Shown here: positions 1 through 45,135 of the stretch, one piece after another | Layout of the letters: each line of letters starts with the position of its first letter | How positions within the stretch are numbered: position 1 is the first letter of the stretch | From: an uncultured Gemmatimonadota bacterium | Lineage (GTDB): Bacteria; SM23-81; DAOVCL01 | Assembly (NCBI GenBank): GCA_964626665.1 | Contig: CAZVGK010000028.1 | Coordinates: 1 to 45,135, forward strand | Length of the DNA: 45,135 bases | Reading direction: 5' to 3' | Position numbers and translations under genes: made by a program | The notes under the pieces: generated by a model | Told to the model about the DNA's origin: nothing | The model's input: only the letters and a program-made list of their open reading frames with translations | The model's database searches: none

Positions 1-120
1 GACTCTCACCAACAAGGTCAGCAGATAGCTGCGCTGCACGGGTTCTGCCACCTCGATTTTAAGGTCCTGCCCCGATCAGATCAGGAGATCTGACCGCTTG
101 GGAAAATCCCTTTCTCCCCT

Positions 121-942
121 TCAGCCCTCCCCCTTCAGTCTCTCTAGCTCCACCAACTCGGCCCCAGTGAGCCTGCCCTGCAGGAAATTCCCTCCCACCC
201 CCAGGAATGCCTCCGGGTTGTCTGTAACCAGAAATCTATACCTTCCCCCTTCCCCGCGAGGGTTCAAAAGCCCCTCCCTTGAAAGGAGATCCCTTAACTC
301 CTTAGATGTCTCCTTAGCCGAGTCGACCAGCTTCACCCCTTCACCCATAACTTCCCCAATTACTTCCTGCAGAAGTGGGTAGTGGGTGCACCCTAAGACC
401 AATGTATCCACCCCATCCTCCTTGAGGGAACGGAGATACTCCTCAGCAATCAACTTAACTGCTTCCCCTTTAGTCCACCCCTCCTCGGCGAAGGCCACAA
501 ACAAGGGACAGGGCTTAGCCATTACCCTGAGCTGAGGGTCCAACCTTTTGATGGCTTGATTGTAGGAACCGCTTTTGATGGTGGCCCTGGTGCCGATAAC
601 CCCCACAATCCCGTTACGGGTTGTCCGCACCGCGGCCTTTGCCCCCGGTTCTATCACTCCCATTATGGGGAGGGCAAAATATTCCCTTAGCTCATTTAGG
701 GCCACAGATGATGCGGTGTTACAGGCCACGACCACTGCTTTTATCCCCAGACCAGTAAGGAACCCCACATCCTGCAGGGCAAACTTCCTGACTATCTCCG
801 GGGAACGGGAGCCATAAGGATACCTTCCCGTGTCCCCAAAATAGATGATGTCCTCACCCGGGAGCCTCTTCATCACCTCCGAGGCAACTGTAAGCCCTCC
901 CACCCCAGAGTCAAATATGCCTATGGGGTCTTCTCTTCTCAA
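121..942 (-). CDS. murI: Glutamate racemase
   Basis: Motifs FDSGVGGLTV, YFGD...PYG, VVACNTAS and LGCTHYP, with both catalytic Cys; TTG start. Confidence 0.97.
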   Translation of the reverse strand: MRREDPIGIFDSGVGGLTVASEVMKRLPGEDIIYFGDTGRYPYGSRSPEIVRKFALQDVGFLTGLGIKAVVVACNTASSVALNELREYFALPIMGVIEPGAKAAVRTTRNGIVGVIGTRATIKSGSYNQAIKRLDPQLRVMAKPCPLFVAFAEEGWTKGEAVKLIAEEYLRSLKEDGVDTLVLGCTHYPLLQEVIGEVMGEGVKLVDSAKETSKELRDLLSREGLLNPRGEGGRYRFLVTDNPEAFLGVGGNFLQGRLTGAELVELERLKGEG

Positions 943-944
943 AC

Positions 945-2363
945 TTAGTCTCCCCCTTTATACCTCTCCCTAAAATCCTTTACCCCTTTGTATAAGGCCT
1001 CGGCCACCTTCTTCTGGAACCAGGTCTGTTTCAAGAGCTTCTCATCCTCTGGGTTGGAGATAAAGGCCACCTCCACCAAGACGGCGGGCATAAATGCTCC
1101 ATTGAGGACATAAAATCCCGCCTGATCTATCCCCCTCCCCCTAATCCCTAACTTAGACGATAGCCTTTTCACCATCACCTCGGCGAGTGCGCTCGACTCC
1201 TTGTGATACTCGTTCTGAATCATATCTAAGAGGATAAAGTCCAGATCGTTCAATTTCTGCCGGGATGGAAGGGGATTTTCGAACCTAACTGCCGAATTCT
1301 CGGCAGCCGCTATGGCCCGCGCGTCATCATTTTTAGCGTAGTCCAGGAAGAAAACCTCAAATCCCCTTACCTTCCTTTTACGGCTGGCATTGGCATGGAT
1401 GCTCAGGAAGAGGTCCGCCTTATTCTCGTTGGCTATCTGCGTCCGCCGAGAGAGGGGGAGAAATTCATCCTTCTCCCTGGTGAGGATGACCTTTAATTTT
1501 AACCGGGTGCGCAATAGCTTCCTTAACCTGAGGGCGATCTTTAAGACGACATCCTTTTCCTTTGTTCCCCTGAGACCAATAGCCCCGGGGTCCTTCCCCC
1601 CGTGTCCGGGATCGATGACCACCACATTTAGAGGGTTCTCCTTCTGCGGGGGACCGGATGCGCCCCTCTGCCAAAGGGAGAGAATTATCCTGGGAGGAGT
1701 TGACCTTACATAGGAGCTATATTTGACCTGAGGCCGCTTCAGCTTAAAGGAGATGCGACAGAGACTATCCTCCGAGGAGACAGCTACCCCTTCTACTACC
1801 CCTTGGGGGAGGATGGATTGCAACCCCTCTTCCCAGGGCTTACCGCCTCGAATAAGAATGTAAATCTCATTTGCCCCTTCCCTCTTGACCTCATATTTTA
1901 ATGGCTTGGTCAGGTGGAGGCTGACTAAGGTGCCGTTTTCCTTCGGTTTTATCTCTAAACCAGTTATGTTCACCGAGGGAGGAGGGGGGAGAAAGGCCGC
2001 ACGCGCGGGGTCCCAGGCCAAATCCTTTTGGGTGAGGATGGAGAGGGCCGGGCCTATATACTTGGCCGGCAGCCAAATTTGGCCCCTCACCCACCTTACC
2101 GGATAGGGCATATTCAAGGATTGGTCATCAGCCACCACCACCCCGCTCAAAGGGGTGATGGTGAGTCGATGCTGCCCTAGTTTGAGCACCAACTTCTGCA
2201 GATAGGGCTCAAAGAACTCCTCTGCCCCGATGAGCCTGGCCAACTCCTGGGAGGAGACATACTGCACACCCCCCATCTCTTTTGTGGCCAGCTTTTCCTG
2301 GGCAACTGAACCAGAGGTGAACAGGAATAGGATTTGAGCAAGGAGGATAAACCACTTAATCAT
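945..2363 (-). CDS. N-acetylmuramoyl-L-alanine amidase (Amidase_3, AmiA/AmiC-like) with signal peptide and AMIN-like region
   Basis: Motifs [25 protein letters not shown] and [11 protein letters not shown]; hydrophobic N-terminus. Confidence 0.93.
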
Positions 2364-2800
2364 ATTCCCCCCTTTAACCTCCTTTCCAGATCCCTCTTTG
2401 CCTCCCTCTCCGCTATATCCCTCCTTTTATCGTAAAGCCTCTTCCCCTGGCAGAGGCCCAACTCCACCTTGGCCACCTTTCCCTTAAAATATAGCTTCAA
2501 GGGGATGAGGGTAAGGCCCCTCTCGGCCGTCTTCCCCAAAAGCCTTTTTATCTCCCAACGGTGGAGAAGGAGCTTCCTCTTTCGATCAGGGTCATGGTTG
2601 AAACGGGAGGCATTTGGGTAGGGGCTAATATGCATATTGTGAAGAAAGACCTCTCCCCTCTCCACCCGAGCAAAGCTGTCCTTGAGATTGAGCCTCCCCT
2701 GACGCAAGGATTTAACCTCGGTCCCCTCTAACACCATCCCCGCCTCATAGGTCTCCAAGACCTGGTAATCCCGCCTGGCTTTTCTATTGATAATAACCAT
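2360..2800 (-). CDS. smpB: SsrA-binding protein SmpB
   Basis: Motifs [30 protein letters not shown] and GKRLYDKR. Confidence 0.98.
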
Positions 2801-2809
2801 TGGCTATGG

Positions 2810-2838
2810 AATATAGGCAAAGCCAAAGGCTATGGCAA
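2810..2838 (-). promoter_or_regulatory. Putative sigma70 promoter for smpB-amidase-murI
   Basis: Minus strand reads TTGCCA-17 nt-TATATT about 10 nt before the smpB ATG, so the transcript would be nearly leaderless. Confidence 0.5.
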
Positions 2839-2900
2839 GAGGATTTTTTGCTTGATAATGTCAATTTTTGGTTTATATTGTCATTTTGACAGGAGAGCTG

Positions 2901-3429
2901 ATGGAGATTAAGGTCACCCCCAAGTTAGTGGCCCAACATGGCTTGACCTCTGAGGAAATTAGGAGGGAGCAAATATCTAAAGACCATTTACGGAATTGTG
3001 GGAGGAAGATGTCCCGTTTTGGACTTGGACTATGAGAAGAGGGTACAAAACCTCTGTCTCTGGGGAATCTCCCAGGGCTGGGTAAAGTCGGCCCATGACA
3101 TCTCCGAGGGTGGCTTAGCTATTAGCTTAGCCGAGGCCTGCCTCTCTCCCTCTGAAGGGGGGATAGGGGCCAGGATAGATAATCCAGGCGGCCCTGATGA
3201 GGTCTCCTCCCTTTTTGGCGAATCCCAATCGAGGATAATAGTTACGGTCACAGGAGATGGTTACCAGAGGCTAAAGGCAAGGGGGGACAAATTAGGGGTG
3301 AAGGTGAGGAGAATAGGCCAGGTGGGGGGCAAAAGCTTAAGGATAGCCAACCTTATTGACCTGGACCTGGCCAGGTTAGAGGACGAGTACAGGTGGACAC
3401 TAATCAAAATAATGGAAGGGCAAACTTGA
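2901..3429 (+). pseudogene. purL: purL (FGAM synthase large subunit) remnant with a large internal deletion and frameshift
   Basis: SD AGGAG and ATG at 2901 encode MEIKVTPKLVAQHGLTSEE, like a PurL N-terminus. The +1 frame from 2959 gives LGGSKYLK...LDLDYEK...SAHDISEGGLA...LFGESQSR, a PurL C-terminus. The central several hundred residues are absent. Confidence 0.8.
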
Positions 3430-4883
3430 ACCAGGTCCTCTTAGCCACCGAGGAGAGGGGATTGGCTCAGCAGATAGAGGGCTCCCTTAAGGGATATGAG
3501 ATCGTCTGGGTGCAGGACCCGGCACAACTTCTCAAGGCCCTGAAGGAAAATGGGTTCTTCCTCCTCCTCTTTGACATCGCCCTTCCGGGTTTCTCCACGG
3601 GTAAACTTCTCCAGCGGGTGGTCAGCAGGTATATGGGGACAAGCGTCATCCTCTTGGTCAACCAAGAGGAGAAGGTGCGGGCCTTAGAGCTCTTCGAGTT
3701 AGGGATAGAGGATTGGGCCGAGAAGCCCATCGACCCGGAAAGGCTGCAGATCAAGGTAAACAGCCTCCTGCGCAAGAGGGAAGCCATCAAAGCCTGTGGC
3801 CTAGTGGGGAGATCAGAGGAGATAAAGCAGATTGCTGAGACGGTACTGCAGATCGCCCCCACCAATGTCACCGTTCTCATCCAAGGGGAGAGTGGAACTG
3901 GAAAAGAGCTCATCGCCAAAGCCATTCACCAGAACAGTCCGCGCCAGGGAAGATCATTTGTCACCCTCAACTGCGGTGCCCTGGCCGAAGGGGTCCTGGA
4001 AAGCGAGCTCTTTGGCCATGAAAGGGGGGCGTTTACTGGAGCTTTAGCGCGCCGGTTAGGGCTCTTCGAACTGGCCAATGGGGGAACAATCTTCTTAGAT
4101 GAAGTGGGTGAGCTTTCCCCCTCCACTCAGGTTAAGCTCCTGCGGGTCTTGGAGGAAAGGGAGTTAATGCGGGTGGGAGGGAACGAGACAATCAAGGTTG
4201 ATGTGCGGGTGGCCGCTGCCACCAATCGGGACCTTAAGGAGGAAATGGAAAAGGGGGAGTTTAGGAAGGACCTCTATTATCGGCTCTGTGTGGTGAAGAT
4301 CGATGTCCCCCCTTTGCGGAAGAGGAGGAGGGATATACCCCTGCTCATCTATGAGTTCATCGAGAGGTTCACCCGGGAGAACCATCGGGGATTTGCCGGC
4401 CTTACCGAAAGGGCAATAAAGAAGCTGGTTGACTACTACTGGCCGGGGAATGTAAGGGAATTAAAGAACCTGGTGGAGCAGATGGTCGTCCTCTCCGCCG
4501 AGAAGAAGATCGACGCTCCAGACATAGAAAACTACATCCAGGGACAGGCACCGCAAAGGCAGGAATTTCCCATTAGGGTGGGGAAATCCCTAAGCTCCAC
4601 TGAACACGAGCTTATCTATCGGGCCATTTTAAGCCTGAAGCAGGACATCTCCGAATTAAAGGAGATCCTTAGGCAGGGCCCACCCATTCGCCCGGCTATG
4701 GCGGTGCCCCTGGAAAGGGAGGAGGAGAACCCCCTGGAGGTAGGCAAGCTCTCCGAGGTGGAAAGGGAGCTTATCCAAAAAGCCCTCTCCCAGGTGGGGG
4801 GAAACAGGAGAAAGGCCGCCCAAATATTAGGGATCGGAGAGCGAACCCTCTACCGCAAGCTGCAAAGGTATGGGCTAAAGTAG
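3426..4883 (+). CDS. Sigma-54-dependent response regulator (REC-AAA+-Fis HTH, NtrC/AtoC family)
   Basis: Receiver Asp in LLFDIALPG, Walker A GESGTGKE, ESELFGH, GAFTGA, Walker B IFLDEVGE, WPGNVREL and C-terminal HTH. Probable TTG start at 3426 overlaps the purL stop (ORF track start 3393). Confidence 0.95.
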   Translation: MNQVLLATEERGLAQQIEGSLKGYEIVWVQDPAQLLKALKENGFFLLLFDIALPGFSTGKLLQRVVSRYMGTSVILLVNQEEKVRALELFELGIEDWAEKPIDPERLQIKVNSLLRKREAIKACGLVGRSEEIKQIAETVLQIAPTNVTVLIQGESGTGKELIAKAIHQNSPRQGRSFVTLNCGALAEGVLESELFGHERGAFTGALARRLGLFELANGGTIFLDEVGELSPSTQVKLLRVLEERELMRVGGNETIKVDVRVAAATNRDLKEEMEKGEFRKDLYYRLCVVKIDVPPLRKRRRDIPLLIYEFIERFTRENHRGFAGLTERAIKKLVDYYWPGNVRELKNLVEQMVVLSAEKKIDAPDIENYIQGQAPQRQEFPIRVGKSLSSTEHELIYRAILSLKQDISELKEILRQGPPIRPAMAVPLEREEENPLEVGKLSEVERELIQKALSQVGGNRRKAAQILGIGERTLYRKLQRYGLK

Positions 4884-4982
4884 CCCCCCTTTAACCAATC
4901 CAGACCAAACGTTTCCCTGCGTGTAGATTTTCCTTCAAGACCGCCGGAGTTAGCCATCCCAGGAGGATAAGAGCAAAACATA

Positions 4983-5023
4983 GGAATTACCACTTTTTCT
5001 CTCTGATTAACAGGAAGTTGCAG
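4983..5023. repeat. Degenerate ~41 bp repeat, inverted relative to 8016-8057
   Basis: ggaattaccactttttctctctgattaacaggaagttgcag versus the reverse complement of 8016-8057, ggaatttccattttctcttctctgattatcaaagagttgcag. Confidence 0.55.
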
Positions 5024-5120
5024 AGAGGAACTCAAAGTCGCTGAATCCGAACCCCTGGTTATCGCAGGCTTCAGTCTGCGTCCCTTCGCAAATGTGAGTT
5101 TGCTCCTGCCATTTGCAGTA

Positions 5121-5224
5121 TATAGTTCCCTCTCCCCCTGAGGGAGAGGGTCAAAGTGAGGGGGGAATCGATAAAATATTCACCCTCTCCTTAGTCCTCC
5201 CCCATCAAGGGGGAGGAAATGTTT
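5121..5224. repeat. REP-like double-hairpin repeat, left copy of an inverted pair
   Basis: Hairpins ccctctccc..gggagaggg and cctccccc..gggggagg. 5179-5219 is the exact reverse complement of 7645-7685 (41 bp). Confidence 0.85.
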
Positions 5225-5404
5225 GGGATGCCCTGCTCTTTGGGCAAGAAGGTTCCCTGTAAAGACTGATCTTTAGTCTTCTTTGAGGGGAGCTTCCTGA
5301 GAGCAGGAACCCTGCCAGTATGTAAATCCTGTTATCCCGTCAAAAATCCCTGCCGCGGGAACCTTACTGGGCACCTCGCCCAACAGCTTTCTACCTTCCC
5401 TCTA

Positions 5405-7432
5405 CTACTTGTCCTTCCCTTTTAGATAACGGTCAAACCAACGGAGGATATGTTTTAGCCTCTCGATCCGCCGGTCCGTGCGCCCCCCGCGGGAGAGGCC
5501 ATGCGGCTCCTCCGGGAAAATGACCATCTCGGTATCCACTCCCAACCTCTTCAGGGCCACAAAGATTTGCTCATCCTGCTCAATGGGACAGCGCATATCC
5601 TGCTCGCTGTGGATGATTAGGGTGGGGGTTTTCGCCTGGCCAATGTATTTCATCGGGGATTGCCGCCAGTAGTTCTCCAAATTCTCCCAGGGGGGCTGAT
5701 CCCCAAACTCCTCCTGGAAGGACCAGTTGTAGTCGCTGGAGCCGTACATGCTGATCAGGTTACTGACGCTGCGCTGCGTGACCGCGGCTTGGAAGCGATC
5801 GGTATGCCCGATGATCCAGTTGGTCATATATCCGCCATAGCTGCCCCCGGTGACGCCCATCCTTTCGGGGTCGACATATGGTTTCTGCTGAACGAAATCA
5901 ACCCAGGCCATCAGGTCGTCATAATCGACTGTGCCCCAGTTGTTCCAAATGGCCTTGGAGTGTTCCTCGCCGTACCCCTGCCCCCCGCGCGGGTTGCAGA
6001 AATAGACCACATAGCCATTGGCGGCCAACCAGTAAAACTCATGCATAAAGAAGTTGCCATACTGCACCCTAGGGCCGCCGTGGATCTCCAGGATCGAGGG
6101 ATATTTCCTCGCGGGGTCAAAATCGGGCGGCTTCAGGATCCACCCCTGCAGGTCGTTATTAGCAGCTCCTTTAAACCAGACTTCTTCTACCTCCCCTAAA
6201 TCCCGCGCGCGCAGCAGATTTTCGTTTACCTTGGTCAACCTACGGGCGCGCAGGTTGGTTAACTCCTTCACCCAAACCTGGCCTAAATCGGCCATATCGG
6301 CGTGGAGATAACCCAACTTAAACTGCTCCCGGTCAAAGCTAAACGACCCCACAACCCCCTTCTCACCAATAACCGTCTGCAGGCTCTGCTCATCCCCATC
6401 CAATGCCACAGATTGGAGAATGGTATTCCCATGGCGGGTCACCTGAAAGTAGATCCTGCTTCCATCTTTCGCCCAGATAGGTGGCATCATCGGTGGACTG
6501 CCTGGAAGGTCGTTGATCGTCCAACTCGATATGTGGAAGTCGAACTTCTCCGTCAAATTCCGCGCCCCGCCTTTGCCCTGGAGGGGGAGAACCCAAAGGC
6601 AGAGGTTTCTCCAGCTCTTCCCTCGCCCTTCGCGGCCAAGCCAGGCGAGCCATTTCCCGTCTGGAGAGAAGGTAGGACCTCCCTTCACCCCCAAAGGAGC
6701 CTCGACCTTACGCAGCTTGCCCCCCTCTGCCGGGATGAGGAAGAGATCTACCACATCCGGATCGAGGTCGGGATCATCGCTGTGGTTGGAACAGAAGACA
6801 ATCTGTCTTCCGTCCGGGGACCATTGTGGATCCCATTCGTCATAGATGGGACTGTCGGTCAACTGCTTGGCCCGACCAGTGCCTACATCGATAGTCCAGA
6901 TATGCCAACGTTCCTGGGGCAAGAACCCACTCCCATCCCGTTTGTAGAAACAGCGGGTGATCTGCCTGGCCACCACGCCCAGCTCCTTCTTTTTCTTGTC
7001 CTTCTCCCGCTTGATGGCCTCCTTATCCTTCTTGCGAAACTGACAGACGAGCCGCCGACCATCAGGCGACCATTCAAACCCCCCGAATTCTCCTTTCAGG
7101 TTAGTGAGCTGCCGGGCCTCCCCCCCGGCAAAGGGAAGAATGTAGATTTGCGGCTGTTTCTCATCACCTCGATTGGAGACGAAGGCGATCTTACTCCCAT
7201 CAGGCGACCACTTGAGCTGGTTCTCCGCATAATTCCCATGGGTAAACCGCCGAGCCCGTCCTCCGTCGGTGGGGACAATCCAGATGTTGGAGTATTTCTT
7301 CTCCTTCTTCTTGTCCACCCTCTGCAGGGAATAGCCGATGTGGCGGCCATCCGGCGAGATCTGGCAGTCGGTGATCAGTTGAAACCTATACAAATCCTCC
7401 TCGGTGATGTAACCCTTCTTCCGTGCTGGCAT
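5405..7432 (-). CDS. S9 family peptidase (acylaminoacyl/dipeptidyl peptidase) with beta-propeller
   Basis: Repeated WSPDG propeller motifs, IHGGP, GGSYGG nucleophile, D in EQDMRC, H in EPHGLS. Start 7432 is preceded by SD GAAAGGAG. Confidence 0.95.
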   Translation of the reverse strand: MPARKKGYITEEDLYRFQLITDCQISPDGRHIGYSLQRVDKKKEKKYSNIWIVPTDGGRARRFTHGNYAENQLKWSPDGSKIAFVSNRGDEKQPQIYILPFAGGEARQLTNLKGEFGGFEWSPDGRRLVCQFRKKDKEAIKREKDKKKKELGVVARQITRCFYKRDGSGFLPQERWHIWTIDVGTGRAKQLTDSPIYDEWDPQWSPDGRQIVFCSNHSDDPDLDPDVVDLFLIPAEGGKLRKVEAPLGVKGGPTFSPDGKWLAWLGREGRGKSWRNLCLWVLPLQGKGGARNLTEKFDFHISSWTINDLPGSPPMMPPIWAKDGSRIYFQVTRHGNTILQSVALDGDEQSLQTVIGEKGVVGSFSFDREQFKLGYLHADMADLGQVWVKELTNLRARRLTKVNENLLRARDLGEVEEVWFKGAANNDLQGWILKPPDFDPARKYPSILEIHGGPRVQYGNFFMHEFYWLAANGYVVYFCNPRGGQGYGEEHSKAIWNNWGTVDYDDLMAWVDFVQQKPYVDPERMGVTGGSYGGYMTNWIIGHTDRFQAAVTQRSVSNLISMYGSSDYNWSFQEEFGDQPPWENLENYWRQSPMKYIGQAKTPTLIIHSEQDMRCPIEQDEQIFVALKRLGVDTEMVIFPEEPHGLSRGGRTDRRIERLKHILRWFDRYLKGKDK

Positions 7433-7639
7433 GGCTTCTCCTTTCATTCGCTGTGCTTCACGCTATTTTAAGGTTACAATAGGGAGAGGGCAGAATCCCT
7501 GTTTTGCCCCGCTCAGCCATTGGTAATATGATGCTACTTGCAGATTTTTGTGAATAATTGGAATTATCTAAAAATCTACAGCGCGCTCTACGGGCAAGCT
7601 ATATGGGAGGCAACTTAACGCAGATAAACAAGATTCCTA

Positions 7640-7744
7640 AACACTTTCCTCCCCCTTGATGGGGGAGGACTAAGGAGAGGGTGAAGATTTTGCCGGCTTC
7701 CCCTCACTCTGGCCCTCTCCCTCCAAGGGAGAGGGAACTACATA
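7640..7744. repeat. REP-like double-hairpin repeat, right (inverted) copy
   Basis: Reverse complement of 5121-5224 with a 41 bp perfect core. Confidence 0.85.
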
Positions 7745-7759
7745 AGGGGTGTCCGAATT

Positions 7760-7887
7760 TGTCATTCCCACCCACTACTAACGGGAATCCATTGCTGATC
7801 TGCAATGAGCCGTCAGATGCCCTCATCTGACGGCAAGGGTGGCAGAATCAGGGTTCTGCCACCTCGGTAAAGATTGCCGGAATGACA
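7760..7887. repeat. TGTCATTCC...GGAATGACA palindromic repeat with a nested two-hairpin element (7806-7865)
   Basis: Terminal inverted repeat tgtcattcc/ggaatgaca. Inner hairpins gccgtcaga-tctgacggc and ggtggcagaa-ttctgccacc recur at 33886-33952 and partly at 41-55. Confidence 0.7.
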
Positions 7888-8333
7888 AGAAATACGGGTA
7901 TTTCCAGACAGCCACTACATAACATAACGGTAGTTGTGCCCTCGTAGGTGGTGATCCCTGGAGGGGGCAAAAGCCCCCTCCAGCCCCCCTTTATTAAACA
8001 GCCTAAATTCTACTTCTGCAACTCTTTGATAATCAGAGAAGAGAAAATGGAAATTCCAATGCTTTGAACTTAGCTTGCTAAACTCGAAAGGTTCTTCTCA
8101 GAGATTTTCACTCCTTCCCGCTGTCCATCGGGGCCCGAATTGTTCTGCTTCCACCCCTTTAATCCCGCACTTATGGGTGCATAGACGCTGAACTGCAAAT
8201 ATTTGCCTCCTTCGCAGAATTTCTTAGAAATTCCGAAAGGTGAATAGTATAGCAATCGAAGATTTCGATATCTATTTTCTGAGGGCTGACCCCAATTATT
8301 CATTATAGTTTGCATATTGCTATTATCTCATTG

Positions 8334-8484
8334 GCCATTGCGAGGGGCATAGCGACGGAGCAATCTCGTAGTCTAATACTCGGTGTTTTGAGATTGCTTC
8401 GCTCCGCTCGCCTCGTTAGATAATTTCTACCAATCTCGGAGTTCAGCGAAACGTCATTTGATATCTAACGGGGCTCGCAATGAC
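8334..8484. repeat. GTCATTGCGAG...GCAATCTC/GAGATTGC...CTCGCAATGAC repeat interrupted by a 63 bp element (8411-8473)
   Basis: Inner element has inverted ends cctcgttagata/tatctaacgggg and is flanked by CTCG on both sides (8407-8410, 8474-8477). Confidence 0.75.
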
Positions 8485-8750
8485 ATGTAATCTACTTAGT
8501 GGCCTGAATAATAAATATCCTGAAAGAACTGATCTATCCCTTTCAAAAAACTTCAACTCAAGATCATCAAAAATGATTCTACCACATCCCTCCCAAAATA
8601 ACAAGCCACTTATCTTCCTTGTTCCAGAAGATAGTTTCCCCCTTTAAGACCGAGAACAAGCAAAAAAACCGCCTGGGCCCTTTTTTAGACCATCATCTCG
8701 GCGGCTAATAATCTCATCTTTGCTTACCTGGCATATAGGGGCAGGCATAT

Positions 8751-10163
8751 TCAGCTAATCACCTTTTCTCCAATGATTATCCTCCCCCGCAATCTTCCCC
8801 TCAGGGGGTAGGAGTGGGCAAGGACGATTAGGGAGTTGCCCCCCTTGCCCTTTAGCGAAAGCCTTGTTTTGCCATCCGGCTCCTGCTCCTCCTGGTCAAT
8901 GAGGTGGGAAATCGGTTCCCCCCTAAGCTCGGAGATAGAATACCCTGTGCGCCCTAAGAGCGCTTGATTGGCCAGGGTAATCTCTCCCCTTTCGTTGAGG
9001 GCCAAAACGGGGTTCTCCAGGGAGTTGAATATCTCCTCAGAGATCTCTTCCCGACTTTCTACAATGACCTGGTTGACCACCGAAATGGCTCCAATTAACT
9101 CCCCCCCCTTCTCTAAGGGCTTGGTCTGGAAGACAACTTTCCTGGCTTGGCCATCAGAGGTAAAGACGGAGAAATCTGCACTTCTTACCTCATCCCCGGA
9201 GGAGAGGTCCCTCAGGTGCGATTGAGCCATCTCCCGCTCCTGAGAAATAACTACCTTCTGCAGGCTCTCCCCTAAGAGCTGATCCGAGCGATAACCTAAC
9301 ACCCCCTTGGCGGCTTTGTTCAATGAGGTAAACCTGCCCTCCCTATCAAAGGTGACGATCCCTTCTTCGGTTGTCTCTGCTATATGCCTAAACCTCTCTT
9401 CCGACTCCTTCCTCCGGGTGATGTCCCTGGCTATACATTGGATGCCCATCAATTCCACATCCACAACGATTGGAGTGCTATGAATGGCCAGGGTAACCCT
9501 CTTCCCCTCTTTATCCAGGACCTTTACCTCGATCTCCTCGGAATTCCCCTGGGACCAGATTCGCTGAAATGACCTCTCGAAATTCTCCCTTCCCTCTGGG
9601 ACGACAAAATCCGAGAACCTTTCCCCCACCAACTCCTCCCTCTTTCGGCCGGTTACCTCTTCCATCTTTCCGTTGACAAAGGTGAAAATGCCGTTGGCCG
9701 CCAAGGTGAAGATGGCATCGTTGGCATGTTCTATTAGCCCCCTATACTTCCTCTCCGACTCCTTTAACTTCCTCTGCAGGTTATCCTCTTTACGTCCCAA
9801 CTCCCTCCTCTCCTCTATCCTCTCCACAGCCCTCTTCAGGTCCGTGGAGAGGCGAGGCTGGGGCACATAGTCGTAGATCCCATCCCGGTAAGCCTGGATC
9901 AACTCCTCAGCGCTAAGCTCACCTCCTAAGAGAATGATCGATATCCTGCTGTTCCTCTCCTTTACCCTCTTCCAGAGCTCCTTCTCCCCCACCTCACAGT
10001 CAATCAGGACCAGCCCAATCCCCTCCTCCTCAACCATTCTCAAGGCCTTCTGAGGGTCCTCTACCCAGGTTACCTCCCGGCCAACAAGTATCTCCTGGCA
10101 CTCCCTTAGGGTGGCTGGGTTTGCTGAGACAGCCAATAGCCTGTTTTGACTCTCCATCTCCAT
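8751..10163 (-). CDS. Receiver-like domain plus multiple PAS domains, no output domain
   Basis: REC-like N-terminus (LVLIDCE, GIYDYV), coiled coil, SERKYRGLIEHANDAIF and RDITRRK PAS/PAC signatures, two more PAS-like repeats, no HisKA/GGDEF. Confidence 0.85.
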   Translation of the reverse strand: MEMESQNRLLAVSANPATLRECQEILVGREVTWVEDPQKALRMVEEEGIGLVLIDCEVGEKELWKRVKERNSRISIILLGGELSAEELIQAYRDGIYDYVPQPRLSTDLKRAVERIEERRELGRKEDNLQRKLKESERKYRGLIEHANDAIFTLAANGIFTFVNGKMEEVTGRKREELVGERFSDFVVPEGRENFERSFQRIWSQGNSEEIEVKVLDKEGKRVTLAIHSTPIVVDVELMGIQCIARDITRRKESEERFRHIAETTEEGIVTFDREGRFTSLNKAAKGVLGYRSDQLLGESLQKVVISQEREMAQSHLRDLSSGDEVRSADFSVFTSDGQARKVVFQTKPLEKGGELIGAISVVNQVIVESREEISEEIFNSLENPVLALNERGEITLANQALLGRTGYSISELRGEPISHLIDQEEQEPDGKTRLSLKGKGGNSLIVLAHSYPLRGRLRGRIIIGEKVIS

Positions 10164-10198
10164 CCTCAGACCACCTTGAATAGAAGAAATTGCATGTA

Positions 10199-10459
10199 CT
10201 ACCCTTCCGCGATGCCTTTCGCCTTCTTCATCAACTTAGATTTCCGGCGCGCGGCCAAATTCCTGTGAATTGCCCTCTTCTGAGCGGCCTTATCCAAAAT
10301 AGCGGCCGCCTCTTTGACCGCTTTCAGGGCCGCTTCCTTGTCCGGAGCAGAGAGAACCTTCTTGGTCGCCGTCTTAATACGGGTCTTGAAGATCCTGTTT
10401 TGCAACCTCTCCACCTTGCTCTTCCTTAACCTCTTCTCCGTTGATTTGTGTATGGCCAA
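10199..10459 (-). CDS. rpsT: 30S ribosomal protein S20
   Basis: MAIHKSTEKR...N...K...IKT, LDKAA...IHRN.AARRKSKL. Confidence 0.97.
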   Translation of the reverse strand: MAIHKSTEKRLRKSKVERLQNRIFKTRIKTATKKVLSAPDKEAALKAVKEAAAILDKAAQKRAIHRNLAARRKSKLMKKAKGIAEG

Positions 10460-10554
10460 TTTCCCTCCTTGAATCTCAGTTTATGCCTACCTCACCTTTA
10501 ATTGCCACCATTACAGAAAAGCTTGAAGACAATAAGGAAGTGGGCGAAAAATTA

Positions 10555-10639
10555 TGCCGGAGGTCGGAATCGAACCGACATGTCCAGAAAGGACGGGGGA
10601 TTTTGAGTCCCCTGCGTCTACCAATTTCACCACTCCGGC
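10555..10639 (-). tRNA. tRNA-Leu (anticodon CAA)
   Basis: GCCGGAG acceptor stem, TGGTAGAC D-loop, GGGGA-CT-CAA-AA-TCCCC anticodon arm, long variable arm, GGTTCGATTCC T-arm. CCA not encoded. Confidence 0.97.
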
Positions 10640-10650
10640 AATGTCGTTTA

Positions 10651-10678
10651 AATATAGGTTTTTCACTGGTTGAGTCAA
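10651..10678 (-). promoter_or_regulatory. Putative sigma70 promoter for tRNA-Leu (and rpsT)
   Basis: TTGACT-16 nt-TATATT on the minus strand just upstream of the tRNA. Confidence 0.55.
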
Positions 10679-10801
10679 GGGGATTTTACTAAGGGTTTTT
10701 TAACCCAAAACATGCATAAGCCGCAGCCAAAAAGTCATCGTGGCTCGTTACCCGTAGCTTGTCCCCTCAAACCCCACACCTCTACCTGGCTTTAGCCCGC
10801 A

Positions 10802-10824
10802 AATAAGGGCCTCAAGGCCTTATT
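10802..10824 (-). terminator. Possible terminator hairpin after the bacterioferritin-like gene
   Basis: aataaggcc-ttga-ggcccttatt hairpin immediately downstream of the stop; weak U-tract. Confidence 0.3.
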
Positions 10825-10832
10825 GAAGCCTT

Positions 10833-11252
10833 CTAATCCTCCTTGTATTTCTTGAAGGTATCCAGATGCTCCTCCTCCTCTCGCAATATCTGACGGAACA
10901 TATGGGCGGTTACCTCATCACCCTCCTGCTGGGCAGTATTGATGATCTTCCGATAGAGGGCTATCGCCTCCTCCTCTGCCTGAATATCGTTATCCAGCAT
11001 CTCGGTCAACGATTCACCCACCTTGATGGGTGCTGGCTGGGTTGTCGGGATGACTCCGTAAAAATCGAGCCGCTCGGCGATATCCTCTGCATGCTTCATC
11101 TCGGTTATGGCGATCGATTTGAAGTCATCTCCCACAACCTTGCCTTTAAATCCCTTGGCCGTTACATGCTGCCACATATACTGAATGGCAACCTGAATCT
11201 CCCTGGCCACTGCCTTTTGCAGGAAATCGGTTAATTCTCTGCTCACTGCCAT
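10833..11252 (-). CDS. Bacterioferritin-like / ferritin-like diiron protein
   Basis: REIQVAIQY, EMKHAEDIAERL, EEEAIALY and EEEEH diiron ligands. Confidence 0.9.
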   Translation of the reverse strand: MAVSRELTDFLQKAVAREIQVAIQYMWQHVTAKGFKGKVVGDDFKSIAITEMKHAEDIAERLDFYGVIPTTQPAPIKVGESLTEMLDNDIQAEEEAIALYRKIINTAQQEGDEVTAHMFRQILREEEEHLDTFKKYKED

Positions 11253-11350
11253 AGCAATCCTCCCTTCTCTTCAGGTTTTCCCACCAAAAGTCTATCTTTA
11301 AACCCCCTTGTTCCTCTGGGGGGCTCCATGACCCATCCACAACTTAGCCG

Positions 11351-11379
11351 ATTATAACAAATCAAACTCCAGATGTCAA
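11351..11379 (-). promoter_or_regulatory. Consensus sigma70 promoter for the bacterioferritin-like gene
   Basis: Perfect TTGACA-17 nt-TATAAT on the minus strand. Confidence 0.8.
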
Positions 11380-11520
11380 ACCCAAAATATACCGGCAAGG
11401 TCTCATCCCCACCCATCGCGGCCCCACCTGGGGAAACCTACCCGAAGAGGTTACCCAAGAACATCATCGAATTTCTTAGAAATTCCGAAATATAGAAATA
11501 GATCTCACTGGGGAAGTTGC

Positions 11521-12459
11521 TTACCCGCTGCTCAGGCTCTCAATGGTTGCCCTCAGCAGATCAGCAGACCTCCGGAGGGCATTACCTTCTTGCGCAGAGA
11601 GGGAGGTGTCTATAATCCGCTCTACCCCTTCGCTGCCTATCACAGAGGGAATCCCCAGGCAAAGGTCGTTAATTCCATACTCTCCATTCAAAAGGGCGGA
11701 AACAGTTAGAATGCTCTGCTCATTCCTGAGTATGGCGCCTAAAATCCTCAACATAGCCAGACTGACCCCATAGTTGGTGAACCCCTTGGCCTCGATGACG
11801 TGATAGGCAGAATTCCTTACTTTTTCCTCCACCTCGCTTTGCAAGCTTGGCCCACATTTCTCCTGGCACCCCTTGCAGAAAGATTCCAGCGGGATTCCAG
11901 AGATATTAGCCAGGCTCCAGAGCAGAACCTCACTGTCACCGTGTTCACCAATCACATAGGCGTGAACATTTCTGGCGTCAACCCGGCACATCTGGCTTAA
12001 CCAATAGCGAAATCTGGCTGAATCTAAAACCGTTCCGGATCCCAAAACCTGCCCTAATTTCAGCCCAGACCTTCTCAGCACCAGATAGGTCATCACATCC
12101 ACTGGATTGGTGGCCACAAGGAGGATCGTTTTCTTCACATAGGAAGCTATCTGATTCACAATTGATTGGCATATCTCTGCATTTCTTTGGACAAGCTCCA
12201 ATCGGCTCTCACCAGGCTTTTGGCGGGAACCCGCAGCGACCACGATGACCTTCGCCCCCTGACAGTCAGGATAATCCCCGGCGTGGATCTTCACTGGCGG
12301 AGTGAAGAAGAGGCCATGGCTCATATCCAGGGCATTCCCCCTGGCCCTCTTCCTCTCCAGATCGATCAACACGATCTCGGTGGCCAGACCAGATAGCTGC
12401 AGAGTGTAGGCCAAGGTAGCCCCCACATCACCTACCCCTATGATAGCGACTTTGGACAT
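11521..12459 (-). CDS. ldh: L-lactate dehydrogenase
   Basis: GVGDVG Rossmann motif, QKPGESRLEL (LDH-type Gln), TNPVD, LDSAR and GEHGDS. Confidence 0.93.
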   Translation of the reverse strand: MSKVAIIGVGDVGATLAYTLQLSGLATEIVLIDLERKRARGNALDMSHGLFFTPPVKIHAGDYPDCQGAKVIVVAAGSRQKPGESRLELVQRNAEICQSIVNQIASYVKKTILLVATNPVDVMTYLVLRRSGLKLGQVLGSGTVLDSARFRYWLSQMCRVDARNVHAYVIGEHGDSEVLLWSLANISGIPLESFCKGCQEKCGPSLQSEVEEKVRNSAYHVIEAKGFTNYGVSLAMLRILGAILRNEQSILTVSALLNGEYGINDLCLGIPSVIGSEGVERIIDTSLSAQEGNALRRSADLLRATIESLSSG

Positions 12460-12498
12460 AATCTACTCCCTGATGACGCCCTTTTAATCCGTCACCAT

Positions 12499-12703
12499 CT
12501 ATTGAAGGGTTGCTAAAACCTGTTCGGCATGGCCCGTTGGTTTTACCTTCTGAAAAACCTGTATAACCAGACCATCCTTACCGATGAGGAAGGTCGTCCA
12601 TAGGATCCCCCAATACTACCGTCCATACATCCTCTTTTCGCCCCAGACACCATAGGTTGGTATAGCCACTGGTGTTATCTTTGGGATAAAAGTAAAGGAC
12701 AAC
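12499..12703 (-). pseudogene. bcp: bcp / PrxQ peroxiredoxin remnant
   Basis: VVLYFYPKDNTSGYT (peroxidatic Cys position reads TAT) joined out of frame to YGVWGEKRMYGR*YWGI..TTFLIGKDG..KVKPTGHAEQVL. It has an internal deletion, a stop codon and no start. Confidence 0.8.
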
Positions 12704-12709
12704 CTCAGA

Positions 12710-13180
12710 CTTCCCCCGATAATCGGAGAGGGAAACTTCTTCGCCGGCGCCCGACATCAGCGTAAAGTCCGGTGCCCTATCTCCTGGCTTTAACAGAACA
12801 CCCTCCGTTTCAGCTTTAGCTGGGGTGTATTGGGCTTCAGCCCAACCCCATTCGGAGCTAAAGGCCCTGAACCCGCACTAAAGTGCGGTAGAACCTTTCC
12901 GGCGGGAAGTAGGGGCATCAGTTCTGGTGCCCCTACTTCCCGTGGCCTCGAGCGACCGCTCCCACCCGATCTGTTCATAAATTCGGAGTAATACCTAAGC
13001 ACCGTTAAGAGCTTTTAATCGTATGGACTCCGATTTATCGGAGTCCGAGGGAGCGGACAGACCTCCCGACCCCCTGCGGCAGTCGGGACAAGTTCCGGTC
13101 TGTCCCTACACAAGAATACAGAATCCCGCTGATCCCAAGAGATTACCTCAACCCGCTATCAGTTTATGAATAATTCAGGC
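12710..13180. repeat. Cluster of diverse REP-like hairpins
   Basis: cagctttagctg, gggcttcagccc, ccgcactaaagtgcgg, gggaagtaggggca..tgcccctacttccc, ggactccgat-atcggagtcc and ggacagacc..ggtctgtcc. Confidence 0.7.
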
Positions 13181-15328
13181 CTAAGGTTTCTTAGTGGGTT
13201 GTTGTTCACTTAATACCTCCTCCAGCCCCTGGATATCGTCCACCGGTCTGCGACAGGCATACCCCTGACATACATAGGCGGTGAGCTTATCCTCAAGGGG
13301 GATCTGATCCTTTAGGAAGGGGATAGCCTTCAAGGCCTCTTTGAGCCTCTCCTCCGACCGAGGACGGAATACAACTACCTTGTTGGGAATGAACCGCTCA
13401 TAGATGGCCTTGAGCATAGGCTCCAGACTCCCTTCATCCGCACCCTCTGCGAGGCTAATTTCCCAAAATGTTCCCAGGGCGAAACCAAGGGCAATAAGCA
13501 TCTGAGAATGGAGATGGGGCAGGGAGGAAACCTCGGCTGCGAACGAGCCTAAGAGCTCCTCTGCCCTTTCCTCATATTCTCGATTGGAGGTGAGCTTAGA
13601 GAGACGGACCAGATCCAGGGCAGCGATGGAGTTGCCAGAGGGGATCGCCCCATCATAGCCCTCCTTACGGCGAAACAGGGGCGCTTCTCCACCGTGGGGG
13701 GTGAAGAAAAAGCCCCCTCCTCCTTCATCCCAGAACAGGTCCAGCATCTCCTGGGCCAGGCTATCAGCCTGCCTCAGATACTCGATCTGGAAGGTGGCCT
13801 GATAAAGGTCGATGAGCCCGTGGATGAGAAAGGCATAGTCATCGATCATCCCCGGAACTGCTGCCTCTCCATCACGATAACGATGGAGAAGCCCGCCTTT
13901 GGCATCCCACATATTCTTGAGGATGAACCGGGCCGCCTTTGCAGCGGCATCCCTATAGAATTGCTCTCCAAGGACCAGGTAACCGTAGGCCAAGCTGGAG
14001 ATAATCAGCCCGTTCCAATCGGTGAGCACCTTATCGTCAAGGCCCGGCCTGGGCCGCAGGGAACGCACCTGGAGGAGCCTACCCTTTGATTCATCGATAA
14101 GCGCCTGGACGGAGGCGGCGGTGAGCTTAAAATGCGCGGCGGTATCCTCGATGCTGTGGGCAATATGGAGGATATTTTTGCCCTGGAACTCCCCTTGAGG
14201 GTCGGGGAGCATATTCCCCTCCTCCTTAATCCCGAATCGGTAACAGAAGACCTCCCCCCTCTCCTTCCCCAAGCTATCCAATATCTCCCCCTTCTCCCAG
14301 AGGTAGAATGCCCCTTCCCTCTTCTCCCCTAAGCCCTGGGCATCTATTGGGGAATCGGCATCCTCAGCGGAGTAGAATCCCCCTTGGGGATCCCTCATAT
14401 CACGCAGGAGGTAGGAAAAGATCTCCCTGGCCATTTGGGCATATCCCCCCTGATGGGTGACCTGATAGAGCTGAAGATATGCCTTGGCAAGGAGGGCTTG
14501 ATCGTAAAGCATCTTCTCAAAGTGGGGTATGTGCCATTGGGCATCGGTGGAGTAACGGTGGAACCCCCCTCCGATATGGTCGTACATGCCCCCTCCGGCC
14601 ATCTCCGTGAGGGTCCTCTCGGCCATCTCCAACCCCTTCCCTTCCCCGGTCCGCCTCCAGTAGCTCAGGAGGAAGGAGAGGTTGTGGGGGGAAGGAAACT
14701 TGGGGGGGCGGCCAAACCCCCCGTAACGCTCATCGAAACTGTGGGAGAAAACCCTATAGGCGGTATGGAGGACCTCCTCATCCAGTCCTCCTTCACCCGA
14801 GGAGGGAAGAGCTTGGTTCAGAAGAGCATCCACAATCCCCTCCGCAGAGTTGAGTAGCTCCTCCCTCTGGGAACGCCAGAGCTCAATTATCCGCGGGATC
14901 AGCTCCTTCATCCCCGTCCTGCCGAACCTGTTCTCCTTAGGGATATAAGTAGTGGCAAAGAACGGCTTCCCCTCTGGGGTCATCACGACGGTCAACGGCC
15001 AACCACCACTACCGGTCATCGCCTGACAGGCCTTCATATAGACTCCGTCGATATCCGGCCTCTCCTCCCTATCCACCTTGATGGAGATGAAGCCTTCGTT
15101 GAGCAACCGGGCCACCTCCGGATCATTGAAGGACTCCCGAGCCATCACATGACACCAGTGACAGGTGGAATACCCTATGGAGAGGAAGATGGGCTTATCC
15201 TCCCTCTTTGCCCGCTGAAAAGCCTCTTCCCCCCAGGGATACCAGTTCACCGGATTGTGGGCATGCTGGAGAAGATAGGGGCTTTTTTCGTTGATCAACC
15301 TATTCGTGGTTCTTATATTAGTCTCCAT
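13181..15328 (-). CDS. Thioredoxin-domain / six-hairpin glycosidase-like protein (YyaL/SPATA20/DUF255 family)
   Basis: [50 protein letters not shown] and DGAIPSGNS. Likely start METNIR at 15328. Confidence 0.95.
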
Positions 15329-15347
15329 TGTGAGCCTGATTAGCAGT

Positions 15348-16085
15348 TTACGCCCGTCCCAAGACGGGCACCCTCCCCAAATAGCCAATCTTCCCCTCCC
15401 TGTATTCCAGCAGGAGAGGATAGACCTCTACCCCCCGTTCCATCGCCTCATAGAAAAGGGAATAAAACGCAGGGTCAGTGCCTCCGTTAGGGGCAAACTG
15501 CTTGACCTCAGGCCGGAAGATAAGGATGAGCGGGGCGGCAAGGTCCCCATTCCTCTTCAGGGAAATCAGCTCCTTCAGGTGCCTGTTCCCCCGCTTTGTG
15601 GGAGCATCTGGGAATAAGGCCAACTCACCGGCGGCAAGGGTGCACCCCTTTACCTCCACCCAGACCTCCCGGCCCTCCCCATTTATCAGCAAAAAATCGA
15701 GCCTGCTATGGCTGTAGGTGATCTCCGATCTAACCCCAACCACCCGGCCAAATGGCGTTAAATCCTCATCCCTGATTATTGCCTCAGCAATCGTTCGGTG
15801 ATAGCCGGAGTGCACCAAGATCCAATCCCCTCCGTGGCGGGCCGCAGCAAGGTTCCATTCGGTGGCCCGGTGATTGCCTCTGGCCCTCTTCAGAAGGACC
15901 CTATTGCCCGCATAGAGGAGCTCTCTAAGCCTTCCTGGATCGTGGATGTGCACCCTTACCCCACCCGATTTTCGGGGATCGGTAATATCCACCACCCCTA
16001 AAAACCTGTTGGGCCTTGCCCTAAATATCCCCCTGGCATCCCAGGGGAGGTTCAAAAGAGGCCTTGTCAACCCGCCCCTTAGCAT
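15348..16085 (-). CDS. sfsA: SfsA family DNA/RNA nuclease (sugar fermentation stimulation protein)
   Basis: [30 protein letters not shown] and [14 protein letters not shown]. Confidence 0.93.
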
Positions 16086-16158
16086 AAATGACCATCTTCT
16101 CCTATCCGTTTAACCAGCCCTTAATTATTCTGCCAAATAATAGCCTATTCCCAGTGAC

Positions 16159-16392
16159 CTATCCCTCCAATACTCCCACCAGCGGAAACCTCTCCAGGAG
16201 CTCCACGCCGTGTGGGGCATTGCCGAGGGCGGAGGTCAGGTCCTCCCCAGCCCGGTGGAGGGCTTGATGTTTACCTCCTTTCCAGAGAAAGCTATTGGTC
16301 ACATCGTAGACTTTTCCTCGGCAGGCTACGTATGCTGGTCGGTCCGCTTGGCCGTCGTATCTGGACAGCTCTTCCCTGGTAAATTCCCTCAT
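16159..16392 (-). CDS. Cytochrome b5-like heme/steroid-binding protein
   Basis: FTREELSRYDG, YVA..GKVYDVT, WKGGKH..LH.AGEDLT and APHG. Confidence 0.9.
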   Translation of the reverse strand: MREFTREELSRYDGQADRPAYVACRGKVYDVTNSFLWKGGKHQALHRAGEDLTSALGNAPHGVELLERFPLVGVLEG

Positions 16393-16456
16393 CTTCCCTC
16401 CACGGGGGCAAGGGGGTGACCGAAATGGGAGTTACCCCCTCTCGCTCCCAATTTGG

Positions 16457-17008
16457 CTACCTCAGGAACTTGGAGACAAAGGGAGAGGTCTCCCCTTGAC
16501 GCAAGAAGTGCCCGGAGGGGCCTTCCCCTAAGAACTCGGAGAACCAGGACTCGTGCTCTATCTCCTCGTTGAGGATGGCCTGAGCCAGGTCGTAGGTGCG
16601 GTGGTCCTTACCTGCAGTCAAATTGCAGATGTGGGTATACCCCCGCACTGCACATCTCTCCGCCTCCACTAACACTTTCAATATAGCCTTGACGTCTGTT
16701 GGATCTTTGGGCAGACTGGCCGGCGGGCAGGAAGAAGTATCATGGAACTCCTTCATCCCCGCGGGCAACTTTCCTCCCAGTTCGTAGATGCGGGGGATGA
16801 GAGCCTCAAAGTGGTTGCGATCCTCGATGCGTGCTGTCTCCGCTATTTCCTTGATCGTCTCTCCCTCCAGCCCAATCAGGTTAAACCGGAGAATGGTGTA
16901 ATAGTAGTAGGTCGTCAATTCGGCAGCGGCATTCTTGACCAGCAGTTCCACAAGTTGGTCCACATTAACACCTGACTTCTCCACCATCTCCTGGGTTACC
17001 TTAGCCAT
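16457..17008 (-). CDS. DPS-like (DPSL, archaeal-type) ferritin-family protein
   Basis: AAAELTTYYYYT, EDRNHFE, CPPA.LP, EAERCAV and EEIEHESWF; the conserved DPSL Cys pair is present. Confidence 0.92.
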   Translation of the reverse strand: MAKVTQEMVEKSGVNVDQLVELLVKNAAAELTTYYYYTILRFNLIGLEGETIKEIAETARIEDRNHFEALIPRIYELGGKLPAGMKEFHDTSSCPPASLPKDPTDVKAILKVLVEAERCAVRGYTHICNLTAGKDHRTYDLAQAILNEEIEHESWFSEFLGEGPSGHFLRQGETSPFVSKFLR

Positions 17009-17152
17009 GGTATCACCTCCTTTCTTTGTATGTATGTTTCAAATTGAAGTTAACGCACCTATTGTCCTTTCTGACCGCACATAGGCATCACCTCCCCAAT
17101 GCTAATACCGAAACACTATATGTCTTTGAGTCAACAAATTTTTCAGAGATCA

Positions 17153-17914
17153 CTATTTCAACATCCAGAGGCTGAGCGCCATCACGAGCATACCTGCAAT
17201 TACACCAACAATCGGCGTGTGTTCGCTGCCGAAGGACTTAGCCGCTGGGACAATCTCGTCAAGTGAGATGGAAACCATAATCCCGGCAACGGCGGCAAGC
17301 ACCCAACCTAACACGGTAAACGTCAAGAACGGTAGTAGCACCAGCGCAGCCAATCCAGCCCCTACGGGTTCGCTCACCCCGGATAGAAATGACCAGAGGA
17401 AGGCCTTACCGCGGCTACCCGTGGCTGCATAAACAGGGGCAGATACTGCCAAGCCCTCGGGAATGTTATGGATAGCAATGGCCACCGCGATGGCAATCCC
17501 CAGGTGCAGGTCTTCCAGAGCACCGGCAAAGGTTGCCATACCCTCAGGGAAATTATGAATCCCTATACCAAAGGCGATCAACAACCCAGTCCGCATCAAT
17601 CCACCTGTGGATTTGCCCTCAGGGTAGTCGTGCTGCCCAATGTATTCGTGAGGGACAAGAAAATCTACCAGAAAGATGCCCGTCATTCCGATGAAGAATC
17701 CCATCTGTGCAGGCAGAAATCCGATTAACTCGATGCCTCCCTGCAGTAGTTCCACAAAGGAGACCAGGATCATCACCCCGGCTGAGAAACCCAAGGTGAA
17801 TCCCATGAATCGCGGTCCCGGCTTGCGTATTGCCAGGCCAAGCAAGCTTCCGATAGTAGTCGCCAGTCCGGCTCCAGCAGTGAGCAGCAGCGCAATGCCA
17901 ACGTTGCTTTCCAT
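17153..17914 (-). CDS. zupT: ZIP family metal transporter (ZupT/GufA)
   Basis: HNFPEG and HNIPEG motifs, FSAGVM..VSF, SGVSEP; multiple transmembrane helices. Confidence 0.93.
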   Translation of the reverse strand: MESNVGIALLLTAGAGLATTIGSLLGLAIRKPGPRFMGFTLGFSAGVMILVSFVELLQGGIELIGFLPAQMGFFIGMTGIFLVDFLVPHEYIGQHDYPEGKSTGGLMRTGLLIAFGIGIHNFPEGMATFAGALEDLHLGIAIAVAIAIHNIPEGLAVSAPVYAATGSRGKAFLWSFLSGVSEPVGAGLAALVLLPFLTFTVLGWVLAAVAGIMVSISLDEIVPAAKSFGSEHTPIVGVIAGMLVMALSLWMLK

Positions 17915-17964
17915 ATTCCCTGCCTTTCTTTATTCTCGACCTGTCGCATCCACCTGATGGGTCT

Positions 17965-18312
17965 TTAATCTATTGGTACCTTTACAGCGTCTTCCATGGG
18001 GTCTTTGAAGGGAACCTCGATCTTCAGGAGCCCATTGTCGTATTTCGCCTCCGCCGCCTCTGGTTTCACGGGACAAGAGAAGGAGACGAGGTTCTCCACC
18101 TTGTAGAAGCCATAAGGGAAGGCCCGTGACTTCCTGCGGGAGATCCTGATCCCAAAGAGCACAGTGGCCGAGGAGACGATGTCGGAGAGGGAGTGAATGG
18201 CATCGGCAACCAGGGCGATACTCCCGGAGAGGAAGGCCAGGCTATACTTTATGAGCACCAAACAGCCATTGGTGATAATGGAATAGACTGCTACCCTTTC
18301 ACTGACATCCAC
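17965..18312 (-). pseudogene. Chimera of a cation diffusion facilitator N-terminus and an Hsp20 C-terminus
   Basis: SGSIALVADAIHSLSD...FPYGFYKVENLVS (CDF TM1-2) joined in frame at ~18081 to CPVKPEAAEAKYDNGLLKIEVP (end of an alpha-crystallin domain). Confidence 0.75.
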
Positions 18313-18333
18313 CCCTTCCCCTCCGCGCAGCTT

Positions 18334-18807
18334 TCAACTGCTATAGCCGGGAACGGTCTTCAGCTCGCTAAAGAAAATTTCCTTATCCTCCTTCCCCTTG
18401 ATCTGCTCTCCGGCCCTCTTCGCCAGTTGAATATACCGCTGAGCATCGGCCTTCTCCCCGGCTATGGCCTTTGCCCTGGCCATTGCCTCATAGGCAAAAG
18501 CGATATCAAAGTCCCCGATATGCTGAGCCTGGCAGACCTCTAAACACCTCTGAGCATGGTAGAGGGCCGGTTCCGGTTGGTGTAAAACCGCATAAACCCG
18601 GGAGATCTGCCACTCCCCCCTCTCCATCTCCAATTCCGTGCCCACCTCCCCCCAGTGAAACCTGGAAGCATAGGCGGCATAGAGCATTCTCTCGTCCTCC
18701 TCCTTGGTCCTCCCCTTCTTATCCAAGAGATCCCAGACAAGATTAAACAGGTCAACCGCGAACCTCTTATGGCACTCCTCCTCGGTATACCTCTTCTGCT
18801 CACTCAT
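18334..18807 (-). CDS. Conserved hypothetical helical (TPR-like) protein
   Basis: H..FAVDLFN..W.LL, ASRFHW, RGEWQISRVYA and AFAYEAMARA pattern; SD GGGAGG before ATG 18807. Confidence 0.75.
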   Translation of the reverse strand: MSEQKRYTEEECHKRFAVDLFNLVWDLLDKKGRTKEEDERMLYAAYASRFHWGEVGTELEMERGEWQISRVYAVLHQPEPALYHAQRCLEVCQAQHIGDFDIAFAYEAMARAKAIAGEKADAQRYIQLAKRAGEQIKGKEDKEIFFSELKTVPGYSS

Positions 18808-18936
18808 TCTATACCCTCCCAGCTGATTTGGTTCGTTCTGCTCCGAAAACTTCCCCAACAAGGGTGGGTCGGCTGTCCCCGTGTCCGCAAAGGCCTCACC
18901 ATTGACTCTTACCCACTCGAATCCATCAATTGCTCA

Positions 18937-19398
18937 TCATTCCTCAAGCATTACTGTATCCACCGGCTTGGGGCCCTTGACGGAGAGAAACGCTGCCGGC
19001 TCATCCCCGATGTTCTCAAATGTGTGGGGGATGTCCATCTTCCCCTGGATGACATCCCCGGATACGGCCACCAGCGCCTTATTACCCACCTTGAACTTGA
19101 TCCTGCCCTTGAGGATGAAGAAGAGTTCATCTGTTGTCGGATGCTTGTGCAGGGGCACCCTTTTGCCCACAGGCAGATTGTAGATATATGGCTGAATCCC
19201 CGAGTAATCGCCGAAGAAGGGGTTGACATCCACTTCATCACCGTAGGAGAGCTTCTGTCCATGGTGCATATGGATTAGCTCCTGCTCAGCGGTGATCTCC
19301 ACAAATTTCTCCCGCGGCGCCCCACAGTTGGGGCATTTCTCGGGAGGTTGGTCGCCGGTGTGCACATAACCACAGACGGTGCAACGCCACTTTTTCAT
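18937..19398 (-). CDS. Rubredoxin-like domain fused to a cupin domain
   Basis: WRCTVCGY...CPNCGAP, then cupin metal motif HKHPTTDELF...PHTFEN. Confidence 0.88.
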   Translation of the reverse strand: MKKWRCTVCGYVHTGDQPPEKCPNCGAPREKFVEITAEQELIHMHHGQKLSYGDEVDVNPFFGDYSGIQPYIYNLPVGKRVPLHKHPTTDELFFILKGRIKFKVGNKALVAVSGDVIQGKMDIPHTFENIGDEPAAFLSVKGPKPVDTVMLEE

Positions 19399-19540
19399 TC
19401 TATCTCCTTATTGGTTTTAGAGGGTGCCTCACGGAGCGTTTCAAAACCTCGTGAGACACCACTCCTCTTTGCCATTCTTGAAGCCATCCTGACGCCTCTC
19501 TATACCAAGAGATGCCCCGGATTCAGAAACCAGCTACCGA

Positions 19541-20128
19541 CTAAATCCTCCCTGCATTCTCTATGCTCGGTTCTATGCCCGCCTCACCCGGCTTCCAACC
19601 TGCCGGTGTAACTTTGCCGGTCTTCCTGACAAAGTTGAAAGCCTGAAGCTGCCTGAAGGTCTCCTCCAGGTTCCTGCCGCCGGTGGCATTTAACACCTCG
19701 TAACCCCGGAGGATGCCATCGGGATCAACGATGAACCTTCCTCTGGTCTCGATGCCCTGATCTTCGTCCACAACTCCATACTTTCGGCCAATTTCAAAGT
19801 TCGGATCGGCTATCATAGGCATTGGTGGGAATTTCTTTCCGATCTCCTGCAAAGCAGAAGTTATGGCCGGGCTGGTCTCTGCCCAGACTTTGTGGGAATG
19901 AACGGAATCCGCACTTATAGCAATGCCCATCCCACCAAACTGCTTCAAATTCTCATAGTTCTTTATTATCCCAGCAACTTCCGTCGCACAGACATAAGTG
20001 AAGTCACCCGGATAGAAACAGACCAATACCCACTTGCCCATGTAGTCAGACAATTTCACTTTGGTCACCTTACCCTCAAAGTAAGCAGTCCCCTCAAAAT
20101 CTGGTGCTGGCTTATCTACCACTACCAT
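19541..20128 (-). CDS. AhpC/PrxU-like peroxiredoxin (Cys form)
   Basis: FYPGDFTYVCATE, RGRFIVDPDG and TPAGWKPG; SD AGGAGG before ATG 20128. Confidence 0.92.
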   Translation of the reverse strand: MVVVDKPAPDFEGTAYFEGKVTKVKLSDYMGKWVLVCFYPGDFTYVCATEVAGIIKNYENLKQFGGMGIAISADSVHSHKVWAETSPAITSALQEIGKKFPPMPMIADPNFEIGRKYGVVDEDQGIETRGRFIVDPDGILRGYEVLNATGGRNLEETFRQLQAFNFVRKTGKVTPAGWKPGEAGIEPSIENAGRI

Positions 20129-20133
20129 CTTTA

Positions 20134-20631
20134 TCACCTCCTTTTCATCATATCCTCTATATCCTCCAGGAGAGCCTGGAAGTCTTCCTCGTGTTCCACC
20201 TCATCCTGAAGGATCTGGAGCACCATGTTGTAGGTGAGGGGGTCCTTATCCTTCGTCTTCTCCAGCAACCCCGAATATACCTCTATAGCACACCCCTCCC
20301 CCTCCACACCTTGCTCCAGCACCGCCTTCACATAAGGATCCTCAGGGTTCAGGTAGGCACAGTTGGCGGTCTTTTCCCAACTTCGCGGATCGGTGAGCGG
20401 GGTTCCCCCTAACTGGACCACCCGGTTGGCGATCATATCAGCGTGACGCAGTTCATCGGCAGCGTGCTCGATGAGCTCTGTGATGGCTGCCTCCTTCATT
20501 GGGCCCTTCACCACCTTGGCACCAACCCAATACTGGTAATAGGCAAGCCACTCATCCGCTAAGGCCTTGTTTAGTAGCTCCACCAGCTTGCCTACATCCA
20601 TCCTCACTATTCCCCTGCCTTTTGTTCCCAT
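20134..20631 (-). CDS. Ferritin-like / bacterial DPSL-type protein
   Basis: LADEWLAYYQY, DELRHA, NC.Y, EGCAI and DEVEHEED. Confidence 0.9.
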   Translation of the reverse strand: MGTKGRGIVRMDVGKLVELLNKALADEWLAYYQYWVGAKVVKGPMKEAAITELIEHAADELRHADMIANRVVQLGGTPLTDPRSWEKTANCAYLNPEDPYVKAVLEQGVEGEGCAIEVYSGLLEKTKDKDPLTYNMVLQILQDEVEHEEDFQALLEDIEDMMKRR

Positions 20632-20678
20632 TTCTAATCCTCCTTCGGTTGGAATTAGTTCTCTGGCAATTCCCTCGG

Positions 20679-20870
20679 TTATTCAGTCGGGGCATAGAAA
20701 CACCTCTTTGGCGAAGAGATCATCCCTTTGTTTTTCAGGCCGCTGATCAGCTTGGAGACCTCTTTGCTCTCCAGCCCGGTTAGCTTGACCACATCTCCCG
20801 GTCTCACTGGTTCCCCGGCCCCTCTCCTTGCCTTCAGCACCATCTGCTCCTTATCTGCCATCTCTACCAT
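20679..20870 (-). CDS. Small winged-helix protein (putative regulator)
   Basis: GEPVRPGDVVKLTGLESKEVSKLISGLK..G.I.SPKRCFY wHTH pattern. Confidence 0.75.
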   Translation of the reverse strand: MVEMADKEQMVLKARRGAGEPVRPGDVVKLTGLESKEVSKLISGLKNKGMISSPKRCFYAPTE

Positions 20871-20908
20871 CCCCTTTCCCCATCATTAGGTGGCAAACTC
20901 CTTGCATT

Positions 20909-21892
20909 TCATTTTGGCCCGGCCAGTGCCTCGATATATTGCAACCTCTCGTATAGCTCGGGACGGTCACTCTCCATCTGGCTGAGCTTGCCCCGTATCT
21001 GATCGATGGAGTCAAAACCGTGCTGGCTCATCCAGGCTCTTACCTCCTCCAGAATACGCCCGATCTGCTCTATCCCGTTAATGTATAGTGTAGAGCAGAC
21101 TTGAACGGCTGAGGCTCCCGCCAATAGCTGTTTGATAACCCCAGCCCCATAATGGACACCAGTTGAGGCTGCCAGATCGCAGCTCAGTTTGCCGGCAAGT
21201 AGGGCAATCCAGCGGAGGGAGAGACTCATCTCCTCTGGTGAGCTAAACCCGTATCCTGGGGCCAGTGCAAGCTTCTCGATATCGATGTCAAACTGATAGA
21301 AACGGTTGAAGAGAACAAGGGCCGAGGCACCACGTCTACAAAGTTCCCAAGCCATTCGTGCCATGGAGGTAAAGTAAGGACCTATCTTCACTGCAATCGG
21401 GATCCCAATGCGCCACTTCACCTTTTCAAAGATCTCCAGGTAGAGGCCCTCGATCTCCTTGCTGCTCCGCTGCGGGTCGCTGGGCATCACCGCCATGTTC
21501 AGCTCCAAACCGTCTGCTCCCGCGCCAGCGACCTGCTTTGCATAATCGCTCCACCACTTGGGCGAGACGCAATTCATGCTGGCGATTATCGGTATGGAGA
21601 CCGCCTTCTTCGCCTCTTCTATCAGTTTCAGGTATCCCCGTGGCCCCAGGGCCATACCCATCTTTCGCACATATTCGCGCGCCTCAGTATGGCCGGGCAG
21701 CCAGGATCCTTCCCCCAACTCCCTGGTCTCCGCCTCTATCTGCTCCTCAAAGAGAGACTTGAGAACAATGCCGCCAGCCCCGGCAGCGGCGCAGCGACGC
21801 ACGCCCTCTAAGCTCCTCACCAGACTGCAACTGGCCACAATAAGTGGATTAGGTAAATCTAATCCCATATACTTTGTGGAAAGGTCCACCAT
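20909..21892 (-). CDS. Dihydroorotate dehydrogenase-like flavoprotein
   Basis: DLSTKYMGL.L.NPL, VLKSLFEEQI, LELN, VKIGPYF, VLFNRFYQ and K.LLAGA..VQ. Confidence 0.9.
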   Translation of the reverse strand: MVDLSTKYMGLDLPNPLIVASCSLVRSLEGVRRCAAAGAGGIVLKSLFEEQIEAETRELGEGSWLPGHTEAREYVRKMGMALGPRGYLKLIEEAKKAVSIPIIASMNCVSPKWWSDYAKQVAGAGADGLELNMAVMPSDPQRSSKEIEGLYLEIFEKVKWRIGIPIAVKIGPYFTSMARMAWELCRRGASALVLFNRFYQFDIDIEKLALAPGYGFSSPEEMSLSLRWIALLAGKLSCDLAASTGVHYGAGVIKQLLAGASAVQVCSTLYINGIEQIGRILEEVRAWMSQHGFDSIDQIRGKLSQMESDRPELYERLQYIEALAGPK

Positions 21893-21964
21893 AGTATAAC
21901 CTCCTTCTTTATCTCTCGATGATTTCGGATGAAATGCTCACTGCACCTCCCGCACTATCCCTTC

Positions 21965-23566
21965 TCAGAATATGCGTTTGGGCTCTGTGGCTATATCCAC
22001 CAGCGCAGGTTTGGGTGAGGCAAGTGCCTCCTGCAAAGCCCCCTTGAGTTGCTCCGACCGCTTTACCTTCCATCCCTCTCCGCCACAGTTTCTGGCATAG
22101 GCGGCAAAGTCGGGGTTGGTCAGCTCAGTGGCGAATGGGGGGTATCCCTCCGCCCTCTGCTCCACGGTGATCATCGCTAACTCCTGGTTGTTCAAGAGGA
22201 CAACGGTAAGATCGAGCTTGTTCTTCACCGCGGTGAGAAAGTCGCCCATCACCTGGGTGAACCCCCCGTCACCAGTGAGGCAGATGACCTGCCTCTTGGG
22301 CTGGGCGAGTGTGGCGACCAGCCCACCAGGGAGGCCAAACCCCATACTGCCTAAGTAGCCGGACATCAGCAGCCCCTGTTCATCTTTCATCTGGAAGTTT
22401 CTGCCGAACCAAAACCCATTGTCCCCCACATCCAGCGAGATGATGGCGTTGGGGGCTGCTAAATCCTCCAGGAGCTTCATTATGTACTGGGGCCTGAGCG
22501 GGACCGCCTGAGGGTCAGCTTCCCTTTCCAGCTTTTCCTCCCAATCAGCTTTGAGTCCTTTCACCTCATCCATAAACTTCCGCTGGCTTTTGGCTTCCAC
22601 TAAGCCAATCAGCTTGGGGATTACCAACCGATTATCACCCCAAAGACCTAACTTCACCGGAAAACTTTTCGCTACCTTCATCGGATTTAGATCTACTTGG
22701 ACGATGGGGATCTCCCGGGGAATGTCCGTCTGTTCGGAGAAGGAGGAGCCGAAGACGATGAGCAGGTCGGCATGGTTGACCACCTGGCGGGCAGGCTGGG
22801 TGCCGGTATGGCCCAAAACCCCCAGTGATAATTGACTGGCTTCAGATATTATACCCTTGGCGCGGAAGGTTGTGGCTATGGGAGCAAGGATCTTCTTGGC
22901 CAACTTCAACAGATCCCCCTTGGCCTGCTTGGCCCCCCATCCCGCGATGATCACCGGCCTCTCCGCCTGGTTGATTAGGGCAGCTGCTTGCTTTAGGGCC
23001 TTTTCAGGGGGTTCAATGGAGAGGGCGGGAAAAGACCCTTCCCAGGGCTGCGGCTGAGCCTCCCAGGGCTGCTTCTGCACATCATTGGGGACGGCCAGAT
23101 GGGCCACCCCTCCCTCGGTGAGGGCATGTTTCAAGGCCAGGGTAACCAGCTCCCTGGTCTGTTCCTTGGCATTGATCGTTTTGTTAAAGACAGATACCGG
23201 ATGAAACAGGGCATCCTGGTCGATCTCCTGGAAACTCCCTGGCCCCACATATTGCAATTTAACCTGGCCTGTGAGGGCCAGAACCGGGGCCCGATCCATC
23301 TGGGCATCATAAAGCCCGGTGATCAGATTTGTGGCCCCCGGCCCGGCTATGGTTAAACAGACCCCCACCCGGCCGGTCAGCTTGGCATAGGCTGAGGCCA
23401 TAAATGCGGCCACCTCCTCATGCCGCACCTGGATAAACCTCACCCGCTCACTCCGCCGCAAGGCATCCACCAACCCCAGAGCAGATGTCCCCGGCAGACC
23501 GAAGACCCACTCCACCCCCCAAGCTGCTAACTGTTTTATGATGACATCGGAGACCGTGCTTTCCAT
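21965..23566 (-). CDS. Thiamine pyrophosphate-dependent enzyme (pyruvate oxidase/PoxB-like)
   Basis: RHEEVAAFMA, GPGATN, GSFQEID, SMGFGLPG and the GDGG...NN TPP motif. Confidence 0.9.
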   Translation of the reverse strand: MESTVSDVIIKQLAAWGVEWVFGLPGTSALGLVDALRRSERVRFIQVRHEEVAAFMASAYAKLTGRVGVCLTIAGPGATNLITGLYDAQMDRAPVLALTGQVKLQYVGPGSFQEIDQDALFHPVSVFNKTINAKEQTRELVTLALKHALTEGGVAHLAVPNDVQKQPWEAQPQPWEGSFPALSIEPPEKALKQAAALINQAERPVIIAGWGAKQAKGDLLKLAKKILAPIATTFRAKGIISEASQLSLGVLGHTGTQPARQVVNHADLLIVFGSSFSEQTDIPREIPIVQVDLNPMKVAKSFPVKLGLWGDNRLVIPKLIGLVEAKSQRKFMDEVKGLKADWEEKLEREADPQAVPLRPQYIMKLLEDLAAPNAIISLDVGDNGFWFGRNFQMKDEQGLLMSGYLGSMGFGLPGGLVATLAQPKRQVICLTGDGGFTQVMGDFLTAVKNKLDLTVVLLNNQELAMITVEQRAEGYPPFATELTNPDFAAYARNCGGEGWKVKRSEQLKGALQEALASPKPALVDIATEPKRIF

Positions 23567-23637
23567 GAGAGCTTAACCTCCTCTTACCTCAATTACCAGA
23601 CCCTTAGCTAATGATGTGGGGACAATTGGCTTTGATG

Positions 23638-24024
23638 TCATTTCTTATCTTGCTTTTCCCTATAGTCCTTAATCGCCTCGTGCAGGGCATCTGCCGCCAG
23701 ATTGGAACAGTGCATCTTCTGCGGAGGAAGGCCATCGAGTTCATCGGCCACATCATTACGGGTAACCTTGATCGCCTGGTCGATGGGCATTCCCTTCACC
23801 ATCTCGGTGACCATACTGCTGGTTGCTATGGCAGAACCGCAGCCAAAGGTCTTGAACTTTATCTCGGTGACCACATCATCCTTCACCTTGATGAACATCT
23901 CCATCAGATCCCCACACACGGGATTCCCCACCTTTCCATATCCATCTGCATTTTCTATGGTGCCCACATTTCTGGGATTCATAAAATGATCCAAAACCTT
24001 TTTGCTATATCCTATATCCGCCAT
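23638..24024 (-). CDS. iscU: Fe-S cluster scaffold IscU/NifU-N
   Basis: YSKKVLDHF.NPRN, GNPVCGD, FGCGSAIA and LPPQKMHCS. Confidence 0.96.
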   Translation of the reverse strand: MADIGYSKKVLDHFMNPRNVGTIENADGYGKVGNPVCGDLMEMFIKVKDDVVTEIKFKTFGCGSAIATSSMVTEMVKGMPIDQAIKVTRNDVADELDGLPPQKMHCSNLAADALHEAIKDYREKQDKK

Positions 24025-24042
24025 TTAAATACCTCCTTCATC

Positions 24043-25197
24043 CTATAAAGCTGAAAGCTTCCGCAACCTCTCCACCGTTTCCTGCACCGCATCTACAATG
24101 ATGGGAACCTCCTCTAACTTATTGGCTTGTCCCAGGGTGAGCACCATTGAGCCGTGTGCCTCCTCATGTTTCAACCCTATTGCCAAGAGCACATGTGAGG
24201 GTTCCAGGGTTTTGGAGGAACAGGCCGATCCTGTAGCCACTTGAATGTTATGGCGCATATCCATATTTAACAGGATGCTTTCTCCCTCAATCCGAGAGAA
24301 GCGAAAGCTCGCATGATGGGGAAGCCTCTCCGTGGGATGGCCGGTGAGATAGGCTTCCTTGATCTTCAATATTTCACTGATCAGTTTGTCTCTCATTCTT
24401 TTAAATCTCTTGCTCTCCTCACCAATTTCAGTCTGGGCAATCCTCGCCGCCTCTCCCATTCCCGCAATGGCAAAGAGGTTCTCCGTCCCGGACCTCAGCC
24501 CCATCTCCTGCCCGCCACCGGGGAGGATGGGTTGCAGCCTCAACCCTGGCCTTATGTAGAGGGCACCAGCCCCCGGGGGGCCAGAGAGGTCGTTGGAGGA
24601 TAGGGTAAGCAAGTCTATCCTATCGGCTTGCACATCTATCGGTATGCGACCTCCGGCAGCGGTGGCATCGCAATGAAGATAGAGGCTCTTCTCGTGGACT
24701 AGCTGCGCTATTTCCCTTATCGGCTCTATTGTGCCAATTTCGCTGTTGGCCAACATTATTGCGGTCACTATGGTATCGCCTATAAGGATAGCGTTCAGCT
24801 TGCCCATATCGACTATACCAACAGAGTCAACCGGCACGAGGTTAAACTGAAAACCGCCCTTCTGCAGCTCCTTCATTGGATTGAGAACGGAGATGTGCTC
24901 AATGGAACTGGCCAATACCTTTCTCCCCTTACCCGCATTACGCAAGGCAGTTCCCTTGATGGCCAAGTTGTTCGCCTCGGTGGCTCCGCTGGTGAATATA
25001 ATACTTTCCGGTTTCTCCGCATTGATCAGCTCAGCCACCTTCTCCCTGGCTTCCTCCAACGCCCTCTTTGCCTGCAAGCCCGCCGAGTGGAGGGAGGAGG
25101 GATTTCCAAAGCTTCGCTCTAAATATGGTTGGGCAAACTTCAGCACCCGCGGGTCAACTGGCATAGAGGAGGCGTGATCTAAGTATATCCCTTTCAT
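24043..25197 (-). CDS. iscS: IscS/NifS-like protein with the PLP-lysine replaced by Asp
   Basis: FGNPSS.H, TSGATEANN, EH.SV, GGGQE.GLRSGT and TGSACSS are retained. The canonical S-x-H-K-x-x-G-P-K-G reads SSNDLSGPPG (GAC at 24589-24591). Confidence 0.92.
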   Translation of the reverse strand: MKGIYLDHASSMPVDPRVLKFAQPYLERSFGNPSSLHSAGLQAKRALEEAREKVAELINAEKPESIIFTSGATEANNLAIKGTALRNAGKGRKVLASSIEHISVLNPMKELQKGGFQFNLVPVDSVGIVDMGKLNAILIGDTIVTAIMLANSEIGTIEPIREIAQLVHEKSLYLHCDATAAGGRIPIDVQADRIDLLTLSSNDLSGPPGAGALYIRPGLRLQPILPGGGQEMGLRSGTENLFAIAGMGEAARIAQTEIGEESKRFKRMRDKLISEILKIKEAYLTGHPTERLPHHASFRFSRIEGESILLNMDMRHNIQVATGSACSSKTLEPSHVLLAIGLKHEEAHGSMVLTLGQANKLEEVPIIVDAVQETVERLRKLSAL

Positions 25198-25207
25198 ACC
25201 ATCATCC

Positions 25208-25567
25208 TTAGAAGCTGAGGATGGCAGTGGCGTCCAGGGCGAGGTCGTTGAGGGTGGCTGCCCCTACTATCTTTGCCTGGGGAATGAAGTCCCCCCTGGA
25301 TATGCCCAGGAGCTGGGTGCTTTGCTCGCAGACGAAGAGCTTCACCCCAGCGGCTAATGCCTGATCCATAACCTCTCGCAAACTGGGGAAATCCCCTAAC
25401 TTCACCCTTTCTGCCTCCCCCTTCTTGACCACTGTGACCCCCTTTATCAGGAAGTAGATCTCTGCCGCCACTCCCATATTGGCCGCAGTAGTGGCCAGAA
25501 TAAAGGGGGCATACAACCTCTCCGGAATATCTACCCCATTCGTCTGGATGTAGAGGATCCTCTCCAT
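25208..25567 (-). CDS. DsrE/DsrF family sulfur-relay protein
   Basis: YAPFILA..A, IYFLIKGV, GVKLFVCEQS (conserved Cys) and IVGAATL. Confidence 0.88.
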   Translation of the reverse strand: MERILYIQTNGVDIPERLYAPFILATTAANMGVAAEIYFLIKGVTVVKKGEAERVKLGDFPSLREVMDQALAAGVKLFVCEQSTQLLGISRGDFIPQAKIVGAATLNDLALDATAILSF

Positions 25568-25576
25568 TTTGCCCTC

Positions 25577-25825
25577 CTATTTCATCCTCTTTAGGTAAAA
25601 AGTCAAAACCGTCCCCTCCCTCTCAAATTTGAGCAGTGCCTGTCCCGCCCTTTTTGCCCACCGCTTTATGTCCTCCTCGGCGGCGGGGTCATCGGCCACT
25701 ACCTTGAGCACCTGGCCCACCTCCATATTTTCCATCTCCTCCTTGGTCAGAGAAATGGGCATAGGGCAGTAGAGACCCAGACAGTCCAATTCTGCATCTG
25801 CCACAACATCTGGAGACATCATCAT
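25577..25825 (-). CDS. tusA: TusA/SirA family sulfurtransferase
   Basis: LDCLGLYCPMP, GQVLKVVADDPAAEEDI..W. Start probably at the ATG run near 25825. Confidence 0.92.
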   Translation of the reverse strand: MMMSPDVVADAELDCLGLYCPMPISLTKEEMENMEVGQVLKVVADDPAAEEDIKRWAKRAGQALLKFEREGTVLTFYLKRMK

Positions 25826-25911
25826 TATCCCCCTTGAAATTTTCGCGTCCCCCTCGGTAAGCTCTAAGGCCATCTACTCACAAACATGAGACGAGCGGGC
25901 GAATCCCCTAA

Positions 25912-26142
25912 TCAAAGGGCAACAACCTCTTTCACTTCAGGCACTTCTTGCTTTATTGCCCTTTCAATGCCTATCTTCAAGGTTATCTGGCTCATGGGAC
26001 ATCCTTGGCAAGCACCGGTTAGCCTTAGAGTTACCACGCCATCCGGGCTGACCCTCACTAACTCCACATCTCCGCCATCAGCCTGCAAAGATGGCTTGAT
26101 TCTCCTGAGAGCGGATTTGACTCTCTCTTTCACCTCTTTCAT
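25912..26142 (-). CDS. NifU-C / NfuA-like Fe-S carrier
   Basis: IKPSLQADGGDVEL, LTGACQGCPMS.ITLK.GIE. Confidence 0.95.
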   Translation of the reverse strand: MKEVKERVKSALRRIKPSLQADGGDVELVRVSPDGVVTLRLTGACQGCPMSQITLKIGIERAIKQEVPEVKEVVAL

Positions 26143-26279
26143 CTTTTCCTCCCCATATCTGTCTGCCCTTAAGTTCGCCCGTCACGGGGGACCCAAATAG
26201 CCACCTGGCTTGGCGCGCACTGAAAAGCACCTAATGTGGCTATCCATCCCAAATTAACAAGCATCCCTGGAGAAACCTC

Positions 26280-26807
26280 TCAGAAGGTCCATTCCTCTCT
26301 CTCAAACCACTGGGCCGGGTTCTCTAAGAGCTGCAGGGAATTGTCCAGGATCTGATAGTGCTCCCACTCCATATCAGCCATAAAAAGGTAAAAGTGCTTA
26401 GCCTTATTGTCCGATGATTCCTCAGCCTTTTTCTGGTAGAAACCAGCCAGCTTGTCCTCGATATCTCGCGCCGATCGATAGGCCTCCAAATCATCGGCAT
26501 CTGCCCTCACCGTTTGGTCTATCCTCTCCCGCAGCTTTTGGAAGATGGTCTTGAATGTATCGATGGCTTCCCCCTTCTTCGGCAACACCTTCTCAACCGA
26601 CTCCCATCTCCCCTTCTCCATAAGTGAGGAGTAGAACTTATCAATGGCCTTCATATGCTCCAGCTCCCAATCGGCCAGGGCACGGAAGGTCTCCTTGGCC
26701 AACGGATGAGACGCTTTTCCCTGAGCTTTTAGGTAGAACTTGCGTCCGTCCTTCTCCATCTGCAGGGCCAACCGCAAAGCGTGTAGATCCTCTTTCCTTG
26801 AATCCAT
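26280..26807 (-). CDS. Rubrerythrin-like ferritin-family protein (no rubredoxin domain)
   Basis: ALQMEKDG..FY, WELEH, IEDK...FY and MEWEH. Confidence 0.88.
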   Translation of the reverse strand: MDSRKEDLHALRLALQMEKDGRKFYLKAQGKASHPLAKETFRALADWELEHMKAIDKFYSSLMEKGRWESVEKVLPKKGEAIDTFKTIFQKLRERIDQTVRADADDLEAYRSARDIEDKLAGFYQKKAEESSDNKAKHFYLFMADMEWEHYQILDNSLQLLENPAQWFEREEWTF

Positions 26808-26932
26808 TGTATTTACCTCCTTACTCTAAGTTTTTTCCTTTGCTTACGATATAGCTTCCCCTTTCCTTATCCATTGGTGATCATATTTTCCCTTTTGGGA
26901 AAGGGCAGCTCCGAAGAGACGACTTAAACCTT

Positions 26933-28141
26933 TTACCTCTCTTCCGGTGTATATCCAACTTCCCGGATGGCTTCCTCAACTTCTTTTAGGCTTAAGTCAC
27001 CATCCACTCCCACAGTCTTCTCTCCCAGATCAACCAGCACCCCTTTGACCCCGGCCATACCGCGCAGCTTGTTCTCAATGATCATTCGGCAATGTTTGCA
27101 GGTCATATCCGGAACCCATAACTTGTATCTCATTGGCTTCGTCTCCTTTTTCCCTTCATAGAATCCCCTGAGGATAAGGAGAAAGAGGATCCCCCCAGTT
27201 AAAAATTGAAAGAACGGGGGAAGCCCGCTTCCCTGCGGGGAGATGAGGCCCACACCCCCCCCCAACCTCAACCAAAAAAGGTTGAAAATCCATCCGATAA
27301 GCAGGGAAATCAGGATGATGAAGGAAAGGTAGATATAGAAAGCGCGGCGACCCAGTCTGGAGTAGACAAAGGAGAGGGTCACCGTATTGGTTGCCGGACC
27401 AGCAATGAGAAAGACCAGAGCTGACCCAGGAGAAAAACCTTTGCTAATCAGGGCGGCGGCAATGGGAATGGAGCCTGTGGCACAGACATAGAGGGGAATC
27501 CCCAGGGCCAGCATCACTAGGAACTGCAGGGAGAGGGAGGAAAGATAGCGGGTGAAAAGATGCGGGGGGATGATCGCGGTGAGGACCCCACCAGCCACCA
27601 CCCCTATCAGGAGCCATTTCCCGATCTCCGCGGCCAGTTCCAAAAAGCCATAGCGGAAGACCTCCCTCACCTTAAAGGAGGGGGGCAACTGAGGATGGCG
27701 ATGCCCACTGAACTTCCTTTTTCCTTCTGGATTGAAGAGCCAGTTAAAAGCTCCAATAGTTATCCCGGTAAGAAAGGCGGCCAGGGGGCGAAAGATGGCA
27801 AAGAGGGGACCCAGGAGGGAATAGGTGGCAAAAAAAGAGTCTACCCCAGTTGTGGGGGTGGATACCAAAAAGGAGAGAACTGAGCTCTTGCTGGCTCCCT
27901 CCCTCCTGAGGGATGCGGCCACCGGGATGACCCCACAGGAGCAGAGGGGAAGGGGAATACCGAAGAGGGTGGCTTTGAGGACAGACCTGGGCCCCCCTCC
28001 ACCCAGATGCCGCCCCACAAACCCCTCTCCCAAGAAGGAGTGCAGCCCCCCGGCGATGAGCATACCCAAAAGCAGGTAAGGGGAAAGGGCCAGCCACAAC
28101 CTAACGGACTCTCTCAAAACATTGTAAATTAAGTTGAACAT
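26933..28141 (-). CDS. DUF318/ArsP-like permease with C-terminal HMA domain (SO_0444-type metal efflux)
   Basis: GIPLPLCSCGVIP, PLYVCATGSIP, L.AGPATN and C-terminal MTCKHC. Confidence 0.9.
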   Translation of the reverse strand: MFNLIYNVLRESVRLWLALSPYLLLGMLIAGGLHSFLGEGFVGRHLGGGGPRSVLKATLFGIPLPLCSCGVIPVAASLRREGASKSSVLSFLVSTPTTGVDSFFATYSLLGPLFAIFRPLAAFLTGITIGAFNWLFNPEGKRKFSGHRHPQLPPSFKVREVFRYGFLELAAEIGKWLLIGVVAGGVLTAIIPPHLFTRYLSSLSLQFLVMLALGIPLYVCATGSIPIAAALISKGFSPGSALVFLIAGPATNTVTLSFVYSRLGRRAFYIYLSFIILISLLIGWIFNLFWLRLGGGVGLISPQGSGLPPFFQFLTGGILFLLILRGFYEGKKETKPMRYKLWVPDMTCKHCRMIIENKLRGMAGVKGVLVDLGEKTVGVDGDLSLKEVEEAIREVGYTPEER

Positions 28142-28142
28142 C

Positions 28143-29324
28143 TCATCCTTTTCCGAGGATTTCTGCCAACTTGTTCCCCTGTTCCCTCACTCCAGCCAGC
28201 TCCCGCTCATCCGGCACCCACTGTAGCTTCACTCCGGGGAAGGGGATCTGCCAACCCAGCTCCTCCATCACCTTCTCTATCTCCCCCACGGCCTGCCCTC
28301 CCCAACCATAGGAGCCAAAGGCAAAGCCGATCCTCTTCTGGGGCCGCAAACCCTTCAGATAGGTGAGGAAAGCTCCCATAGTGGGGAGTAGCCCGTTGTT
28401 TAGGGTGGGTGAACCCACCAGGATAAGCCGAGAACTGAGCACATCAGTCATTATATCGGAGATGTGGTTGGTCTTTAGGTTCCTTAGCGTCACGGGCAGA
28501 CTCTCGGCTTCCAGACCCTCCCGCAGGATATGGGCCATCCTTTCGGTTGACCCCCACATCGTGTCATAGACGATCAAGGCCTTCCTTTGCGACTCATATT
28601 CTGCCCATCCTTGGTAGGCTTCCAGGATTTGAGGCAGGAACCCCCGCCAGATGAGCCCATGGCTGGGAGCGACCATATCGATATCCAAACCAGAGAGGGC
28701 ATCCAACGCCTTCTGCACCTGGTCACCATAGGGAAGGACGATGTTGGCATAATATTTGGCCGCTTCCTCATAGGCGATGCCCCAGCCGATCTCATCATCA
28801 AATCTCTCCGCAGTGGCAATATGCTGCCCAAAGGCATCATTGGGCAAAAGCAGTTTCTCCTGGAGGATGTAGGTGGCCATTGAATCCGGCCAGTGGACCA
28901 TAGGGGTGAGGAGAAACTGTAGGGTATGTCGCCCGATGCTGAGCGTATCACCGGACTTGACCACCTGAAAGTCCCAATCCGCCCTGAAGTGTCCTCTCAA
29001 CCCCTTTTGGCCTTGAGGTGAGGTAATCACCTTGGCCCGCGGGGCAAGTTCCAATATCCTGCAGATGCCTCCCGAGTGATCCATCTCCACATGGTTGGAA
29101 ATGATGTATTCGATCTGGAAGGGATCGACAACCTCTCGAATGCGGGAAAGCATCTCATCGAAGAGATAATGCTTAACGGTGTCCACCAAAACTATCTTCT
29201 CATCGACGATCAGATAGGAGTTGTAGGTGGAACCCCTCTGGGTGAGGTAGCCATGGAAATTGCGCAGATCCCAATCGATCCCCCCCACCCAGTAGACTCC
29301 TGGTTTTATCTCCACAGGTTTCAT
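28143..29324 (-). CDS. fprA: Flavodiiron protein (FprA/ROO; O2/NO reductase)
   Basis: G.TYNSYL, HVEMDHSG, HWPD, NDAFGQH and SHG; flavodoxin domain YDTMWGST and FGSYGW. Confidence 0.96.
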   Translation of the reverse strand: MKPVEIKPGVYWVGGIDWDLRNFHGYLTQRGSTYNSYLIVDEKIVLVDTVKHYLFDEMLSRIREVVDPFQIEYIISNHVEMDHSGGICRILELAPRAKVITSPQGQKGLRGHFRADWDFQVVKSGDTLSIGRHTLQFLLTPMVHWPDSMATYILQEKLLLPNDAFGQHIATAERFDDEIGWGIAYEEAAKYYANIVLPYGDQVQKALDALSGLDIDMVAPSHGLIWRGFLPQILEAYQGWAEYESQRKALIVYDTMWGSTERMAHILREGLEAESLPVTLRNLKTNHISDIMTDVLSSRLILVGSPTLNNGLLPTMGAFLTYLKGLRPQKRIGFAFGSYGWGGQAVGEIEKVMEELGWQIPFPGVKLQWVPDERELAGVREQGNKLAEILGKG

Positions 29325-29544
29325 AGATCACCTCCGGCAAAAATTATCGCCACACCCCCCATTATTCTCAATATCTGGCATCCATTCTGAACTCAGCGAT
29401 GTCAAACCAAAATCCAGAATTGGAGACATAATCAAGCTGTGCCTGCAACAAATCATAATGATATTCTTCCTCTTGTCTTATCTTTGTAAATATCCTTTTG
29501 GCAAGTGGGTCACCCGTTTCTTCCGCAACCTTATTAAAAAATTC

Positions 29545-29840
29545 GGTTCATCTCCATTTTAGTTGAAGGGATAAATCACCACTTTGCAGTTGGTTATCCA
29601 AAATATGAAATCTCAGATCATCAATATTTACGGTTTGAAATTCACTAAGTCCCTGTTTTTCAAAGTCATAAAGCGAGGAATTTCGTAAAACCTATCAAAA
29701 TGCCAACTGTTTAATTGATAATGACTTAGGAATTTGGAAACTCTGTGATTTCGTGTATTGTGACCGAAATAGATTGTTACTTAACCTCCAGTTATTCCTG
29801 ATGTTATAAGAACTTGCTTCAACTAAAATGGAGAAGAGCC
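29545..29840. mobile_element. 296 bp MITE with ISL3-like terminal inverted repeats
   Basis: TIRs GGTTCATCTCCATTTTAGTTGAAG and GGCTCTTCTCCATTTTAGTTGAAG (22/24). Flanks aaaaattc and caaaattc look like a 7/8 bp target duplication. No transposase inside. Confidence 0.8.
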
Positions 29841-30070
29841 CAAAATTCAAATGTTCAAAACAAGTCCTGTTTCGGTCATTTGGATTTAGAACTTAGGATT
29901 TGCTTAACCCTAAGTCATCTAAAAGTTATGTGGGTTAACTGTCTCCAATGATACGCAACAGAACTTATGAAACGGACCACTTAGTTCTCACCTGCACCAC
30001 AGGCAGGCTGGTTAAATCTCGGTTTACTTCTCCTTCTCGAACTGATCCTTGGTGGGGTCCAGATGTTTTT

Positions 30071-30730
30071 CTAAAGGGGCCAGGTGTCCATATTATACAT
30101 CGCCTCCCAGTAGGTATGTTCGTATCTGCTGGCGGTAGTAAATATCTCTCTCAATTTCTCATAGGGAAAACCCTTACCTGCCTTATCTACAAGCTCTCTC
30201 ATCCTGCTCACCAAATTTAGATAAGGTTCTGATAAATATACCGTAGCCCACTCCACATACAGCCTATTCCCATTTTTGCTCAGTTTGTCTTTATGGCGCG
30301 CGGCAATTTCGGCATAGGACCAAAAACAGGGCAGGATGGAGGTGATAGATTCCGCATAGGACCTTAAAGAACTGGTGGAGAGGAGAAAACTTGTGTAGGA
30401 GATGTTCACCGGCAGGGGTTCAATGCTGATCGCATCCTTCAGAGAATATCCCAACTTCTCCAGGAACTCCTCATAACCCTTAAACTCACTTTCTGACTCC
30501 AGCCATAATATCTCGATAACCTCTCTCATCGCATTTAGGGAGTTAGCCCGGGAGGATATTATACTGAGGTTTTTTATGGCCGAGACAAGATAATTGTAGT
30601 CTTGCAGGATATAGAATTTGAACTTCTCCAGCGGCAGAATGCCGTCATAAAGTTCTACTACAAAGGGGTGTTCAATTATTCCTTCCCATATGTGGTTTGC
30701 GTCTGATCTTAGCCTTTGCGAAACTTTCAT
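30071..30730 (-). CDS. tenA: TenA family thiaminase II / aminopyrimidine aminohydrolase
   Basis: HPFV, FKFYILQDYNYL, ILPCFWSY (catalytic Cys), Y.EW...Y and E..YW. Confidence 0.92.
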   Translation of the reverse strand: MKVSQRLRSDANHIWEGIIEHPFVVELYDGILPLEKFKFYILQDYNYLVSAIKNLSIISSRANSLNAMREVIEILWLESESEFKGYEEFLEKLGYSLKDAISIEPLPVNISYTSFLLSTSSLRSYAESITSILPCFWSYAEIAARHKDKLSKNGNRLYVEWATVYLSEPYLNLVSRMRELVDKAGKGFPYEKLREIFTTASRYEHTYWEAMYNMDTWPL

Positions 30731-32193
30731 GGTTTTCTCCCCTGAACCACTATGTAATCCCCTTTTTCATACCCCTCTATTGGTTCCTCTATTCCGTTGT
30801 TAGTATATCTGGGATGTTTTGTCAGGGTTTGCACATATTTTAAATCGACAAAACCGGCCTCCTTTAGCAAATTACTGACTTCCCGGGTCGAATGCCAATG
30901 GGTCCCTTTGATAAACTTAAGAGGATAAGGATTGGGGGGGGCAGTTTCGGGATCGTGTTTCCCCCGAAGATAAGCCAAATCATACATCATCGCATAGGAA
31001 CCTTCCCTGGCCAAAAAGGAGACGACGATATGCCCATTAGGTTTTAAGATGCGATAGGCTTCCCTTACTGCCTTTTGGGGGTCATCCACATAACTAAGGA
31101 TAGTGCTCAGCAAGACCGTATCAAATCTCTCATCTTCAAAAGGAACTTCTTCAGCAACACCTATTTTTACTTTAATCCCCCTTTTCTCCGCTAATTTGGC
31201 CATCTCCTTTGCGGGTTCTACCCCATGTTCAATCCCCAACCGGGAAGCAAACAATCCGTCTCCCACTCCAATGCTCACGGAATTATTTGGGTTAGATAAA
31301 AAATGTTTCTCCGTCAAGAGCTCGGATTCAAAGACAACCTGGTTCTGGCTAAACCAGCGATCAAAATCCGCTGCGGCCTCCTCAAAAGCGGAAATCTTCA
31401 GAGGTTCAATGTTATGGTATAGGGGGCCGTGGCCCTTGCCTATGTTGCCTGGTGCATTCCTTATGGCCCTCGTAATGTAGTCCTTTGCCACTTTGACTGC
31501 GTCGTGAATACTCATTCCTTTAGATAATCCAGCAGTTATCGCCGCCGAGAGTGTGCAGCCCGTGCCATGGGTATTTTCCGTAGCCACCCTTTCCGCTTCA
31601 TAGTAGGTGTATTCTTCCCCATCAAAGAGAAGGTCAATAGCTTTCTCCCCAGAGAGGTGTCCTCCTTTCAGCAGGACAAACCTTGCCCCATTCCCTTGGA
31701 TGATTTTAGCCGATTCTTGGGCATCTTCGATACCCATTATCTCCATCCCACTAATTATCTCCGCTTCAAAGACATTAGGGGTAATGAGAAAGGCTACAGG
31801 CAATAATCCCGCAATAAGGGCACTTTCCGCATCCTCTCTAAGGAGACGAGCACCACTTTTGGCCACCATAACTGGATCCACTACCAATTTCTCTATTCTG
31901 TATTTCTTAACTTTGTCAATAATCACTTCTATTATATCTTTATTGGAGACCATCCCTGTCTTTGCTGCATCTGTCCCCATATCTTCCATTATCATATCTA
32001 TCTGATCCCCCACAATGTCTGGAGATATATCGTGGATAGAACGCACTCCCTGGGTGTTCTGCGATGTTACAGATGTAACCACAGACATTCCAAAGCAATT
32101 AAAGGCTTGAAAGGTCTTTAAATCTGCCTGTATGCCAGCCCCTCCCCCTGAATCAGAGCCGGCAATAGTTAAAGCTTTACCTTCATAGTTCAT
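30727..32193 (-). CDS. thiD: HMP/HMP-P kinase ThiD fused to a class I SAM-dependent methyltransferase
   Basis: TIAGSDSGGGAGIQADLKT, VVDPVM, ITPN..EA, LLKGGH and THGTGC. C-terminal half has SIGVGDGLFA, GVEPA, AEEVPF....FD and YRILKPNG. Confidence 0.9.
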   Translation of the reverse strand: MNYEGKALTIAGSDSGGGAGIQADLKTFQAFNCFGMSVVTSVTSQNTQGVRSIHDISPDIVGDQIDMIMEDMGTDAAKTGMVSNKDIIEVIIDKVKKYRIEKLVVDPVMVAKSGARLLREDAESALIAGLLPVAFLITPNVFEAEIISGMEIMGIEDAQESAKIIQGNGARFVLLKGGHLSGEKAIDLLFDGEEYTYYEAERVATENTHGTGCTLSAAITAGLSKGMSIHDAVKVAKDYITRAIRNAPGNIGKGHGPLYHNIEPLKISAFEEAAADFDRWFSQNQVVFESELLTEKHFLSNPNNSVSIGVGDGLFASRLGIEHGVEPAKEMAKLAEKRGIKVKIGVAEEVPFEDERFDTVLLSTILSYVDDPQKAVREAYRILKPNGHIVVSFLAREGSYAMMYDLAYLRGKHDPETAPPNPYPLKFIKGTHWHSTREVSNLLKEAGFVDLKYVQTLTKHPRYTNNGIEEPIEGYEKGDYIVVQGRKP

Positions 32194-32367
32194 CTCTTTC
32201 TTCCCTCTTGAATTTACCTTTTAATGCCCCTCACACCGAGCAGGCCTAACCGGAGGGGCCAATCTGGAAAGTTACCACATATCCTGTAGAAACGCAGGCT
32301 CCTTATCGTCACCCCTGCCAGTAGCCATAGATATTCAACCCTTTGGAAAAGTTGGCTTTAGGTCCGA

Positions 32368-32862
32368 CTACTCCTTTAAAGCCACCAACTCCCCGCTGAG
32401 CAGGGTGAGATGGCCCATCTCCTCTTTGATGATGTTCTCTACCTTATCTTTGCTCAACCCAGGCGTAACCATCTCCCTGATCCCCTGGTAGAAAACTATG
32501 GAATCCTTCTCCAAGCCAATGGCCATCCGTAGGATATCCTCCACCGACTCTTCTCCCGTCAACCATTCAGTGGGATCCTGGCGCAAATCAAATACCTGCC
32601 CATCGGCTATGGCCTGCAGATACCTGACCCCCTCACCGCTGGGATCAAAACCGCCCACCACCCCCTCCTTTCCGGAGAGGTCCTCCCTCAGGGAATGGAA
32701 GGTGCGTTCGTGCTCATCCTCCATAGCGGCAAGCCCGAGCAGCTTCTGCTCCACCCCAACATCCGAAACCCCCTGGGCTGCCTTCCGGTAGAACTTCGCC
32801 CCGTTGCGCTCGATCCGCTCGGCCATCTCTAAGATCTCATCGGCATTGAAACGGATGGTCAT
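32368..32862 (-). CDS. Rubrerythrin-like ferritin-family protein
   Basis: FNADEILEMA.RIE.NG..FY, MEDEH, LEKDSI.FY and EEMGH. Confidence 0.9.
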   Translation of the reverse strand: MTIRFNADEILEMAERIERNGAKFYRKAAQGVSDVGVEQKLLGLAAMEDEHERTFHSLREDLSGKEGVVGGFDPSGEGVRYLQAIADGQVFDLRQDPTEWLTGEESVEDILRMAIGLEKDSIVFYQGIREMVTPGLSKDKVENIIKEEMGHLTLLSGELVALKE

Positions 32863-33377
32863 CACTCCTCCTCCGACGGAGGGGGAGTGGAGGTGCGCGC
32901 CCCCAACTCCCTGTCCATCATAATCAAGCTATGACCAGAATCGCCAATCCACTCCAACATCTGAGCAACCTTGGAGGTAGAGGACTCCTCCTCCACCTGT
33001 TCGGTGACAAACCACTGCAAGAGAATGCCTGCGGCATGGTCACCCTCTTGAGCAGCAAGCCTCACCAGCTCATCTATCTTTGAGGTGATAAACTGCTCGT
33101 GCTGGTAGGCCTCCTGGAAAGCCTCCAAAGGTGATCTCCACTTCTTCTTTGGTTGAGCCAGGGGAAGCAGTTCCACTCTGCCGTCCCTTTTCTTGATATG
33201 ATCGAAGAACTTCATCGCATGGACAATCTCCTCCTGGGTCTGGGCCCTCATCCATTGAGCCATTCCATCCAGGCCCTGGGAATGGAAGTAGGCAGCCATT
33301 GAGAGGTAAAGGTAAGCGGATTCCAGCTCGTGTTTGATCTGCTGGTTTATCGCCTCCTCCATCTTCTTTCCGATCAT
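32862..33377 (-). CDS. ftnA: Non-heme ferritin
   Basis: [32 protein letters not shown] and [11 protein letters not shown]. The ATG overlaps the dfx stop. Confidence 0.95.
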
Positions 33378-33760
33378 CTTCCCTCCTCTACTTTCCAAAG
33401 CCCGTGCAGGTTGCAGTTGGCGCGAGCGGTCACCTCTGCGGTTGGCACAGCAAAACTTGCCTCCGGCGGATCCCCTGGGTTGAGAAACTGGCGATAGGCA
33501 ATCCCATCGGCTATGACCTCAATCCACTCGATGTAGTGGTCATCATTCATTGGATGGGGGACGCTCCCCACCGTTACCTTCACCCCCTCCTTGGTCCTCT
33601 CCACCACAGGAACATGCTTCTCCTGGGCAGCGTCCACCGAATTCTCCCTTAGGAGAGTCATCGGTTGTCCACAGCAGACAAGCTGCCCCTTTCCGGAATG
33701 CAGGACCTCCACGATGTTCCCGCATATCTCACATTTGTAAACCTGCAGTCTCTCAGTCAT
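33374..33760 (-). CDS. dfx: Desulfoferrodoxin (2Fe superoxide reductase)
   Basis: CEICGN...CCGQPM desulforedoxin domain; EKHVP, HPM...HYIEWI and CNLHGLW. Confidence 0.97.
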
Positions 33761-33885
33761 TTTTACCTCCTGTTATTTTTCTTCTAACCTGCCAGTTCAC
33801 CACGGAATCTGGCGGAATCGCACTTGTGTAGTTAAGGCTCCTCCACTTAGGGGATTGAAAATAGAAATTGGAAAATGGAAACTCT

Positions 33886-33952
33886 TGAGCCGTCAGAACC
33901 CCGATTCTGACGGCAAAAGCTAGCAGTGGCAGAATCGGTGTTCTGCCACCTC
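33886..33952. repeat. Two-hairpin REP-like element (copy of 7806-7865)
   Basis: tgagccgtcaga..tctgacggc and gtggcagaa..ttctgccacctc. Confidence 0.75.
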
Positions 33953-33989
33953 AGGGGAAGAAACCCAACCACCCACGTTAATAGCCTGA

Positions 33990-35303
33990 CTATCCCCCCA
34001 GGATCTCCTTGATGTCCTCCGCGGGATCACCGATCAGCCGCAGATCGTAGCTCTCCTGGAGCACCTTGAGGATGTCATCGTTTACCCAGGCTGGCAGGAT
34101 GGGACCCAAATAAATCCCCTTTATCCCCAAGGAGAGGAGACTCCAGAGGATAGCCACCGCCTTCTGCTCCATCCAACTGAGGATCAGGGTCAGGGGAAGT
34201 TCGTTTATCCCCACTCCAAAGAGCTCCGCCAGGGCCTGAGCGATTTCTATGGCCACAATCGAGTCGTTGCATTGGCCCAGATCAATAAGCCTGGGGACCC
34301 CCTCTATCTCACCCAAATTTAGGTCATTGATCCGAAACTTGCCACAGGCTAAGGTTAAAACAACCGTATCCTGGGGCAGCTTTTGGACAAACTCCCGGTA
34401 GTAGCCTGCCTTCTTCAGAGGGGAATCACATCCCCCTACCAAGAAGAAGTGACGGATCTTGCCCGCCTCTACCAGTTGCTTGATCTTTCCTGCCAAGGAG
34501 AGAACGGCTGACTTGGAGAAGCCGGTGGTGAGCACCACATCTCCCTTGCTCTCCTCCAGTGCGGGCAGGGTCTTCGCCTTCTCGATCACCGGGGTGTAGT
34601 CATAACCGGGGATGTGCTCCACCCCAGGGAGTCGGGCCGGGCCCGTGGTAAACATCCTCTCCCTATACTCCTCCTTGGGAATGAGGACACAGTTCGAGGT
34701 CCCCAGGATGGCCACCGGATAACGGGAAAAGAGCCGCTTCTGATCGAACCAGGCCTTGCCCAGGTTGCCCACTAAATGCTCATACCTCTTCAGGCCCGGG
34801 TAGCCATGGGCGGGAAGAAGTTCCGAATGGGTGTAGACATTGATCCCCGTCCCTTTGGTTTGCTCCAACAGGGCAGCGAGGGCCTTCAACCCATGGCCGG
34901 TGGCGATGATCCCTTGTCCCTTCGCCGTTCCCGTCTGCACCTGGGTGGGCTCCGGCTCCCCATAGGTGTCGATATGGGCCTTTTTGAGAAGCCTCATCGT
35001 CCTCAGGTTCATCTCCCCGGCCTCCACGGCCAGGTGGACGAAGTCCTCTGCATCAAAGTTAACATTAGTAAATGTGGAGTAAAAGACCCTCTCCAAGAAC
35101 GCATCTATCTCAGTATCGGTATAGCCCAGCTCCCTGGCGTGGTAGAGGTAAGCGGCCATCCCCTTAGTGGCAAACATCAGATTATCCTGCAATCTGGCCA
35201 CCGTAGCCTCCTTCCCACAGACGCCCTTTACCGTGCAACCGGTCCCCCCTACAGTCTGAGAACACTGGTAACAGAACATATCCAAACTTTCTTTTTCAGC
35301 CAT
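33990..35303 (-). CDS. hcp: Hybrid cluster protein / hydroxylamine reductase (short, class III-like)
   Basis: MFCYQCSQT....GCT..GVCGK, YTHSE, TSNC, GGCD, ACGK, GQCND and SWMEQKA; 437 aa. Confidence 0.97.
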
Positions 35304-35305
35304 TT

Positions 35306-36028
35306 CTATCTCCCCTTTTTATAAAATGTCCCCACATTTGGATTCTCCTCTCCAAATTTTTCGACTAACTCCTTCAATAATTCACTTCCGGACTTTCCTT
35401 CTTTTTCAAGCTTCTTTATTAGCTGATACGCCCCAAAAAGAGGTGAAGGTCCAATCTCAGATGCAAAGATGCCGGCACCGTGATTCCAGACAAACATCGA
35501 AAAAAGCTCATCCAACTCAGCAATGGTAACACCCGCAGCGTAAGCTTTCACCAACTCACGGGTAGCCTGACGAAATCGACCGGCACCAACCCCATCGGCG
35601 AGGGAAAGCAGATATTTCGTCTTCTTGTCTATGGCAGGATTTCCCTTTCCCCAAACAAAGTCCCAGAAATGCACTACAATATTGGCAAGCGTATTGTCGA
35701 TATCCTTGAAATTAACCATTGCTGTCGGCTTGAGAGAAACTTCCATATCTCCAGGAGTGGTCGTCTCCTTTTTCTCCATCCGGTGAAAATATACCCGATA
35801 TTCGTTGTCCGAGACTTTCTCAGTCAGGTATTCAAAACCTAAATCCGCCAACGCAGAATACAGCGGAAGGGGCTCGAAGCTCTGAATTACACATATTTCC
35901 TCACCGACAGTAATATCTGCGGCTTTCTGGAGAACCATAGGCAAAAAGTTGCCCTTTAATTCTCTCGTATCAATTACCTCAAACCTTTCCTTCTTACTTT
36001 TCCATCCCCCTCCCTTTTTCTTAGTCAT
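35306..36028 (-). CDS. DUF2249-like domain plus AhpD/CMD-like helical domain protein
   Basis: IDTR...[16 protein letters not shown]-terminus; [14 protein letters not shown]...A..ELVKA..AG.T.AELDE C-terminus. Confidence 0.6.
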
Positions 36029-36063
36029 AACTTACCTCCCTTAATTTTATCCCGCAATCGGCC

Positions 36064-36567
36064 TCAGAATTTCTCAAACTTCTCCCTGGGCAGATTGCAT
36101 ACCGGACATCTTCCCGGGGGCTTCCCTATATGCGTATATCCGCAGATAGGACATATGTAAACCTCCTGGATCTCTATATCCCTGCCGCTACCCACCTGGG
36201 CCTTTGCCCTCTCGTAGAGCCCCTTGTGGATCTTCTCCGCCTCTAAGGCATAATGGATGACCCTCTCCGCCCCTTTCTCCCCCTGAAGCTGGGCGACCGC
36301 GCCATAGGTGGGATACATCTCCTCTATCTCAAAGGTTTCTCCTTCAACCCCCGCCTGGAGATTTTCTCCGGTCTCTTTGATCATCCCAAGAACTCTGGCG
36401 TGGTTTGTGGCATGCACCTGCTCGGCAAAGCCTATGGCCCTAAAGAGCCTGGCCACATTGGGAAATCCCTCCCCTGTGGCTGCCTCGCTGAAGGCCAGGT
36501 ATTTCATATGGGCCATAGATTCCCCAGCAAAGGCCTCTTGCAGGGCCTTCTCCGTCATCTTCCTCAT
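36064..36567 (-). CDS. rbr: Rubrerythrin
   Basis: AFAGES.A..KY, AEQVHA, GETFE..EMY, AEKIH and C-terminal CPICG...CPVC. Start MRKMT at 36567. Confidence 0.96.
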   Translation of the reverse strand: MRKMTEKALQEAFAGESMAHMKYLAFSEAATGEGFPNVARLFRAIGFAEQVHATNHARVLGMIKETGENLQAGVEGETFEIEEMYPTYGAVAQLQGEKGAERVIHYALEAEKIHKGLYERAKAQVGSGRDIEIQEVYICPICGYTHIGKPPGRCPVCNLPREKFEKF

Positions 36568-36580
36568 TCCATTCCCCCTC

Positions 36581-37222
36581 TTATAATTTGCGGTGGCAGA
36601 ACCACCAGTCAAAGCACTTGTATTCCTCCCCCCTGCGCTTGGCGGTCTCCTCATCAGTGGCCGGCGGGATGATCACCTCATCCTCGATCAGCTCGTTCTC
36701 CGGCCAGTTGGCCGGGACCGCCACTCCCTCCTTGTCCGTGACCTGTAACCCCTTGACCATTCTCACCACCTCACCCATATTCCTGCCCAGCTCCTGGGGG
36801 TAGTAGAGAATGGCCCTGATCACCCCTTGGGGGTCAACAATAAAGACCGCCCGCACCGTGTTCGTCCCCTTGCCCGGATGGATGAGGCCCAGCAATCCGG
36901 CCACCCTCCCGGTGTCATCAGCAATCACTGGAAACTGAATCTCGGTCTTCAGGTTGTCCCTGATCCACTCCACCCACTTGATGTGGGAGAAAACCTGATC
37001 GATGCTCAGCCCAATGAGCTCACAGTTTAACTTCTTTAGCTCGTCGTATCTTCGCTGGAAGCCCACGAACTCGGTGGTGCAAACCGGGGTAAAGTCCGCC
37101 GGATGGCTGAAGAAGACGAACCACTTCCCGGCATACTCTGCGGGCAAGTTTAGCTTGCCATGGGTCGTCTGCACCTCAATCTCAGGGAAACTCTCTCCAA
37201 TAAGTGGCATTTTGCCTTCCAT
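36581..37222 (-). CDS. Peroxiredoxin (Prx6/archaeal AhpC-type)
   Basis: [35 protein letters not shown] and CFDWWFC. Confidence 0.95.
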
Positions 37223-37237
37223 TTCATCCTCCTTTCC

Positions 37238-37741
37238 TCAATAGATGGGCCAAAACTTGTTGTCATACCAGATGCTCTCGGTCAGTTCCCGATCCAACTG
37301 GGAGAGAAAGGTCAAATGGGTCTTCTCCCAGTTGGCCAACCATTGATATAACTCCTGGGCCAGCGGATCGTCCGTTGATTTAGCGTTCTCCCCATAGAAC
37401 TGGACAGCCCTCTCCTCCATAGCCATCGCCGCAGATATGGCCGCCGCCTCATATCCCGCGGCGGAGATCTCCTCCTTAATCTTCTGCGTGATGACACCAC
37501 TGATCACATCAAGGGGTTTTCCCTCCTTTTGCACGGGCTTTAGCTTTCCCTCCCGCTTCAGATGGGCATATTGCTCGTTTAAGATCTCTATGTGCCTGCC
37601 CTCCTCAGCAGCCATGGCCTCAAATACCTGGCGGACCATCTCATTCTCAGCATTTTGGGCGGCCAGCTCATAGAACGATTTCCCCCTATGCTCCAGAAGG
37701 ATAGCCCCCTTGATTATCTCCAAGACCTTATCTTCTACCAT
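37238..37741 (-). CDS. Rubrerythrin-like ferritin-family protein
   Basis: AILLE..GKSFY, EEGRH, MEERAVQFY and WEKTH. Confidence 0.88.
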   Translation of the reverse strand: MVEDKVLEIIKGAILLEHRGKSFYELAAQNAENEMVRQVFEAMAAEEGRHIEILNEQYAHLKREGKLKPVQKEGKPLDVISGVITQKIKEEISAAGYEAAAISAAMAMEERAVQFYGENAKSTDDPLAQELYQWLANWEKTHLTFLSQLDRELTESIWYDNKFWPIY

Positions 37742-37756
37742 CTATCCCCCTTCAAC

Positions 37757-38449
37757 TTAATCCTTCACCAGCTCAAAATCCACCTTAGCCGCCCCACAAA
37801 TAGGGCAGACCCAATCATCGGGTATATCCTCAAAGGCCGTCCCTGGTTCAATCCCTGAATCGGGATCGCCCTTCTCCGGATCATAGATGTACCCGCAGAC
37901 CGTGCAGCGGTATTTCTCCACCTTACTCACCTCCTTTCCGTTCACCTCTTTAATGTAGGTGGGCGCGGACTTAGGGGACTTGCCCCTCTTTACCTGGTGA
38001 TAGTAAGTATAGGTCATCGGCGGGTTCTCATTGAGAATCTCCGCCCCTACCACCTTGCCAAAGAAGACAGTGTGAGTCCCCATCTCGGTGCTCTCCATTA
38101 GCTCGGCTTCAATGTGCCCCACCGAGTTCTCCAGCACAACAGGGGCTCCAGTTACACCAACTTCATACCTCACATCCTTGAACTTGTCTACCTCCCTCCC
38201 GGACTTAAAGCCAAACTGGCCGATAAACTTCATTGGCGTCTCCTCGGAGAGGATGGAGACCGCAAACACCTTCCCTTCCCTGATGAATTGGTTGGTTAAG
38301 TTCTGCTTGTTGATGCAGACCGCAATTACCGGAGGTTCCGCGCAGACCTGAAAAACGGTATTGGCAATCTGTCCATTTAGCTTTCCCCCCGCCTTCGCCC
38401 CGACCACATACATCCCGTAACCAATTTTATGTAGAGTCTTTAAGTTCAT
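37757..38449 (-). CDS. High-molecular-weight rubredoxin (flavin reductase + rubredoxin)
   Basis: [34 protein letters not shown]-terminal [10 protein letters not shown]...WVCPICG. Confidence 0.93.
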
Positions 38450-38529
38450 CTCATCTCTCCCTTTAGGTAATACCGCATCTCATAGGCGAAAAAGATTAAG
38501 CGCAAAGGCCAGCTCCCGCTGTTTTCTCA

Positions 38530-39516
38530 CTACAAGGGGTCACGGGGAACAGACCTGGTTGCTGCCAAGGTGAGCTCATCTCTCAGCGGATTGCCGGCCA
38601 GGAAATCCCTCAGGGAGTCGATGATTTCCCCTAACAGCTCCTCTGCCCTGTGGCTGAAGCCTCCCTTGAGGAGGCGCACCAACCTCTGCCGGCCATATTG
38701 TTCCCCTTTCCCATTCTCCGCCTCAATTAACCCATCCGAGAAGAGGAGAAGAATATCTCCCGGACCAAGCTTAACCTGTGCCTGTGAATAGGTCATCCCC
38801 TTATCAACGCCAAGGGGGAGTTGGGTTTCAGAGAGCTCCTGCACACCTCCTTGGCTGGAGAGAAGAAGGGGAGGTTCGTGACCGGCGGAGGTATAGAAAA
38901 GGAGGCCCTGCTGCAAAAGCCCTGAGAATAGGGTGATAAAGGCGACCTCCTTTTCACAATCCGCGGCCAGGGCCCGATTGAGCCTACCCACCAAATTGGC
39001 GGGAGAGAAGTTCTCCCGCCAGCCCTCACCTAAGGAGAGCTCAGAGAGATGGCCTATCTCCTCAGTCAACCGAGCTTTGAGGCCTGTAGCTTTCAAGCCG
39101 TGCCCCATCACATCAAAGAGCATAACCCCCAGGGCATTGTCACCCCTATCGCCTACCCAGGGGAAGGTGGTAAAGTAGTCACCACCGGTAAATCTTAGAG
39201 GAAGGGAGAGGGAAACTATCTCCACCTGGGGAATGGAATCGTTCTTCCGTAGGGGCAATCCCTCCGGCAGAGGGTAACTCACCTCCTTAGCGGAGATGCT
39301 CCCTCCCTCACCCTCATAGGAGAGCTTCCGCAGGGCCAACATCTCTTGCAGAAGCATCAGCTTATGTTTCCTCTCTTCCTCGGCAAGCTGCATAAGCAGA
39401 GCCTTTATCTCCTGGCGGGGGGAGAGACCGCTTGCCCTCCGATAGTAGTTGAAGGCTTCCACCTCCATCTGCAGCGCGCCGCGGAGGACCTTTATCAAGG
39501 GGAGGAGATCCCTCAC
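38530..39516 (-). CDS. Ferritin/rubrerythrin-like N-terminal domain fused to a SpoIIE/PP2C phosphatase
   Basis: N-terminus ALQMEVEAFNYY...LAEEERKH; PP2C motifs GGDYF, DVMGHG, SAGHEPP, FSDGL.EA and RDELT. Confidence 0.88.
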   Translation of the reverse strand: MRDLLPLIKVLRGALQMEVEAFNYYRRASGLSPRQEIKALLMQLAEEERKHKLMLLQEMLALRKLSYEGEGGSISAKEVSYPLPEGLPLRKNDSIPQVEIVSLSLPLRFTGGDYFTTFPWVGDRGDNALGVMLFDVMGHGLKATGLKARLTEEIGHLSELSLGEGWRENFSPANLVGRLNRALAADCEKEVAFITLFSGLLQQGLLFYTSAGHEPPLLLSSQGGVQELSETQLPLGVDKGMTYSQAQVKLGPGDILLLFSDGLIEAENGKGEQYGRQRLVRLLKGGFSHRAEELLGEIIDSLRDFLAGNPLRDELTLAATRSVPRDPL

Positions 39517-40160
39517 TCGACCTCCGCTGCCGCCAGGACCTGGTCCACAAAGGCCGGCTCCGGCAAGGCCCCCTCAAACTGCACCTTTTCATTTATGTCC
39601 ACCTTGGGAACGGCCTGCACGCGGTACCTATTGGAGAGATAGGGAAACTCGATGGCCTCGATCATATCAGCCACAATATGGTCGTTTTCCACCGCCAGCC
39701 GGTGGGCAAGCTGCACTGCCCGCGGGCAGTAGGGACAGGTAGGGGTGATAAAGACCTGGATATGCATCAGTTTATCCACAGTCTTTATCTTCCTCTTGCT
39801 GTCCGCGGAGAGGCCGGAATCCCGAAGCGATACCATAGAGATAGCCTCCAACAGGGACATAAACTCATACCCCGAGGGTATCCCATAGAACCTCATCCCG
39901 TAGTCCTTGGTCCCTTCTACGATGGTGGCGGGAATCTTATCCACCCCGTAGGCTGCGGCCTTTTCCTCGTCCACGGTGAAGTTGAAGGCCTGGAAACTGA
40001 GCTTGTCCGAAAGGGCGGTAACCTCCTCCAAAAGCCTGTGGGTCTGCTCACAATACTGGCACTCCAACTTCTGGGTGAAGAGGGTTAGCTTCACCTCGTC
40101 CTGCAACTTCTTGAACTCATCGCTGATGAACTTCTTATCCTCATCCTTGAGAAGATTCAT
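39513..40160 (-). CDS. Protein disulfide oxidoreductase (two thioredoxin folds; PDO/AhpF-NTD-like)
   Basis: CQYC and CPYC, GIPSGYEF, V.AVP and GALPE. Confidence 0.93.
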   Translation of the reverse strand: MNLLKDEDKKFISDEFKKLQDEVKLTLFTQKLECQYCEQTHRLLEEVTALSDKLSFQAFNFTVDEEKAAAYGVDKIPATIVEGTKDYGMRFYGIPSGYEFMSLLEAISMVSLRDSGLSADSKRKIKTVDKLMHIQVFITPTCPYCPRAVQLAHRLAVENDHIVADMIEAIEFPYLSNRYRVQAVPKVDINEKVQFEGALPEPAFVDQVLAAAEVE

Positions 40161-40587
40161 TGCTCCTCCTTTCTGTTGCTTTTTTGTGCAAAAGTCCCTT
40201 GATCATCGGCAGAGGTCGATGCCGTGACCTCCCCTTCTCTATCCTCCAGAGAAGGAGGAACCAACCGCCGGCAGAGAGGAGGCCAAGGGTAATGGAGACC
40301 CCCTGGGAGAACCCCGCCCACTGAGCAAGCCCAAACCCTAAGGAAAGGGCTACCAGGGGCATAAAGAGAAGGAGAAACGCGCTTCCGTAGGCCGAACCCG
40401 CGGGCATCTCCACGCTGACCACATCACCAACCTGTGCCTCCAGTGAATTAAGGACCTCGGTGTAGACCTTCTCGCCGCCCTGAATGCAGACATTGCGCAG
40501 AGAGCAGTGGGCACAGGCGTACTTCGGAGAAATGGCCACTTTGGCCATCTCTCCCTTTAATTCTACTATTATCCCTTCCTCCTCCAT
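40141..40587 (-). CDS. RseC/MucC family membrane protein
   Basis: MEEEGIIV, ACAHC....C, VGDVV.V and two transmembrane helices. Confidence 0.85.
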   Translation of the reverse strand: MEEEGIIVELKGEMAKVAISPKYACAHCSLRNVCIQGGEKVYTEVLNSLEAQVGDVVSVEMPAGSAYGSAFLLLFMPLVALSLGFGLAQWAGFSQGVSITLGLLSAGGWFLLLWRIEKGRSRHRPLPMIKGLLHKKATERRSNESSQG

Positions 40588-40698
40588 CTCTCATCCTCCC
40601 TAAAATCATACCAAGATAGTCAGAAAACTTCAAGGGGAAAATATCCCCAAAGGGGAAATTTATGAGGTGAAAGTTCCCCTCCATAAACACCGAGGTTG

Positions 40699-41493
40699 TC
40701 ATTTCATCCTCTGGCAATGGGGGCAAAAGTAGGTGCTCCGCCCTGACTGTCTGATCCTCTCTATGGGATGACCACAATTGGGGCAGGGTTCCTCTGCCCT
40801 CCCATATACCTGCAACAGCTTCTGATAATTGCCTTTACCCCCCTCGGTATCAAGATAATTGTCTATCGTGGTGCCCTTCTCCTGAACAGCCTTGCTTAAG
40901 ATGGCTTTCGTCTTGGCCGCCAGCCTATCGGTTTCCCCCCGGCTTAGGGTATTTGCCCTCCTTTGGGGATGGATGCCTGCGGAGAAGAGGATCTCTGCGG
41001 CATATATATTTCCTATCCCAGCAATCCTCCCCTGATCCATAAGGAATTCCTTTATCCTCCGCAAGCTCCTCCGGGTAATCTGATAGAGGTAACCCTCGTT
41101 GAATTCCGGGCTCAAGGGCTCAACCCCCAAACCGGAGAGCAGATTCAGGTCTTCACTTACCATAAGGGTGCCAAACCTACGCTGATCTATCCAGCAAAGG
41201 TCCCCCCCACTCATATGGAAAATGGCCCGCAGGTGCTTAAGAGAGTTTCCATCTATATGCCAGGAAAATTGCCCTGTCATCCGAGGGTGAGCTATCAGGT
41301 AGAGGGTCCCCCCAAAGCCAAAGATGATGTTCTTTCCTCTCCGCCGAAGCGAGGAAATAACTCCTCCTCTTATTCTCTCTATCGCTTGGCCCTGCAGCTT
41401 AGGGTCCAAAATATCCACCCCTTTCACCCTTTGGCCTAGAACCCTATTCCTTAATTGGCGGGTGATGGTCTCTACCTCGGGCAATTCAGGCAC
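40699..41493 (-). CDS. mutM: Formamidopyrimidine-DNA glycosylase
   Basis: (M)PELPEVET, RRGK, H.RMTG, D.RRFG, GIGNIYA.E and zinc finger CPNC...CPHCQ. GTG start at 41493 overlaps the 3' end of the Fur/PerR gene. Confidence 0.97.
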   Translation of the reverse strand: MPELPEVETITRQLRNRVLGQRVKGVDILDPKLQGQAIERIRGGVISSLRRRGKNIIFGFGGTLYLIAHPRMTGQFSWHIDGNSLKHLRAIFHMSGGDLCWIDQRRFGTLMVSEDLNLLSGLGVEPLSPEFNEGYLYQITRRSLRRIKEFLMDQGRIAGIGNIYAAEILFSAGIHPQRRANTLSRGETDRLAAKTKAILSKAVQEKGTTIDNYLDTEGGKGNYQKLLQVYGRAEEPCPNCGHPIERIRQSGRSTYFCPHCQRMK

Positions 41494-41905
41494 TCCCCTC
41501 CTCCTTTTGACATCTAGCACAGAGACCATAGAAGTAGGCTTGCACCATCTCTATCTTATGCCCATCAACATATCCCTTCTTTGTCCAGGGACAGTCCACT
41601 TCCACATCGTAGATATGCTGACAGCGGCGGCAGAAGAAGTGGTGGTGAGGTTCCGGCCTGGGGTCATAGTGCGCCTTTTCCTTCTCGATGGTGAGCTCCT
41701 GAATAATCCCTGCCTTCTTGAGCACCTGGAGCGTGTTGTAGACCGTGGCCTTGGAGAAGGTGGGATACTGACCCTTAAGGGCCTCATAGATCTCCTCCAC
41801 CGTAGGATGGGTGATGCTCTTCTCCAGATACTCCAAAACCACCAGCCTTTGGATGGTAGGGGCTATTCCCCTCTCTTTTAACCTCTCTATCCTCTTCTGA
41901 CACAT
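41486..41905 (-). CDS. Fur/PerR family transcriptional repressor
   Basis: T.QR..VL, HPTVEEIY, S.ATVYNTL, HHHFFCRRC..IYDV and GLCARC. The Asp after CxxC and the gene context favour PerR. Confidence 0.93.
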   Translation of the reverse strand: MCQKRIERLKERGIAPTIQRLVVLEYLEKSITHPTVEEIYEALKGQYPTFSKATVYNTLQVLKKAGIIQELTIEKEKAHYDPRPEPHHHFFCRRCQHIYDVEVDCPWTKKGYVDGHKIEMVQAYFYGLCARCQKEEGSA

Positions 41906-41926
41906 TTGTTAAGTTTCATTTTAAAT

Positions 41927-41963
41927 TTAGACTGAATATAAACCAAGAATTTTTCTCTGTCAA
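41927..41963 (-). promoter_or_regulatory. Sigma70 promoter with an overlapping Per/Fur-box-like site
   Basis: TTGACA (41963-41958)-17 nt-TATATT (41940-41935). TTAGACTGAATATAA at 41927-41941 matches the Bacillus Per box TTATAATnATTATAA at 11/14 positions. Confidence 0.7.
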
Positions 41964-41996
41964 GAACTTTTTTTAAATTTTTTTTTAAAAATATAA

Positions 41997-42143
41997 AAAT
42001 AGGGACACTTCCCATTTTTCTAAAGCGATTCTGTCAAAGTCTCCCATATCTTCCGTACTTCCATTAGACCGGGACTTGATTATTCCCCTTCTGAGTAGTA
42101 AAGTGCGGATAACCCATCTCCATAACCCTGCAATCCACGGCCT
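41997..42143 (-). pseudogene. Probable REP-associated tyrosine transposase (RAYT/Y1) N-terminal remnant
   Basis: Frameshifted P.IA/RV...GYPH..TQKGNN..PV* resembles the RAYT N-terminus MPR.AR....GYPHH.TQRGNNR..VF; followed by GGAAGTGTCCCTATTT. Confidence 0.4.
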
Positions 42144-42227
42144 ATGGGCACAATAAATAGAGAAGTCCACATCAGACAAAAATAGAGGAAGCATTCCCAA
42201 TTCTAATCAGTCCAGGAGATAAAAACC

Positions 42228-42256
42228 TTGACAGGTGAGATGTAATTCAATATTTT
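42228..42256 (+). promoter_or_regulatory. Possible promoter facing the cassette array
   Basis: TTGACA-17 nt-TATTTT. Confidence 0.4.
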
Positions 42257-42280
42257 TAAGTAAAGTTTCTGGGGGAACAG

Positions 42281-42366
42281 GTGGGGTCAGGTCTTGCTTT
42301 TTGCTACTTTCAGTTTACCCTCGCCGAATCCATCAAGCATAATTTCTATTTTTCAGCCTGACCCAC
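42281..42366. repeat. GGGTCAGG...CCTGACCC inverted-repeat element abutting the truncated intI
   Basis: gtggggtcagg at 42281 and cctgacccac ending at 42366. Confidence 0.55.
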
Positions 42367-42376
42367 ATCGTTCCTT

Positions 42377-42529
42377 CGGACCGTTCAGGAGGAGCTTCTC
42401 GGGCACAAGGACGTTAAGCTCACGATGATCTATACCCATGTTTTGAACCGCGGAGGGAAGGGGGTATGCAGTCCTGTTGACTCTCTGTTATCCAGTCAAA
42501 AGCGGGGGTGTTATAGGGAAACCATATAA
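42377..42529 (+). pseudogene. intI: Integron integrase IntI C-terminal remnant
   Basis: [35 protein letters not shown] matches the IntI box II and C-terminal tail. The 5' part is missing. Confidence 0.9.
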
Positions 42530-42545
42530 GCCGTAGTTAGCCCGC
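42505..42545 (+). other. Putative attI / first recombination point (GTTAGCC at 42536)
   Basis: GTTAGCCCGC right after intI is complementary to GCGGGCTAAC at the end of cassette 1. Confidence 0.65.
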
Positions 42546-42568
42546 TTATTGAAACAAAAGGAGATTCT

Positions 42569-42970
42569 ATGCAATTCAACTACGAATTTACCCGTTTGTT
42601 GGTCACGAACTTTCGCGCGTGCTTTATTTTTTATCGGGATGTGATGGGGTTTACGCCCGTATTCGGTACAGAAAACGATACTTACGCGGATTTTGACACG
42701 GGCACAATCCATATCGCCTTGTTCGATAAGAGTGAAATGGCTGCGGCAGTGGGTGCGGAAAAACTTCCGGCGGGTCAGGAAAGTCAAGATGCCGTTTGTC
42801 TGGTATTTGGTGTTGAGAGTGTAGACGAAGCCAGTGAGTATCTGCGGGCGAAAGGGGTTGTGTTGATCACAGAACCGACCGACCATGTGGATTGGGGCAT
42901 TCGAACCGCCCATTTTCGTGACCCAGACGGTAACTTGATAGAAATCAATCAGCCGATAGCGCGCGAGTAA
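42569..42970 (+). CDS. VOC / glyoxalase family protein (cassette 1)
   Basis: RLLV..F.....FYRDVMG, F.VESVD and WGIRTAHFRDPDGNLIEI; SD AAGGAG. Confidence 0.92.
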   Translation: MQFNYEFTRLLVTNFRACFIFYRDVMGFTPVFGTENDTYADFDTGTIHIALFDKSEMAAAVGAEKLPAGQESQDAVCLVFGVESVDEASEYLRAKGVVLITEPTDHVDWGIRTAHFRDPDGNLIEINQPIARE

Positions 42971-42979
42971 GATAGTGAG

Positions 42980-43234
42980 ATGAGTAAACAATCAAGGCGG
43001 CTGAAGAGGCCGCGATATGAGATGCCAGACTATGTTCGGGGAGCGTTGCTAGAGCATATATTGATGGAAGCGTATCGAGCGCGTCCTCCGTATCAGCAGA
43101 ATGACTACATTGGATGGATTACAAGGGCAAAGCGACTGGAGACCAGAGAGAATCGATTGGCGCAGATGTTGGTGGAGTTGGAACAGGGCGACAAGTACAT
43201 GAAGATGGACTATCGTCCGAAGCATCGGAGATAG
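42980..43234 (+). CDS. YdeI/OmpD-associated family protein (cassette 1, second ORF)
   Basis: MPDYV..AL, AY.ARPPYQQNDYIGWI..AKR.ETR..RL.QML.EL. Confidence 0.85.
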   Translation: MSKQSRRLKRPRYEMPDYVRGALLEHILMEAYRARPPYQQNDYIGWITRAKRLETRENRLAQMLVELEQGDKYMKMDYRPKHRR

Positions 43235-43276
43235 GTGGAGCGGCAGCGATGGTGTATGTTAAGTAGGAAAGGGGCG

Positions 43277-43367
43277 GGCTAACAATTCGCTTAAGCGGAC
43301 GCCGGAGGATGGGCGAAAATCAAATTGATGGGACGTGCTGGCACCGCTTAGCTCAAAGCCGTTAAGC
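43277..43367 (+). other. attC site of cassette 1
   Basis: R'' GGCTAAC, L arms GCTTAAGCGG / CCGCTTAGC, R' GTTAAGC. Confidence 0.88.
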
Positions 43368-43630
43368 TGCCTGCGGCGGCTTAACGGGGCGCGAGAATGA
43401 ACCATCCCGCGGTTGACCACCACAGGCGGCCTAACCTTGGGATGGAACCGACACCGCTGCGCGGCTTCACCTTCGCTCGCTTTGCTCTGGTCGAAAATCA
43501 TGCTCTCAATAATGTCCATTATTATACTTATCCCACGCGTATCTCTATATTGCTGATCGAGGATTTGAACCCAAGCTTTGCATGATTTTCTCCCGACGCA
43601 AAGTGCGGCTCATCTCGCCCCCCGTTAGCC
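43361..43630 (+). repeat. ORF-less cassette with long double-armed attC, copy 1
   Basis: Two R''-like boxes (43379-43385, 43429-43435), internal stem GAAAATCATGC/GCATGATTTTC, R' GTTAGCC at 43624. Repeated at 44226-44496. Confidence 0.8.
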
Positions 43631-43651
43631 GTATTGGAAAAGAGAGGTATC

Positions 43652-43936
43652 ATGAAAATACGGTATTATATTGATCCGGAGACAGGACTCCCTCACATTT
43701 ATAAGCATGCAGTATCTGAGGAAGAAGTAGAAGACGTTTTACAAGGACCTGGTGAAGATCGTCCAGGTCGAGAAGGGTCAAGAATAGCTATAGGTCGTAC
43801 TTCAAGTGGTCGCTATCTCCGCATAATATATGTACCAGATCCAAAACCAGAGAATATATTTGTCATCACTGCCCTTGAGTTGCGTGGTAAACCATTAACA
43901 GCATATCGTCGCCGCCGACGGAGGAAAACAAAATGA
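43652..43936 (+). CDS. BrnT/DUF4258-like toxin
   Basis: HIYKH.VSEEEVEDVL, GRT.SGRYLRIIY, VITA and basic tail; SD GAGAGG before ATG 43652. Confidence 0.7.
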   Translation: MKIRYYIDPETGLPHIYKHAVSEEEVEDVLQGPGEDRPGREGSRIAIGRTSSGRYLRIIYVPDPKPENIFVITALELRGKPLTAYRRRRRRKTK

Positions 43937-44133
43937 AACAGAGTAAATATCCACCAGGATGGGACGAGGAACGCGTAAAGCGTGTTCTTGCACATTACGA
44001 AGCTCAATCTGAGGAAGAGGCTGTTGCAGAGGATGAAGCAGCATTCGAGGCAGCAGGTCAGACTGTGATTGAGGTCCCCATCGAACTTGTACCGAAAGTT
44101 CGGGAACTTATTGCAAAACATCGAGTTGCTTGA
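43933..44133 (+). CDS. Putative antitoxin
   Basis: Small acidic ORF coupled (ATGA overlap) to the toxin-like gene; PPGWDEERV..VL.HYE.Q.EEEAVAEDE. Confidence 0.65.
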   Translation: MKQSKYPPGWDEERVKRVLAHYEAQSEEEAVAEDEAAFEAAGQTVIEVPIELVPKVRELIAKHRVA

Positions 44134-44138
44134 ATAAC

Positions 44139-44232
44139 AGCTAACAACTGGCTGCACCGGACCGCCAACTCTGTAGAGCCGAGTAGAAGATCATTTTCAT
44201 CTCATAGTCGGCGGTGAGCCAAGGCATTATGC
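44139..44232 (+). other. attC site of the TA cassette (R' degenerate: ATTATGC)
   Basis: R'' AGCTAAC, arms GGCTGCACCG / CGGTGAGCC; the R' box has A instead of G. Confidence 0.75.
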
Positions 44233-44496
44233 CGCCTGCGGCGGCATAATGGGGCGCGGAAATGAACCATCCCTCAATTGGTCGCCACAGGCGGCATAAC
44301 CTCGGGATGGAACCGACACCGCTGCGCGGCTTCACCTTCGCTCGCTTTGCTCTGGTCGAAAATCATGCTTTCAATAATGTCCATTACCATACTCATTCCA
44401 TGCGTATCTCTATATTGCTGACTGTGGATTTGAACCCAGGCTCTGCATGATTTTCTCCCGACGCAAAGTGCGGCACATTCCCGCGCCCCGTTATCT
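44226..44496 (+). repeat. ORF-less cassette with long double-armed attC, copy 2
   Basis: Colinear and highly similar to 43361-43630; R'' boxes GCATAAT and GCATAAC, R' GTTATCT at 44490. Confidence 0.8.
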
Positions 44497-44524
44497 GCAA
44501 GAAATGGGGAGTTAGCATACGAAG

Positions 44525-44941
44525 GTGGAACTAAAAATATCTGACGTCTTTGCCGAATCAGCGAACCGTCTTCCAAAAACCGCGAAGGCGAAGCTTATCA
44601 AGGTGTTCATGCTACTGACAAACAACCCAAGGCATCCCTCCCTGCATTTGAAGAAGATCCAAGGTTCTGCCCGCGATGACATCTACGAATGTCGAGTTGA
44701 CAAATCTTGGCGGTTAGTCGTTCAAGATCTTGGCGGTATGCTATTTCAGCTTGTTTACGTCGGTGCGCATGACGAAGCCATCGAGTACGGGGCAGTGGTG
44801 TGTGAGTCTGTAGCCCCGTACGCGAGTAGGCTACCTGCTCTCGAGCACGTTAAGTCGTATCTGGCCGGGGACAACAAAGCATTGAAGTTCAGGCAGATCG
44901 CTCTCCGAGAACTCTGTGCCTTTCTTGAAAATTATGAGTAA
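44525..44941 (+). CDS. RelE/ParE-fold toxin-like protein with C-terminal extension
   Basis: F..S...L, NPRHPSLHLKKI.G....YECRVDKSWRLV, YVG.HDE. Confidence 0.7.
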   Translation: MELKISDVFAESANRLPKTAKAKLIKVFMLLTNNPRHPSLHLKKIQGSARDDIYECRVDKSWRLVVQDLGGMLFQLVYVGAHDEAIEYGAVVCESVAPYASRLPALEHVKSYLAGDNKALKFRQIALRELCAFLENYE

Positions 44942-44947
44942 GAAGGC

Positions 44948-45073
44948 AGATAGCCGGTCGGTCAACCGGAGGCAAAACAGTTGGTTTCTTTCAAGGTTAT
45001 TAGTGCAATTCAGGTCGACTGCCTTTGTTAAGGGCTCTGGATTGTTTTGCCCCGGTTACCTCTGGCGTTATAC
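44948..45073 (+). other. attC site (R'' degenerate: AGATAGC)
   Basis: Arms GGTCAACCGGAGGCAAAACA / TGTTTTGCCCCGGTTACC, R' GTTATAC. The cassette starts with GTTATCTGC, so the expected R'' is GCAGATAAC. Confidence 0.8.
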
Positions 45074-45135
45074 CCTACAACGGATCTTCCAGAGGCGATT
45101 TCACCGTAACTCTCTGATGATTAAGAGGAAAACCC

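Follow-up and report, generated by a model that had tools for sequence, protein, structure and literature searches.

How the IscS-IscU pair of Archaeoglobus fulgidus builds iron-sulfur (Fe-S) clusters without a desulfurase function is a question put by a 2022 review (PMC8918507), and a five-gene set in a salt-marsh bacterium raises it here: what would supply the sulfur if the IscS encoded beside the scaffold cannot? We analysed the 45,135-nucleotide stretch of DNA that carries this set (hereafter the window), in which genes for Nfu, TusA, a DsrE3-like protein, an IscS lacking the catalytic lysine (IscS*) and IscU lie tightly packed on the minus strand (Table 1). The original prediction had read them as a candidate desulfurase-independent module for Fe-S assembly or repair. 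Its five open reading frames (ORFs) and every motif quoted for them were recovered in the translations, and its interpretation is supported in part.

The gaps between consecutive genes, from nfu to iscU, are 38, 9, 10 and 18 nt, the starts of the cassette ORFs are preceded by GGAGG-like sites, and each product scored above the curated cut-off of its Pfam family (NifU, TusA, DsrE/DrsE_2, Aminotran_5 and NifU_N). A scan of positions 19000-30000 placed no promoter-like or terminator-like site within the cassette, with totals not above expectation (promoter-like sites, 4 found and 7.7 expected; terminator-like sites, 11 and 11.7). A search for sequencing runs listed 23, all of DNA and none of RNA. 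We tentatively read the five genes as one operon for building Fe-S clusters in the manner of A. fulgidus IscS2-IscU, with a sulfur feed added, and rate this slightly short of an even chance. The listed tusA frame probably starts too far upstream, as a run of three methionines (residues 17-19 of the listed ORF) falls where 33 aligned relatives begin, which would place the true start at about 25825 and give a protein of about 82 residues.

Table 1. Features of the cassette and of the region around it (positions in the window).
Feature	Position	Strand	Description
nfu	25912-26142	-	76 aa; PF01106, 96.8 bits (cut-off 27); CQGC
tusA	25577-25873	-	PF01206, 84.2 bits; LYCPMP
dsrE	25208-25567	-	119 aa, single cysteine; PF02635, 60.1 bits; PF13686, 62.2 bits; FVCEQS
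iscS*	24043-25197	-	384 aa; PF00266, 232.7 bits; HCDATAAGG, LSSNDLSGP, TGSACSS
iscU	23638-24024	-	128 aa; PF01592, 173.3 bits; TIGR03419, 211.7 bits
Island	16457-41529	-	Genes for oxygen/peroxide/NO defence and iron handling that surround the cassette (context only); Pfam

The lysine-less IscS and its scaffold

IscS* is homologous to type I cysteine desulfurases and belongs with A. fulgidus IscS2, as judged by its best solved match (4eb5/4eb7/4hvk; E 4.5e-128, residues 5-383) and by its clade. In a FastTree phylogeny with local SH-like support, a 16-row IscS* clade (support 100) was nested in a 20-row lysine-less clade (support 97), and in clustering at 50% the IscS* family was a single representative at 562 bits, the next representative scoring 404 bits. 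The protein retains the class V aminotransferase fold and scores below both desulfurase equivalog cut-offs, reaching 422.8 bits against 530.75 for TIGR03402 (NifS) and 366.1 against 643.2 for TIGR02006.

To place individual residues, we aligned the window protein with 80 relatives, the best 80 of 216 confirmed, and with 112 lysine-bearing representatives, using E. coli IscS numbering; the window protein and these 80 constitute the family of 81 referred to here. Where canonical enzymes have DAVQ and SxHK, the cassette protein reads HCDATAAGG and LSSNDLSGP, and its D203, N202, A180 and V352 align with E. coli K206, H205, Q183 and R354, the last three of which we take to be catalytic-pocket residues. 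Lysine 206, present in 112 of 112 lysine-bearing representatives, occurs in none of the 81 family members, which carry D (77), E (2), N (1) or A (1) at this position. Position 205 is N in 80 of the 81 (H in 94/112 lysine-bearing proteins), position 183 is A in 77 (Q in 106/112), and position 354 is V in 78, I in 2 and L in 1 (R in 111/112). In all, eight positions separate the lysine-less family from its lysine-bearing relatives, four of them pocket residues, a pattern that counts in favour of the relay proposed below. Retained in IscS* are the cofactor-holding H101, D177, T73, S200 and T238 (H104, D180, T76, S203 and T243 in E. coli) and loop Cys326 (C328), the persulfide-loop cysteine being present in 81/81 family members. 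Because the lysine, the histidine, the glutamine and arginine 354 are all replaced family-wide, PLP catalysis of the canonical IscS type is predicted to be impossible for IscS*.

Both the retained loop cysteine and the SSND and DATA motifs had been pointed out in the original prediction, and the translations and the 81-member alignment agree with it, as does the comparison it drew with A. fulgidus IscS. Both proteins have an aspartate in place of the lysine and an IscU beside them, and DATA, SSND, GSACSS and HG..(V/L)LTLG are common to the cassette protein and the A. fulgidus IscS2-IscU structures (4EB5, 4EB7, 4HVK; D199K variant 4R5F). Published excerpts describe A. fulgidus IscS2 as inactive, with PMP instead of lysine-bound PLP and with a cysteine that may be a ligand to the IscU cluster (PMC8918507), in line with the original prediction, and report a [2Fe-2S] cluster bound in the IscS2-IscU crystals (PMC13066941, PMC8918507). 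The present locus differs in its bacterial host and in having tusA, dsrE and nfu in the operon, the comparison covering the IscS2-IscU pair of A. fulgidus.

A private decay mutation and, on the evidence of the alignment, a compensating lysine were rejected. The first is at odds with the count of 0 lysines in 81 family members (the window protein and the best 80 of 216) and with dN/dS of about 0.1; against the nearest relative, tusA, dsrE, iscS and iscU gave 0.08-0.13, values that are rough because dS is about 0.7-1.3 and that indicate purifying selection on all four genes. As for a compensating lysine, the family's lysines conserved at 80% or more fall at E. coli positions 57, 95, 112, 116, 173 and 345, and the alignment places no conserved family lysine at the 12 pocket positions examined. 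In E. coli IscS, R112 and R116 are described as partner-binding surface residues (PMC2854127).

IscU passes its equivalog cut-off (TIGR03419, 187.9 bits), has the ligand equivalents C37, D39, C63 and C106 in VCGD, FGCGSA and HCSNL, as well as LPPQK, and these motifs are conserved in 73-74 of 75 sequences. Nfu, a NifU C-terminal domain with CQGC, is probably an Fe-S cluster carrier by its sequence.

Gene order and genomic surroundings

Across the loci of the best 80 of 216 relatives, tusA, dsrE, lysine-less iscS and iscU travel together in archaea and bacteria. Of the 69 loci with sufficient DNA ahead of iscS, 65 have tusA and dsrE directly upstream of it, and 68 have tusA linked to it, three of these lacking dsrE. 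An IscU gene follows within 400 nt in 70 of 76 loci, and the full cassette is found in 56 of 65. Of the 80 loci, 50 come from archaeal and 28 from bacterial records, with many phyla in both domains, and 2 are unassigned. By contrast, only 1 of 45 loci of lysine-bearing desulfurases has a TusA-like ORF within 2 kb, so tusA tracks the lysine-less paralog and not the active one. The synteny expected by the original prediction therefore recurs for tusA and dsrE, whereas a same-strand nfu precedes the genes in only 6 of the 62 related loci that offer at least 1300 nt of upstream DNA (from the best 80 of 216) and is an occasional accessory outside the cassette core.

The same tusA-dsrE-iscS-iscU order is present in isc1 of Methanosarcina acetivorans (MA0811 HIT, MA0810 SirA-like, MA0809 DrsE superfamily, MA0808 IscS1, MA0807 IscU1), where IscU1 is larger, at 24 kDa, by an additional portion and a HIT protein is also encoded, while the window has a plain 128-aa IscU and nfu ahead of the cassette. 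According to PMC7585200, IscS1 lacks the catalytic lysine and may work like the A. fulgidus protein; isc1 is left unstudied there, inclusion bodies are reported for IscS1, and the legend of Fig. S1, in which the cassette is drawn once, gives the extra genes as "of unknown function". Beyond this supplementary legend, we found no mention of a linkage between tusA/dsrE and a lysine-less iscS in the open literature searched. New here are the second invariant cysteine of TusA, the recurrent link to oxygen defence, and the cassette's standing as its genome's only source of IscU, TusA, DsrE and Nfu.

Pfam scans confirmed the oxidative-stress cluster described in the original prediction as an oxygen- and iron-defence island. 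It encodes ferritins, a ZIP transporter, a rubredoxin-cupin protein, two peroxiredoxins, four rubrerythrin-like proteins, a flavodiiron protein, a hybrid-cluster protein, a flavin reductase-rubredoxin, a thioredoxin-like protein and Fpg. Homologues of the peroxiredoxin, ferritin-like, rubrerythrin-like or flavodiiron genes occur within 2 kb of lysine-less iscS in 25 of 80 loci (best 80 of 216), compared with 0 of 45 loci of lysine-bearing desulfurases.

In the host genome, which is 99.65% complete, the IscU, TusA, DsrE-family and Nfu (PF01106) genes of the cassette are the only ones of their type, and no DsrC/TusE gene was found. The carriers are thus without a genome-encoded classical Tus/Dsr relay partner.

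Carrier proteins and a candidate persulfide relay

The cysteines of both carriers to which the original prediction had pointed proved invariant. In TusA a second cysteine is invariant as well, C31 and C36 (DCxGxxCPMP) both being present in 72/72 sequences, of which C36 aligns with Cys19 of E. coli TusA (3lvj_C) and is invariant in 34/34 together with D62 and D68, the equivalents of E. coli D45 and D51. The C31 position is occupied by A, M, A or V in four distinct members of the TusA family with solved structures. The protein scores below the E. coli TusA equivalog (NF001423, 54.5 bits against a cut-off of 78). In DsrE, Cys80 of the VCEQS motif is found in 73/73 sequences, and the closest solved relative, 3mc3_A (E 1.9e-14, cysteine on cysteine), is of the DsrE3A type.

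The reading we consider best, at a little under even confidence, is a persulfide relay that runs from DsrE through TusA and the IscS* cysteine to IscU. A DsrE trimer would take up sulfane sulfur on Cys80 and hand a persulfide to Cys36 of TusA; TusA would dock on the IscS* dimer as it does in E. coli, but would give its sulfur to loop Cys326; and the loop would bring that sulfur to IscU while also serving as the fourth cluster ligand, the finished cluster then being taken by Nfu. The primary source would most likely be low-molecular-weight or inorganic sulfane sulfur (polysulfide, persulfides) and not cysteine. Since polysulfide and persulfides form where sulfide meets oxidants, such a source would fit the oxygen-defence context. 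Published work, as excerpted, supplies a precedent for the first step: 3MC3 is DsrE3A of S. solfataricus, DsrE3-type trimers take sulfur from polysulfide and pass it to TusA, and the preferred direction is DsrE3 to TusA (PMC11094781). The same source gives the cargo of archaeal DsrE3A as thiosulfonate and not sulfane sulfur, which, this being the protein closest to the DsrE here, we count against the relay.

The DsrE3-TusA cascade of sHdr sulfur oxidisers likewise has a small DsrE3-like protein encoded beside TusA, but feeds a dissimilatory sulfur-oxidising complex, whereas here DsrC is missing and the genes sit with IscS* and IscU. The minimal iron-sulfur system (MIS, MisS-MisU) of anaerobes, reportedly defined by Garcia et al. 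2022, consists of an IscS/IscU-like gene pair and lacks chaperones, and the cassette differs in having three extra genes attached; a 2026 review calls MIS the least studied system and states that it can use sulfide (PMC13066941). The E. coli relay (IscS-TusA, 3LVJ; TusA-TusBCD-TusE) shares with the cassette the TusA fold, the CPxP cysteine, the aspartates D45/D51, a partner from the DsrE family (TusD in E. coli, a homologue of DsrE) and the flexible cysteine loop of IscS. In E. coli, however, an active IscS donates the sulfur and the relay ends in tRNA thiolation, while the cassette has a seemingly inactive IscS, no TusE/DsrC, an IscU neighbour, and a TusA whose active cysteine is preceded, at a distance of five residues, by a further invariant one. 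The classical order, from IscS to TusA to the DsrE homologue, is opposite to the one proposed, which weighs against the relay.

The E. coli IscS-TusA structure brings the two cysteines to within about 4 A of each other (PMC2854127), which speaks for the relay. Against it, TusA and IscU bind E. coli IscS one at a time, and mutation of W45 or E49 abolishes TusA binding (PMC2854127). These two residues read L and R in the lysine-less family, with D52 retained as E, so the docking surface is not simply conserved. A complex prediction for the IscS* dimer and TusA residues 17-98 from 34-row alignments scored 0.19, where 0.32 is the mark for an answer.

A fuller version of the relay, which we regard as speculative and unlikely as a whole, would make the cassette a widespread line for both Fe-S assembly and repair with no need for cysteine or PLP. 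A DsrE3-like trimer would harvest sulfane sulfur, TusA would load the loop cysteine of the dead IscS, the extra, family-specific cysteine of TusA (Cx4C) would act as a built-in resolving thiol that releases sulfide on the scaffold without an external reductant, and the line would be switched on with oxygen-defence genes.

Other routes and what the cassette may mean

Sulfur could instead originate from cysteine, with a canonical NifS (or SufS elsewhere) making the persulfide and TusA, with or without DsrE, carrying it to a non-catalytic IscS*-IscU that serves as a protected assembly site, for example under oxygen. A search of the host genome for a canonical desulfurase, as the original prediction had advised, found one NifS, which passes its equivalog cut-off (TIGR03402, 568 bits against 530.75) and has an Rrf2 regulator on one side and nadA on the other, with no IscU alongside. 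A lysine-bearing desulfurase is also encoded in at least 45 of the 48 further cassette genomes, the top Aminotran_5 match being lysine-bearing in 45 of 48, and an IscU-like ORF is within 2 kb of the lysine-bearing gene in only 9 of 45. A cysteine-derived feed would thus always be available, which argues against the relay from DsrE, and "desulfurase-independent" could be upheld only in part, failing at the level of the organism. Also against that relay, the cassette IscU is the sole NifU_N gene in only 11 of the 48 other cassette genomes, so the cassette is often one of several modules. Transfer from IscS to TusA is, moreover, the established direction in E. coli (PMC2854127). We nonetheless consider the cysteine route unlikely, if a serious contender. 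tusA sits beside the dead paralog and hardly ever beside the active one (68/69 against 1/45; lysine-less loci from the best 80 of 216), and a DsrE3-type donor would be needless if a desulfurase loaded TusA directly. Of 48 desulfurase loci fetched, 18 adjoin nadA, all 18 lysine-bearing, and NifS-NadA is described as a dedicated donor-acceptor pair in B. subtilis (PMC13066941). In one cassette genome, whose completeness is not established, the cassette's own protein is the one strong Aminotran_5 match.

The flow might also run outward, with clusters assembled on IscS*-IscU from free sulfide and with TusA and DsrE buffering, detoxifying or salvaging reactive sulfur, for instance from damaged clusters or over-persulfidated IscS* or IscU during oxidative stress. 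Free sulfide has been put forward as a possible source for the A. fulgidus pair, with no carriers mentioned in the excerpts available (PMC7585200, PMC8918507). Sulfur transferases are said to form networks without strict direction, and detoxification of reactive sulfur species has been suggested as a role of DsrE4 proteins (PMC11094781). Flow would then follow the classical order of IscS, TusA and DsrE homologue, genes for oxygen defence recur nearby, and the extra invariant Cys31 of TusA could resolve a persulfide. We judge this slightly less likely than the cysteine route, given that a lysine-less IscS cannot make persulfide and so leaves no evident source other than damaged clusters, that the genome has no sink protein (DsrC/TusE), and that an order kept so tightly over four genes is commoner among components of a single pathway. 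A function outside Fe-S biogenesis, in which an IscU-like protein has been co-opted into a route for thiolation, molybdenum cofactor or selenium, or the locus is a decaying remnant, seems highly improbable. Weak, sub-threshold matches of TusA to YedF selenium-metabolism models (43.3 and 36.7 bits) and the several roles of TusA in E. coli (PMC11094781) lean towards it; an IscU above its equivalog cut-off with all cluster ligands, an Nfu carrier in the operon, the cluster in the A. fulgidus crystals and the missing TusE/DsrC lean the other way, and dN/dS of about 0.1 excludes decay.

If the relay from DsrE through TusA to the IscS* loop and IscU is real in its fuller, cysteine-independent version, it would answer the printed question of how A. 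fulgidus-type IscS-IscU pairs are supplied with sulfur, and would constitute a third sulfur entry route for Fe-S biogenesis beside cysteine desulfurases and free sulfide. With two dedicated carriers directly upstream in 65 of 69 loci (best 80 of 216), the question of the sulfur source narrows to a well-defined experiment on just four small proteins and their four cysteines. The matter bears on how strict anaerobes maintain their Fe-S enzymes under oxygen, the host's only IscU scaffold being located in a defence island.

Anatomy of the cassette and its lysine-less IscS

The five-gene module is present on the minus strand of the window in the order nfu, tusA, dsrE, iscS*, iscU, where iscS* encodes the lysine-less IscS-like protein (IscS*), and every motif quoted in the original prediction was found in the translations. 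Intergenic gaps measure 38, 9, 10 and 18 nt, and the starts of the cassette genes are preceded by purine-rich ribosome-binding sites. The MMM run at residues 17-19 of the listed TusA ORF coincides with the start of relatives in an alignment of 34 TusA sequences, and the true protein is therefore probably about 82 residues long. IscS* falls below every desulfurase equivalog cut-off, scoring 422.8 versus 530.75 bits with the NifS model.

Features of the cassette and of the island around it
Feature	Coordinates	Strand	Description
Island	16457-41529	-	contains the cassette
63-aa ORF	20679-20870	-	without Pfam match
DHOD-like and TPP-enzyme genes	20909-23566		interrupt the island
iscU	23638-24024	-	128 aa; Pfam NifU_N, above cut-off
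iscS-like (iscS*)	24043-25197	-	384 aa; Pfam Aminotran_5, above cut-off
dsrE	25208-25567	-	119 aa; Pfam DsrE/DrsE_2, above cut-off
tusA	25577-25873	-	98 aa as listed; Pfam TusA, above cut-off
nfu	25912-26142	-	76 aa; Pfam NifU, above cut-off
Permease	26933-28141	-	ArsP_1 family, C-terminal heavy-metal-associated domain
TenA/HMP-P kinase-methyltransferase pair	30071-32193		interrupts the island
Hybrid-cluster (prismane) protein	33990-35303	-	437 aa; Pfam profile match at positions 136-513 only

The proposed kinship of IscS* to the Archaeoglobus fulgidus Lys-to-Asp type is borne out by its closest solved relative, the sequence common to 4eb5, 4eb7 and 4hvk (E 4.5e-128), which has the same DATA, SSND and GSACSS motifs and from which 4r5f differs by SSNK. 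According to a review, 4hvk is A. fulgidus IscS and 4r5f its D199K variant; the natural protein has Asp199, holds PMP instead of Lys-bound PLP, is without desulfurase activity and may only supply a Cys ligand for the [2Fe-2S] cluster on IscU (PMC8918507). IscS without the lysine is a type already known.

Using E. coli IscS numbering, we compared 81 family members (the window and the best 80 of 216 relatives) with 112 lysine-bearing representatives, and took positions at least 90% conserved in the former and at least 80% in the latter as separating the groups. Eight positions do so, including four pocket residues. Among the 81 family members K206 reads D in 77, E in two, N in one, A in one and K in none, H205 reads N in 80, Q183 reads A in 77, and R354 reads V in 78, I in two and L in one. 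By contrast, the family retains H104, D180, T76, S203 and T243 as well as the loop cysteine, C328, a pattern consistent with non-covalent cofactor holding and use of the cysteine loop, given the cofactor and pocket roles that we presume for these positions in IscS*. In the alignment to E. coli IscS, no family-conserved lysine that might compensate for the loss falls on a pocket position. Judged from sequence, the PLP pocket of IscS* is dismantled and its cysteine loop retained.

When 1.84 billion 50%-identity representatives were searched, a single one from the family itself scored 562 bits and the next 404, and the PLP lysine is missing in 21 of the 150 best. A FastTree of 164 rows, comprising 148 representatives with at least 330 aligned residues (two short ones were left out), the window, the canonical desulfurase from its own genome and 14 of the 80 relatives, places the window within a 16-row lysine-less clade (support 100) nested in a 20-row lysine-less clade (support 97), where support is local SH-like, without bootstrap. 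Another 12 lysine-less rows form a separate group, and the tree as a whole requires six changes of state. Outside the window's family, the lysine-less representatives form a small sister group (P0003, P0006, P0023, P0031) and this second group (P0009, P0026, P0030, P0038, P0043, P0054, P0064, P0094, P0108, P0111, P0124, P0125); beyond the family S, T, Q, G, P, R or N occupies the lysine position, and the glutamine and arginine are mostly lost too. One Thermoplasmata genome has a second lysine-less IscS paralog (L140, G030:C219:6100-7400; DAVA, SSQD, GSACTS, SIAFT) beside its cassette copy.

Recurrence of the cassette and features of its sulfur carriers

Scanning a single genome from each species gave 276 matched stretches, 216 of which were confirmed; the best 80 (65-79% identity) were kept, and their loci were searched by tblastn with the window's proteins. 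By record title, 50 of these 80 are archaeal (29 Thermoplasmatota, 18 Methanobacteriota, others), 28 bacterial (Ignavibacteriota, Zixiibacteriota, Thermodesulfobacteriota, Myxococcota, Cloacimonadota, Acidobacteriota, Planctomycetota and others) and two unassigned. The predicted linkage of tusA and dsrE recurs across both domains: in this set of the best 80 of 216, same-strand tusA and dsrE lie directly upstream of iscS* at 65 of the 69 loci with at least 800 nt upstream, three others having tusA without dsrE (L081, L084, L087) and one neither gene (L023). Downstream, iscU follows within 400 nt at 70 of the 76 loci with at least 500 nt, and the full four-gene cassette is present at 56 of the 65 loci with both flanks. 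Nfu is an occasional addition, since it was found upstream at just 6 of the 62 loci with at least 1300 nt. Between the window and its nearest relative, L010, dN/dS is 0.13 for tusA, 0.08 for dsrE, 0.11 for iscS and 0.09 for iscU, figures that are rough because dS is about 0.7-1.3; even so, these values of 0.08-0.13 argue against decay of the module.

The sulfur-binding cysteines are invariant in both carriers (72/72 TusA and 73/73 DsrE sequences, window included). TusA Cys36 aligns with Cys19 of E. coli TusA, and both conserved aspartates are retained. The cassette TusA has a second invariant cysteine, C31 in the numbering of the listed ORF, five residues ahead of the active C36 (DCxGxxCPMP; 72/72). 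In the four distinct solved TusA-family proteins compared, this position is A, M, A or V; the cysteine might act as a resolving thiol or bind a metal. Among solved structures DsrE is closest to 3MC3 (E 1.9e-14), and the cysteines of the two align. According to PMC11094781, 3MC3 is the trimeric DsrE3A of S. solfataricus, archaeal DsrE3A has thiosulfonate as cargo, and DsrE3B and DsrE3C trimers take sulfur from polysulfide and pass it to TusA. At the conserved dsrE position (L010-L089) two sequence types occur, with 61-83% versus 41-57% identity to the window's protein; both have the same invariant cysteine, and the division between them does not match that between archaea and bacteria.

Other desulfurases and the source of sulfur

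In the genome (99.65% complete), TusA, DsrE, NifU_N and the Nfu domain each match exactly once, always within the cassette operon, and the genome yielded no DsrC/TusE; the cassette carriers thus have no other partner encoded there, neither DsrC/TusE nor a second IscU, TusA or DsrE. One canonical desulfurase is present on contig 27 (L001 566-3563; HTDAVQ, SGHK, GSACTS; 568 bits with the NifS equivalog model), flanked by the gene for an Rrf2/IscR-like (Rrf2-family) regulator on one side and that for quinolinate synthase NadA on the other; no scaffold gene adjoins it. These counts mean that the sole IscU-type scaffold has the dead IscS as its partner and that the active NifS is without an adjacent scaffold. 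A SufC-like ATPase adjoins a short SufB/D-like protein, both below all equivalog cut-offs. For 48 of the 80 related genomes, chosen for their longer flanks, we also ran an Aminotran_5 search and fetched each best match. It is lysine-bearing in 45 (29 type I and 16 SufS-like type II, L115 and L131 included) and the cassette's own gene in three: a contig-end fragment 85% identical to a lysine-bearing copy in G047; G030, whose next full-length match is another lysine-less paralog (SSQD); and G040, which may be incomplete, with no second strong match. Cassette organisms are therefore not desulfurase-free, and a cysteine-derived feed is possible. In 11 of these 48 genomes NifU_N matches nothing but the cassette IscU, and nadA adjoins 18 of the 48 fetched desulfurase loci, all 18 lysine-bearing; the M. 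acetivorans isc2 cluster likewise has nadA beside its desulfurase (PMC7585200).

The original interpretation holds in part: it stands for the A. fulgidus-type IscS and the tusA/dsrE linkage, and "desulfurase-independent" is not supported at the level of the organism. We tentatively favor a relay into IscS*-IscU fed from a non-cysteine sulfane source, in which DsrE Cys80 would hand sulfur to TusA Cys36, TusA Cys36 to IscS* Cys326 and Cys326 to IscU, with the finished cluster passing from IscU to Nfu. Alignments indicate that the carrier cysteines are retained and the four-gene order is under purifying selection in two domains. E. coli TusA Cys19 and IscS Cys328 are about 4 Å apart (PMC2854127). 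Against the sulfane-fed relay, TusA and IscU occupy E. coli IscS singly, never together, and the residues W45 and E49, which E. coli IscS needs to bind TusA, read L and R in the IscS* family. The classical relay also runs in the opposite direction. PMC11094781 describes transferases of the DsrE3/TusA kind as forming networks without strict direction.

That the same DsrE/TusA relay is fed by canonical NifS is rather doubtful: cassette organisms do have lysine-bearing desulfurases (45/48 genomes, and one NifS in the window's own), but a TusA-like ORF lies within 2 kb of just one of 45 lysine-bearing loci. It is unlikely, too, that IscS*-IscU uses sulfide directly while the carriers buffer or salvage; for A. 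fulgidus IscS, cluster assembly is a question posed in the review, sulfide being one proposal (PMC8918507). A function of the module outside Fe-S assembly is highly improbable; its IscU scores above the TIGR03419 equivalog cut-off.

Oxygen-defence setting and relation to known systems

As predicted, the cassette sits in an oxidative-stress cluster, a minus-strand island at about 16.4-41.5 kb that encodes ferritins, a ZIP transporter, a rubredoxin-cupin protein, two peroxiredoxins, four rubrerythrin-like proteins, a flavodiiron protein, a hybrid-cluster protein, a flavin reductase-rubredoxin, a thioredoxin-like protein and Fpg. The link recurs: among the best 80 of 216 relatives, 29 loci have homologues of the window's peroxiredoxin, ferritin-like, rubrerythrin-like or flavodiiron proteins in the examined flanks, and at 25 loci these are no more than 2 kb from iscS*, against none in the 2-kb flanks of 45 lysine-bearing desulfurase loci. 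By type, the counts are 14 for rubrerythrin-like, 11 for flavodiiron, 11 for peroxiredoxin and 3 for ferritin-like proteins.

The defence genes, for oxygen, peroxide and NO defence and iron storage, span 25 kb on one strand, interrupted by the two gene groups in the table. L010 encodes the TPP enzyme, at 88% identity, immediately behind iscU. Possibly a small regulator gene, the 63-aa ORF has counterparts close to the cassette in L056 (57% identity) and L073 (43%). The permease lies between the flavodiiron and rubrerythrin-like genes, upstream of nfu, and L010 (76%) and L023 (43%) likewise have a homologue flanking the cassette. From the extent of its profile match, the hybrid-cluster protein is without the usual N-terminal part. 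The stretch 23600-26300 has a full word share in 18 salt marsh metagenome runs (possibly the source) and a partial one in five more; no RNA runs are among them.

The M. acetivorans isc1 cluster contains a lysine-less IscS1, and the supplementary legend lists MA0810 as SirA-like, MA0809 as DrsE superfamily, MA0811 as HIT and MA0806 as hypothetical (PMC7585200), the sole relevant paper found in the open literature with the locus tags. A query combining DsrE, TusA, IscU, cysteine desulfurase and archaea returned only a keratin-degradation study from that literature, and we found no treatment of TusA/DsrE carriers as part of a lysine-less IscS-IscU system in open full text, subscription papers aside. 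TusA C31 is a feature absent from the original prediction. Overall, the module is a functionally unstudied, well conserved IscS-IscU assembly whose IscS is dead and to which a proposed TusA/DsrE relay is attached; particular to the window's version are its nfu gene, its setting in a large oxygen-defence island and its status as the genome's sole source of IscU, TusA, DsrE and Nfu.

Follow-up and report, generated by a model that had tools for sequence, protein, structure and literature searches.

The fusion gene and its neighbourhood

The window, by which we mean the whole stretch of 45,135 nucleotides analysed here, comes from an uncultured Gemmatimonadota bacterium. On its minus strand, a two-helix ferritin-like hairpin is joined in one gene to a SpoIIE-type PP2C/PPM domain. 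The features at and around this fusion gene are listed below.

32368..37741, minus strand: genes for a four-helix erythrin, peroxiredoxin, rubrerythrin, DUF2249 protein, hybrid-cluster protein, desulfoferrodoxin, ferritin and a second erythrin, co-oriented and downstream
37757..38449, minus strand: flavin reductase-rubredoxin fusion, the downstream neighbour, 80 nt from the fusion gene
38530..39516, minus strand: fusion gene (ferritin-like hairpin, linker, SpoIIE/PP2C domain), 328 aa, GTG start
38551..39225, minus strand: predicted SpoIIE-type PP2C/PPM domain, residues 98-322, with D113, D135, D261 and D313, and E314 where SpoIIE has a second Asp
39226..39318, minus strand: extended linker, residues 67-97, coil and a short strand with conserved P84, lacking the canonical Q-x-x-x-LLP helix motif
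39319..39504, minus strand: two-helix ferritin-like hairpin, residues 5-66, with E18, Y25, E47, E48, R49, H51 and E58, drawn from AlphaFold2 helices, conservation in 113 of 113 homologues and profile matches to erythrin and EncFtn structures
39513..40160, minus strand: protein disulfide oxidoreductase, the upstream neighbour, gap -4 (TIGR02187, 282.6 bits, cut-off 185)
39521..39525, minus strand: Shine-Dalgarno-like GGAGG, 4 nt before the GTG start and inside the 3' end of the upstream gene
41486..41905, minus strand: Fur-family regulator at the head of the run (PF01475, E 2.9e-25), probably PerR-like by context
41935..41963, minus strand: candidate sigma-70-like promoter upstream of the Fur-family gene, 11 of 12 consensus matches, a consensus match only

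The genes of the run follow in the order Fur-family regulator, mutM, rseC, disulfide oxidoreductase, fusion, flavin reductase-rubredoxin, erythrin, peroxiredoxin, rubrerythrin, hybrid-cluster protein, desulfoferrodoxin and ferritin, all on the same strand. Farther along the window come Fe-S genes and the gene of a flavodiiron protein. The fusion gene runs over the stop of the disulfide oxidoreductase gene, as an initial sequence-only reading of this DNA had noticed, with 4 nt in common (GTGA). Sigma-70-like sites number 12, against 10.5 expected in shuffles.

The wider stretch 13181-41905 (minus strand, ~29 kb) is mostly co-oriented, and genes for iron and oxidative-stress functions abound in it: several ferritin-like proteins, two peroxiredoxins, the flavodiiron protein, NifU/cysteine desulfurase/DsrE, and ZIP and ArsP-HMA transporters, with interspersed thiamine-salvage genes. 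It also includes a ThiD-type phosphomethylpyrimidine kinase that carries a fused class I methyltransferase domain (30727-32193, minus), a rubredoxin-like and cupin protein (18937-19398, minus) and, immediately upstream of the gene for the hybrid-cluster protein, a DUF2249 protein whose C-terminal part has no annotation (35306-36028, minus). Two similar stretches with near-identical ORF translations (43259-43585 and 44262-44576) surround a small DUF4258-like gene pair and possibly belong to a repeat element. The disulfide oxidoreductase gene adjoins the fusion only in the window and in locus L001.

The sequence-only reading had placed one E...ExxH helix pair in the first ~65 residues, and this holds: the translation has QMEVEAFNYY at residues 16-25 and EEERKH at residues 46-51, and the full-length AlphaFold2 model (24-row alignment, mean pLDDT 90) shows helices 5-31 and 35-66, an extended linker, then a PP2C fold, with no transmembrane segment. 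The Pfam SpoIIE profile matches residues 126-320 (E 3.6e-39, 135 bits against a cut-off of 25). The Rubrerythrin profile matches residues 9-62 (E 1.6e-4) at 22.5 bits, just below its cut-off of 22.8, and this match covers profile positions 1-56 of 137, that is, half of the domain. EncFtn-like matches residues 14-56 below cut-off (E 0.003). These three are the only Pfam matches at E<=0.1, and the N-terminal domain of RsbU is not among them.

The fusion family and its ferritin-like hairpin

A protein search with 8000 scored candidates listed 120 matches, of which the first 113 are fusions aligned from the N-terminus (one a 252-aa partial sequence) and the last seven are GAF-SpoIIE proteins. Nine hairpin residues (A14, E18, A21, Y25, E47, E48, R49, H51 and E58) are invariant in the alignment of all 113, several of which share with the window protein E18/Y25/E48/H51 at only 32-36% identity. 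The same four residues are kept in 20 of 20 full-length 50%-cluster representatives (motif-anchored, none dropped). Mean conservation in the 113-row alignment is higher in the hairpin (0.71) than in the PP2C domain (0.59), and in linker residues 67-97 it is 0.50 with no invariant column; the spacing from the His to the first Asp is constant within 4 residues in 107 of 111 sequences.

The genome scan gave 49 loci, 42 with the fusion (including L008, which ends at a contig edge, and L042, interrupted by a run of N) and 7 that match the hairpin only. Among the record titles are Zixiibacteriota, Krumholzibacteriota, Eisenbacteria, division B38 and 'Ignavibacteria', beside many unclassified MAGs. 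The L041 record is titled Patescibacteria; its fusion is a 100/100 sister to that of L031 within a Krumholzibacteriota-like clade, and the contig is possibly mis-binned. The ligands are thus conserved in homologues, and the domain-architecture and homologue search reveals a family spread over several candidate phyla in place of a one-off deletion product. A chance fusion, a deletion product or a degenerate functionless hairpin might be suspected from the single-sequence Rubrerythrin score just below cut-off, and from the full-length gene being present in only three of seven genomes of the window's own phylum (incomplete assemblies, a set that may overlap the 42-locus scan and is not added to it). 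The invariant ligands of 113 homologues, the 42 genome loci and the fixed spacing refute this explanation, which we consider extremely improbable.

The sequence-only reading knew of no characterised protein of this architecture, and none has come to light: among the matches listed in targeted literature searches outside subscription journals there was no study of a half-ferritin-PP2C protein, only automatic database labels. ESM Atlas holds a 59-member cluster with the automatic name Rubrerythrin/SpoIIE, so the architecture has already been labelled by machine. A 2025 survey of bacterial PP2C domain architectures contains neither 'rubrerythrin' nor 'ferritin' in its text or one supplement; the accessible part of a rubrerythrin phylogeny (PMC5114695) contains neither 'phosphatase' nor 'SpoIIE'; and the accessible text of a hemerythrin-sensor review (PMC9388753), in which the diiron sensor domains covered are hemerythrins, contains neither 'ferritin' nor 'rubrerythrin'. 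The combination of half a ferritin with a SpoIIE-type phosphatase is a real, conserved and apparently unstudied family.

The spacing of E18, Y25, E48 and H51 (+7/+30/+33) equals that of EncFtn E32, Y39, E62 and H65. There is one conserved ExxH per chain, and six further ExxH strings in the 113 homologues lie at unaligned, unconserved places. Since each chain has one ligand set, a complete four-helix dimetal site would need a second chain. In EncFtn, the two chains of a dimer form the diiron site where they meet, and the dimer becomes more stable when Fe2+ binds (PMC5012862). A two-copy prediction for the fusion (113-row alignment, 2 Fe) scored 0.36, 0.49 and 0.40 in three runs, with a median of 0.40 against a mark of 0.42 and 0.00 for three controls, and is counted neither way.

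Modelling and profile scores alike support the claim that the N-terminus is ferritin-like. A structure-database profile of 39 N-termini matched erythrin 2fzf (E 7.5e-10) and EncFtn 5n5e (E 1.3e-5), and also EncB and the designed four-helix-bundle model 1mft; the Mn-peptide design 5c39 scored like natural proteins. Of the best 150 of 2845 matches of the N-terminal profile among 1.84 billion representatives, 124 were erythrin-like proteins of 138-280 aa with two repeats, 20 were full-length fusions and the other six were fragments; no other single-hairpin architecture occurred among these 150. The six (P0123, P0130, P0131, P0140, P0226 and P0228) are short single-stretch matches that read as fragments or truncations of the fusion, and are excluded from representative counts. 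None of 169 candidate longer proteins (567-2000 aa) had the hairpin, which is weak evidence. Modelled alone, the hairpin reached a mean pLDDT of 83; the 20 Foldseek matches listed were 18 EncFtn-type chains, 1mft and a Mn catalase, with a best E of 0.014, so that none of them reached E 0.001. A wide VIA search with this model was uninformative, with unrelated helical hairpins ranking level with EncB (Z 9.8-10.1).

The hairpin had been likened to the neighbouring rubrerythrin-like proteins. The ferritin-like helix pair stands; the closer likeness is to erythrin and EncFtn. Rubrerythrins have two helix pairs, an extra Glu at E+3 with a role in peroxidase turnover, and a rubredoxin-like domain, and the window's own rubrerythrin shows all three. 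The fusion has one pair, Ala at this position (residue 21) in all 113 sequences and no RUBY_RBDX match in Pfam, and its identification as a rubrerythrin was rejected. An EncFtn or encapsulin cargo was also rejected, as the entry and exit sites are largely missing and the 99.65% complete genome (G000) has no match to encapsulin PF04454. At the equivalents of entry-site residues E31 and E34, the 113 fusions have R94/K16 at position 17 and E69/D20/A14 at position 20; at the outer/exit-site equivalents they have Q104 at position 43 and K64/R45 at position 50, and only E47 is kept.

Which metal the hairpin would bind is left unfixed by the E/E/H ligand set, since EncFtn was assembled with Zn and Co too (PMC5012862) and the Mn-peptide design scored alike. 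The hairpin might sense or hold Mn or Zn, or serve as a small sink for peroxide or iron, shielding or supplying the PP2C Mn site with no redox signalling. The appearance of 5c39 and Mn catalase among the matches agrees with another metal, as do the ZIP and ArsP-HMA transporters that recur among the fusion neighbours. However, Fe-dependent O2/ROS enzymes and ferritins dominate the neighbourhood, and the hairpin has an invariant Ala where the window's rubrerythrin has Glu; we regard these alternatives as unlikely.

Genomic context, partner-switching genes and the phosphatase domain

Within 5 kb of the fusion, iron or oxidative-stress genes were found at 31 of 43 genome loci (the window counted among them) and at 13 of 22 metagenome loci; for ordinary SpoIIE loci the figure was 0 of 58. 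The context profiles derive from these same neighbourhoods and from the own genome, the control loci belong to other taxa, part of the metagenome loci repeat genome loci and many contigs are short. L002 and L025 count as stress-linked only via rubredoxin-like neighbours, and since kin share context, the locus counts are not independent events. Within the same distance, the 43 genome loci have Fur/PerR in 16 cases, flavodiiron protein in 11 and peroxiredoxin in 10. Eleven loci without stress neighbours form one nested clade (support 92/93; 42-row tree, L042 omitted), which fits an old association followed by one relocation. At the new site the fusion mostly adjoins pyrF and a PTS IIA gene, and all hairpin ligands are kept. 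In the sister group of this clade, a 111-123-aa rubredoxin-like protein is encoded divergently from the fusion (L006:9328-9660, L002, L003).

We also observed a 7-1-7 AT-rich palindrome at the Fur/PerR promoter in 11 of 20 regions (L010, L022, L023, L028, L031, L033, L035, L036, L040, L041 and L085; no shuffle control), which resembles a Per/Fur box. Neither the window nor L001 showed it, and no copy turned up ahead of the fusion in 19 loci of the Zixibacteria clade.

These promoters, together with the Fur-family gene that heads the run in 16 of 43 loci, would suit a purely transcriptional control by the operon's Fur/PerR-family regulator, with the metal-bridged bundle as a constitutive dimeriser and the phosphatase on whenever it is made. 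Invariant ligands suit such a structural site equally well, and a dimer alone is enough for PP2C activation (PMC5468089; PMC12143880). On the other hand, the relocated clade retains every ligand with no such palindrome upstream, so regulation there would lie elsewhere, and a metal-dependent clamp would still sense metal when metal is scarce. In addition, E47 and E58 are present in 20 of 20 fusion representatives, and R49 in 17 of 20 versus 19 of 120 and 18 of 122 in the two erythrin halves, a comparison set chosen with the fusion family's own profile. This family-wide conservation of non-ligand residues suggests that E47, R49, E58 and Q43, which are retained more often than in erythrins, may provide a surface for coupling. 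We consider a permanent clamp rather unlikely.

The sequence-only reading saw no STAS or anti-sigma partner in the window, and the profile search agrees, with no STAS or RsbW-like match on the contig. RsbV-like and RsbW-like genes, for which it had proposed a genome search, are indeed present elsewhere: the own genome has 4 SpoIIE domains, 6 STAS matches, 3 RsbW-like matches over cut-off and 11 sigma-70 r2 matches over cut-off, and its other three SpoIIE phosphatases adjoin STAS and RsbW-like genes. Its STAS proteins include one of 112 aa (G000:C2, where an RsbW-like kinase is also encoded) and one of 114 aa (G000:C26). RsbW-like ATPase domains occur in 42 of 42 carrier genomes, but also in 11 of 14 control genomes. 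Ordinary SpoIIE loci have a STAS or RsbW gene within 5 kb in 28 of 58 cases, whereas the fusion has one at a single genome locus of 43 and at none of the 22 metagenome loci. Context therefore gives no support to a STAS substrate, and one encoded in trans is possible. As a precedent, sigma-B of C. difficile co-controls a reverse rubrerythrin (PMC11481553). Elsewhere in the genome, L068:5146-7926 (G000:C29) encodes a 926-aa protein with RsbW-like ATPase, Cache, HAMP, SpoIIE and HTH parts, adjoining a ParA-like ATPase and a STAS protein; its SpoIIE-plus-tail part recurs in L029.

The C-terminal part of the fusion has, by sequence and model, the SpoIIE-type PP2C/PPM fold with intact metal aspartates, and is a putative Mn/Mg-dependent Ser/Thr phosphatase. 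Foldseek with the full model retrieved SpoIIE 5ucg (E 7e-13), and also Rv1364c, RssB and SiaA. D113, D135, D261 and D313 align with SpoIIE D610, D628, D746 and D795 (D610 numbering derived from the 5mqh alignment), the last three of which are the named SpoIIE metal ligands (PMC5468089), and are kept in 112 of 113 homologues, the exception being the 252-aa partial sequence. Among 20 representatives, regular expressions found GD and SDG in 20, DxxGH in 19 and the terminal motif in 17. C187 (38956-38958), kept in 101 of 113 homologues, is a possible second redox-sensitive point.

The domain had been described as a full RsbU-type phosphatase, which is right for the catalytic part and weaker than stated for the linker. 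Both SpoIIE and RsbU are turned on by dimerisation through switch helices (PMC5468089; PMC12143880), and in RsbU the linker that does this is a crossing coiled coil (PMC12143880). Ahead of the PP2C core, the Q-x-x-x-LLP helix motif occurs in 1 of 109 evaluable fusions (of 113) versus 24 of 45 evaluable controls (of 58), a proxy whose control count is too low, since some controls have QxxSLP; and residues 67-97 are coil and strand, not an alpha-helical linker, in the AlphaFold2 monomer. Without the canonical linker motif the fusion is not an RsbU, its coiled-coil mechanism cannot be assumed, and the coupling geometry must differ.

The best PDB sequence match of the PP2C domain is P. aeruginosa RssB (E 8e-21), and the second residue of the terminal DD motif is Glu (E314) in 100 of 113 homologues. 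Together with the near lack of STAS neighbours, this could point to an adaptor or pseudo-phosphatase like RssB, or to another phosphoprotein target, with an iron site that could still gate. The four SpoIIE-aligned aspartates and the Asp found at the second DD position in 12 of 113 members speak against this, and we hold the adaptor or other-target explanation to be quite unlikely.

Possible redox gating and comparison with known systems

Three of the four grounds on which, in its own terms, the sequence-only reading would fail were examined (modelling, ligands and one-off origin), and none refuted it. Its idea of an iron- or peroxide-sensing phosphatase gains from the architecture, the invariant ligands, the intact PP2C aspartates, the oxidative-stress context and the partner-switching genes in trans, and loses in the analogy with RsbU. 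We somewhat favour a metal- or redox-gated PPM phosphatase, in which two hairpins would build one dimetal, probably diiron, site whose loading or oxidation would gate the PP2C domain. Each chain would bring half of a ferritin-like site (E18, E48 and H51, with Y25), and two hairpins would pair into a four-helix bundle with a symmetric, most likely diiron, centre like that of encapsulated ferritin. When this centre takes up Fe(II), or is oxidised by O2 or H2O2, the association of the two chains would change; via the ~30-residue linker this would move the PP2C switch helices and so alter metal binding and activity. In an EncFtn-like dimer one C-terminus would emerge at each end of the bundle, and this would account for the linker being long, extended and constant in length. 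The likely output would be dephosphorylation of an RsbV-like STAS protein encoded elsewhere, which would feed a partner-switching cascade in oxygen or iron stress.

Ferritin-like folds are known as stores and detoxifying enzymes. We speculate, with slightly less than even confidence, that here a ferritin-like diiron centre acts as a signal receptor between two enzyme copies, so that iron loading or oxidation would be a PP2C dimerisation switch beside PerR, in a geometry unlike the RsbU coiled coil. From half an iron-binding unit on a phosphatase, usually among oxygen-defence genes, an iron- or oxygen-dependent stress switch may follow, and the fusion may let cells turn a stress response on or off by iron or oxygen. 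If true, this would be a PPM phosphatase whose regulation does without the coiled-coil linker that has been proposed as a general feature (PMC12143880). In uncultured phyla, about whose signalling little is known, it would add a post-translational response to oxygen or iron, and in uncultured candidate phyla O2 and iron would be sensed through protein phosphorylation alongside PerR. The family is a direct test case for a ferritin-type site as a switch, being a small protein with no predicted transmembrane segment and obvious ligand mutants.

The closest sequence relatives of the hairpin, among the best 150 of 2845 matches, are two-repeat four-helix proteins of the erythrin/rubrerythrin family (2fzf type, presumably labelled COG1633), from which the fusion differs by its one repeat, the lack of a rubredoxin domain and Ala where rubrerythrin has its extra Glu. 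EncFtn (R. rubrum Rru_A0973, P. furiosus PFC_05175, M. xanthus EncB/EncC) is a two-helix unit with the same E/Y/E/H spacing and gave the top Foldseek matches among those listed. In contrast to EncFtn, the fusion is joined to a signalling enzyme, has Arg or Lys for entry-site E31, retains of exit residues H57/E61/E64 only E61 (E47 in the fusion), scores far below the Pfam and NCBIfam EncFtn cut-offs and has no encapsulin in its genome.

With B. subtilis RsbU and SpoIIE and P. aeruginosa RssB, the fusion has in common the SpoIIE-type fold, the metal aspartates and a small helical N-terminal module; it differs in that this module is half of a metal site, and in lacking the canonical linker helix motif and RsbT or STAS neighbours. 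The tardigrade RvFeMP-1 and Deinococcus DRB0118 metabolite phosphatases also combine a ferritin-like dimetal site with phosphatase activity in a stress context (PMC11616004), but there the ferritin-like site is the catalyst, whereas in the fusion it is a separate module on a PP2C domain. The parallel for the proposed role is found in the hemerythrin sensors (DcrH, Bhr-DGC, Bhr-HD-GYP), where a non-heme diiron domain gates output by redox state; Bhr-HD-GYP is active in the ferrous and inactive in the ferric form (PMC9388753). These sensors have another fold, with His-rich ligands within one chain, and their outputs are chemotaxis or c-di-GMP. It is credible that the fusion is a variant of the sensor-PPM phosphatases with an iron or redox switch.
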